From positions 558,001 to 622,000 of the forward strand of contig CM061247.1 of the NCBI GenBank assembly GCA_022605425.2: a DNA stretch of 64,000 nt. Reading direction: 5' to 3'. Shown here piece by piece: positions 1 to 64,000 of this stretch; positions within the stretch are counted from its first letter, which is position 1, and each line of letters opens with the position of its first letter. Source of the stretch: Hamiltosporidium tvaerminnensis FI-OER-3-3. Taxonomy: Eukaryota > Fungi > Microsporidia. The position numbers were made by a program, and so were the translations under genes. The notes beneath the pieces are model-generated. The model was given only the letters and a program-made list of their open reading frames with translations. It was not told the origin of the DNA and did not search any database.

Positions 1-129
1 ATACTTTTATCTAAGTTTTTGTTACTCGATTATCCTCTAGATTTTTACGTTACTTTTAATTTATAAGTAGGTTAAACTATTTATAGACACAAATTATATA
101 ATTGCAAGGTATTTCACCTTTTGAAATTA

Positions 130-1330
130 TTAAAGATCTTTTTTCTTTATAATTCTGACGAGAATTGGAAATGATTTATATATGTCATCCAAGGAGCTGG
201 GAGACTCGGAAAACATATATACCCACCCTACATTAATGCGTAAGAAATTTTGGAGCAATGAAATGCTAGACTTTATGAACAGAATAGTGTGGATAACATT
301 TTCGAAATCAAAATATGGAAAAGAGTCAGATATTAAATATAGGTCAAATAACCTGACAATTAGATAGAATAAGCAAGAAAAGAAAAAGAAATATAACATT
401 GAATAGAATTTAGTTTTTTATGGAACATTTTTACTGTGCAAAATTGTATAAAGTATTCAGATAGTTTTAAAGACGAGGAAATAACTACATTAAAATCATC
501 TGTTGGTTAAGAATAGTATTAATCGGTGTGGAAAACATTGTTTGTGCTTTTATTTGGATGATACTTATAAAATTCTTGGTTTTTGCATAGTGATTTGAAT
601 AGAGATGATATTGTCTATAAAATGGTAAAAAAAATTCTAACAACTTAATTCGTAGTTTTTCATGAACTGGATTTAAATCCAAACTTAACCTTTAAGGAAT
701 CGCTGATGTAAACCCTAAAAATCTAGCTTGTCTCACTCCTTCAATTTGCATGACTTTGAGCCTGTGATATAAAAAAAAATGCTTTTCAAAAATCTAGGTA
801 AGATGGGTCGTAGATTATTTATCGGAATGGCTTTAAAACGTCTGACAAACCACAGAAAAGCTGTCAAGACATATTTTGGAGAGCTGTTTCTTAGATTAGA
901 GAAACTTGTTTTGAAAAAACAGCTGGTCTAGGGGGAGCTTAGGTGAATTCGGACCGAGAATAATCCAAAGTAACGAATATTAATGAACTAAGGACAACCA
1001 CTTAGCTGATTTTAATAGAGTATACATACTCATATATGAAATATAGAGGTTATAAGTATCTTGAGAGATACTGGTAGACTTCGATAATGGTTTCTATGTG
1101 CAAACTAGAACCAAATTATTGTCATGAAAAAAATTTAAGTCTTCCACTTTAAAAAAGCATTTACTATTTATAAACCAAGCAGAATTATCCTTGTTTTTTT
1201 GCCTTATAAATCGTTCTATATTAAAATGCTGAGTAAAAAATCCAGCAAATTATAAATCAGGCAATAAAAATAAAATGTCTGGTGAAATTAAAGAGCGCAA
1301 TATTCTAAGGAAACATGTATTATAATATAT
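130..1330 (+). mobile_element. Highly decayed non-LTR retrotransposon remnant
   Basis: ORF 182..367 contains 'EMLDFMNRIV', resembling 'VLDLINRIV' in the retroelement at 47.2 kb; a YKYL-like patch lies near 1050. No intact frame. Confidence 0.3.
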
Positions 1331-2289
1331 TTTCTGAAAGATACTTTATAAACTTTAGTCAAGTAACTAACGAGTGATTTTTTTCTAGATTTGTTTAAAA
1401 AAAATTGTAGGCATTAATGAATTAAAAAGTGAAACAGATTTTTTCTATTTAAAAAGATAATAAATAATTATTTTAAAAGGTATAATCTGGTATAATCTAT
1501 ATATGATGAATCATTATTGAATATTTCAAGAGGCTACTTGGATCCGGGAATAAACAAATTGATATTAAATATAATTTTTACAAAGATCAAAATTAAAACG
1601 AAAATTTATTCAAAAATGGCATTCTCATTTCATGTGTCGAGATTACATTTATGATGAACCGCGCCGAAAAAGTATTTTTATAAGTGAAATATTTGATTTT
1701 AACGCGTCCAACGATATCAACATTGAAACTTTCTGTATATAAAATTTTATCAGTGACCTTTGAATTATTGAAAAAAATATATAGTTTAACACAAAAATGC
1801 ATTTGTTGAGTTCTCCTTAATTTTTTAACATGTGATCAAATATTTGTGATTGACCAATTATACATGAAAAAAATGTATTTTGTTGATATTCTTAACTAAT
1901 TAAAAATTAAAACGTATATATAAAATAAGTAGTGGGTGTCATATATCACCAAAGCATTTAAATATTCATTTTCGAGGTTCCTTAATACATAGAATTATAG
2001 ATTACAGTAATTTTACCGAAATTTTAAAGGTTTGTTGTTACTTGTGATGAAAAAAAAATATTAAAATTTTAAATATATTCAAAGATAACACGAAGATTAC
2101 GTATTTTTCTATTTGATGTAGTAATAAAAGTTTTTAAAATACGATCTGAAATTTATTTTAACTTTTTTTCTAATGTGAGATTCTTTATTCAAGCTAATAT
2201 ATTACTCTATGTATTTTTAATTAGATTGCAACGAAAAAAACCAAATATGTTATATTTGAAGGAATTCACACATCTAAAACCTTTAATTT

Positions 2290-2505
2290 ATTTAATAACT
2301 TGCTTCTTCGCTACGGATGGAACACAATCCAACGATGAATCATAGCTTCGCTAAGTTCTAAGCGTTCCAAAGACTTCTTTCTTGGAATTGGTTAGCATGT
2401 CAGCCTCACGCAAACTTTCCGAATGAAAGATAAAGAGTGCACCGAAACCGAACCCAAACCTTCAGAAATAAATTCAGATATCCTCCCCACTAGACCATAG
2501 GCGAC
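2290..2505 (-). mobile_element. tRNA-derived SINE-like element or tRNA pseudogene with GC-richer body
   Basis: Minus strand reads GTCGCCTATGGTCTAGTGGGGAGGATA...GGTTTGGGTTCGGTTTC: A-box TGGTCTAGTGG and a degenerate B-box at tRNA spacing; the acceptor stem does not pair. Confidence 0.45.
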
Positions 2506-3189
2506 TATCTGAAATGTTAGGAAATAAAAATTCAACAATTAAAAAAATATACATGTAAAAGAATGCTATCTATAACTTTCATTGTCTTTTACTGAATTCA
2601 AACGTATTATTAATAATATTTCCCTGTATTAATTAAATTATAGTTATTTTTCATGGTGATTGTTTTTATAGATTTATTTGATAAATATCTGTTCTGTTAA
2701 AAAATCGAAAATTTTATTTGTTCTATAGATAATTAATTGCATTCAAAATTTATACAATAATGAATAAAAAAAATAGTTTTTGCCATATAATTTTTAACGC
2801 TTAGTTAACCAAAGTATAATGGAAAAGGTTGTAACATATCATAATAGATAATTTCAAATTGAAATAAATAGCACTTTTAAAATTATAAAAAGCTAACTGG
2901 CTCCAAAAAATCATCTGATAAGTTTAATAGAGATTCAAGTTCCTAAATTTTTTCATGGATTTATTATCTTGTCAAATATTATAATTGATGTTTAATTGAA
3001 TTGATCAGGCTGATATGAATTATAATATATCCAAGTATTATTAAGTTCAAAACGCAAAAAAAATTACATGTTAGAATAGTTAGGTTTTAAAAGTTTGATT
3101 TGTGTGCAAAAAAACAAATTTTGTCATTTATCTTAAATGACAGCCATTTCATTGCTCTTTATGCGAAATCGAAAAACTTTCATCTTTAG

Positions 3190-3800
3190 GTTATACAGAG
3201 AAGTATCTTATTTACTGTTGCAAAACTTTACTGCTGTTTCTAAGTGCTCTCGCGCGCTTTAAAAGCCCGGGCCTTTTCAATAATCTTTCTTCCTGCTTAT
3301 TATTTTGAGCTCTTGTTCTCCAGTCTATTATATTTAGCCTCTTAAGATCTTTCTTCCGCAGCATCTTTGATCTTTTCTTTGGTCTATTCCTTCTTCCTTC
3401 TAACATTAGATTTATGCATGTAAACTAACTTGCTCCTTGATCGGTAGACATTAGTATTATATTTCCTCGAAGTCTTAGTTTTTTTATTTCATTAACCAAA
3501 TTTTATTCAGAATTTAGACTTTAATTTTTTTATTCGTTTTTATTTTTTCCTCAATTGTTATGGTTTTTGGGTCATGGTTCTGGAAAAATCTTTATTTCTC
3601 ATTGTCTAAAAGTGTTTCATGTTTTTTTAGATCCAAAGCTTTAGATCTATAATTACAGTCCGCTTTATGATAGTCCTTATATTTTTTTTATTTAAATTCC
3701 TACATATATATCTTGTTTCTATAAGCTTTTCATCACAAAGTAAACTTTATTTTCTGCCTTCATCTGTTTCTTTACTTCCTCAATGCTTTTGTTCTTTATT
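3190..3800 (-). mobile_element. Possible decayed LTR (Ty3/Gypsy) gag-protease remnant
   Basis: Minus-strand patch 'ILMSTDQGAS' resembles the retropepsin DTGAS motif; K/R-rich broken frames surround it. Confidence 0.2.
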
Positions 3801-4850
3801 TATAAGAGTTGTTAGATATTTAAAGCTAATATTTTTTCGAAGTTAAAGGAGTAAACCAAGTTTATATTTACATGCAAATGAAATTGATGTAATTTCATTA
3901 AGATTTATGACTCAATCTTCTATAATCTTAAATAAAACCAGATTAAAAGAAAAAATGTAAAAATAAAGGACTGTCTTAAAAATCATTGACCTGGTTTAGA
4001 AAACAGAATATGACTTATGGAACATGAAATGTAAGATATTCGACAGGAGAATAGAAATATATGTGAATGATAAAATGAGCTGACACCAAAAAGGGCTTTC
4101 TATGAATGTAGAATAAAACACGGAAGTGCTATGACATAAACTCTCGCCGGAATACGTTGACGCTTCATCTGTTCATCCATAATCTCGTGGAGTAAAAAAC
4201 CGTTTAACCTCTTAATAATTCATTAAATGTCAAAAAATGTATGTATCAAATATTTGCAAAAATTTTAATACTGTTTAAAGTTCTATTTGATATTTCGAAA
4301 CAGCGAAATAAAGATCTTTCTATTTTACGATATTTACTGTTTAAAAGATATTTAAATTGATTAGGTTTTTCTAATAAAGTCAAATTTCTATTACTAAGGC
4401 ATATCAAAAAAAATAATATATCAATATAATGGAATCTACAAAATCACATTTTTCCAATTATCTTAATTCAGTATATAAATCTTAAATATACATGATTTAA
4501 ATAAGATAGATCCTCTGTTTTTAGATGCTAATCATAGTTTAGATGAATTTAAACAATGAGAACATATTTGAACTTTTACTTTCACTTAAATCCAAATCAA
4601 CTTTATTTTTTTTTAATAATTGTGTTTGTTGCTTAATTTTAAACTCAAATCATTTTGGATTCGGAATATTGGTTAGGTTAAAATTTTTTGATTACTTTAC
4701 AAGTTGAATATTTAACCTACATTATTTTAATATGCCCAAAACCATTATAGAACATTATATTAGTCTATATTTTATAGAATAAACAAAACAAACTTGAAAC
4801 ATATATTGTTTGGTAAATAAAATTTCCAAATAAATGTAAATAAATATTTT

Positions 4851-5771
4851 ATGATTTCTTTTATACTAAAAAAAGCAAATGAAGCATTTGAATCTTTAAC
4901 TGGAATGAAATTTACAAAATGCTCAAGAAGTCCATTCGATATAAACACCAATGATGAAAATCAAACAAACCAATCAGAGGAAATTATTCCGAAAAAATTA
5001 GAATATATGGTTCCTTTTAATGTTAAAAAATCATATTCTTTTTTTATAAAATATGGTAATTTAACAAGAAGTGAAAGGATATATTTATCAGAATATTGTT
5101 TCATTAATTTGAATAATATTTCAAGGTGCATATCTGTTACTAAAATTATTTTCATTGTCAAAGGCTTCTTTACAAAGCGCAAAAATTTTATATCGTTGAA
5201 AAGAAAGATCAATCCATTTGTTTTTGAATTAATTGATTATTTAAAAAAAGATGGTACAGACAAAATTGGTATTTTTAGAATTCCTGGCAAGAGTAATATT
5301 TATAATCAAATCTCAAAAGATTTAGGAGAAGGTAAAACATATCATATAGAATCATATGATATTAATACAAATGCTTCTATACTAAAGGCTTATATAAGAG
5401 AGATTCTCGATGGTTTAATACCTATTGAAGTTTGTAAAGCCTTATTTGAAATTGCCAATCAGAACGATCAAGAAAAAATTTCAAAGGTTAGAGAAGTGTT
5501 ACCATTTATTTTTTTAGAAGACTATAGATTTTTGATTATAAAAATTATTGATCTTTTAAAAACCATAGATTCACATTCCTGCATTAATAAAATGACGATG
5601 TCTAATCTTTTAATTATTTTTACACCAGCTTTTTTTCCAAAGAGTGTAACGAATAGCTATGAAATACTTGCATTGGAAGGAAAAATATTAGAACTACTTA
5701 CCTATTTGGATTTTGAAAATATTTCATTGGTCCTATTATTGGAAGCTAAAAAATATTTTGAACTTAAATAA
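4851..5771 (+). CDS. Rho GTPase-activating protein (RhoGAP domain)
   Basis: 306-aa ORF with GIFRIPG arginine finger, ASILKAYIRE and NKMTMSNLLIIFTPAF motifs. Confidence 0.9.
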   Translation: MISFILKKANEAFESLTGMKFTKCSRSPFDINTNDENQTNQSEEIIPKKLEYMVPFNVKKSYSFFIKYGNLTRSERIYLSEYCFINLNNISRCISVTKIIFIVKGFFTKRKNFISLKRKINPFVFELIDYLKKDGTDKIGIFRIPGKSNIYNQISKDLGEGKTYHIESYDINTNASILKAYIREILDGLIPIEVCKALFEIANQNDQEKISKVREVLPFIFLEDYRFLIIKIIDLLKTIDSHSCINKMTMSNLLIIFTPAFFPKSVTNSYEILALEGKILELLTYLDFENISLVLLLEAKKYFELK

Positions 5772-5789
5772 AATATATTCTCTAAATTC

Positions 5790-6515
5790 TTCATTTAAGA
5801 ATACTACATCTTTTTCAAAACTTTGGCAAATTTTATATTTGTTTTCATGACATTAATGCAGTTCTAAGTTTAACATAAATAACGGCTACCCAATACACCA
5901 TCAGTACCCTCTGCGATACCGACGTTCAAAAGCCTTTCATCTAACAGGTATGTAGAGCTTAATTAATAAGCGAGGTGGTTGCCCATAGTTCGTTAATGTC
6001 TGTTACATGAAGTATGGTTGTATTTCTTAACTAACCCTGGGTCTCTGAAGACTATGCAGCATTCCCACTTACTCTACACTTTCGGAACCTAATAAACTTA
6101 TATCTAAGATATATTTCAGAGGCTTACATGGGGTCCACATAGAAACTGCAATTTCATACCAACAGATACAACCTGATACTTAGTTTTCCTGGCTTTAAGT
6201 GTTTTTATTTTTATATCTCTTTTGCGCTAAGATTTCTAACCCGAGTGAGCAAGGCTAGATTTCCATGCTTTTACATGAAAATTACCTACATGTTCAGCTG
6301 TTGTCTACAATCTAATTACTTAAAAAACAACAAAAAATTTTGTAGAAAAAGTTTCGCTATTTCGTAGACCTTCTCCTCTTCATACAAACTCCGATGGAAC
6401 AACCAAAGATGTAGTGTGGTTTTATTACCATCAAAAATCCAAACAATGATCCTCACACCAGTTTCACATACTCATTGCCAAGCAGATGGCTTTTTATGTG
6501 GTTTTCCACCTTCCA
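5790..6515 (-). repeat. Dispersed non-coding repeat family, copy A
   Basis: Collinear similarity to copies at 37.6, 54.5 and 61.7 kb (e.g. CATTGCCAAGCAGA, CCGAGTGAGCAAGGCTA, CTAAGATATATTTCAGA). Confidence 0.9.
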
Positions 6516-7973
6516 ACTTTTTTTAAAATATATAGTTAATTAAATTTAATTGGGTCAATAACCGCAAGATTTAATATTATCTTTATATTTATTTCGATAT
6601 ATAAATTTGTAATGTATCTGTTAGATGATTTTAAAATAAAGTTAGATTACATTAAGATGTTATCAATTCAGAAAAAAACTAAAATACTTTCAGTTTTCCA
6701 AAACCATTATTTTTAGATTCACATGGAAATTATTTCAGATAAATATACTTCATTTATATGCAATAATTTAATTTAATCTAAAGGTCACAAATCGATTTAA
6801 ACCTAAATATAAATTACAAATATAAAAATTCTACCATCGTCTTTTCATTCTTTAACAGTTAATTTAATTTTTATTTTCAGATTATATTGCTTATCCTAAT
6901 CTTTTTTTTCGTAATTTTATTAATTTTGGCTCATTTTATACACTAAATCCTAAGATTTTTAATTCGCATTTTATACATTAAAAAACTATAAATTTGTGTT
7001 TTTATTAATATTTCGTGTAAAACTTAATTATTAAACCAGAAATTATAACATTTATGGTTAACTTTTGACATTCGAATATTTCAAACACATAGTTTAAATT
7101 TTGCATGTATTAAAAAAATAGTTTACATTTGAAAAATTCAATTTATAGGCGCTATCGGGATTTTGAATAAATATTTTGAAATCATTACGTAATGTTTTCC
7201 ATAAGAATTTTATTGTGCAGATGAATTTTTTTTCTTATTCTAATAGATATAATGGTCGGATTTACGTTCTCTACACCTAGTTTCTTTCAAAGTAAATAAA
7301 ACATTATTTTGAAAAGACATTTTTATTAAAAATTTCGTATATTTATATTTATACGTGACCAATAATATAACGTATCATATCTCATCGATGTCAGATAATT
7401 CGATCTAGATACCTTCATGAAGTAATTGGGTTATATTGGACCTAATTATATACCTTCATGATGCTCATTTGCAACAATAATTATCTTAGTTTTCGAAAAT
7501 TAAACATTTGATATTATGTAACAAATTTATTTATGTTAAAGATTTTATTTCATACAATACTATATTTCTATATTAAGTATAGCATTGGGTAACCGAAAAC
7601 TTTTTTTAATTTTTTCTAACTTTTTAAAAAAGCAGATCGAAATCAACATGAGGTAATAAAACAAATCAAGTTATTCGACTAAAAGAATATAAAATTTTTA
7701 AAGTTGTTTATATGGCATAATAAAACATCCTTTTCACCTAAAAAATAGTTTATATTTAAGAAATTATACTTATAAAATATTATAACAAATCATTGAGAGG
7801 GTTGTACAATTAAATATATTATTGAACCATAATTTGCAAATTTATGCATGGTTTTATTCCTTTAATGCGCCGTTAGATTGAAAACATATAATTTTTCTAC
7901 TGTGAATATGATTGTCTGTCTTTGTACCTTATCTATTTTTATCAGATAAAAAAAATTGTTTGTATATTTCTGC

Positions 7974-8020
7974 AATATGTTTAGTTATTTCTCTAATATG
8001 TTTAGTTATTTCTCGAATAT
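7974..8020. repeat. Short tandem duplication, 21-bp unit x2
   Basis: AATATGTTTAGTTATTTCTC occurs twice head-to-tail. Confidence 0.8.
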
Positions 8021-10898
8021 TTATATTATAAAAAAATAACTCCTTAAAAATTCAGCCCTATAAACTTTATTCTTACTAAATATTTTTATACAATATTATA
8101 CGCATTTTTTCAATATTTTTATAGCATACCTTAATATAAGTAGAGCTATTCGTTATCATACTTTCTATTTTCGCTGTTTAGGTTTAATTTTTTGATCTAT
8201 TATTTCATTTTTGGATATATTTATGTATACACAACTATAGATTTATTTTTTATATTAAAACTCGATTTATACTCGAATCAACCTTTTAATTTTAGAGTAA
8301 ACCAACGACTTGAAAATCTCATACTGATGTTTGATGAATTTAAAAAAATGGATTTGAAAAATTTAGAAATATTTTTCAATAGATTAACTAGATTTTGAAT
8401 TGCCAGGATGGATATCTTTTGTAAGTGCAGCTATAGAACCTAGAACTCTAGTCTGGTTTATTGGTGTTATATTTCATACTTCTTGAGAAATATAAAGTTT
8501 CGAAGCTATTTTTTTATATTTCACAACATAATCATTTCTATTTGTAATTTTGCTTAAAAATTGCAAAAAATTTATACTATTTTATGGGTAACCTAGTCGT
8601 GATATTCATTTGAAACGACTTCTTTGTTTACAAAGAACATTTATACATTACGGTTTTCTAATTGTGTTTTATTTTCTCTTTTTTTTGCTAATCGAAAAAG
8701 AATTTCGCTGAATTTATAAAATTTTTTCTATTCCCAGGTAGAGATATAGAATATCCTTCATAAGATTTACAGTTAGTTTTCTATATGTAATAAATACTTC
8801 TAGGTTTTGATTGATTTGTTCAGTATAATCATACATTTTTTTTATTTTTTATCGATCTGTTAATTTTGTGAACTTTTTTTAAGCAGATGATTTCAACATA
8901 TTATATGATTTTTTGTATTGTAAAAGTCTAATTGACAAATTTCAACTCTATACTTAGATTCTAGTAAAACATAGCCATTGTAATTTAAACGACAATTTGG
9001 ATCTAAGACTTTGCGTTCTGAAGAAAGACACCAAAACCTTCACGTAAATAGATGCATTTTTTATAGGCTGTTTGCAATTTTTTACAAAAACATACACCTA
9101 ATTTTTATAAATTAGAAGGAATACTTCTTTTCATCAGAACTAGTATATTAATGCAATTTTAACTTCATTAATTTTTAAATTTATTCCATCTTGGGTTCAA
9201 TCATATATATTTTTAAGGATCATGATTTCTATATATTAATCAGAGTTTCTATATATTTTATTCAAAAAGATACATTTTCCTTTGAAATTTTAAAATGAAT
9301 ATGTTATTTGTTTTTCAGATCCTAGCCTTTTTCTTTTCTTCGGAAATATCAACGTTTACTAATTTCATCTTTCATGGTAAATCATAAGAATACTTTATTA
9401 AATTTGTAATTTTGATTTTTTACTCAATTTATTTTTGATAATCTGTTTAATATTTTAAAAAGCCTATTTCCTAATTCAGAAATAGTAGCACTGTGTTTCT
9501 GGACATTCTAATAATATTTTTACAGAAAAATTCCTTTCTTTATGCATTCATATATTAAGTATATATTTTAAAGGGTTATGTTGTTTATAAGCTTTTACTA
9601 AGTAAATCTTACCGAAAGTATATATTTTACTGGTTTATTACAGAAAACAAATATTTCGTAATGTAAATAAAAATCTTAAATGCTCAAAAATATAATCTAA
9701 TTCCTGTATATTTCTAATGCAATACTCATAATTAAATTTTATGATTGAAAATTAAATAAAGTATAGATTATATTCAACAATAAACAATTATAAAATAAAA
9801 TAGGCTTGAGTTAATTTTGACGAAAAAAATTATAATCATAAAATTACCTGCGTATTTCAATATGTTGTTATAAATTCTAAAAAAAATCAGATACAAATGC
9901 TTTTACTTTTTCAAAATCTCCTTTTTTTTAAAAAATTATTTGTTAGATTTATGCCGACTTTATTTCTTAAAATAAAAATTAATTTTAGTTTTTTAATATA
10001 TCTTTTATTATATTGCAATTTAACTTCTTGAATAAATAAAAATATGTTTGACACATTATTGCTTATTAAAAACTAATTGTTTTGTTGAAACTCAAGATAT
10101 GTTTTGTTTTTCTATAATTATTTATAATTTACTTATGAAATCATATTTGATTGGTAATTTGACTTTTTCTAACTATTTAAAAAGTTCTTTAGAAATTAGA
10201 ATACCTAGAATCAGTATGATACTAATTTTGAATAAAAAAAATTTGTTTTTAATGTTTTCAATTGTTAATTTAATAATATGATGAATATCATTGTTTCCCG
10301 ATAATCTTATTATATTTGATATGCAGGTTATTTCGAAAATCTTGTACATAGTTATAATTTATGTAAAGTTTCACCAAGACTCGCACAAAAAATATTGCTT
10401 TTTACAAAAAGATATTAGAAAAACTCGTCATTATTTTTTATCCTTTAAACCCTATTTAAGGTTTAGTTTATAGAGAAACTATCTAAATAAATTCTAATTA
10501 TTTTTAGTCGATAATCTAAATGTAAATATTTTTTTACGAAAAATTCAAACGAACAAATGCTCGCAGTGAGTCGAAGTATTTAAATTAAAATGAGCCTATA
10601 AAACATTATATGGTTTTAATTCTAATAAATTCACTGCGTTTTTGCAAATATTTTATCTAGAGTATTAAATTATAACGCCGATATGAATGGGAACATTCCT
10701 TTTAAAGTAAGATATAATATATGTCTCTAATAGAAAAATCAAATCGAAATTTAGACGATTTTGTTATGTAATAAAGGATAAATTCAATAAAAATGGATTA
10801 TTTATGAAATATACATGTTCTTTTGGTTTTATAGTTTTGAAAATAATTTATGTTGTAAGGCGAAATAAAAAAAAGTATTTTTAGAAATATTTATACAT

Positions 10899-11847
10899 TT
10901 ATTTTTGTTTCCTAAAATATTTTATTATTTTAGAAATCTTATTGTCTTTTTGTGAGCTTATTTCTATAATTTTATTTGGTTCCTTCAATGAAATTATTTT
11001 TTGGTCAATAAAAGCATTATATTCTTCTCTACTTATATTTAAAGATTTAAATTCGATTCTTTCAATAAATGATATCGCAGTATCTAAAAGCGCAAGATAA
11101 TAGGTTGTTTCGTTGTAATTGTTCATACATTCATCAAGACAATCACAAATTTCTTTTGGTTCCACAAAATTTAAAAAATTGTTGTTTAAATGTGTACAAT
11201 TATGTTGACATCGATTAAAATTCTTATGTTTATAATAATTCATGAATAATTTTTCTATATAAACATTATGTATATCCGATTTGATAATGGAATAGATCAA
11301 AATTGGTAAAATTTCTTCTGCTCCTTTTTCAATTCCAATTTCTTTGTAACAAAATTTTATATGTTTCATATAACAATTTATTTTTTCTGTTGGTGTTCTA
11401 TAAAAAGGCAATTTACTAAAATTTATTAAAGAATTATTCAAAATACACGTGTCAAGTTTAATCTCCAAATGCTCTGATTCAATCCAACTGTAAAGCATTA
11501 ATTGGTTGTTAATAAAAGTATTTCTATCGGCATTCTCTTGTTTATTTAATCTAATTAGAAATTAATTACTTTTTATATAATACTTCACCCATTTGACTAA
11601 ATACATATTTTTCCGTAATAAACAAGCCATATTCACACAAAATTAATTTTTTCTTAAATAAATAATCATAAAATATCTGAAAAACAGCAGGAGTAATATT
11701 CTCTATTTCCTTTATATCATGAATAAAACTTAAATTAGAAATGACTTACGATTCTGTAAAATTAAAAAGTTGATTCTGATTATCTTTTAAAGACAATAGA
11801 AAGAAATGTATGCAGCCTTTTCTACATTCTGTCGATTCATTATTCAT
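10899..11847 (-). CDS. VPS9: VPS9-domain Rab5 GEF, three exons (11847-11750, 11728-11570, 11550-10899; 302 aa)
   Basis: VPS9 motifs (TPTEKINC, GAEEILPILIYSIIKS, YYLALLDTAISFI). ATG at 11847 follows CCCACCCTTA; removing two micro-introns gives a 909-nt stop-free frame. Confidence 0.82.
11551..11569 (-). other. 19-nt spliceosomal-type intron (VPS9 intron 2)
   Basis: GTAATTAATTTCTAATTAG; GT..AG with CTAAT branch motif; removal corrects a frameshift and joins ...LYK|KLNKQENADRNTFINNQLMLYSW. Confidence 0.75.
11729..11749 (-). other. 21-nt spliceosomal-type intron (VPS9 intron 1)
   Basis: GTAAGTCATTTCTAATTTAAG; canonical GTAAGT donor, CTAAT branch motif, AAG acceptor; contains an in-frame TAA that splicing removes. 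Confidence 0.8.
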
Positions 11848-14039
11848 TAAGGGTGGGCTATAGCATTTAACATAAAATAAATTTAAGGTTAGAAATGAAT
11901 TTGATGAATATATTTTTTTTCCAAATAAAACATATTTCCAAATAGAATATCATTAATAATGTGTTTATACAGGCTTGTTTATATTGTTTCTTTTACGCTG
12001 GATTAGTTTTTTTTGCAGTTTCTGAATTATATTACCAGTTTTCGGTTTTATTTGGCTGTTCTTACAATTTGATTTTTTTTTATTTTGAATCGATAAATTA
12101 TTTGCGAACTTTATATACGCAATTAGTGAAATTTCGGCTTTTTAATTTATTTTGTGGCAGTTTTTGCCTAATAGGTGTGTATATGTAACTAATATATTAG
12201 AGCTTTCGTATATCATTTATCTCTGTATAATATGAATGTTTTTTGATATTTTTGTGTTCTTATTAGCATTTGAGTCGAGACGAGAATTCTCTTGCTCAAA
12301 CAAAAGAAATGTTTTGGACTGTTTTTCCAATTAAATATACACTAAAAGTATTTTTTTCAACCTGATATGTAAAACACTGCAAGGTCAATCATAGGTCATT
12401 ACTAAAACAATAATATTCCATGCTATGAAATATAAAATTATCTAAGACTATTCCAAACACCAAACCGATTATATTCGATATCAAGCCTGCTTCGTCATAT
12501 TTTATGTTTATACAAATTGAATTGAATGAATTTAAATGTTTTGACTATTATAGGTATTATCTTATCAATTTTTTTTCTAAAATAAGTATTCCTATTTATT
12601 ATTCTCAATATATACATCAATTTTTATTTTAATACCTCATTTATTTCCAAATATCATTTTTGAAAACTTTCATAAAAACACATACTTTTGGTTTGTTCTA
12701 AGAGCTAAATTTATACTTATTTGAGAGATACAGATGTAAACACAGAATATCTCAGTGTGCCGTCTGTCTTAATAATTTTTAGTTTTTTTCATATTTGGTT
12801 GCAATTCCATACTGTATTACCCGAAAGACATCGGTTTTGGCATTTTTTATACTTTCATTAATATGTTCCTATCAAGAAATGCACATTAATTCCTGTCGAA
12901 TAATTCGATAACCGCTTTATAAAACTAAATTATTAAGTCGAGTCACTAAATAGTTTTTTTTCAGGCTTTATATAACTTCGGATTTAATTCCCGTTTTATT
13001 ATTTGGTTATAAAGGTTTTCAGAAAACCCTTTTTGGTAGTTATTTAGTGACTTATTAAGGTGTCTTATACTTAAATTTACTGAAGTCTTTTATCAACATA
13101 AAGTTTCTTCTATTATCGCATTCTTCTATGTGAATATTTACTAATTTTCTTATATAATTTTTTTTTGTGAAAACTCAAGCGTTGTAGATGCGAATGTTTT
13201 CTTTCGTACCAAATACAGTAACGCTTCTCATAACTTAAGAAATTCATATCTATAATTTTTCCTTAGAACCTGACGTAGATCATACAATTATTTTAAACTA
13301 AATACATATCATTCTATAACTTTATAAATCAGCTAGTCTGAACCTTATTCCTTTTATTTGATAGTCGATTAACTATATCTCATGTTAATTTATAGCATGG
13401 AATGATTTAATTGTTTAAATTTAGTACTAATGCGACTTCTAATTAATTTTATACGTTTCGTGTCTGGTTCTTCTGTCAGACTACATGTACGGTTTATTGG
13501 CTTTTTCTATTTTGTTTAGGTATTAATTACCATTTTAAGTCTCTAAAAAAGTTGCTATTTCTTCACAATATAAATCCACTTAATTGATATCACTTTATTA
13601 AACCAACGAAATTTTCAATGAAGGAAATTGCTTTGGTGAATTATTAAAATATTTGCAAAATCTCCATTTAAGTTTGCATTATATTAAATTTCAATAAATA
13701 TCTTTTTATGAGAACCTGCTTCCCATATATTTCTTGCTATTATATTTTTCTTAAACTAAAAATAAAAAAATTAAATAAAAACGAACAAAATAACATTTTA
13801 TTCTTAGATATGGTTCAATCTATTTGCCAATATTTCTTTCGAGCTATACCTATAATATTTTTAGGTTTAAGTCTTTGATTTCAAATTTTTTAGAATCTAT
13901 TTAAAAAATCCAGTTTCTATGTGGTATAACAGCTAACAGTCATAAATTTATAAATATGTCTAATACAAGAATATACTTGCATTATCTTAATAAAATATTT
14001 TTTTTATATATATAAATCAGTGTCACCATTTATTTTGAT

Positions 14040-14560
14040 GTTCAAATACCCTTTTCCACCTATATTATTCCACACAAACCTCCCAAATTAGATAAAACGC
14101 ATTTTCATAAGCTTTGTGATCATAATATATGTATTAGCAATACATATTATCGGCTTTAACCCGAGCCTCTTTGGAAAATACCTAGAAAATCACATATTAA
14201 ATTTTGCAAATACATAATTGCGGTAATAATGGCATTTAGATATTCGAGTAACATAATACTGTAAGGATACTAGTGAATAGCAAAATTTTACAGGATTCCT
14301 ATATCAAAATTGAATCTAATCTAAAAGCATTCGCATTAGAAAGCTATTTAATATATTAAAGACCCTTCAATGGAACAGAATATAATCAAGTAAGTCTAAA
14401 ATAAAAAATATATAAGAGTATTTGTAGGTCTACAGTTCTTATTTTATTTCGAATTCGAATTGTAAAACTTCCAATTCTCACAAAACGTAACATTTTATCA
14501 GATCAACCATTTAAATAAATCAAGATTATAAGCCGAATGCTCAAGTCGCTTGTATTTTAC
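14040..14560 (-). mobile_element. Decayed non-LTR RT fragment
   Basis: Minus-strand patches resembling LGIF and 'FYL...GGKG' (cf. RLYLPR..GGRGL); heavily broken. Confidence 0.25.
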
Positions 14561-15942
14561 ATCGCTTTCTATTTTCATGTATTATAAGATTTTTTTCTAA
14601 TTTACAGGAATATTTCTTAAACAGACATTTGATTTGTTCGTTCTTAATATTAGGTATTAAAATGAGTGCAGGAATAATTTTAATTAAGACTTTTTCTTAG
14701 AAAAAAACAAATTTTTTAGTCGAAACCATTTCTTAAAATGATCTATGAAAAAAACCTAAAATATAAATTTACCTTTTTATGTTTCCCCATCAGGCTGATC
14801 TCAGCTTTTATTTTATTTTTTCTCGTAAAAACACATATAGGGTACCTTAGTAATACTTGTACCAAATTTTATCGTTGTTTCTAAAGTTTAATTAAAAAAA
14901 TTTGAAGATTTGTTTAAAAGGTTCTGTCATCTTTGTCAAAAATTATCTCAAAAACATCCGAGTTTAAAGAAAGATTACCCAGCCTCGAATTTCCGATTTT
15001 TTGACCAAAATAATTATTGATCCAGATCATATACCAAAAAATATGAATCAAGAAACGTGACATGGGTAGAACAATTAAGTATTTAAAGCCATTTTTACGA
15101 CTATTTTTTTTATAATCGATTAGAGTTTCGAATTTCAATCATACCTACGTTAAAAATACATATAGAATATTATTATGATCGCGAAAATGTTCTGTTATTT
15201 TTTTTAAGTTTATCCTGATGTTTTATGTACCACAAAACATAGAGAAATTAATTCTGATCGGCTTTTTACAATCAAATAAACTTCAAGGTGCCATTATCTT
15301 CTTCTTTCATGAAATAATTAGGCTTTGGGATTCGTATATTCCATGGCAATATATGCAAAAGACATTTTCAGAGATAAATAACTTTTCACTGGTTGGGTTG
15401 AGTATTTAAGCTTTAAATTGTAGTTTTTTTCCATTTAATATATAAATGAATCATGATTATATTATAATTTAATAAAATTGTTAACTACTAGCAAGGATTA
15501 CATATCTCGTTTAATTTTTGTAACTTTTTATCTCGACCTATAATTTATTTCGGCTTTTCTGTAGCATAAACTCTTGCTTAAGCTATCTATTCTATATATC
15601 GTATCTCCAGTCATTTTTCTATATGGTGATTAATATTGACATAAATCATGTCAATCCTATATTAATAAAACCGAATTTCTTTATCATTGGCTAAGAAAAT
15701 AAAGAATTTGGTTTTCTTTTGAAAATCCAGATTAAAATTCTATTTCATAAATTTTACTACTCATGGTTTGTAAAAATAATTGAGTTTAAAATATCACACT
15801 TAGATACACTAATCGAAAAAAAAATAATTTAAAATAGTAAACATAATATCCAAATATATTATTACAAACCGAGAATTTTTGCATTTTTCCAATTCATATA
15901 TTTGAGATCTGATGCCCATCTAGATTTTAAAACCGTATTTTT

Positions 15943-16464
15943 ATGATAAAGAATGAAATGAAGATTAATAAAACAAAAACAAATACCATTTATGTAACAA
16001 ACGTTGATACTAATATTACATATCTTGTTTTACATGAACTCTTTACACAAACTGGAAAAATAAAAAATCTTAAATATCCGACTGATAAAATAACATTGAA
16101 ACACTTGGGATATTGTTATGTACAATATTTTACCGAAGAAGATTGTGACTATACAATAAAAATTTTAAATTTTATCAAATTAAATGGTCTGAGTATTAAA
16201 ATTCACAAAATAATGAATAAAAATTACACAAAGCTATTTGTTGGTAATATTAATTCCGAAGTTGACGAAAAAAATTTATTCGATATTTTTAGTAATTTTG
16301 GAACACCAATTGATGTCAGAATTATACGTGATGAGAATTTCAAATCAAAAGGTTATGGATTTATTACTGGAAATGAAGAGTTTTGTAAAAATTGTATTGA
16401 AAATTTAAATGGAAAAATTATTTTCGATAAAGTTATTACAGTATGTTTGGCAAAAGAAAATTGA
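15943..16464 (+). CDS. HSH49: U2 snRNP SF3b subunit 4 (Hsh49/SAP49), two RRMs
   Basis: TIYVTNVD..LHELFTQTG..YPTDKIT...GYCYVQY.TEEDCDY.IKILNFIKL, then LFVGNI and SKGYGFI; matches the SF3B4 pattern. Confidence 0.88.
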   Translation: MIKNEMKINKTKTNTIYVTNVDTNITYLVLHELFTQTGKIKNLKYPTDKITLKHLGYCYVQYFTEEDCDYTIKILNFIKLNGLSIKIHKIMNKNYTKLFVGNINSEVDEKNLFDIFSNFGTPIDVRIIRDENFKSKGYGFITGNEEFCKNCIENLNGKIIFDKVITVCLAKEN

Positions 16465-16650
16465 TATAAAGCTGAAAACAAATTGAATATACCAAAAGCA
16501 ATATTTATTATGTCGGTTATTATAAAGAAAATACTGCGAATAAAAACTCACCTCTTTTGCTGTAGAATTCAATATTTTAATATATTTGATTTTTAGAAAA
16601 TTAAATCTCTTTTGGTTTTATATATTAAAAAATTAAAAAAATTTATGATA

Positions 16651-17335
16651 TAAATATCACATCTTCATGTTAATGTGACAAATTTTATATTGTTTACATG
16701 ATATTAATATATTTATGGTTTTAGATATAACTACCTCAAAACTTCATCTGCATTTCTTAGATATTTAAATTCAAAGTCTTCGTCTATTAGGTGTTAAATT
16801 CTCATTGAATAAATTAAGAATTTACCCGAAATTCGTTAAAATCATTGTCATGAAAGTTATTGCTGGTTTGAACCCACTTTGACATCCAAGTCCTGCTAGT
16901 ATTCCTACTCGCACTATACATTTAAAAACGAATAGACTTCGAGTTAAGATATATCTCAGCGACTTACATAGATTTAACTAGAAGTTTTAAGTTTATACTA
17001 ACGGGTATAACCTGCTAATTAACATTATTCACGGCTCTTTGAAAAGTTTTTTGTATCTCTAAGGTGATAATACTTCTAACCCGAATGAACAAGGCTATGT
17101 TTTTTTTTATGGGGATTACTCAAAATTTCAATTTTGGTTTTCATTCAGTTCCTAAAATATAGAATAAGTTTTTAGAAGATTTTTCAATATTATTTAGGCC
17201 TTCCTTACTTAATAAAATTTCCATGTAAACAGCCGAGAATACATTGAGTGTTCATTTCATAAAAATAAAACCAATGATATTTAAATCTATTTTATTTAAT
17301 CATTTCCAACCAGATAATGTTAGTATGATTGGTCT
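16651..17335 (-). repeat. Dispersed repeat family, divergent copy B
   Basis: Shares TAAGATATATCTCAG, GGTATAACCTGCTA and CTTCTAACCCGAATGAACAAGGCTA with the other copies. Confidence 0.75.
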
Positions 17336-18646
17336 TTTTAAAATAGAAATTTGAGTCTCATTAAAATAAATTATTAATCTAAATTTTTTAAAATATTTTT
17401 TGATTCGTTACGACTTGTAATTTTGCTAAAACAAACAGTTTTGATCTTTTTTTGATTCATCTTATGAAATCTAGGCTCAAATTTTTAGGGATGTCTGAAG
17501 AGGCTAAATAATACAATAAGTGTATTACTATATGAGTTTTCTGTCTTTTTGAATTATTTTGGTAATTCAATTAAGAATCGTTACTTTATTCACATGCTTG
17601 GAATATAAGTTATCAATTCACCTCATAATTATGAAAAATATATTCGTTAAAAATCTAGATTGTTTGAAGAGAGAATTAAAAGCACAAAACTGAGCAGTAA
17701 AACGGAACAAACAAAAATAATGCGCAATATTTTCTGTAAAAATCTTTTAGCTAAATATATAAAAGAATCTGAATGACATTTATAAATATATCAAGTAGCT
17801 TTAGATAAGCTATATCCAAATTTATAAAATTTCAGACCTATGCTAAAAAGTAATTTCCAAAGTTGTTTTGCAGCGGCCTTGTAAAAGTATTCTCAATATG
17901 ATCCACATTCGGGTGTCTTTTTCCAAGTATTTTTTTAAATATATTATAAGAAAATCATCTATGAAATCAAAACCTATAAACTTTCCGGTTTAAATGATTC
18001 AAGCAAATGGGTATGTCCATCCTGTTATCCTGAAAACCTTTTCTTTGGCTTCTTCATTAGGAAAAATGAGAACATTCTGTGCGTTGCGGTGCTATCGAAA
18101 TAAATTCTTTAAAATTGAGCAAGTATTATTAAATGATCAAATAAAAACAAGAGAATATATGAAGCGAAACATAATATAATATTTTTGTTAACAAATAAAC
18201 TTTTTATATACACCTTTGAAACCGAATTCTTAATAAGTAATCACTTAAAATAATATAAAAATCAAATTCAATCATATTTTATTCTGATAAAGTTGTATAG
18301 TCGGTTGGATAAGTTTTAATCATAAAAAGATGTAGATAGAAATCCAATTTTTTGACTAAATTAAAGACAATAATTGTTTGGAAATATTTTTATTTAACGA
18401 AATTCATATACTTGTTATTGTTTTGAGTAAGGATCCACATTTGATGAAAATTGAAAGACTAAATTTTGAAATTTTAAAAGCAGATTTAGAATATTTTAAT
18501 AACAAAGATAAAGCCATTTCATTTTCAAAAAATAAAAAAAGTCGTCTATTTTTTAAACTAAATAAAAATAAAAATAAAAGATAATTAATTTATATTTAAT
18601 TATTTTTTGAGAAAGTAGTATATATTTTACTTTTTATATATAACAA

Positions 18647-20818
18647 TCATAAAAAATCATTTAGTTTTTTATGTTCTTCAAAACCGTAAGGTACTTCCGA
18701 ATATCCAATTATTATTTTTTCGATATGGCAAAATGCAGTATTCTTAATATACGCTTCCAATCCAAAAGCATTAAAAGCAGAAATTTCCCCTCTGATTATG
18801 TTATATTCCGTATATGGAACATCAAAAGTATCATTTATCTTACCTTTTTGGGAAGTAATAAAACTTTTAATAAAGTTTAAGTGGTGTTTTTGAATCAAAA
18901 TTTCGATATAAAAAATCGGTTCTAAAATTTTAAAGTCGCTTCTAAAAAGCTTTTTACATTCTTTTTGAAAATATATACCAGTCTTTGAATTATTTTTTGA
19001 GAAATTTACAGATATGTTAACGCCAAAAACTTCTTGAAAAACAATTGGACCCTGATTTATGAAGTTTTTAAATAATTTCGATAAATTTTTTGATGCCTGT
19101 GTAATTACCTTATCAGTATTTTTTATTTCATAGTATAAATTGTTTCCTTTGTATGTCTGTAATCTAATTTTATCTTTTTTATTTTCTTCGTTAATATTCG
19201 AGGTTAAATCACAAGATTTTAAATTTATTTTATCCTGACACTTATTAGATTCAATATTATTATCGCTTTCATTTAAAGAATTCAAAAAATGGTTATAAAT
19301 TGTTTCCTTAGTCATTATTAATTTATTATTTTCAAAATCAAAACAGATATTTTTATTATCACTTATCGGTTCAATATAAATACTAAACTTAGCTGTGATA
19401 CAAATTTTTTTTGATTTGATTGTTTCTTTAAATTTATTAAAAATATAAATTATTTTACAGTTAATTCCCATCTTGTTTATATCACAAAAAACGGAATCAA
19501 GAAATAGTTCTGATGGACCTGATATTATATTTTCTCTTATATTTATAGAAGGATAAAGCTTTTTCAATATTTTCATTGCTGAAGCATTTTCAACAATCAC
19601 TGAAATAATATTTTCTTCGTTCGATCCATTGGATTCTTCTTTAATTTCCTTATCTAAATAAACGAGATAAGGCAGGTCTTTCGTAAAAAAATCAACTTCT
19701 ACAACACCATTTTTAAGAATTAAAAATTTTTTAATCACCTTATATTCGTTGTTATTTATAAATATTTTATTCTCTAAACTTCCTGATTTTGATTGTGTAA
19801 TAGAAAATTTTTGATCTAATGTTTTATTTGATTTTTGATTGTTATTTTTAATGTCAAGATCTATGCTATTATCGGTATTTATTTGGGTATAACTATTTAA
19901 ATTTGGAAAATAAAGCGGTAAAATCATATTTTCTACTCTATAATGTTTCTTGATATACATTTCTTTACATTCAATATTGTTTTTTTTTATTTTAAATAAT
20001 TCATCAATGATTTCAAAATTAGAAATTTTTAAACTTTTTATTATTTTAATGATTTTGCTGTTTTTTTGAATTCTTTGCTTATCAATAAAAGCCTCATAAA
20101 AAGATGCTAAAATATCTTCATTATATTTAAATATAATATTTCTGACTAACGAAGTTATAAATATATTTTCGGTTTTTATTTTCGAACGTAAATATTCTAT
20201 TTTTTCAAAAATTACCGATAACGGCATATTCAATTCTATTATTAATTTATCTAATTTATTGAGAACTAATATTGTATTTTTATTTGAAATATTTTTTAAA
20301 TAAAGTCTACAAATCAGAGAAATATCTTCAGAGATATCTAAAATTAATACGGTTGAATGAAAATAAGGAATTATTTCTTGTGTTTCTCTATAAAATTCAA
20401 TGTGACTAGAAGTATCTATAAAATTTACAATTACCGACATTTCTTTTGTGTTTTGTAGAAGAAAAGTAATTGGTTTATAATGTATAGTTGTATCTCTTTG
20501 ACTTTCATACTCAGAATGAATAGTTTTTCCACAAAAATTAAATGTTTTCAGATCAAATTTATCATTTTCATCGCAAATTATTTTTTCTACATCAAAATTG
20601 GTAAAATTACCGAAATATTTTATTAGTGAAGATTTTCCACTCTTTATACCCCCAATAACACCCACATTCAATACTCTTTCTCGAATATTAGCAATCTGTC
20701 TAAAAAAATCATAGTTTTTCACTGTACATTTATTAAATTTATATTCGTAACTCCTAATCTCACTAATATTTTCGTCTTTTGATTCAATTTTATTACCAAA
20801 CTCATCAAAAGATTCCAT
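18647..20818 (-). CDS. SNU114: U5 snRNP GTPase Snu114 (EF2-like), reduced and divergent
   Basis: N-terminal 'FDEFGN', P-loop GGIKSGKS, NKLD, GPSELFLDSVFCD, and C-terminal ILEPIFYIEI...AFGLE. Confidence 0.85.
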   Translation of the reverse strand: MESFDEFGNKIESKDENISEIRSYEYKFNKCTVKNYDFFRQIANIRERVLNVGVIGGIKSGKSSLIKYFGNFTNFDVEKIICDENDKFDLKTFNFCGKTIHSEYESQRDTTIHYKPITFLLQNTKEMSVIVNFIDTSSHIEFYRETQEIIPYFHSTVLILDISEDISLICRLYLKNISNKNTILVLNKLDKLIIELNMPLSVIFEKIEYLRSKIKTENIFITSLVRNIIFKYNEDILASFYEAFIDKQRIQKNSKIIKIIKSLKISNFEIIDELFKIKKNNIECKEMYIKKHYRVENMILPLYFPNLNSYTQINTDNSIDLDIKNNNQKSNKTLDQKFSITQSKSGSLENKIFINNNEYKVIKKFLILKNGVVEVDFFTKDLPYLVYLDKEIKEESNGSNEENIISVIVENASAMKILKKLYPSINIRENIISGPSELFLDSVFCDINKMGINCKIIYIFNKFKETIKSKKICITAKFSIYIEPISDNKNICFDFENNKLIMTKETIYNHFLNSLNESDNNIESNKCQDKINLKSCDLTSNINEENKKDKIRLQTYKGNNLYYEIKNTDKVITQASKNLSKLFKNFINQGPIVFQEVFGVNISVNFSKNNSKTGIYFQKECKKLFRSDFKILEPIFYIEILIQKHHLNFIKSFITSQKGKINDTFDVPYTEYNIIRGEISAFNAFGLEAYIKNTAFCHIEKIIIGYSEVPYGFEEHKKLNDFL

Positions 20819-21560
20819 AAAATATCAAGGGTGTACATATAAATATCTTTATTAAATTTGAATTCAAAATATTAAAAATTTTAGTGTCTCCTGGTTTCAA
20901 TTTATAATTTCAATGCTGTTTAATCATAATTTTATTCTAAAATGATATAATAATAGGCTCAAGAGTTTCTTATTGTAATTACAAATCAAAATAAATATAA
21001 ACTGAAGTAAACCATTGAAAATATATTCAAAGAAAACATATGTTTCATCTTAAAATATAATAAATTTCTAAGAAGTATTTTAATTTATCATTGATTTATT
21101 TAAATATAGAAATCCAAACTCTACAAAAATCCATAAAATAAAACTTAATTTTTTAAAATAATCGGACTTTTTACAATGAATTTTTATTAAATCCTTCATT
21201 CTCCATATGAAGTTCTATTTTTTTCTAAATAAATTCTATGCAAAGCTTTAGATATATTTTTTAATGTCATAACATTACATTCATAATCTATTTTATTGAA
21301 AACTTATTAAATTTTAATACGATTGAATCGTGAAAGATTAAATTATTTCTCAAAATTTATATTTCTGAAAAGCTTGTAGGTGTAAAAACATAAATAAATG
21401 TTTTGAAAAAGAATGAAAGAATAAGTTTTTTTTTATATTCCGAATCATAAAATTAATATTTTAGTAAATAAATGATTTATAAAATTTATAATTTAGATAT
21501 TTTATCTTAGTTTTATTGATTTTAATATTATTGGATTTCCACATATATTTATTCATTTAA

Positions 21561-22223
21561 TTATCCCATCGAGTTTAATTCGCGTTTTCTTCCCCGTTTT
21601 CTAACCTCTATTAATCTGTTCAAAACAATCTTATCGGTATATCCTTCGTAAAAATAATCAATAATAAACTCAGGATGAGTACAACGAATTGCCTTTTCGA
21701 AAAGATAGAGATCTACAGCCTTGTCTTCTTCTTTGGTTGAGAAATATGAAAGTCCAAAATCTATGATATACAGATCCTCCTTCTTTAATATAAAATTTGA
21801 TGTGGTTAAATCACCATGTATAATATTGAGTTTGTGCATTTTTTGTATAGTTTCACCCAATCTAAACATTGTATTTTTTATCTCCGTAATTTTTATAGAA
21901 AAAGAATCCGAATGTTCGCTCTTATTAAAATTATCTTTATATTTTTCAATTTGACACAAGAAATCTTTTAATATTGAACCTTCAATATATTCCATAAATA
22001 AAGTGGTTTTATGGTCAAAATTTTGTAGCGGTTTAACGATTTTTGGTACAAGTATTGAATTTTGGTATAATTTGTCTAGAATCTTTTTTTCTTGTCGTGT
22101 TCTTTTAAAACGGATTTCATTATCAAGTTCCACTGGGCGATACAGTTTTGGGATTCTTTCTTTGACTATAATATTTTCTATTAATAAAATTTTTGCTTCT
22201 GCCCCCTGAGCTAGGATTTTCAT
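21561..22223 (-). CDS. BUD32: KEOPS complex kinase Bud32/TP53RK
   Basis: QGAEA, KERIPKLYR, HGDLTTSN, IDFGLS, EDKAVDLY, EVRKRGRKR. Confidence 0.95.
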   Translation of the reverse strand: MKILAQGAEAKILLIENIIVKERIPKLYRPVELDNEIRFKRTRQEKKILDKLYQNSILVPKIVKPLQNFDHKTTLFMEYIEGSILKDFLCQIEKYKDNFNKSEHSDSFSIKITEIKNTMFRLGETIQKMHKLNIIHGDLTTSNFILKKEDLYIIDFGLSYFSTKEEDKAVDLYLFEKAIRCTHPEFIIDYFYEGYTDKIVLNRLIEVRKRGRKRELNSMG

Positions 22224-22531
22224 AGAACGGTTGTTAATTTTTTAAAAAATATTTAAATTGCTTGGCTAATATACTTTAATCATTAAAATATAATTTTATA
22301 AATAGAAGTTAACAATTGAAGATCAAAAGACAGAAAGAAAATGATAATCAAGATAAAATACAGAAAATAGTTTTATTATCTTCAATTAGTGCTCGGAATA
22401 AAATTACCAGATTTCTCGAAGAACCTTTGTAAATAAATTAGAAATCAATGGAAATTGCTATTTTGTATTTTTTTTTCTGAAAGTTTATTACTAGATTATA
22501 GACCAATAATCTTGTTTTTATAGGTTCATTC

Positions 22532-23225
22532 AGGGTGTATAAGTACATTAAAAACTAGCTGATTGGCAACGATGGTGAAATGTGTTTCAAATGCATTTTT
22601 TGAATTTTTGGAAGCTGAAAACCACACTATATTTTCTGCTCTTACATGGAAATATGTTAAAGAGAAGAAGTCTACAAGAAGGCGGAAATTTTCTTATGAA
22701 CTTGGTTTTTCATGTACTAGGTTAAGTAATCACGATATAATTTGTAGATAATTAATATGTAAAAGCATGGAAGCCTAGCCTTATTCATTCGGGTTAGAAG
22801 ACTTAGCGCTTGGGAGATACAAAAATACACATCCTTTAAAAATTAAGGAATACTATATGGCTTGTTATACATTTGATACTGCATTGTAACGCCTTGATGG
22901 GCTTCATTAAATTGCCGAAATATATTATAGTATAAAACCTATTCGGTTCTGAAAATGTAGAGTAAATGGGAACACACCTAGCCTTTGGGTGTCAAAGTTC
23001 GTTTCAACCTGCGATCACACTCTAGCCAACAGACATTATGAACTCTGCGCAGCCGAACGCTCATAAAATATGTTCTACACACCTTCGGGTGGAAATCGAG
23101 TAGATGTGAGTTTTGAGGATAAAGATAGAGTGTTGGAGATTAGTTATTTATATTTAACCGTAAACTGCATTAATGTCATGAAAACAATATAACACGCGCC
23201 ACTTTGCTAAAACTTGCGATATTTA
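22532..23225 (+). repeat. Dispersed repeat family, divergent copy C
   Basis: AAAGCATGGAAGCCTAGCCTT...GGGTTAGAAGACTTAGCGCTTGGGAGATA and AACTGCATTAATGTCATGAAAACAA. Confidence 0.8.
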
Positions 23226-23632
23226 GGTTAAAAAATCATTTCTTTGGTGTAAAAATACTTTGTAGAAATTTAATCTAAAATTTTTAGTATTTTTGAAGGA
23301 ATTTCAAACAACAATTTTATATTATTTGGGCCGAAAGGATGTTTTAAAATGCAGTATTAAAAACTTTTTGGGAGAAAATTTTCTTTAATTATGTCTCTTT
23401 TGGAAATAATTTATTTTAAATTCAATTTAGAGCAAAGCATATCTTAAAATCAAAGAAAGCAATTTAAACTCAAATTAATAACGAATTTATATGTAAAAAA
23501 ATTTAGACAGTTAATTTATATTGTAAAATTTTTAATCTATACCCAAAAAATATAAAAGAAATTGGAATAACAGATTTCTATTCTGTTAGGTTTTCATATC
23601 ATGTTCGTATTTGATATAATGATTCAACTGAC

Positions 23633-23884
23633 ATGGCCAATAATATTTATCCATTAAATTATAATGAATGTTGGAATACACATTGTTTGAGCACCATAGA
23701 TGATTATTTGTTGAGAAAAAATAAATATCGAACCGATAGACTTCCAAAATTTTCAAATTTGCCTACGTTTGTACAAAAATTTATTTCCGAATCTCACAAA
23801 AAACGTCTTTGTGAGAGAGTAAATAGAAGTTCCGAACTGGCAAGATCTATCAATAAAATATGTAAATCAAAAATTCATCAATGA
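23633..23884 (+). CDS. Small four-cysteine protein, probably the mature part of a secreted peptide (signal segment out of frame)
   Basis: 83-aa ORF with Cx4C...Cx16C; clear paralog at 31338-31626; hydrophobic 'ISILLGFHIMFVF' lies upstream in another frame. Confidence 0.5.
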   Translation: MANNIYPLNYNECWNTHCLSTIDDYLLRKNKYRTDRLPKFSNLPTFVQKFISESHKKRLCERVNRSSELARSINKICKSKIHQ

Positions 23885-24074
23885 ATTAGTGTAGTAATTC
23901 TTCTTATAATTTCATATATAATAAAAGCTTAACAATATATTTCTTTATTTAACATTTAAATATTTTATTTTCTTTAAATAATTAAAGAACTTACATAATT
24001 TTTCAATTCTTCTTTTTTTAATTTATTATAACTCAGAATTATAGATTGTCTTTTGGATCTGATGTAGCTAATAT

Positions 24075-24165
24075 TACACAGAAATGGCAACAATGATCTT
24101 TATACCATTTTAATGCTCACATTGCCAAGCAGATGGTTTTTAATGTAGTTATTTCTCATTCCACC
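24075..24165 (-). repeat. Dispersed repeat family, 5'-end fragment
   Basis: CATTGCCAAGCAGATGGTTTTT...TTCCACC matches the family end. Confidence 0.7.
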
Positions 24166-25963
24166 TATCATTAAAGAAACAAGTTTATTTTTACTCTTTC
24201 AGAAAATTTTTCAGATGGTTTGGAAGTAAAATATTTAAAGTATGACGAACCTGAATTTTATTATAGATTAGAAATGTAATCTTAGTTAAGTAGCATATAC
24301 TAACAATATAGATGCTATAACATCGGGTGAGAAACTAGCAATTTTTTGAAAAAGACACAGTTAACATGAAATTTTTAGACCTATTAATATAAAAGGTTCG
24401 AAAAAAAAATTTACTTTCCTTAATTGCATATAAATCTAAGCTTAGAGGTAAATTATAATTTTTTTTGAAAACAATATTAAGAATTTGTATTTGAAAATAT
24501 GAGATCACGCTAAAGTAGTGAGTATTTTAGATTTTAGAATAGCTCATCCAAGCTTATTTTAAAACGAAAAATGCACAATATAATTTTATCAGCTAAGAAA
24601 TTTCATATATATTCGCTCCGGTTTTTAACTCAAAAAATTAAGAAGTTACACATTCTAATACATGAAACTCATATTGCCTTCTGATTTAACCAAATAATTC
24701 AAAAATTAAATATTTTAGATTATATTGTTACTGAGTTCAAAATACTATACGGAATAAAGTGCAACTACTGGTTATATTAATATAGCAGTTATTTTAATTA
24801 TCATTAGTTAAAAAAATACTATATTCAGAACAGAAACTTAATAAAAGTGGATATAATCACGCTGAGATCATCTAAAAGATTAAATGGGCACGAATATCAA
24901 AAAAACTTTACCTAATACCTTCTAATCAGAGAAAAAAAATTTGAAATAACATATATATTTTTAAACCGAGTATTGCAGTATAAATTGCTATTACAAGAAT
25001 ATTGATTTGATATAAACCAGAGAAATAAAATATAAATGTAAGAAATTTAAAAAAGGAACCGAAGTGTATAGAAAACAATCTATATAGAACTAAAATCATT
25101 ACATCATTAAATATAATAGCTTTGATTCGTAATTATGAGTAGGAATAAGACAAATTTCAATGATAAATTATGTCTTTACAATGTTAAAATTTATTCAAAA
25201 TAATCGAATATTATTCATGATTAAAGTAATCATTTAATATTCCTGTTTATAACTATTATAATAAATTGTATTATGATTATATCCGCTATATTTATGTTTT
25301 CGGAAGGCTATTATTTTATGTTAAAAATGTAATTAGAATAATTATTTCGCTTAAGAAATCCGTCTTGTTGCAAATATTCAAGTTCAAATTTATTGTAGCT
25401 TAAACATAAGTTTATTTATATCTTTTATAGTAATAAAAACAAAATAATTTGCTTTTTATTCTCAAATAAAATTTGAAATAGTGGAACTTAAATAAAAAAG
25501 CTAAATTTTTATCTCTGATAGGTAAACTCTATAATTAGAAAACCTTAGAAGGATCAACGAAACATATCCTTTCTGTAAGAACTGTATCAAATGACTTGAA
25601 AATATATTATGAAATTGCTAAGGTTCAGTGGTTTCTAAAAACTTTTATGGAAAAGTAGCTAAAAATATCAAATTAAATTTTAACCTCCTATAATAATACA
25701 CACATGAAATACATTGATGCGTATTCAATCAAATAATATATTCCTTAGAAAAGATATAATATAAGACTTCATACCAGCTACTCATTTTTATTTTACGGGA
25801 TTTTGAATACTAAAAAATAAATTAGAAAGACAAATATTTTTTTTATTGAATCTGTTTGTAACTATGTATTTAAAGATTGAATAGCAACAATTCTATGAAA
25901 TTAGAATGTGGATTAAAAAAAATTACAAAGAATTACTTTAATAAATTTATTCTTCATTTTTAT

Positions 25964-26374
25964 TTATTGTGAGAAGTTCTCCAACATTTCATTTATTTTC
26001 TGTTCCATTTCTTTACATTTCGTCCTTTTCTCTTTCATTAACATATTAATAGATTCTTTTGCTTCAAAATATCTTGAATCTGAAATCATTTGATTAATAT
26101 TTAAATGCACATCTCTGATCATCTTAATATATTTAGAAGGATCTTTGTCTTTAATAATTTTGGAAAGAACTTTATTAAATAACAATAATGACCTTTCAAT
26201 CGAATTTTTTATTTCTTTGAATGGAATTTCTTTTATATTCTTATTTTCTGTAATTCTTGGTACACCATCTTGATTTATAATAAAATTAACACCGAAACAT
26301 GTATATTCTTTTGGTATAATAGGTGGAGATTCGTCTTTTCTAATTAGCGGTTTTGGCCAGGAGTTGATAATCAT
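25964..26374 (-). CDS. MED7: Mediator subunit Med7
   Basis: PPIIP..YTCFG and VHLNINQMISDSRYFEAKESI resemble the Med7 'N.HHL.N..RP.QARE.L' pattern; CCCC precedes the ATG. Confidence 0.8.
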   Translation of the reverse strand: MIINSWPKPLIRKDESPPIIPKEYTCFGVNFIINQDGVPRITENKNIKEIPFKEIKNSIERSLLLFNKVLSKIIKDKDPSKYIKMIRDVHLNINQMISDSRYFEAKESINMLMKEKRTKCKEMEQKINEMLENFSQ

Positions 26375-26472
26375 TGGGGTAAATATTGTGTAGCACAGTT
26401 TAAAATTTTTAATTTATTTTAATAAGGGAAAACGAAATTTAAAAAATTATAAGCTTTTTTCAAAAATATTTA

Positions 26473-27510
26473 TTATTTGATAAATTCAACAAGTCCCAAA
26501 GTATGATCGACATTTACTTTGAACATATTCTCAGTGTCAAAAATTGAAAGAAATAATAAAGTATAACAGGTATGATGACAATCTGGTGTGTTTCCGGGTT
26601 TATCACTAAAACCCCCATTTTTAATATCCTCGCATTCTTTAAAAACATAATCTTTAACACTATTAATATTAATCTGTGAAATATTCATTTTTCCTAAATT
26701 TATAAGGGCTTTTATACAGGCTCCAATCCAAAAACCATAACATGAATCTTGGTTCTTATTGGTTCTTCCCGTGAATCCACCTTTAAAATCTTTTTGCCTA
26801 TTTGAAAGCCATTCGATCAATAATGGAATATTACATTCTTCCAAAACATTCATCATTATAAGTGAGGCAACAGCACAATATGTATATCCTCCATGTGCTT
26901 CTCCACCTGGAATAGATCCAAAACCCCCCTCATAGCTTTGACATTCTAATATAAATTCTTTTGATTTCAAAAAGAGACCTGTCGTATTTATATCAGTTAG
27001 CATTCTAGAAATAGCCAAACTACAGTAAATTCCTCGCACATCTGAGTCTCCTGTTTCATATACAGAAAATGATCCATCTTCATTTTTCATATTCCACATA
27101 AATTTTACAATTTCATCTTTCTTTACTTCTTCTAACCTATTTAACATTTTCAAAGTACAAATTGAAGCATATACGTTACATAAATGTGGTGTAATTTTAT
27201 TTGAAAAATAAATTTTATGGCACTTCAAAATTTTATCTCCTAAGTGTTTGAATTCCAAGGATTTAAAATCTATATTACATACTCCACCTCTATAAGAATC
27301 CAATAAAATCAAAGAAGATATACACCAATAGGGTATCCAAACTGCAAGTGATTCATATTCTTGATCATAATTTTCTTTTAACATTTTTATTATAAATTTT
27401 TTATGTATTTCTGTATTGAAGTTTTTGTCGGCTCTCATTGTATTTTCAGATTTTGGTTTTTTTAAATTTAAAACATAATCAATACAATATGTTTCAAAGC
27501 ACCGAACCAT
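26473..27510 (-). CDS. RAM1: Protein farnesyltransferase beta subunit
   Basis: WIPYW, DVRGIYC, EGGFG...EAHGGYTYCA, GRTNK..DSCYGFW, DKPG..PD..HT.Y. Confidence 0.85.
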   Translation of the reverse strand: MVRCFETYCIDYVLNLKKPKSENTMRADKNFNTEIHKKFIIKMLKENYDQEYESLAVWIPYWCISSLILLDSYRGGVCNIDFKSLEFKHLGDKILKCHKIYFSNKITPHLCNVYASICTLKMLNRLEEVKKDEIVKFMWNMKNEDGSFSVYETGDSDVRGIYCSLAISRMLTDINTTGLFLKSKEFILECQSYEGGFGSIPGGEAHGGYTYCAVASLIMMNVLEECNIPLLIEWLSNRQKDFKGGFTGRTNKNQDSCYGFWIGACIKALINLGKMNISQININSVKDYVFKECEDIKNGGFSDKPGNTPDCHHTCYTLLFLSIFDTENMFKVNVDHTLGLVEFIK

Positions 27511-27640
27511 TTTTTATAGAAATACTTAAATTCGTATCGCTTTTTCTCTATTTTAACATTTTAGGTCTCATCATAGGTACGACTCTTATTTTTTTTACTA
27601 AATAGTTTGATATTTGTGATTAATAATTTTTTCTATTGAT

Positions 27641-30600
27641 ATGGCTGGACAGAGCTTCACAGGTACTATAATGAGAAATTCGGCTGCACTGAAACTCTCG
27701 AAGTGTTAAAAAAAATTGGCACAAAGTGAGATGAGAAAGGATGTAAAATCAGAAGAGAATGGAGAGCGACGTATAATCGCAACTTGTCTCACTGAGCCAT
27801 GCACCCTGACTGACACTACGGAGTAAATAAACTTGATAGATAAATTTTGAGCAAAATCAAAGAAATCTCGGAGAAGGAAATTGGAAAACTCTTGTTTCGA
27901 ATTCGAAAACTTCCAAGTGACTTGGTTGAAGGTAAAGTTTTGAAACTCATAAATCGGATCACATGTGAATTGCTGAATTTCATGTGCCTAAGAATGTTAG
28001 TGATGCAGCTCAAATCATTCAGGCAGCCCAGGTATGTTATGACGAGGAAAAGCGTAAGGAGAAGCCTAGATCCGCTTGGAAGGAAAACATAGCAAGTAAA
28101 ATTTCTAAGTTAGTCTTTCCAAAGATCTTCTCGAGAAGGCTCGTAAGCAGGAAAAGCTCTCCACTTCGGAAACGAAGAGCCTTAAGAAAATCATGCGAGA
28201 GTTTAATTTAAACTTGAGCAGTGTAACTGATCTTTCTGAGGCTTTGGTTAAGAAGAATGAGCCTTTGAATGTTTACAAGAAAAAAATTACGATGTATGAA
28301 AGTAGAAAGCAATTCCGAAAAGAGAATCGTATGTTTGAGCTTTTCCGAGGTCGATTTTATTGTGGGTTATCTGAGCGTGTAGAATCCGAGCATGTGGTTA
28401 GCCGTGATGAAATTGTGAGTTTTTGGTCTACAATGTGGAACAAAAATGATGACACAGTCACGTATGATGATTATTTGATTCCATTTGTATCAGATAATCA
28501 TCCGACCACGTTTCCTTCACTTGATGAATTTGTAAATATCATTAATTGGCTTCCCAATTGAAAAGCTGCTGGAATTGATGGTATTTACAATTTTTTCATT
28601 AAGAAACTTAAAACTCTTCACAAATATATTAATGATATTGTGAAAGTTATATGTTTAGAAGGAACACCTCAAGCTGATTGGTTTTACTGCGGGCTTACGT
28701 ATTTGATACTGAAAGGAATTCCACGAAGAGGCTCTGACTACAGGCCAATCACTTGTATGTCCAACCTCTATAAGTTAACGACAAAGTGGTAACGAAAGTC
28801 GTTTAACTTGAAGTGGAAAGGCAAGGGTTGCTTGCAGAGAACCAATTAGAGGCGGTAAGAGGTGTGCAGGGAGCGAAAGAGCAGGCTCTACTGAATATTG
28901 CCTTAAATAAAGAGTATGGAAATAATCTTAAGGCAACATGGATTGATGTTAAAAAAGCTTATGATTCAATAGATCATGCTTATTTAACTTAATGCATTTA
29001 AAACCTCAATCTACCTGATTGCATCCTGAAATTTATTAAGGTAATTATATCGAAATGGACAATCGATATATCAGTAGGGCCTCAAAAAATCATGAGCAAG
29101 AAGATTGATAGAGGGATTCTACAAGGAGATAGTCTGTCACCATTGTTATTTGTGTTGTGTATGGATCCATTAAGCCGAAAGCTTAATGAAAAATACACAA
29201 AAGTGACAGTACAAACAGATGCAGAATCCAATTCTACTAATCATCTCTTGTTTATTGATGATATTAAGCTCCTTGCAAAAGACAGTTCTACATTAGTGCT
29301 ATGACAGGCGAGGCAAAGGAATTTTTAGAGGTGATTGGCTTAGAGATTAACAAAGAGAAGTCAGCCACAAATGATAAGTGTTATGAAGATACTGCTACTC
29401 TTTTAGAAGGAGTTAGTGTTTACAAATATTTAGGTATAATAGAAGATAGCAGAGGAATCCCAACACGTAGCTCATTTGAAGAAGTACAGAGCAAACTTAT
29501 ATCAAGAGTTGAAAGACTTTGTCACACTAGATTAAATGCAAAAAATTTATTTTCTGCAATCAATCAACATGCGATATCGTTAATCAACTACCACATAGGA
29601 GTACTTCGACTTGAACCGGCTGACTTCTCTAAGTTAGATGATGCAGTGCGTGCGGTGCGCGTGAAGAATAAGATACATCTCCGCCTAGGATGTAAAGAGC
29701 GTTTGTATCTTCCTAGAACAGAACTTGGAAGAGGCCTACATAGTGTTGAGTTGCGAAGCGAAAATATGCTTCTGCAACTCTTGGATTGTCTGGAAAAAAG
29801 TAAAGAAATATCAACTAGATAAGCAGCAATCCTCAAGGTGAGAATAATAATAAAATCCATCTCGCACTAATGAAAGGCTTCTTAAAAGTAAAGTACAGGT
29901 TGGTAGAAGAAGTCACTAAGAAAAGTTTAGAAGAAGCTCAACTTACAAAACTATATAACGAAATAGAAAAACGAAAACTCCATTCAAAGTTATATAATGC
30001 AAGAAAAAATGAGCTTGTAAGTGTTAGTAACTCTTCAAGATGGCTAAAGAGAGGAAATATTAGGCCAAGAAATGAAGCTGTGTTCTGCTATATCCAGGAT
30101 AGAAATGTATTCTGGGGAGCAGATGGTGTGTTTCAACATTGCGGGAAGTCTGGTAAGACTGTAGATCATCTAGCAACTCAATGTGAAAAAATGCTAGGCC
30201 ATGACTACACCAGACGACATAATGAAGTGGTTAGATGCCTATACTTACTTCTCATAAATAGATATAAGTTTAAGTCTTCAAAACGAATTAGGAGTCACTC
30301 AGTTCAAGAAATTCTAGATAATGAGTATGCAGAGGTAAGAGTGGACACCAGAATAAAAACGGATGTTAAAATTCGGAATAACAGACCCGACATATTTATT
30401 TTAGATAAGAAGAAGAATAAGATAACACTCATTGAAGTAGGAATCACTTCCCAAGATTCACTTCAAATAGTTGAAACTGAAAAACTTAGGATGTATGACG
30501 AGCTAGATAATGAGTTGGGTTTTATTTATATGTGAGTGTTGAGATAATCTCTTATGTGATGACCTGGGACGGTATTCTGACAAAATACCATAGATCTCAT

Positions 30601-31005
30601 CTCAAAAGACTAGAAATACCCATGAATGTAGAGGCATACATTCAGTCTATAGTAATTAAGAAGACAGTCGAAACAATTTCCTTTGATCGACGAAGAGGAC
30701 TTGAGTCAGGACTGAATGTCGAAGAGAGCTGGGAGAGAGCTTCAATCGATGTTATTGAGAGATTCGAGGTGCCCGAGGAACTAGCATTTTTTTAAAACGA
30801 GGTAATAAGGAGGAATATGGTGTTAAAAATAGTAAAAAGAGAAAAAATACACCCTTTATTTCACAAGGAGGAACCACTTTAGAGGAACCGACCAATAACA
30901 TAAATAAAGAGTCGGATTTGGAAGAGACAAAAGTCGTTAAAGAGGTAGAAGAAAACATATAAAAATGGTAAACCTATTTTAACTCATAATTTTATTAAAT
31001 ATTTA
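27641..31005 (+). mobile_element. 5'-truncated, frameshifted RLE-type non-LTR retrotransposon (R4/Dong/NeSL-like), copy 1
   Basis: RT motifs (YRPITC, DVKKAYDS, GILQGDSLSPLLF, LFIDD, YKYLG), degenerate CCHC knuckle, RHN..RPDI..IEV endonuclease; flanked by TTTTTCTATTGAT at 27628-27640 and 31006-31018. Confidence 0.95.
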
Positions 31006-31337
31006 TTTTTCTATTGATTTCTCAATAAAAAACTAAAATATTTTAACCTGACTAAATAAGTAATTAGAAAACATTTTTGTAATTTACCAAAATAAAATAT
31101 ATTGTTGTGAAATTTAAGTTATAGATGGCGTTTTGATCTATTAAAAAGAAATTTTAAATTTTTTGAGATTTTTAAATTTATAAGATTTAATAAATCATAG
31201 TTGTGATTTAAACCAACATATAGTTAACTACATCCAGGATATGATATTTTTACCAATAAAAATTTATTAAATTAATAAAATTTTCTTTCCTATAATAGAT
31301 TAAATAAAAATGAACAAATACACACCATTTAATTTTA

Positions 31338-31626
31338 TTAACTGCATATACGGTTAATAGATTCTCCTATTTTGGAATTCCTATCTATTCTCTGACAAAG
31401 CCGTTCTTTGTGCGACTCTGAAATATAATTTTTGATAAAATTAGGCATATTTGATGATTTTGTGTAATTTCTCTGTATAGTATCCATTTTTACGCAATAT
31501 CTAATTATTTATAGCCTTTATACAAACTCTATTCCAACATTCATGATAATTAGATGGAGTAATGTTAATATCATTACCTGTTGTAATTATAAAACCGTAT
31601 AAAATTAAAATTGAAAAGATTATCAT
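31338..31626 (-). pseudogene. Small secreted four-cysteine protein, frameshifted paralog of 23633-23884
   Basis: MIIFSILILYGFIITTGNDINITPSNYHECWNRVCIKAI / LRKNGYYTEKL / NMPNFIKNYISESHKERLCQRIDRNSKIGESINRICS*. Confidence 0.7.
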
Positions 31627-33859
31627 TCTTGTATAAACATTTTCTTTTGTTTATTATATACTTTAAGATTGAATTTGGTAAAAATTTTATCAAAATTTAA
31701 ATCTTTATTTTGCTTTAATTAAAAGTTTAATCAGTTTAAATTAATTTCTTGTTTAAAATTTTTTTGCTTTTTTAATAAAAGATAAGATAATTTGTTTTTA
31801 AATGTTAGTTTGTATGTGTTTTGTATATTAAAAACATTGTATCATTTTTTTGTTGGAATTAGTCATTGGATTGCCTGTTTTAAAAATAAATTAAAATTTA
31901 ATACCGACCTGGAAACTCATATACAAAAATATAAATTTTCTATCTTACAAGAGATCTTGACAGAAATAAATCAAGCGAAAATGAAGATAAAATGTTATTT
32001 AAGGTTTTAAAGATTATTCGAAGCTATGATGTTTTTCAAAACCTGCTTTCTATTGATTAAAATCAAATATTGCAGACTTAAAATTTTGAAAAAAATTATA
32101 CAAAAAACTAACTAAAATAATTCTCTATACTAAATTAACATTAAAAGTGGCGCATTACCTATCAAGTATAGCGTTTGTCTACTAGTTTTAGTTTTTTTGA
32201 TTCAAAATATATATTACATATGTATTAAAAAATGAAGCTCAGTATTTTGATAAGATTAAAATGTCCATATATCATGCTAAATATCAGCATAAAAAACCAC
32301 TTAAGCCTCGTGTTACATACCTGGCTATTTTTTTCTTTAGATTGTCTAAAAAAATAAAGAAATATCAATGTAAAAGATCAAAATCCAAGCATGCAAATAA
32401 TAATAAAATTCCAGTATCTTTTTAAAGTTTCTAGCAAACCAAAATACAGAAGGGTTTCAGGTGTTACAAAAGGAGAAATGTACGAATTCTGTTTGCCCCC
32501 ACAGAGTGATAGAAAAAATATACACAACCTGTGGATACTAGAAACTAAAGCGGTACTTGTACAATTAGATCTTATAAATCATATAAATAAATATTTTTCA
32601 TTGTAGAAAATTTTTGGAAAGTGTAATATATAACAAAATTTAATTATGAGCGACACAGGAAATTTATACATATTTTAAGGGTGTGTAAAACCAACGGTCC
32701 AATAAGCCTCTAAAAATGAAAGGTTATTACTATTTTGGCTTATCTCAACTCTCCGAAGTCTCAAACAGGACATCTTTGTCTTTTAAACAAAATAAATTTT
32801 AGTTTAAATTAGATTGGGCACCAATATTTGTAAATAATTTTTCTAATGAGTATGCGCAGTAATTGTAAATACCAGAATGAAAAAAATAGAAACCGCGATC
32901 ATATTGTCTAATATATTTGGTTTAATATAAAAATTAAACAGATCAGATTCATCAAAGCCGAAAATAACTTGTAAAAAATCTTTAAATTGCCGAAATCAAA
33001 AAACTGAGAAACAAACTATAGATATGTATAGCTTCTTAAAATAATTTTTATGTCATTATGTGAGAATTAATTATATAAATATCATGAAATCTATAAGTAT
33101 ACCCCTTAGCTTTATAATAGAAACAAAAAAACGAGTCTAGTCTGCTATAATATAGCCATAACCGCTGTCCTTAACCAGATATAATCATAGATGGATATAT
33201 GAAATCTTAAGTGAAAAAAATTTTCGGTCGACATATAGGTGATGAAATCATATAAAAACACGATTTATAAAATTTCATAACGATGAATATTGATTATTAG
33301 CACATATCTAAGATTTTTAATTTAAACTGCAATAAAATTATCTAAAAAATCCTGTTAAAAAAATAGCATGTAGATACATTAAAGAGATTATATCCCCATA
33401 TGGAGGCAGAAAAAAAGGTATGATGTTACAATAAACTTATATCAAATGCTTTTCACGACAAAAATAAATATATTACTGTAAAATATTAGAGCGAAACTTC
33501 AAATTTTTTTGTCTGAGTTTAAAATTTTAAGACATTCTCGCAAACCTTTAAGTTTTTAAATATTTAAATTAAAAATTATTACTTTATAAAGAGTCCCTAG
33601 TCTGTATGTAAAACATGGCTAATAGTTTATAGAAAGCTTAATTTGGAAACTCAACAGAAATCCCAAATAGAATGACAGTGGGAAAACACAGCGGCAATTT
33701 TATAAATAATATTTATCCGAGGAAATCTATTTTTTGTCATAAGATCGTCTTTTAAATCCCAAATTACACTATTTTTCCTTTATATATTTTTTGTATTCCA
33801 AATATACGTTTATATGAATACATACGTATTGAAAAACTTAAGTTTATTTTCTATTTTAC

Positions 33860-34330
33860 TTACTTACTCCATGGCCTTACCGCTCATTAAGAATTCTAGT
33901 TTCATTTACTAATAACTTCCACCTCCAAAATCAAGCGCTAATTTTTTCTATTCGCCTATACCAAAGTTAAATGAGATCTTTTTTAACATCATTTAGCCAT
34001 CTAGTTTTTTACGGCTAGGAAGTCTGGGACCTTCGACTTAAACAAATACACTTTTTTTAAAGCTCTACTCTTGGTATTCGTTGAAAATAACTCAGATGTG
34101 GGGTCATGGTTCTTTAAACATCGCTTACCAGTCCTGTATTAATTTTTAAATGTTGGAGCTGGATGTTGTTACGAAATCTTTACTCTCCTTACTGGTTTCT
34201 TATTGATCTGTATATTCTCCGTGGAATCTTCCGTTCCTATATGCCCGGTATCGCTTCATTACGTTTGCCAATATTCAAGTTTGCAGCCGATTTTTTTCTT
34301 GCTTATTATAATTAGCTTTCATTTAATCTT
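33860..34330 (-). mobile_element. Possible decayed Gypsy integrase C-terminal remnant
   Basis: GC-richer broken coding-like patch with motifs loosely like the GPY/F region; no intact frame. Confidence 0.2.
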
Positions 34331-35209
34331 ATTCCGATAAAATCTTTGCAAATTAAAAGTAATATCATTAAATCTTTCTAAAAATATTTCTATAAGGTTA
34401 AATTTTTAAAAATCGCTTGCGTATACAATTTTAAAAAATTTTTTCCCGATACACATGCTAGTAATATTCCTTTTGTGCAATTATGCAATTTAAAAAAATA
34501 TTAGAAATCGATATTTCAACTACAATTTTTATTATATTATTTCGGAAATGAAAATTTATAGAAAAATCTTGATTGTAAGAGATTGATTCGTCTTTTGATC
34601 TTTAAATTGTGTAAAAAGTAGTTAGTTTAACTACAACATCAAGCAACAAGATTTTTGTATCACAGATTTAAAATAAGGCTATAAAAGATAAAGAAGATGG
34701 CAGGGACGCCTAATTTGCTGGTCAGCATCTAAAGTTGTCATGACTTGAAATTTAATTTCGAAATATAATTGATAAAAGATAAACCGCGATAAATAGCTTA
34801 AGGACTTAAATTTGGACAGCAGTTTCTACAGGTTAAGTAAAAAAAATTAGTTTGAGGCTATCTTCATAATGGAATCAATGAATATGACAACACTCTTAGA
34901 ATTATGTCGCATGCAGGAATACAAATATAAACATATGGAACAATTTGAAATGGTTTAGAGGAATAAACTTTTTAAATTTAAATTTATTAAAATGAATAAT
35001 AAAAAAAGTAGAAAATATTTAAGAACTCTTCAAACTCAAATAATATATCAAAATTTTCACATCTTAAATTTAAAACTGTCCAAGGAATTTAAAGCAGTAA
35101 ATAAGCAAAAAATTTTATTTAATTTTAAAGAGTTTTTCTTCATAAATAAATTGATTATATTTAATTAAAAAGTAGCTTAGATTGACAAAACATGTTTTTT
35201 ATTTAAGTT

Positions 35210-35614
35210 TTAATTCTCAGCATTTAATTTGGAAACTGAATCTTCAATAATCTTCTGAACATAATCACTATCAACCTTTGCCACTTTCCAAGTTATTCTT
35301 AAACACTCTGAATCGTTAACATACGGAATAATGTGAAAGTGTACATGTGGCACAGATTGTATGTGTCCGTTATTTTGTAATATATTGTATTTTATAATTC
35401 CACATTTTTTTACAATCATTTTTATTAGCGGCAAAATAGGTAATATATCTTGATCCTCTAACTCATGAAAGTATTGGGCATGTTTACGAGGAATAACTAG
35501 TAGGTGTCCTTTTGCTAATGGATTAATATCTGCTATTACTACATGTCGATCAGTAGAATAAATAATATTCAGTTGCTTTGCACAAATCATACAAAAAATA
35601 CATTCATCAGCCAT
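35210..35614 (-). CDS. HNT1: HIT family nucleotide hydrolase (Hint/Hnt1)
   Basis: MADECIFC, DINPLAKGHLLVIP, QSVPHVHFHIIP histidine triad; start placed at ATG 35614 after CCCCC rather than the TTG at 35650. Confidence 0.93.
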   Translation of the reverse strand: MADECIFCMICAKQLNIIYSTDRHVVIADINPLAKGHLLVIPRKHAQYFHELEDQDILPILPLIKMIVKKCGIIKYNILQNNGHIQSVPHVHFHIIPYVNDSECLRITWKVAKVDSDYVQKIIEDSVSKLNAEN

Positions 35615-36299
35615 TTTAGGGGGTAAAATATTTAACGAAAATATATCCAAATTTAAAATTGATTTTTTTGTATAATAGTTGTTTGCAAGTTATATTTAAA
35701 GAAAAAAACTAGAATGACTATATAAGAATTTATTGAAAAATACTTTAAAGAAATACTTCATCACTAATTTGTTGTGAAATAAAATATTTTTGCTTCTTAT
35801 ATATTGCCTCGCTTATAAAAATTTTATTTATGAAATACTTCCTTTTCTAAAAGCAAGATAATTGAGAATTAAAGAAAAAAATATACAATCAATGATTGTT
35901 TAAATTAAATTTATGATGCGTTTTATTTTCCAAATACCATTTCATTTAAATTTTTAATTCCAATTATTCAAATCTTATCCATCTGCAAAAAGATTAACAT
36001 TTATGTAAACGCAATTTTTGTTTATATAGCGGAAATCTTCAGGTTTAATTCTTTTTTTTGCCCGAAAATATTCTTTTTTTGCCTAAAAATATTCATTTTT
36101 AAGTAAATGTTAGTTTTTATTATTATGTGATTTTTTTGCTAGTTTTAAAACTAAAATGAAGCATTTATATAATATTTTAAACAATATGTGCATAAATTTG
36201 CAATTTTGCTTATTTCAATCGAAAAAAATAACCAATATAATTGTTTGAAAAGTATTAATTATAAGAAAAAATTTGAATAAGAAATTGGTGTGTATAAAA

Positions 36300-37480
36300 A
36301 GAAAAAACACTTCCTTCAAGATGAATAAAGGAATGATGTAATACATACAAACCAAAAAGATAATAATTGATTCCGAATCAAAGTACTTCCTATATAAAAC
36401 CTTACCTTACATAAATAAACAAGTTGGTTTTTTACACGTGAACGTGTCTAAAAATCACTTCTCTGGTCAAGGCTGGCACTTGCAAGCTGTCGTATAATAT
36501 TTAGAATATATTCTCAACTATTTGGGACGAAAATAGATTTAGAATTCTAGAAATTATAATCGAAACATGTTATTAATAACAGAAATAACCTAAGAGGGTT
36601 TGCATTGAGAACAAGGTGTGCGAATCTAGAAAACTTTAGCAGAATTTTATAAGTATCATAAGAGAAAATTATTTATTCCATACGTCTCGATATGTTAAAA
36701 ACATAGCATACAATTAAATTAAAGTGGGATATGACAAGAAAAGCGCAAATAGTGACATATTTTCCACCTGTCTCATCAATCTATGTTCCTGTCAGATAGA
36801 CTCTAATAAATACGCACAAAGATAAATATTTGAGTGAAATTAAAGAAGAATATAAACTAGAAGAAATCGAAGCGAATTTTTTAAAGCGAATCGAAATACC
36901 TTATTTCTTATATTTTCCAAAAATAGAAAGATGGATATGTAACTGAGTCAAATACAAGAGTTAAACGTATTATAATTGTGCGCAATCATGCTATGGCTAA
37001 GAAAAACATAAAAAGAAATCTGGATCAGCTTGAAAAAAAACATAGAAATACAAAAATTTTTAAGTTAGTAATTAAAGGTTTCCATGTGACGCTTCGCATA
37101 TAATTAAAATTATCTACAGCTGATACAAATATAAATAAGAAAAGCATTCAAGATTTTAATTTAAACCTGCACAGAAAATCATCTTTCTGAAGCTTCATTA
37201 ACAAAGAATAAGTCTTTATATTGTTATTTTTTAAAATTTTCGATTTTTGAAAGAAGAAGGCGTTTCCAAATCGTAACCTTCCCTTGTGATATTCCAAGCT
37301 CGATATTATCTTGGTTATTCATAGGAGTTAACATGCGCACTTGGTTAATCTTGAAAAATCGTTTTTATTCCCAATGCGTAACAAAAATAATTACGTAGTC
37401 ACGTATTTTGATTATCTGATGGCTTTTACAATAGATGATTCCCATGGACACATTTATGTAACTTGATAAGCTTATAAATA
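36300..37480 (+). mobile_element. Old, deleted RLE non-LTR retrotransposon relic
   Basis: Ordered degenerate patches resembling the LSP.LF.L, KPDII, EVGIT and WDG motifs of the younger copies. Confidence 0.3.
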
Positions 37481-37589
37481 TAATTAGTTGAGTTCTTAGT
37501 TGTAAATCTTCTTAAATTGATTGATATTTATAATTTTTTTTATCATGAAACTCACAATTATTTCAAAATATCTTTATGCAGAGGTCAAT

Positions 37590-38307
37590 TTTTAAAAAGT
37601 ATTTCATATTTTCAAAATAGCGGCAAGTTTTAGATTTGTTTTTATGACATTAACACAGTTCTAGGTTTATCATGAATAACTGCTACCCCAACACTCCACC
37701 GGTAACTCCAGCGATACCTACATCCCAAAGCCTTTCATCTATCAGGTGTGTACAACCCAATTAATAGGCGATGGCGTTGCCCGGGGTTTGTTATATGTCC
37801 GTTGCATGGAGTGTGATCAAAGCCCCCCGGGCTCCTCCAGGACTATGCAGCATTCCCATTTACTCTAAACTTTTCGAACCCAATGAAATTAAAGCTAAGA
37901 TATATTTCAGAGACTTAAATGGAGTCTACCTAGACAGTGCAATGCCATACCAACGGGTATAATCAGCTACTTAGCTCTCCCGGCTTTTAATGGTTTTTAT
38001 TTTTATATCTCCCAGCCGCTAAGTCTTCTAAACCGAGTGAGAAAGGCTAAGTTTCCATGCTTTTACATGGCAATTACCTATAAGTTTAGGTGCGGTCTGC
38101 AATATGGTTACGTGAAAAAAACTACAAATAAATTTGTGGAAGAAGTTTCGCCATTTCTTAGACCTCTCCTCCTCATAACAATTCTCATGGAACAACCGAA
38201 GATATAGTGTAGTTTTATTGCCACAAAAAATCCAAACAATTACCTCATACCAGTATCACACACTCATTACAACCAGAAAGTTTTTTATGTGGTTATCCTC
38301 CCTTCAC
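37590..38307 (-). repeat. Dispersed repeat family, copy D
   Basis: High collinear similarity to the 61.7-62.45 kb copy. Confidence 0.92.
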
Positions 38308-39497
38308 AATTGCAATTTAACATGATAAATATTATAAAGCTATAAATTAAGTTATTATACAGGAAATAGCAGTCGATTCAGCTAAAAAAAGACAGATGAA
38401 TCACTTTTTATACAAAAAATCTAATAAACCAAAACTAAATGTGGATGAAAATCATTAACTTATTTAATGAAAAACTGTGATTCATAACGATTCTTAAACC
38501 AGTTAATTGCTTACACAAACAAATTAATAACATTTTAACTAAAAAATCACAAACTCTAATTTATAAATATACTTAAAAAAAATTATCAATAAAAATATGA
38601 AGAGAAAACTTAAATTATACTTACTATGTAGAGATACAGTCAAAATTTATGAAAAAAAAATTTTACCCAAAAATTAATTAATATGAGCTAAATACCTTTA
38701 AATTTATTATAATCATTTTAGATCGTTTGAATGAAAATATTTTTTATGTTTCATAAAATAACATTTCGCCTGTAAATGACTAAATTTATATTTGAAACCA
38801 AAACAGAACCTCTCTAGGATCATTATTAACATCTATACAGGATATATCGAAAATGAAACGCCATCTATAATCATTATTTCAATGAATCATCACAAACCAA
38901 AGAGAGCTTTACCATGAGTTATTATTTAATACAACAGAATATCATATTTAGCATTTTTTTCTTTCAAATTTCTAAATATTGTATTTCGTTATAAAGATAT
39001 TTGTATTTTTTTCGTCAAATACTTTCAAATTATTATAGAAGTTACGAATATCGTTTAGAAAATACAATTTAGGAACAAAATCTAACATTAATTATATTTC
39101 TTGAAATACTAATCATTAAAATTTTAATTTGTTGTTTTTATAAAAAATAAATTCATAAAGATTTATTTGCATGTAATATTAATTGACTAGCTTCTAAAAA
39201 AAATATTTAAATTCGAATTATTTTATTTAAGATCAAAGATACAATATTTTTTCTATTTAAACATAATATTTTCTTCATTTATTTATTCTATCCAATTAAG
39301 TCAGATATTTACGCTTAATTTATTGTAAAACTTTTGCTGTTTATTATATTGATCTACATTTCTATACAAAAAAATTTGTAATTAAAAATTATTTAAGTAG
39401 AATAACGAATTTTAAAAGGGATTTATAAATAATTAACAGTAGAAATTCTTTTTAAATTTTTAAATATTTTTTTTAATTAATTCATTTTGGATTCAAT

Positions 39498-40307
39498 TTA
39501 AAGAAAAGAAATCTTTCCAGACTCAATCAATGAACAAACATAAACAACAATTGTCATAAAGCAAAACCCACTAAAAATAGCACATATCTTGTTCATATTA
39601 ATTCTTCTAATCTTGTTTTTACTGTTTGAATGAAAATGAAATTCAGAATTTAACATTTCAATAAATCCGATGTAAAAAAATGAACCAGAGGAAATTCCTG
39701 TCATTATTAGTTTTACATCCATAAAACTTGAAGTATTTTTTACCTTTTCAATCACATAAAATCCTAAAAGTGTACCAATGGGTGTGAGTGCAGAATATAT
39801 CACAATAAGTGACATGATAACTTTTTTTGGAAACGGTGCGGTCATTATAGACACACCAAGAGCAAATGCCTCAACCCATTTGTGTCCAATTAAACCAGTA
39901 ATATACCATTTAAGTGCCTGTCCAGTCTTTGCTGGGATTCCCAATCCCTCCAAAAATGAATGCAAACTCAACGCGATAACGAAAATCAATGCTTGTGCTT
40001 GCGTAACATTTTCTGGTAAAGAATCATGATCATGTTGTGTTGCATTTAAATACAGCTTATCAATACTAAACAAAATCAAAAAACTTATTCCAGAAAAAAG
40101 CGGTGCGAGACACGAATTCGGTTCTTCATAAAGATCCGGAAAAATATGAAATATCATAGTACTAAGAATAACACCTCCAGCCAAACATTTAGTATAAGAA
40201 GACAATTTTGTTTTAGAAAATACTTTATACGAACAAGCAAAAAGAAAAGTGAATATAAAAAGAAAAACTGAAAGAAGAAATATTTCTGTCTGTGAACCTT
40301 CAAACAT
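39498..40307 (-). CDS. ZIP family zinc/iron transporter
   Basis: Multiple TM helices; GGVILSTMIFHIFP, ALSLHSFLEGLG, HKWVEAFALG, TPIG. Confidence 0.93.
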   Translation of the reverse strand: MFEGSQTEIFLLSVFLFIFTFLFACSYKVFSKTKLSSYTKCLAGGVILSTMIFHIFPDLYEEPNSCLAPLFSGISFLILFSIDKLYLNATQHDHDSLPENVTQAQALIFVIALSLHSFLEGLGIPAKTGQALKWYITGLIGHKWVEAFALGVSIMTAPFPKKVIMSLIVIYSALTPIGTLLGFYVIEKVKNTSSFMDVKLIMTGISSGSFFYIGFIEMLNSEFHFHSNSKNKIRRINMNKICAIFSGFCFMTIVVYVCSLIESGKISFL

Positions 40308-41099
40308 ATGAAAGGGTAAATTTTTCGTTTTTTTTATTTCTTTAAAATCCCTTTTTTACACGTTTAAACAAGTTTATTAGTTTTTTAAAAAATTTATTTA
40401 TTGGATATATAAAGCAATGAAACTTGTCAAAGCTAGTTTATTTAAATTCGAACTGTTTAAATTTTAGGATTGGTCGTTTTTTTTAGTGAAGTAAATTATT
40501 TGTCTTTGAAAATTTGTTTGATAAGCATTTATGATAGAAGTATAAATTTGATATTTTTCAATTATTTGATAAATAGTTTTTTATGAATGAATTATTAAAA
40601 TAATTTTTATATTCTATTTAGCTAAAAGAAGATTCTTATAATTTTTCAAAATAAACAAAATTTCAGATTCTATTTGAAAAAAAAATTAATGAAAAAAGTA
40701 GCTGTTTTATTTAAAAATTTTATTTAGAAATAAAAAATTTCCAAAGTAAACAACTCAATTTATTGTAAAAAAATATAAGTCTTATTTTTTAATTCAATAG
40801 ATTTGCAAAATGATTGATATGTGGAAAATATCCCAACCAATAAATGTTCTTAGTTTGAAGTATTTCTTATGTACTTTTTTTATATATCTTTTTCATAGTC
40901 TAGTTTAGCTTGTAATATGAATTATTAATTAATTAAATTAAAATATAAAAAAATAACAGAATTGATTAAAATATTTTACCTGAATATTATATAGGCTTTT
41001 ATGATATTATTTTTGCAATTGAATTATCAAATTAAAAAATAAAATATTTAGAAAAATAAATTATTAAATATGTTTGATTTTAAAATATGTAAACAAAAA

Positions 41100-43400
41100 T
41101 AAATTACGTTTGATATATCTTTTCTATTTCTTAAGATTTTGAACTATATTGCTAACCAATCTAAATGGTAGAAAATGATCTTTATTTTGACTTATTCTTG
41201 AAAGAAAATTGACTTTGAAATAATAAAAACTGTAAAAAAAATATCTTAAAATTCTAGGTTTGAGGATTAGTAAAATTAAAAAGCCTACAATCTTTGATTT
41301 CGTGATTTTATGAGTTATTGTATAGGAAATTAGATAAAATCTAGAAACATTAAATAATTTATTATGTGCTAAGTTATCTCACTTTGTATTTTACTTGATT
41401 CATATTATGCTATTTTCTCTCTATTTGAACCGTTTTTATGTTTTATTGATTTGTATATTTAAAATCGAAGTATAATTTGATATATTTTCGTCTAAAATCA
41501 GAAGTTCGAAAATTATAAGCTAATAGGCTTAGCCTATTCATACGTATTGGCATAAATATATTATGAATTGTAGGTATATCTTACAATTATTTGCAGATTA
41601 CATATATTTAAATCTCCTTTTCGAATTTTTGATTGATTTTTTATATCAGGTATCTTTGTTAATCAAAGTAAATGGTCTTGATTATCATTTTGATCGTTAT
41701 TCGCTGTACAAATGTGAAGTTCCATAGTGAATTTATATTCTTTGAATTACATCTTTGATACATTGTTAAAATACCTTAAGTATCATATAACTACTGATCT
41801 CGATATATTTCAATGAATAAGAGTTGGTGTATTCTCAAATAATGCTTAATTCTTTATTTTCCTTTTTTAAACGATTTAGAGCGAAATTTGTAAGTAATTC
41901 CGATTTTAAAGTTTGTTATTTGTTCAAGTTTGTATCTGAAATAAATATATCAAATTGATTTTTCAGATATAAAACTTTTTGGTGTGTTATTAGTTCCTAT
42001 GAGATTAAATTAAAGAATAGATCTTTACTCATATATTATCGATTTACCAAATATAATATTTAAGAATTTACTGGAATGGAAAATTTTAGAATAGTTTATA
42101 TAGAAGCGTTAAAACCATTATAAAAAAAGTATTATTGTGATTGTTTAGCCTATATTTCTCATTTGATTTCATTAGCAAACTATTCTGCTTAACGCGTCTT
42201 TCTATGTTGCTTTTCAGTCTGAAATATTGAAAATAATGGTTGTTATACAAATAAATATACCAGAAGCGATTTATAATAATTCTAATTTATTAAAATTTAA
42301 TTTTGTGCTGGAAAATTAAGCTAAAAACCAATTAACCGTTCGTTAATTCAATCATTCGAAAATATTGAATTCTAGTTGTCTGGAATGCAAAATACACTTT
42401 GATATTCATTTTAACAATGAAATCATGAATTAGTAAATTTTTTCAACGAAAATAAACTTAATTCAATAAATTTCTGTTTAAAAGAAAATTATATATAATT
42501 CCAAGTACGTTTAAATTCTAAATTAATAATATTATATTTAACAAACACCAGAGGTTAAAGAAAAAAATTAGATTTAAAACCAGGCTCAATAATACTTTAG
42601 GGTAAGACTATGAGTTTTTTTTATCGTTTTTAAAGTCAAGTTCGAGTATTTACTTCAGACTAATTAGATTTTCCAGTTGTTTTTTTTAGTGACATTCTGT
42701 CTAATTACACTCAAAAAATTGAAAGTATTTCATAATAAATGGTGTTGAAATCATTAAACATTTTTTCTAAAGATTTCACATCTAAAAAATTTAGATTTTT
42801 TTAGCCTATTTTAGCAATAATTTAACCGAATATAGCATTTACTTTGAAATTTCATACAATTTTCTATTCTATTTAAAAATCAGTATTCCAGCATAATTTT
42901 TTTAAAAAGTATAGAATAAATTTTGACAAACTAAGTTTACTTTTAGAAAGCGTTGCATTTAAAATTGGTGATTTTTGGATCAAAATTTTAATATATAAAA
43001 AGATATTCAATTAAAAACCATTGTCTCACATTTTGCAAAAATAAATTTAATTTTCTATTTCATTAAAAATATCGAAGTATAATTTGAATATTAAAATCAA
43101 AGAAATCTGTTTATAACACGAAAAAAATGGACTTAAGCTCAACGTGAACCATCATAAACAAAATTATTCAATAAATGCTAATAAAAATGTTTTTAATTAT
43201 TTTGAATGTAAATATGTTTAAAAAAAGAGCCAGTATAAAATTAGATTTGAGCTTTTGATTTTTTTAAAACTTTAGAAAAAATTAAAACCTAAATATAATT
43301 CTTTAGCACATACTTTAATGTCTAAAACACGCATGATCTGTTTAAAAAAATCTAAGTATTAAGAACAAATATATTTTTATAAGATTATTAACAAACAGTT
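41100..43400 (+). pseudogene. Possible decayed LRR-family gene
   Basis: Scattered LxxLxL-type fragments (e.g. LDLS near 43181) in broken frames; boundaries approximate. Confidence 0.22.
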
Positions 43401-43433
43401 ATTTCCACTCAGCTTTATAAGTTTTCAATTAGT

Positions 43434-43708
43434 TTTCTTTAAAAAAGGACCGTATCGACTATAATTTTGAAAAATATACATTTAATTATAAATTCAATTA
43501 AATATTAAGTCAAATATCATAAAAAATACTTCTTATCGAGTATAATTTTAAAATATACATTTAATTATAAATTCGTTAAAATATTTAAGTCAAATATTCT
43601 TAAAAAAGGATCGTATCGAGTATAATTTTAAAATATACATTTATTTATAAATTCGTTAAAATAATGCATTCTAAGTTTCTTAAAAAATACTTCTTATCGA
43701 CTATAATT
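43434..43708. repeat. Tandem array, ~80-81 bp unit, ~3.3 copies with alternating variants
   Basis: TATCGA recurs at 43453, 43534, 43614 and 43695 in near-identical context. Confidence 0.88.
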
Positions 43709-44537
43709 AATCAAAAATAGAAATTCATGATATGAATTGGATTTTAATAATTTAAATTTTATTTATAAATGATTCTGCTGAAATTTCAATGCAATAGAAC
43801 TCTTTCAAAAGCACCAATTGAATATAAAAGTTAACACTAAATTGCTAGTGAATAAAAATATTCAAGTTTTTTTTATTTCCTTCGATATTTCTATATTATT
43901 TAAAAACTAAAAGAAAAATTTGAAATGTTTAAAATTACGATGCTAAAAACCTATGATTATAAATCAATTACAATCATAAAAAGTAAATTAATAGGTTATT
44001 TTTTGTATAATTCAAATATTGCGATCTTTGATCAAATATTATTTACGCATCTTAGTTTGAAAAATGAACTATAAGTTATTATATAAACTTTATTATTATA
44101 AAATTATTTTTAGATGACTTTCTTCGATTTCAAATAATAGGTTTTTAAAATATGAAAAAAATCAGTCTTTGGTAACTAAGTGATGTTTTTTTTATATAAT
44201 TTTGGGAAAATTAAAATGTCAAAAAATAAAGCTTAGTTTTCAATATTTTACTTAAAAAAATATTTATTCAATTATGAACCCGCAGGCTAATTATAAGCCA
44301 ATTCACCCATCCTATTATTTCTGCCTAATTTCAACATTCAAACTCCAATTTTTTCAGTATTATCCGTGGGATCTGAAATTAAATATATTTAGGATTTTTG
44401 TATTCTAATATTTACATCTTTTTCCTCATTCGTTTATAATAAATTTCTTTATATATTTTTTGACTAACCTCCAAAGTTGTGAATAAATTTATATTTTTCA
44501 CAAAAATCAAAAAATCGTTAAAAAAACCCCTAAATTT

Positions 44538-44780
44538 ATGGGAAGAAAGAAAACAAGAAGAAGTCAAATAAAAACAAAAAAAAGATCCGATAGGATGGAA
44601 AACCGTTTTAATTGCCCAGAATGTAACAATGAATCGGTAGTTAAATGTAAAATAGAAAAAAGTTCTAGATTAGGATACGCATATTGTACATTATGTGAAG
44701 CATCATATAAATGTTCTGTGAACAATCTTTCACACCCAGTTGATGTTTATTCTTCTTGGATTGATAATTTTAATAGGTAG
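44538..44780 (+). CDS. ELF1: Transcription elongation factor Elf1
   Basis: MGRKK, FNCPECN..SV, CTLC, LSHPVDVYSSWID; CCCC upstream. Confidence 0.95.
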   Translation: MGRKKTRRSQIKTKKRSDRMENRFNCPECNNESVVKCKIEKSSRLGYAYCTLCEASYKCSVNNLSHPVDVYSSWIDNFNR

Positions 44781-45122
44781 GAATATTTTGTAAGGAGGGT
44801 TTTAATTTTAAACAAATTTTGGTATTTTATAATTTTTAATTTTCTAATATATTTTATAATGTTTTAAGCCAAAGTATTTTAATATTATATATTGATTCAT
44901 GACCTTCTTGATTAAATATTTATTTCATTAAATTTATTTTAATTAAGAATTGTTTAAAAGGTAGATAAATTTCTTTTAGGTTTTCTTTCTTTTAAAATGA
45001 AATTTTTAAACGCTAAATATTTCGGTTTTTTACAGAATAGCTTAATAATTTGAAAGAAAAATATTAAGAAATATCTTAAATTAAAGATTTTAGGCGCAAA
45101 TTCAATACTTAAATCTAAAGTA

Positions 45123-46321
45123 TGTTTGGATTTTCGATGAAGGCTTGACAAAAAATGAAAATTTTTAGGAGTCAAAGCTTTTTTTACTCCTTTTTGTCAA
45201 TTTACAATAAAAAAAATTACAAAATACAAAATATATACGACCTTAATAAATATTTAAATTTTGCATTAAAATTTCTCACTTAAATGTAATTAAATTTTCT
45301 ATTTGTATGATACTTTTTAACGGTGGAGAGAGAACTATTTATCAAAATCTCTAAATGCAAATAAGAAACGACAGTGAATTAGAGGAGCATTTTTTTATTA
45401 CAACAACACGATTTGGTTTAATCATGTTTTATTTGAAATATAACTCTAAATGGCTTAATTCTTTTTTTAAGAAGTATTCGCTTTCGCGTACGGTTTTTGA
45501 TAAGATATATACCTAATATTGCTTCGGTGCAAGTAAAAATTTCAAAATTGGCTTCATGATGTAATTTATATCATTTTGGGATTTACATTTATACTGCCAT
45601 ATGATACCATCAGAGAAACGCATTGTTTTTAGGATGCAACTATAGCAGACTCTATTAAAGACTTGAGATACTAATAAAAAGTGATCGCTTGTATTCCTTT
45701 GAGAAAATTGGTGGTGGGCCCAGCGAAATAGTGTAGATAGACGAAACAGTTATGGGCAAGAGGAAGTATAACAGAGATCGTCTTATTAGCCAAAAGTAGA
45801 TGTTCGGAGCTATTTTGAGAACAACAAAGAGGTTCTAATGCAAATTGTTTCTAACAGAACGCTGGGTGCTTTATAAAATGCTGTATATAATTCTATCTCT
45901 TCAGAAAGTATAGTATATTCCAATTAACACCGACTATACCCATCAATATTTAGAGAGAATCAAGATTTTTCTTATAATAGTGTGAATCATTCAAAAAATC
46001 TGTATCAGAATCGGGTAGACATACAAACACAATCGAAAATTTATGGTCAAGATTCAAAGTTTTAAAATAAACCATAATTAATACAAATTCTTAAGGTAAA
46101 TGATTACATTTAAGAATATATTTTAGAAAAATCATCATGGTGCGACCCGTAGTACACTTTTTTTAAAAATTATTAGAACTTTTTATTAAATAAAGTGGTT
46201 ATTGTTTTACATGATTATATTAAATAAAAAGTAAATTGACAAAAAAGGGGTATAAAATAATGAAATTTTGACCTCTAAAAAATTTTCATTTTCCCTCTGG
46301 CATTCATCGAAAGTCCATCCC
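45123..46321 (+). mobile_element. Merlin / ISXO2 (IS1016-like) DNA transposon, inactive, with ~80-90 bp TIRs
   Basis: Broken transposase: GGGPSEIV*IDETVMGKRKYNR, VNHS, HTNTIENLWSRFK; imperfect inverted repeats at ~45123-45205 and ~46231-46321. Confidence 0.88.
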
Positions 46322-46804
46322 TAAAATTAAATAATTTTAAAAACGTTTGCCTATGTCTTATTTGCCATCTAATATAAAAACCAAATCTATTTTTTCAGAA
46401 GAATACATTAGATTATTAATATAAAACAACCAATTGATTCTCCAAAGCAGCATTTGATTCATTAAGTATCAGAATAAGATTCGTAAGCGGTTTCACTAAA
46501 AAAAAGATATCGATTATCGTTAGATCTATTTTTTTCTTTTAAACAGGTAATACAATTGTTAAAGGTTTTTCTCTAGTATTAATTTTTTTCGATGAAAAAA
46601 TTGCGTTAATACTTTCATTTATCAAATTACAACATTCACTCTATAATTTATACATTTGGAAGGAAAGGTTTGATTAATTTTTTTTATAGACCGATTATAA
46701 GTCTCTAATATTATTCTTTTCGGATTAAAATCCGTCTTTTATCCATGTTTTTAGATTTTAATATTTCTGATTAAATTAATTTATTTAATATTTTTAATCT
46801 AAAA

Positions 46805-50581
<3,777 letters not shown>

Positions 50582-50607
50582 TTAATCTAAAAAATATCCC
50601 CAGGTAA

Positions 50608-52863
50608 ATGAAATACATATATTTTGCGGCGATAATTTTTAGCAAATTGTGTGCAAATCAAATTATATCCTTCTATTTTAATAGAAAAGATTTAGATTTG
50701 GAAGAGAAATCGATAATACACAAAGATATAGAGCTCTCAAACGAAGAAATGCAACGGTTAAACGATCTAAGATCATATTGCGAAATGGTGAAAATAGTAC
50801 AAAATAAAGACGACACACTTTCACCTACAACAAATACAGATGATAATAGTATAAAAATAATCTATCCAGGAAATATCAAATTCAAAATAGGAATAATTGA
50901 GAATATGAAATCTACAACGAATCCGAAGTTTTATGTTGGCCATTTAATATCAAAAGAAGTATTCGAATATATGATCGAAATATTATGTGATATAAATCGC
51001 ATAAATTTCAAGTTACCTGCCTTTTTATATATACAGTTAATCAATGGTATTATTGGCTTAAAACCAGAAACAAATTTTTACTTTCGTAGCTTACTATCAC
51101 GTTTGAACTATTGGGCTTTTACTGGAAACCATTTAAATGAGATAATCGAGAATAAGAATAAGTTGGAATTTGATAATTCTTTTACAAAACAATTTTTTTA
51201 TATGACTGCTTTCATTTCATATTTGAATTATCTCAACATTTCTGTAACTTTTTTAAATTCAAAAATGATACTTTCAAGTTCAAGCATTACCAATTATAAT
51301 ACTTATCCGTCAAAAGAAAAATTAGATAATAGATACAATTTAATATTTGAAGATAAAACTTTGATGGTTTTTTTTACAAATATTAATGAACATAATAAAC
51401 TATTATATGAATGGATGTTCCTTGAAATGGATAATATTGAAACAATAACATTTTTAGATCTTAAGTCCTTGAATTATATTAATATTGAAAAATGTATAAA
51501 TTCCTTATTATACAAAGAAAATATGTCATTAAAAATCACCGAATGTCTTAATATAAAAAATTGGATAAGAAAGATAAATAAATTCAGAGTGAAAAAATTG
51601 AGAAAGATGAAATTAGAAGATATTCATTTGACTTTAGAAGATCTTTCAAGTTTTTTAGAATTCAAAAATATTGACAGCATTAAATTTGATAGTTGTAGTT
51701 TCGATGAGGGTGAAATATCGGGGGAATTTACATTTGAGTTTTCGTGCATTCAAATCAATAATATGAAAATCTGCAATCCTGTGGTTAGCTTTCTTAAAAA
51801 AGCATTTTTTAGGTTATTGTATCTAAAGAATGTGGAATTTATTAATTCCTTTGGTTTACTTAATACTTTTTCTGATACAAAAGCCTATAAATATGCCCAT
51901 GTAATAGAATTAACCGATTTAAATCTAAATAATAATTTTTTTGATTTACTATTTTATTTTAAAAACCTGGTGCTCATCGAAATAAAATCAGTGGAAAATG
52001 TATCTTTTAAAATTAAAGACAAAGAAGGGTTGGAATTAATTAGACTAAAAAATATTTTGATTAAAGATTGTGGTTTACCAGATGAAACAAGCAATATATG
52101 GTTTATTTCGAGTTTAGGTTGTTTGATATTATACCGAATTAATAATATTTCTGCATTTTTTAACAATTTAAAAGACAAAAAAAATACGGAATCATTAGAA
52201 ATATTAAAAATAAAGGATAGCCCCTTGAGCCATTCGGATATCGAAAATATATCAAAATTTTCAAACTTAAACATTCTGAAATTACACAGTTGTAATTTAG
52301 ATTCATCTCACTTAATTTACATTAAAAAAGTTACATCTCACGCTGAATTTCGCAAGATAATTTTGACAAATAATAAAATATATGAAGTGCCAGGTGAATG
52401 CAAGGGTATTTTTAAAAATCTTATGTTTGCTATTTTAAATAATTGTGGTCTTTGTGCGGGTTCTATAAGTTTATTATTTGAGGAAGCTACAATAAGTTAC
52501 ATCCAAGTCTTGGATTTCAGTTATAATTCTTTAAATAGAAATGATCTTATATTTATTAGCGCTTTTAAAAAATTGGTAGTCCTTAAAATAAATGGAGTAA
52601 AATTAGAAGGAGATGCGGAGCTTGATAATTTAACTTTGAAAGGTCTGACAAAAAATTTGAAATATTTGGAAATAAAACAGTTAAATATTAGTACGAAAGA
52701 TATCGAGGCATTGGCTAAATTTACGGTTTTAAACGAACTTAAAATATCGGAAGATTCTTATAAACTCTTAAAAAAAACTAATATAGAGATTCCCTGCAGA
52801 AATATTAGGATAGGAAAAAAGAAAGATTATGATTTCATTGATGGAATGGAAACTGATTCATAG
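50608..52863 (+). CDS. Secreted leucine-rich-repeat protein (lineage-expanded family)
   Basis: N-terminal signal-like MKYIYFAAIIFSKLCA; repeated LxxLxL units (LNILKLHSCNL, IQVLDFSYNSL); CCCC upstream. Confidence 0.8.
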   Translation: MKYIYFAAIIFSKLCANQIISFYFNRKDLDLEEKSIIHKDIELSNEEMQRLNDLRSYCEMVKIVQNKDDTLSPTTNTDDNSIKIIYPGNIKFKIGIIENMKSTTNPKFYVGHLISKEVFEYMIEILCDINRINFKLPAFLYIQLINGIIGLKPETNFYFRSLLSRLNYWAFTGNHLNEIIENKNKLEFDNSFTKQFFYMTAFISYLNYLNISVTFLNSKMILSSSSITNYNTYPSKEKLDNRYNLIFEDKTLMVFFTNINEHNKLLYEWMFLEMDNIETITFLDLKSLNYINIEKCINSLLYKENMSLKITECLNIKNWIRKINKFRVKKLRKMKLEDIHLTLEDLSSFLEFKNIDSIKFDSCSFDEGEISGEFTFEFSCIQINNMKICNPVVSFLKKAFFRLLYLKNVEFINSFGLLNTFSDTKAYKYAHVIELTDLNLNNNFFDLLFYFKNLVLIEIKSVENVSFKIKDKEGLELIRLKNILIKDCGLPDETSNIWFISSLGCLILYRINNISAFFNNLKDKKNTESLEILKIKDSPLSHSDIENISKFSNLNILKLHSCNLDSSHLIYIKKVTSHAEFRKIILTNNKIYEVPGECKGIFKNLMFAILNNCGLCAGSISLLFEEATISYIQVLDFSYNSLNRNDLIFISAFKKLVVLKINGVKLEGDAELDNLTLKGLTKNLKYLEIKQLNISTKDIEALAKFTVLNELKISEDSYKLLKKTNIEIPCRNIRIGKKKDYDFIDGMETDS

Positions 52864-53844
52864 CAATTAAAAATTCTTTATTTGTTTTCTTTTGAACAAT
52901 GCTTACAATTTTTTGTATCAGGCTTCATTTTAACTCAATAAAAATTTTATAATTAAAAAGAATATTTTTTTAATTTGATAGTACCTTGTTTTTCTTATAT
53001 AAAGTATTTTTTGGTTCTCTATATTTAAATTACATCCAAGCTTTCGCTTACGTTTGAAATATAATTGTTTTATTTGTTTACAAATTGTATTTAGGATTAA
53101 TATTCTGAAAAATTAGTATTAATCTTTTTTTATAGCAAATTTTTATATTTAATATTTTACTTATCTTAGTATAATTCATACTCAAAATTTTATACAGGTA
53201 TCTATCTATTCTATGATTATTCCAACTATTCGTACAAATATTTTGTATACATTTCTTTTTAGATTGTTCTTTTTCATACGGATGAAATACAATACATACA
53301 TGAAATAAAGCTTTGTCAGAAAATAAATGTTCAGTGGTAATTTATATTTCTAATGATAAGTTTTCACCATACGCAAATGATTACCGTACGAATGATACAA
53401 GGTTTATCAATCAAATATCAAACCCGGCTCTTCGAAAGCCAATCCCGATATTCGTAATCAAACTATTATCACAAGCATATTCATTGGTTAAAAAAATAAT
53501 TGAAATTACTTGTGGTTAAGCATTAATTTGAAAAACTATTTCTAACTTTTTCAAGTTGAAGCCATTATATACAAATATTTTTTTTAATAAGACCTATAAA
53601 AATATATTACCATTCCTTGGGGAAAATATTCAAACTGAAAATCCATCTATGATAGTAAAATTTATGACTTAAAATTCATTCATAAAAACAGAAATCATAA
53701 ATCAGTCTCAAGCCAGGAAATTAGATGTATGAAAATTTTTAGCTTATATGGTGTTTTAAAACATATATTCTAAAAAAAAACGTTCTCCTCAAATATTTTT
53801 TTACAATTATTTTTTTTAAAAATAAAACATATTTCTGTCCCTTT

Positions 53845-54375
53845 ATGGATGGAAAAAGTAGTGAGAAAATATCTGCGGATTTTTTTACACATTTATATGG
53901 AGCAACCGTAAAACATTTATTAAATGAAAATGAAGATTAAAATGATATTTTGATAAATGTAGGTGAGAAAATAGGAAATAGACTTATAGATGATTATTTT
54001 TATAGAATTAATTGTAAAAAAACCATGAATATAAAAGAAGTAGCAAATAATATTTGCGACACGTTTTTTCCTTTATATTTAGGATATTCTCCACAATTAA
54101 TTGAAAACAATGGTATTTTTTCCATTAAATTCGAAAGCTTCTATCTTCTAAAGTTTATTGATACAAGTAATGAAGAAATATTTTCTAAAAAAAATGTAAA
54201 ATTTTTGAATATGTTTGTCGGTATTTTAAAATCTGTATACTCTTATCTTTCTAGTAACAAGATAGTGTTTACAGATAATTCTGATAAGGAATTTATTATT
54301 TCAGTTTCTGAGGTACAAAAAAAAGAAAATGAATCCTTTGTAATTTTAGGCACCAAAGTAAATGTTGAAAACTGA
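53845..54375 (+). CDS. BET3: TRAPP subunit Bet3-like, interrupted by an in-frame TAA at codon 32
   Basis: MDGKSSEKISADFFTHLYGATVKHLL...*NDILINVGEKIGNRLIDDYF matches the Bet3 pattern LFTLTYG...GYNIG.RLIEDF; CCC precedes ATG 53845. Confidence 0.75.
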
Positions 54376-54509
54376 TTTATATAAAAATTTCCTTGTGCCC
54401 ATATTTTTAATTTCATTTATAATTTTATTAAACCGGTCAATATAGACGTGCTGAATTTAAAATAATCCCTAAAACTTATATTAAAATTGATTTCTATTTA
54501 CCATGTTTA

Positions 54510-55261
54510 GGTGGAGGGAGGATACCCACATAAAAAAACTTTCTGCTTGGCAATGAGTATGTTAATTGGTTTGAGGATCATTGTTTGGATTTTTGATGGG
54601 TATAAAACCACACAAAATCTTCGTTATTCCATGGGAGTTGTTATGAGGTTAAGAGGTCTAAGAAATGGAGAAACTTTTTCTACAAATTTATTTGTAGTTT
54701 TTTATGTAACCAGATTGCAGACCGCAGCTGAACATGTAGGTAAAGGCCATTTAAAAGCATAAAAACCTAGCCTTGCTCACTCAGGTCAGAAGACTTAGCG
54801 CCTGGGAGATATAAAATAAAAAACTATTTAAAGCAGGGAGAGCTAAGTAGCAAATTATACCTGTTGGTATGACATTGCACTATCTAGGTGGACCCCATGT
54901 AAGTCTCTGAAATATATCTTAGCTAGAAGTTTATTGGGTTCAGAATGTGTAGAGTAGGTGGGAATGCTGCATAGTCTTGAGGGAGCCCGGTAGGCTTCGG
55001 CTTTCGATCACAGTCTATGTAACAGACACTAAGAACACTAGGTAATACCTCGCCTATTAATTAAATTCTACATACCTTGTATATGAAAGGCTTTTGAACG
55101 TAGGTATCGCAGGGAGTACTGATGGAGTTTTGGGGTAGAAGTTATTTATGTTAAACCTAGAACTGCGTTAATGCAATGAAAACAAATATAACACTTGCCA
55201 CTATTTTAAAAAGATGTGATACTTTTAAATAAAGTAATAATAGTTCATTTTCTTTTTATAT
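54510..55261 (+). repeat. Dispersed repeat family, copy E
   Basis: Starts GGTGGAGGG; reverse complement of copies A, D and F along the full length. Confidence 0.92.
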
Positions 55262-56282
55262 GCCTAGATTTTCTTCTATTATTATTCCTTACAAATATTT
55301 TTATTTAAACATGATGATCTAATGCTTTAATGAGAAAAAATAGAACCTTTTTTTACATTTTTCTTTAAAATTTATATTCCTAAATCCCATCTCTTTGTGC
55401 TCGATTTTAATATATTTTTCAATGAGAAGAATGTATTTCAATTTAAGGTAAGACCACTTAAATTTTTTATTTTGGTTGATATTTGAAGTCTTTTAAAGAT
55501 ACATTTTATGATGCTTTTCATGGCCAGCATAGTTGTTTTTTGGAGTTAAACCGTTTGAATAGTATTTGTCGACGAAAATAGATCATTTTGTAAGAAAGAC
55601 ATATTAAAATGCAGTTCTTCTCAAAAATACAAATTTTTAAAAAATATAATTTCTACTTTAATGCGTCCCTATCATCAAAATTCGTATTTAAAACAAATAT
55701 ATCTGAACTTATATTGTATATTTGGCAAGATATCTTATTAAATGAAACTTCCTTTTTTTTAAAAATCAATTCTTAAAGATTTATTGGATAGAATATGTTT
55801 AAGTTGTTTGATTTAGGTAAATCAATATTTAGAATCGAAACAAAAAAATTCAAAATCTGTAAATAGAAAATTAATTTTGAGAAAAAAATAAGAAAATTGA
55901 AAATTTCTACTCAAATTCATTTTTTTTAATTTTCTTACATTTGATAAGAATAAAACACTTCAATATAATTTTTTTTCAATTTGAACTAATCAGAACCAAT
56001 AGAAATTTATATAAATCTTCTACAATCCCTATAAATTCTTTTTTCTAATTTTTTAATTTCAATTTATTATGAAATTAGGGTTTGTAAATTATTTTTTTCG
56101 ATCGGTTTTTTAACTTTCAATTTGCAACTATAATATCCCTTAATAATTATAAAAAAGGGTTTCATTCTCATTAATATTTAAACGATTATTTCCTTATGTG
56201 AACTACTTCTAATTTCAACGACATTTCAATTTTCATAAATAATATATATAGAATAAAATTAATTGAGATTTTCTCCCCATAA

Positions 56283-57911
56283 ATGACAGATGATATTTCA
56301 AAAGAATTGGCCACAGTAAAGCGTAAAAAACTTAAAATAATAATAAAACTAAAGAAAAAACCAATGAAAAATACCAATGAATCTGGAATAATCGAGGTTG
56401 ATTATATAAAATCATTAAGTTCTTTAAATTCGTTTTTCTTCTATTATTTTCCACATCTTGATCCTCCACAAATTTTTGTGACAGATTATAAAAACAACAA
56501 ATATACTACTAGAATGGAGATGCTTGATACTTCTATAGAATTTTCTAATAAATATAATACGTTTGAGACAGCGTACAATGATATTTGTAATTATGGATTA
56601 CAATTTCTTAAGAAATTTGTTTTGGAAACTTCTATCCCTAGGACATATGAATTTAAAAAACCACTTTCAAAAATATTTGGTGAAAATCAATTAAATTCAA
56701 ATCCTTTTTTAGGTGATAAAAAAGAGGTTAAATGTATTGAAATAGGAAGTATTGACAGTAAATCAATGAATAAAAATAATTTTTGTTCTGAAAATTCTAT
56801 GAAACTGGTATCTAAGAATGAGGTTGTGTTAAAAGAAGAAGATAAAAATTTCAATAAAACTGATGAACGGAATTTAAAACTTAATACACTTGATAACCAA
56901 AAACCAAAAGTAAATATAGGCATTACTGATAGAGTTAGTGAAGAAAAAAACAGAAATAAATTTCATAAAGAAAATAAAGAAATTTCATCTTTTGATTCTA
57001 CAAGAACTAAAAGTCTTGAATATTCTAATTTAGTAAAAGAAATATGTGTTTCTAATAGAATACAATTCCCTGAATATACCATTGAGAAACAAAACGGTGT
57101 ATTTATATGCTATGCATCATTTTTTGAAAGAGAATTTATTTCAGATTATTTTTTTGACAAAATACAAGCTAAGGAAGATGTAAATAGATTAATAAATGAA
57201 TGGATAGTCTCTTCTAAAATAATCTCTAATGAAAAAAATAAAAATCCCGATAAAAAAGATAGAAGAGAAAATGAAAATAAAAAAATTATTTCAAATACAA
57301 ATCAAACGAATACAAAAAAAGAAATACCTTATGAATATGATATTGAAATGGATCTTATTAAATTAATTAACCAAACAGAAGAATCTATGAATAATAAACC
57401 ACGAGTAGAACTATCAACAGGTGTTCCTTATAATATAGAACATCAACAGAATCATCGAAATTTCTCTGGAAAAAAATATTCTTGTAACCAAATGAAAAAT
57501 CAAGGTAGTAGAAGAAATAAAAGAAGATGGTTCTGGATGCAAAGAAATGGTATTAATGGTAATAATGAGATGTCAAATAGGAATCACGGTAGTACAAAAC
57601 TGTATAAAAAATCGGAACTTAGTAGTTTTTGGACATCTGACAGTGTTTATATGAATAGTCAAAACGTAGATTTTTCCACTGAAAATAATAGTTTTGAAAA
57701 TATAAATACCAACAACGATTTATATTTCCAGAGAAATACAGATTTCAATTTCAAAAATTATAAAAATTCTAATGGCGTTAAATATTTCGAAAATACCTTC
57801 TTAGAAAATCCATACCTTCAAGATAATAGTGTTAATCAAAATACAAAAATTAATAATTTTTTTAAAAAATCTTCAGAATCCAATGATGATACGAATTTTC
57901 AAAACTATTAA
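56283..57911 (+). CDS. Protein with two dsRNA-binding-motif-like domains and an Asn-rich tail
   Basis: YSNLVKEICVSNRIQFPEYTIEKQNGVFIC...KIQAKEDV fits the dsRBM pattern; a weaker repeat is near the N-terminus; CCCC upstream. Confidence 0.6.
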   Translation: MTDDISKELATVKRKKLKIIIKLKKKPMKNTNESGIIEVDYIKSLSSLNSFFFYYFPHLDPPQIFVTDYKNNKYTTRMEMLDTSIEFSNKYNTFETAYNDICNYGLQFLKKFVLETSIPRTYEFKKPLSKIFGENQLNSNPFLGDKKEVKCIEIGSIDSKSMNKNNFCSENSMKLVSKNEVVLKEEDKNFNKTDERNLKLNTLDNQKPKVNIGITDRVSEEKNRNKFHKENKEISSFDSTRTKSLEYSNLVKEICVSNRIQFPEYTIEKQNGVFICYASFFEREFISDYFFDKIQAKEDVNRLINEWIVSSKIISNEKNKNPDKKDRRENENKKIISNTNQTNTKKEIPYEYDIEMDLIKLINQTEESMNNKPRVELSTGVPYNIEHQQNHRNFSGKKYSCNQMKNQGSRRNKRRWFWMQRNGINGNNEMSNRNHGSTKLYKKSELSSFWTSDSVYMNSQNVDFSTENNSFENINTNNDLYFQRNTDFNFKNYKNSNGVKYFENTFLENPYLQDNSVNQNTKINNFFKKSSESNDDTNFQNY

Positions 57912-58082
57912 AATACAGAATAAAATAAATCTGTTAATTTGTAAAAAAATCACGACAGTTATAAACTTCTGGTAAATTATCTTCTTTATGAAGAATATTA
58001 CCGCGTTTAATTGTTTACTCAAAGAATTTTATCAATGTATATTTTTTCTCATAAATTTATTGAATGCTTTCATTTTATATTT

Positions 58083-58222
58083 ATTTTTTTCAAGTGTTTT
58101 CATATTCTAAATTCTATTAAAATTAGAAATATAGAATTTATTTATAAGTATTTTTTCAAGTATTTTCATATTCTAAGTTCTATTAAAATTAGAAATATAG
58201 AATTTATTTATAATTATTTTTT
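58083..58222. repeat. Tandem duplication, 66-bp unit x2
   Basis: TTTTTTCAAGT.TTTTCATATTCTAA.TTCTATTAAAATTAGAAATATAGAATTTATTTATAA occurs twice. Confidence 0.85.
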
Positions 58223-58851
58223 TACCAATTATTTCCAATGCTTTTTAATTCAACTATATATACTTAAAACATTTTTTATATTTTATACATTTTTTTGACC
58301 ACAAGATATCTAATTTAGAAAAGAATATGTAAATTTCTTTCAAATTTTAAGGTGTAATCTTTGTATCATTCTGTTTTTTTAATGGTTCTGACGTTTTTTT
58401 TTCTTATAAGACTCAAAGTGTATTAATTCTGACAAATCATTGCATTATATTTTTATTATTTGAAACATTAAATTCATAGTATGAATTCTGATATTTTTTA
58501 ATAATATTGTAAGATTACAGTATAGGTCATTTATAAATGTATCAGAGTAAATAAATATTTTTTTACTCTTTGCTATGGAATAATTATGTAGGCACTTTTT
58601 GGGTCTAAATACAATGATAATTAAATTCTATTTTTTTTCATTTAAGAATTTAAATTTGTTTTTTTTATACAGAAAAATTGGTAGTTGTTATTTAATCCAT
58701 ATTTATTTTCTTAAAATTACAATTTTTAATCAAAAATTGTAATATAATTAATGAATATGATTTCTTAAATTAATAAAACGTATTTCAGATCAATTCTGTT
58801 ACATTGTTTCATATTTCTATATTTTTCTAAAAATAGAAAATTATAATTTAA

Positions 58852-60996
58852 ATGGTAAACATTAAAAAAGATATTTTTAATGACATTAATAAATATAAAG
58901 AAGCAATAAATGTAGAAATAAAAGAAATGAGTATGAAAGATGAATCAACAATTAAAGATTATTATATGAATATTTTAGAATCAGAAGATATTTATTATAT
59001 TTTTTATGTTTTAAAAATTAGTTTTTTAATAAAAGTTAAATTTGTTAATCGAAATATTTTAGAAAAATTAAATGAGTTATTGCAGATGGTTTCTATGACA
59101 AGGAATGTTATTGAAATAGAATATAAAAAAATTTGTTTAGAATTTATAAAAAATCATATTATAAATAATGACAATATAGATATAATTATAACTGTATTAG
59201 GTCATTTGGATTTAAATGATCATGAAATTATGTATTTTAGGAAATTTCTTGGGTATTCAAAGATCTATAATTACTATAAAAATGTTAACAAAATGATATT
59301 TGAGAAATATTTTACAACTGAAGAACTTATTGTTTTGATTCGTTTGCTAGATAATCATGAACTGTGTTTTGTGCAGTTGCTCCCAGCTATTACAAGAATA
59401 AACGAATATGTGACTGATTCAGTTGTGGAAAAAAATATTGTATCTTGTTGTATAATTTTGAATTCTGTAATTTTAGGATCGCCAAAATCTTTTAAGGATA
59501 AAGATGATTATGTAATATCCACAATTTCTTTTTTGACGAATATTTTTTATGATTCTAAGAACTTTACGTTTATAAATTTAGAAGATGCAAAAATAATTTT
59601 ACTGACGATTAATAATCTTACAAATAGTATAAAAAACAATTCCAGAATTTCTAATTTATCATTTGGTATTTATAATGAATCATTAGAAATATATGAACAA
59701 ATGACAAAAGGTCATACAACAGTTTTAGAAGAATATATTGTAATAGGGTGTCTTATAAAGCTTATAGGAATATTTTATATGGTTTCTTATGACATAGGAT
59801 GTAGAATGCATGATACAGATTATTTATTTAATTTAATACAAGATTCTGATATTGAAAAGCCCCAGTATATCAATGATACGGAATGGAAAAATATCTACGA
59901 TTTTTTCTTATCACATAAATATGAAACACTTGATCTGATATATCCATCTACATTAGAAGTAATATTTAAATCAGATGTTTTATATCTTCACCTTATCAAA
60001 TGTTCAACTCCTTATGATGCATTATTACCTCTAAAAAATATGTTGAGAGAAGTAGATTGGTCATTGCTTATAGCCTTGGCTTGTTCCGACAAAAGAAGTG
60101 AATATATCAGTTTTTTATTTAATCCGGTATTCTTCAAAAACAATGCAACAGAACATTATGAGTATATTCACATATTTATAGAAGCAGCTTTTAAAAATAA
60201 CGATTACGATATACTATTAATAGTCACACATATTTTAGTAGAAAATCATAAAGATTTAATCAAAAAGGAAGATTTTTTATCTTTGTATGTAAATCTTTTC
60301 TTATCAAATTTTTCTCACTCAGTAAATTTTACTATATCGTATCGAAGAGAAAAACTTTTAAACTTTTTTTGTGAAAATGTAACCGATAAAAACACTAACA
60401 ACCTCATTCTGGTCATATTGGATTTTCTAACCAAGCATAAAATTACAACACCAACTAAATACGTATTTACTCTAATATTTCTGTATTCATCTCGAACTAA
60501 TGATATAAGCAACGAAACTGTTATAAAATTGAAAGATTATACTTTTAAATGTATTCAATTCCATTCCACAATACTTACTTCTGAATTTGATAAATATAAC
60601 GAAGAATTATATTTTAACATTATAAGCAATCCACATATAAAACTTTATATTGTCATGTTATCGCTGTATATGGTGAATTTTAATCTGAAAATAGATTTCA
60701 CGGATGAAGACTTAATCTCTTGCGATCATATTCTGTATATAAAGTTGATTATCTCGTTGATTTGTTATAAACGAGGACAGTTTGATGAGAGTTATTTAGA
60801 AGACATAAGAAAAGTTTTGCTTAAATTTATTATCAATTCCCGTAATTCTCATGTCTCTACACTTGGAATGCTTATAAAAGAAAGTGATAAGAGTATATTA
60901 ATAGAAAATACAGAAAAGGCAGACATTTTGGCTTTTTATGACAATATTTTAGAAAAATTACAAACTTGTTTAAAAAAAGAAAAATGTATAAAATAA
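58852..60996 (+). CDS. Hypothetical protein, probably alpha-helical solenoid
   Basis: 714-aa ORF in very AT-rich DNA; amphipathic helical pattern; no recognisable motif. Confidence 0.8.
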   Translation: MVNIKKDIFNDINKYKEAINVEIKEMSMKDESTIKDYYMNILESEDIYYIFYVLKISFLIKVKFVNRNILEKLNELLQMVSMTRNVIEIEYKKICLEFIKNHIINNDNIDIIITVLGHLDLNDHEIMYFRKFLGYSKIYNYYKNVNKMIFEKYFTTEELIVLIRLLDNHELCFVQLLPAITRINEYVTDSVVEKNIVSCCIILNSVILGSPKSFKDKDDYVISTISFLTNIFYDSKNFTFINLEDAKIILLTINNLTNSIKNNSRISNLSFGIYNESLEIYEQMTKGHTTVLEEYIVIGCLIKLIGIFYMVSYDIGCRMHDTDYLFNLIQDSDIEKPQYINDTEWKNIYDFFLSHKYETLDLIYPSTLEVIFKSDVLYLHLIKCSTPYDALLPLKNMLREVDWSLLIALACSDKRSEYISFLFNPVFFKNNATEHYEYIHIFIEAAFKNNDYDILLIVTHILVENHKDLIKKEDFLSLYVNLFLSNFSHSVNFTISYRREKLLNFFCENVTDKNTNNLILVILDFLTKHKITTPTKYVFTLIFLYSSRTNDISNETVIKLKDYTFKCIQFHSTILTSEFDKYNEELYFNIISNPHIKLYIVMLSLYMVNFNLKIDFTDEDLISCDHILYIKLIISLICYKRGQFDESYLEDIRKVLLKFIINSRNSHVSTLGMLIKESDKSILIENTEKADILAFYDNILEKLQTCLKKEKCIK

Positions 60997-61696
60997 AAAG
61001 ATTATTACAAATTTATTTGGATAAATTTAGTTTTTTGTATCGGATTTATATGTTTTTGAACAAGAAATTAAAAAAATACAAATTGGATTTCAGATAAGAA
61101 AATAAACAGCCTATTTATATTCATGAATCAATCAATCAAATATATAGAAATTTAAATAGATTTATTACGTTTCATAATATCATTAATTGAAAGTTTAAAC
61201 TTAAACATTACCTTCTCTAGGACACTTTAAATTCTAATAAAATAGTTTCCGTTAATAAATTTTTATCATAGAGTCATTGTTCTCTCGTTACATGCAATTT
61301 TTAAATCTTTGTATTTAATTAAACCGAATTTTTTTAACAAATTCAATAATACTTTATACTTTATACTTTTACTTTATACTTAATTCATATATAATGTTTG
61401 ATTTTTCTTTCATATTTTGTGAAACAATTTATTATAAATTTAAATATTGAATATACTTCATAAATATTTAAAATAGATCTAAAAATCAAATTTAATATTT
61501 AAAAACCTTATAACTATAGATTTTTCTTCTTTATTTGAAAAAGAATCATTTTAAAAACTTTATCATCAATGATATATTTTATTTTAATTTATAGGTAATT
61601 CATAATTAATTCTATTGTATTTATTAAAATAAAAAAAATATTCGGTTCAACTGTGATTTGGAAATATGTGTTACTTCTAAATAAGTAATATTTAAA

Positions 61697-62455
61697 TATA
61701 AAAATAAAATGATTTATATTAATCATTTATTTAAAAGTATCACATCTTTTTACAATAGTGGCAAGTGTTATATTTGTTTTTATGACATTAACGCAGTTCT
61801 AGGTTTAACATAAATAACTGCTACCTCAACATTCCATCAGTACCCTCTAAGATACCTACGTTCCAAAAACTTTCATCTACCAGGTGGTTTGAACCCAATT
61901 AATAGGCGAAGGAGCTGCCAGAACTTCGTTAATTTCCGTTGCATAGAGTTTGATCGAAGGCCGAAGCCCCCCCGGGCTCCCCCAAGACTATACAGCATTC
62001 TTACTTACTCTACACTTTCTAAATTCAATAAACTTCTAGCTAAGATATATTTCAGATATTTACATGGGGTCCACCTAGACAGTGCAATGTCATGCCAACA
62101 GGTATAACCTGCTACTTAGCTCTCCCGGCTTTAAATGGTTTTTATTGTTATATCTCCCAGGCGCTAAGTCTTATAACCCGAGTGAGCAAGGCTAAGTTTC
62201 CATGCTTTTACATGGCAATTAACTACAAGTTTAGGTGCGATCTGCAATAGCGTTGCGTAAAAAAACTACAAATAAATTTGTGGAAGAATTTTTGCCATTT
62301 CTTAAACCTCTTCTCCTCATAACAACTCCCATGGAACAACCGAAGATGTAGTGTGGTTTTATTCGCACCAAAAATCCAAACAATGATCTCACACCAGTTT
62401 CACACACTCATTGCCAAGCAGAAAGTTTTTTTATGTGGTTATCCACCCTCCACCA
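61697..62455 (-). repeat. Dispersed repeat family, copy F
   Basis: Full-length copy; candidate 10-bp TSD AATATTTAAA at 61687-61696 and 62456-62465. Confidence 0.92.
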
Positions 62456-62907
62456 AATATTTAAAGAGCATTATATTATATTTGTTTAAAATACAGATTT
62501 TCATCTACCAGTACTACATTAAATATCTTAAAAGAAATTCATCTTACCTAAACCTGCTTATAAATTATTATAAATATATTGAATTCTCCTGAAAGTGTAA
62601 ACTGTGAAAATTTAGAAATTATCATAGATTTATAATTTATTTTAGTTTTTTTATGGCATTTATTTATTTTTTATCTTAGCTTTACTTAAATATCTATTAA
62701 GTATTTTCTATAAATTTTTACCATTAAATTTTTTTAAAAAAATATTGTCGAGTAGTTCGTAGATATAAAAAAATTGTAACAAAATTGTAGAAGTAAATAG
62801 AATTTAATATTCATAAAATCTTTTTAGATTTGTATTTTAGTAAAAATATTTTTTAAAAGAAATTACGATTAAGACGTATTTTAAAAGTGGTTTAAATATC
62901 CCTAGAA

Positions 62908-63951
62908 ATGGGAATCAAGCAGCTTTCTCAAGTAATTTTAAAATATAATAAACAATCTATTCGAGAAAGATCTATAGGATATTATTCTGGAAAGAGAATA
63001 GCTATAGATGCATCCTTGTGTTTGTACCAATTTTTAATTGCGGTTAGATCTGAAGGTATGGTATTGAATGCAGCTGATGGTGAAACTACATCACATTTGG
63101 TAGGTCTTTTTTATAGATCTATACGTCTTATCGAAAACGGTATTAAGCCAATATTTGTGTTTGATGGTAAGCCACCTCATATGAAATTTGAGGAATTACA
63201 AAAAAGATCAGAAAAACGAATTAAGGCAGATGAAGAATATGTAAAGGCCGTTGAAAAGGGTGATTTGGGAAAGATGGAAATGTACGATAAAAGAAAAACC
63301 AAGGTCACAATTAAACATGTTGAGGACTGTAAAAAACTGTTGAGTTTTATGGGAATTCCTTACGTGAATGCGCCAAGCGAAGCAGAAGCTTTTTGTGCAT
63401 ATCTCTGTATAAATAAACATGTTGATGCAGTGGGAACCGAGGACATGGATGCATTAACTTTTGCTACACCTATACTTCTAAGAAATTTGACAGCCTCTGA
63501 AAGTAAAAAGTTACCAATTAAAGAGTATAATTTTAAAGGCATTCTCAGAGATTTAGAGTTAACTGATTCCGAGTTTATTGATATGTGTATATTATTGGGT
63601 TGTGATTATTGCGAGTCTATAAAAGGAATCGGACCACAAAAAGCACTTTCTTTGATAAAAAAGTATCAAAATATTGAAAATATACTACAAAACGAAACAT
63701 CGTTAGAAATTCCAGATGAATGGAAATATAAAGATGCAAGAATTATTTTTGAAGAATTAGTTAATTTGCCTTGTGAAGAAGAACTACCTAACTTTAAATA
63801 TGGAGCTGTTAATAAAGAAGCTATTATTGATTTTTTAGTTGTAAAAAATGGCTTCAGCGAAGAAAGAGTTAAAAAAGGCTTGGAAAGATTAATTTTGGCA
63901 CAAAAAAAGGGTAAAACACAACGTTTGGATGATTTTTTCAAAGCTAAATAA
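62908..63951 (+). CDS. FEN1: Flap endonuclease 1
   Basis: MGIKQL, AIDAS..LYQFLIAVR, FVFDG, APSEAEA, EDMD, LLGCDY, GIGP and C-terminal PIP box QRLDDFF. Confidence 0.97.
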   Translation: MGIKQLSQVILKYNKQSIRERSIGYYSGKRIAIDASLCLYQFLIAVRSEGMVLNAADGETTSHLVGLFYRSIRLIENGIKPIFVFDGKPPHMKFEELQKRSEKRIKADEEYVKAVEKGDLGKMEMYDKRKTKVTIKHVEDCKKLLSFMGIPYVNAPSEAEAFCAYLCINKHVDAVGTEDMDALTFATPILLRNLTASESKKLPIKEYNFKGILRDLELTDSEFIDMCILLGCDYCESIKGIGPQKALSLIKKYQNIENILQNETSLEIPDEWKYKDARIIFEELVNLPCEEELPNFKYGAVNKEAIIDFLVVKNGFSEERVKKGLERLILAQKKGKTQRLDDFFKAK

Positions 63952-64000
63952 ATTTTATTTTTCTATTATTTTGTTAAACTTTAAATTTGATGTATTGAAT

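What the first reader, a model, noticed from the sequence alone, without database searches (positions are those of the whole stretch)
11551..11749. Hidden 19-nt and 21-nt spliceosomal introns in the VPS9 gene
Seen: from the CCC-preceded ATG at 11847 (minus strand) the frame hits TAA inside GTAAGTCATTTCTAATTTAAG (11749-11729, 21 nt), stays open for 159 nt, then shifts at GTAATTAATTTCTAATTAG (11569-11551, 19 nt). Removing both gives one 302-aa frame joining the ORF-track VPS9 domain. The two share GTAA.T.ATTTCTAATT, with the branch motif almost fused to the AG. Known: microsporidian introns are short with a GTAAGT donor and TAAT-AG end, but those I recall are generally above about 22 nt and mostly single, near the start codon; 18-21 nt is the chlorarachniophyte nucleomorph range. 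Inference: this lineage splices near-minimal, internal, multiple introns that gene finders miss, so many genes may be mis-annotated.
Basis: partly seen in the sequence, partly recalled or inferred. Interest (0 to 1): 0.85.

Follow-up and report, generated by a model that had tools for sequence, protein, structure and literature searches.

The report
Two tiny introns in microsporidian VPS9
A gene for an endosome-trafficking protein (Vps9) in a water-flea parasite is split by two real introns of only 21 and 19 bases; the first is already published, while the second is unannotated and, like the first, sits at the same place in distantly related microsporidia (down to 18 bases), so the database protein is missing its first third.

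Summary
Observation confirmed. The genome is Hamiltosporidium tvaerminnensis (scaffold_3). The 21-nt intron is already published: Angst et al. 2023, Table S2, same coordinates, 31% spliced in Iso-Seq. That table holds other 20-25 nt introns, three genes with two each, so short, internal, multiple microsporidian introns are known (also Vavraia). The 19-nt intron is not listed and databases keep a truncated 199-aa Vps9. It is very probably real. A relative at 79% identity keeps it at 19 nt and lacks the annotated start codon. Exons 1 and 2 each match the N-terminus of full-length microsporidian Vps9 proteins. Both introns sit at the same codon positions and phase in distant microsporidia (18-26 nt; one lineage has both at 18 nt), so they are probably old. 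U1, U2 and U6 genes are present. No RNA reads could be tested here. 'Many genes mis-annotated' is overstated: motif excess suggests tens of introns. The scan noted other 19-nt candidates in this genome before (PP2C and others). New here: a corrected gene model, deep conservation of two non-ribosomal introns, and a probable microsporidian size floor of 18-19 nt versus 20 nt RNA-confirmed.

The parts
11851..11857 (-). CCC-like signal (CCCACCC) just upstream of the true start codon
   Evidence: sequence; CCC/GGG start signals of microsporidia described in PMC10815200
11750..11847 (-). Exon 1 (98 nt, ATG at 11847), with the conserved N-terminal CxxxC motif
   Evidence: alone scores 15.5 bits on the orthologue N-terminal profile, 0 of 500 shuffles reach it
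11729..11749 (-). Intron 1, 21 nt, phase 2, GT-AG, in frame with a stop; inferred branch A at 11735
   Evidence: Angst 2023 Table S2 scaffold_3:569729-569749, 30.8% spliced; appears as a 7-residue insertion against the orthologue profile; same site in L046, L047, L050, L048, L051
11570..11728 (-). Exon 2 (159 nt), conserved region N-terminal to the VPS9 domain
   Evidence: 37 bits on profile of non-Hamiltosporidium orthologues; other frames below 0
11551..11569 (-). Intron 2, 19 nt, phase 2, GT-AG, frameshifting; inferred branch A at 11555
   Evidence: same site and length in relative L003; same site and phase in L050 (18 nt), L045 (25 nt), L053 (26 nt); no RNA evidence
10899..11550 (-). Exon 3 (to stop); the annotated 199-aa ORF starts inside it at 11498
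   Evidence: the 17 codons before 11498 show 6 synonymous vs 3 replacement codon differences and the ATG itself is ATT in L003
11052..11423 (-). VPS9 (Rab5 GEF) domain
   Evidence: Pfam PF02204 45.2 bits, cut-off 27
4291..27594 (.). About 23 kb inverted segmental duplicate (95-97% identical) of C2:501814-525636, holding a second intact VPS9 copy with identical introns

Best explanation
The gene is the microsporidian Vps9 (Rab5 guanine-nucleotide exchange factor), 302 aa in three exons. Both segments are ordinary major (U2-type) spliceosomal introns at the short end of the microsporidian range. U1 (5' ACUUACC) and U6 read the GUAA(G/U)U donor, U2 (GUAGUA) pairs with CUAAU, and the first AG 4-6 nt after the branch A is the acceptor. 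In both introns the inferred branch A is nucleotide 15, so intron 2 needs the same lariat loop as the RNA-confirmed intron 1 and is shorter only in the branch-to-AG tail (4 nt, the commonest value among confirmed introns). Splicing is probably inefficient (intron 1: 31%), and retention of either gives a stop before the VPS9 domain, so only doubly spliced mRNA gives full protein. The introns were probably inherited from an early microsporidian ancestor and lost separately in several lineages. Shown: intron 1 splicing (published), exon homology, positional conservation, snRNA genes. Inferred: intron 2 splicing, branch positions, snRNA pairing, ancestry and loss.
For: Published Iso-Seq for intron 1. 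Full-length orthologues of 257-330 aa (Astathelohania, Spraguea, Conglomerata, Binucleata, Nucleospora and others) carry about 75-110 residues ahead of the exon-3 match; exon 1 and exon 2 each match them, other frames do not. Relative L003 keeps intron 2 at 19 nt with a canonical donor, lacks the annotated ATG and has a stop in the read-through frame. Same-site, same-phase introns in distant lineages: intron 1 in L046 (19), L047 (20), L050 (18); intron 2 in L050 (18), L045 (25), L053 (26). U2, U6, U1 genes in the genome. Intact in H. magnivora, the duplicate copy and an independent run.
Against: No spliced read for intron 2 was seen: the three RNA runs laid held no parasite reads, and the intron is absent from the 17 listed by Angst et al. 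although intron 1 of the same gene had coverage. Its donor GTAATT departs from consensus at +5. The spliced linker is a few residues longer than in most orthologues (profile positions 77-82), though within their range. The distant contigs are of unnamed organisms, and the tree is a quick, poorly resolved one.
Confidence: 0.93

Rival explanations
1. Only intron 1 is spliced and lies in a 5' leader; the protein is the annotated 199-aa ORF from 11498, and exons 1-2 are a decaying relic or upstream ORF.
For: All five database proteins of the cluster are 199 aa or partial; only intron 1 is in the published table.
Against: The 11498 ATG is ATT in L003, whose next Met lies inside the VPS9 domain; exons 1-2 are open, conserved and orthologue-like; the 19-nt segment keeps all splice motifs across species.
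Confidence: 0.03
2. Segment 2 is bypassed without splicing (ribosomal frameshift or transcriptional slippage at the A-run before it), or through a different splice junction.
For: A run of five A precedes the donor; weak +5 position.
Against: The homologous segment varies 18-26 nt across lineages while keeping GTAAG..TAAT..AG, and the A-run is absent in L045, L053 and L050; the other nearby GT (33, 38, 47 nt) and AG choices do not restore the frame in both Hamiltosporidium species or delete conserved codons (sequence).
Confidence: 0.03
3. Assembly error or pseudogene: the stop and frameshift are artefacts or decay in a duplicated copy.
For: The gene lies in a segmental duplicate.
Against: Identical introns in both copies, in the H. 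magnivora assembly and in an independent run's contig spanning 10987-11759 without gaps; intron 1 is spliced in vivo.
Confidence: 0.01

Closest known systems
Iso-Seq-confirmed introns of H. tvaerminnensis (Angst et al. 2023, PMC10542269, Table S2)
   Same: Intron 1 is one of them; same GTAAGT / T-rich / CTAAT / short tail / AG build; 20-25 nt class; two-intron genes already listed
   Different: Intron 2 is not listed, is 1 nt shorter than the shortest there (20 nt) and has a GTAATT donor; the protein model was not corrected
Short introns of Encephalitozoon cuniculi (22-76 nt; PMC3629993, PMC6349667) and Vavraia culicis (22-28 nt mostly, mid-gene, multiple; PMC4435813 Supplementary Table 1)
   Same: GT-AG, strict donor and branch motif, branch close to AG, low splicing efficiency, internal positions; Vavraia has one predicted 19-nt intron without RNA coverage
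   Different: 19 nt here and 18 nt in one orthologue are below the RNA-supported sizes I found; VPS9 is not named among the intron genes in the papers read (the E. cuniculi gene list of Lee 2010 was not available)
Chlorarachniophyte nucleomorph (18-21 nt), Mikrocytos (16-17 nt), Stentor (15-16 nt) introns (PMC10245619)
   Same: Overlapping or near size range
   Different: Those genomes have hundreds or more introns of uniform size; here introns are few, 19-68 nt, with a clear branch motif; no size record for eukaryotes
Conserved long Poly-A/S23 microsporidian introns (Whelan 2019) and the cold-shock intron of Vavraia
   Same: Non-ribosomal or internal introns kept at one position across distant microsporidia
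   Different: These VPS9 introns are minimal in length, with no conserved internal element

Membership tests
U2-type spliceosomal intron (microsporidian short class) | GT...AG ends | tested here: met
U2-type spliceosomal intron (microsporidian short class) | GTAAGT-like donor matching U1 5' end | tested here: met
   intron 1 GTAAGT; intron 2 GTAATT (GTAAGT in L003); U1 gene with ACTTACC, E 1.3e-12 but under Rfam cut-off
U2-type spliceosomal intron (microsporidian short class) | Branch motif a few nt before AG, complementary to U2 GUAGUA | tested here: met
   CTAAT with 6 and 4 nt tails, as in published introns; U2 in two copies over cut-off
U2-type spliceosomal intron (microsporidian short class) | Removal restores a conserved reading frame | tested here: met
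   (exon by exon)
U2-type spliceosomal intron (microsporidian short class) | Removed from RNA: intron 1 | not testable with these tools
   no parasite RNA served; shown by the published table, 30.8% spliced
U2-type spliceosomal intron (microsporidian short class) | Removed from RNA: intron 2 | tested here: inconclusive
   three RNA runs held no reads of the organism; not in the published table
U2-type spliceosomal intron (microsporidian short class) | Lariat at the inferred branch A | not testable with these tools
   branch position is from motif only
Vps9-domain Rab5 GEF | Pfam VPS9 domain above cut-off | tested here: met
   45.2 bits vs 27
Vps9-domain Rab5 GEF | Colinear with full-length microsporidian Vps9 orthologues | tested here: met
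   profile positions 3-82 (exons 1-2 frame) and 82-286 (exon 3)
Vps9-domain Rab5 GEF | Nucleotide exchange on Rab5 | not testable with these tools
   inferred from family (PMC13393502)

The most novel reading that the evidence does not exclude
Microsporidia share a set of old, non-ribosomal-gene introns that have shrunk to 18-19 nt, below the RNA-confirmed floor for the group (20 nt), at a limit set by a 14-15 nt donor-to-branch loop, and in the Cucumispora clade the first VPS9 intron is still spliced from non-GT donors (GA and CT). These introns are missed across public microsporidian annotations, so intron retention in the group is underestimated and VPS9 is a ready natural series (18-26 nt, present/absent) for testing the minimal intron.
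Probability: 0.45. Interest if true: 0.62.

Novelty: new member of a known kind. Interest (0 to 1): 0.42.

Why it matters
It fixes a gene model (199 to 302 aa, both copies, also H. magnivora) and shows why such models break: a confirmed intron was listed while its 19-nt partner was missed. More broadly, two introns kept at the same codons in distant microsporidia, at 18-26 nt, lower the probable size floor for the group by 1-2 nt and give a natural length series for asking how short a donor-to-branch loop a reduced spliceosome accepts. It is not a eukaryotic record (15-17 nt in Stentor and Mikrocytos) and not a new mechanism.

Tried and rejected
RNA test: no indexed RNA run holds the locus; three RNA runs of another species label (probably the host) laid on 9500-14900 gave no usable reads, so no test. 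Word-seeded protein search found only Hamiltosporidium relatives; the full HMMER search was needed. Loose motif scans are not enriched over control, so motif counts alone were rejected as evidence. Exons 1 and 2 have no Pfam hit. Lee et al. 2010 and the supplements of Haag 2020 and the 2026 GTPase paper were not held, so a prior mention of VPS9 introns there cannot be excluded. A possibly closer outgroup hit proved an intronless 621-aa gene, so no fungal outgroup test of intron age was obtained. The careful tree did not finish. As the operators require, the joined spliced protein was not sent to any search, fold or alignment; it was translated once in a local script only to check the 302-aa claim, and all comparisons were exon by exon.

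Full report
Observation. Exon 1 is 98 nt from the ATG at 11847, exon 2 is 159 nt, and the joined frame is 302 aa to the stop ending at 10899. Both introns are phase 2. Intron 1 is in frame but holds a stop; intron 2 shifts the frame. Exon 3 carries a VPS9 domain. The motif by itself proves little in DNA of 25% GC, so the case rests on independent evidence.

Source. The assembly is 21,638,905 bases in 17 contigs, the window lying at 558,001-622,000 of a 1,839,609-base contig. This matches Hamiltosporidium tvaerminnensis, scaffold_3 (PMC10542269), and the encoded protein cluster is named from that genus.

Intron 1 is published. Table S2 of that paper lists scaffold_3:569729-569749, minus strand, 30.8% spliced in Iso-Seq reads; this is window 11729-11749 exactly. 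The table has 17 introns of 20 to 68 nt by their coordinates, 13 of them 20-28 nt, and three genes with two introns. Those I fetched share the build seen here: GTAAG donor, T-rich middle, (C/T)TAAT, then 4-6 nt to the end. Intron 2 is not in the table, and database proteins for this gene in H. tvaerminnensis and H. magnivora are 199 aa, starting inside exon 3.

Intron 2, near relatives. A contig from run SRR25742230 (L003) is 79% identical in exon 3. It has a 19-nt segment at the same site with the canonical donor GTAAGT and two internal changes. Its exon-2 frame is open and conserved; the frame that would read through the segment has a stop. The annotated start codon is ATT there, and the 17 codons between the intron and that codon differ by 6 synonymous and 3 replacement codons. 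So the region upstream of the annotated start is coding, and it can be reached only by removing the 19 nt.

Distant orthologues. A profile search with exon 3 found full-length microsporidian Vps9 proteins of about 260-330 aa, with 75-110 residues ahead of the exon-3 match. Against a profile of these non-Hamiltosporidium proteins, exon 2 scores 37 bits, exon 3 186 bits, and the unspliced exon 1-2 frame 47 bits with a 7-residue insertion exactly at intron 1; the other five frames score below zero. Exon 1 alone scores 15.5 bits on the N-terminal profile, above all 500 shuffles. The joined protein was not searched; all tests were exon by exon.

The introns are shared across microsporidia. Several hits were truncated at the N-terminus, and their DNA shows why. 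At the intron-1 site (phase 2, before the F of FIHD) L046 has a 19-nt intron (51% GC contig), L047 a 20-nt one, and L050 an 18-nt one. At the intron-2 site (phase 2, before L) L050 has a second, identical 18-nt intron, and L045 and L053 have 25 and 26 nt while lacking intron 1. These contigs fall in separate parts of a quick tree: L046 and L047 in one clade, L045 next to the Enteropsectra-Nucleospora-Pancytospora clade, L050 unresolved. Named full-length orthologues were called as single ORFs and so appear to lack both. The simplest reading is inheritance with repeated loss; independent gain at the same codon and phase in several lineages is unlikely but was not formally tested. In Cucumispora dikerogammari (L048) and its sister L051 the frame at site 1 is restored only by 20- and 22-nt segments beginning GA and CT instead of GT; this may be non-canonical splicing, decay or error.

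Mechanism. The genome encodes U2 (two copies, GUAGUA intact), U6 and a U1-like gene with ACUUACC. U6 has ACUGAGA in place of ACAGAGA, which would pair with donor +4 to +6 AGU (inference); the same change is reported in Cyanidioschyzon merolae. The inferred branch A is nucleotide 15 in both introns, so intron 2 asks for no tighter lariat than the confirmed intron 1; its 4-nt tail is the commonest among confirmed introns. The 18-nt orthologues would need 14. If intron 2 is spliced as poorly as intron 1, only a minority of transcripts give full protein; whether that is regulatory or simply tolerated is unknown.

How many more. Among hand-picked motif hits elsewhere in the genome, removal joined long frames for 11 of 22 unpublished hits of 20-25 nt, 2 of 7 of 19 nt and 0 of 10 of 18 nt or less, against 3.5% for random deletions and 6 of 9 for published introns (selection was not blind). 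One 19-nt case completes the N-terminal motif of a PP2C phosphatase. So 19 nt looks like the floor in this genome. Strict motif counts exceed control by only tens (75 vs 53; 27 vs 12), so hidden introns number tens among about 3,570 genes; I could not check which are among the 98 already predicted.

Comparison with the literature. Shorter introns are known in nucleomorphs (18-21), Mikrocytos (16-17) and Stentor (15-16). I found no paper on VPS9 introns in microsporidia, but some supplements were unavailable.

RNA. No served RNA run held the parasite. One independent contig set spans both introns without gaps, which, with H. magnivora and the duplicate copy, excludes an assembly error.

Verdict. 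Real. One intron is already known, the other is a new member of a known class with strong comparative but no direct RNA support. The added value is the corrected model, the conservation of both positions across microsporidian clades, and a probable 18-19 nt floor. Interest 0.42.

Noticed in passing
window 4291-27594 and G000:C2:501814-525636: About 23 kb inverted duplicate at 95-97% identity, 36 kb away. The other VPS9 copy differs from H. magnivora at 1 site, the window copy at 10; run X3 shows only other-copy letters at four sites. Similar inverted pairs recur (U2 genes on C10, C6:544104/629004, C2:1692978/1739405). Real duplications or mis-joined haplotypes?
   Followed up: partly
L050:602-619 and 764-781 (SRR27489468, 17.7% GC): Both VPS9 introns are 18 nt and identical in sequence, each in frame with a stop; organism unnamed.
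   Followed up: partly
L048:1246-1265 (Cucumispora dikerogammari) and L051:474-495: Intron-1 site needs segments starting GAAAGT and CTAAGT: possible non-GT donors in two sister lineages.
   Followed up: partly
L056:1501-1620 (G000:C12:1091599-1091718): U6 snRNA has ACUGAGA instead of ACAGAGA, as reported for C. merolae.
   Followed up: partly
L006:1512-1530 (G000:C12:2089311-2089329) and L005 (G000:C2:1680240-1680258): Two more 19-nt candidates that join long frames (PP2C; a membrane protein); both, like VPS9 intron 2, have a GTAATT donor.
   Followed up: partly
L030, L002:3280-3299, L033, L036, L038, L039: Unpublished 20-23 nt motif hits that join frames, including a NEDD8/ubiquitin-like gene and a DUF167 gene.
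   Followed up: partly
window 18647-20818 (-), 26473-27510 (-), 4851-5771 (+): EF-G/Snu114-like GTPase, prenyltransferase and RhoGAP genes by Pfam; the GTPase and RhoGAP lie inside the duplicated segment.
   Followed up: no
exon 3 and orthologues: Microsporidian Vps9 has Cys-rich motifs (N-terminal CxxxC, C-x-x-G in exon 2, and a Cys/His insert in the VPS9 domain) that may bind metal.
   Followed up: no
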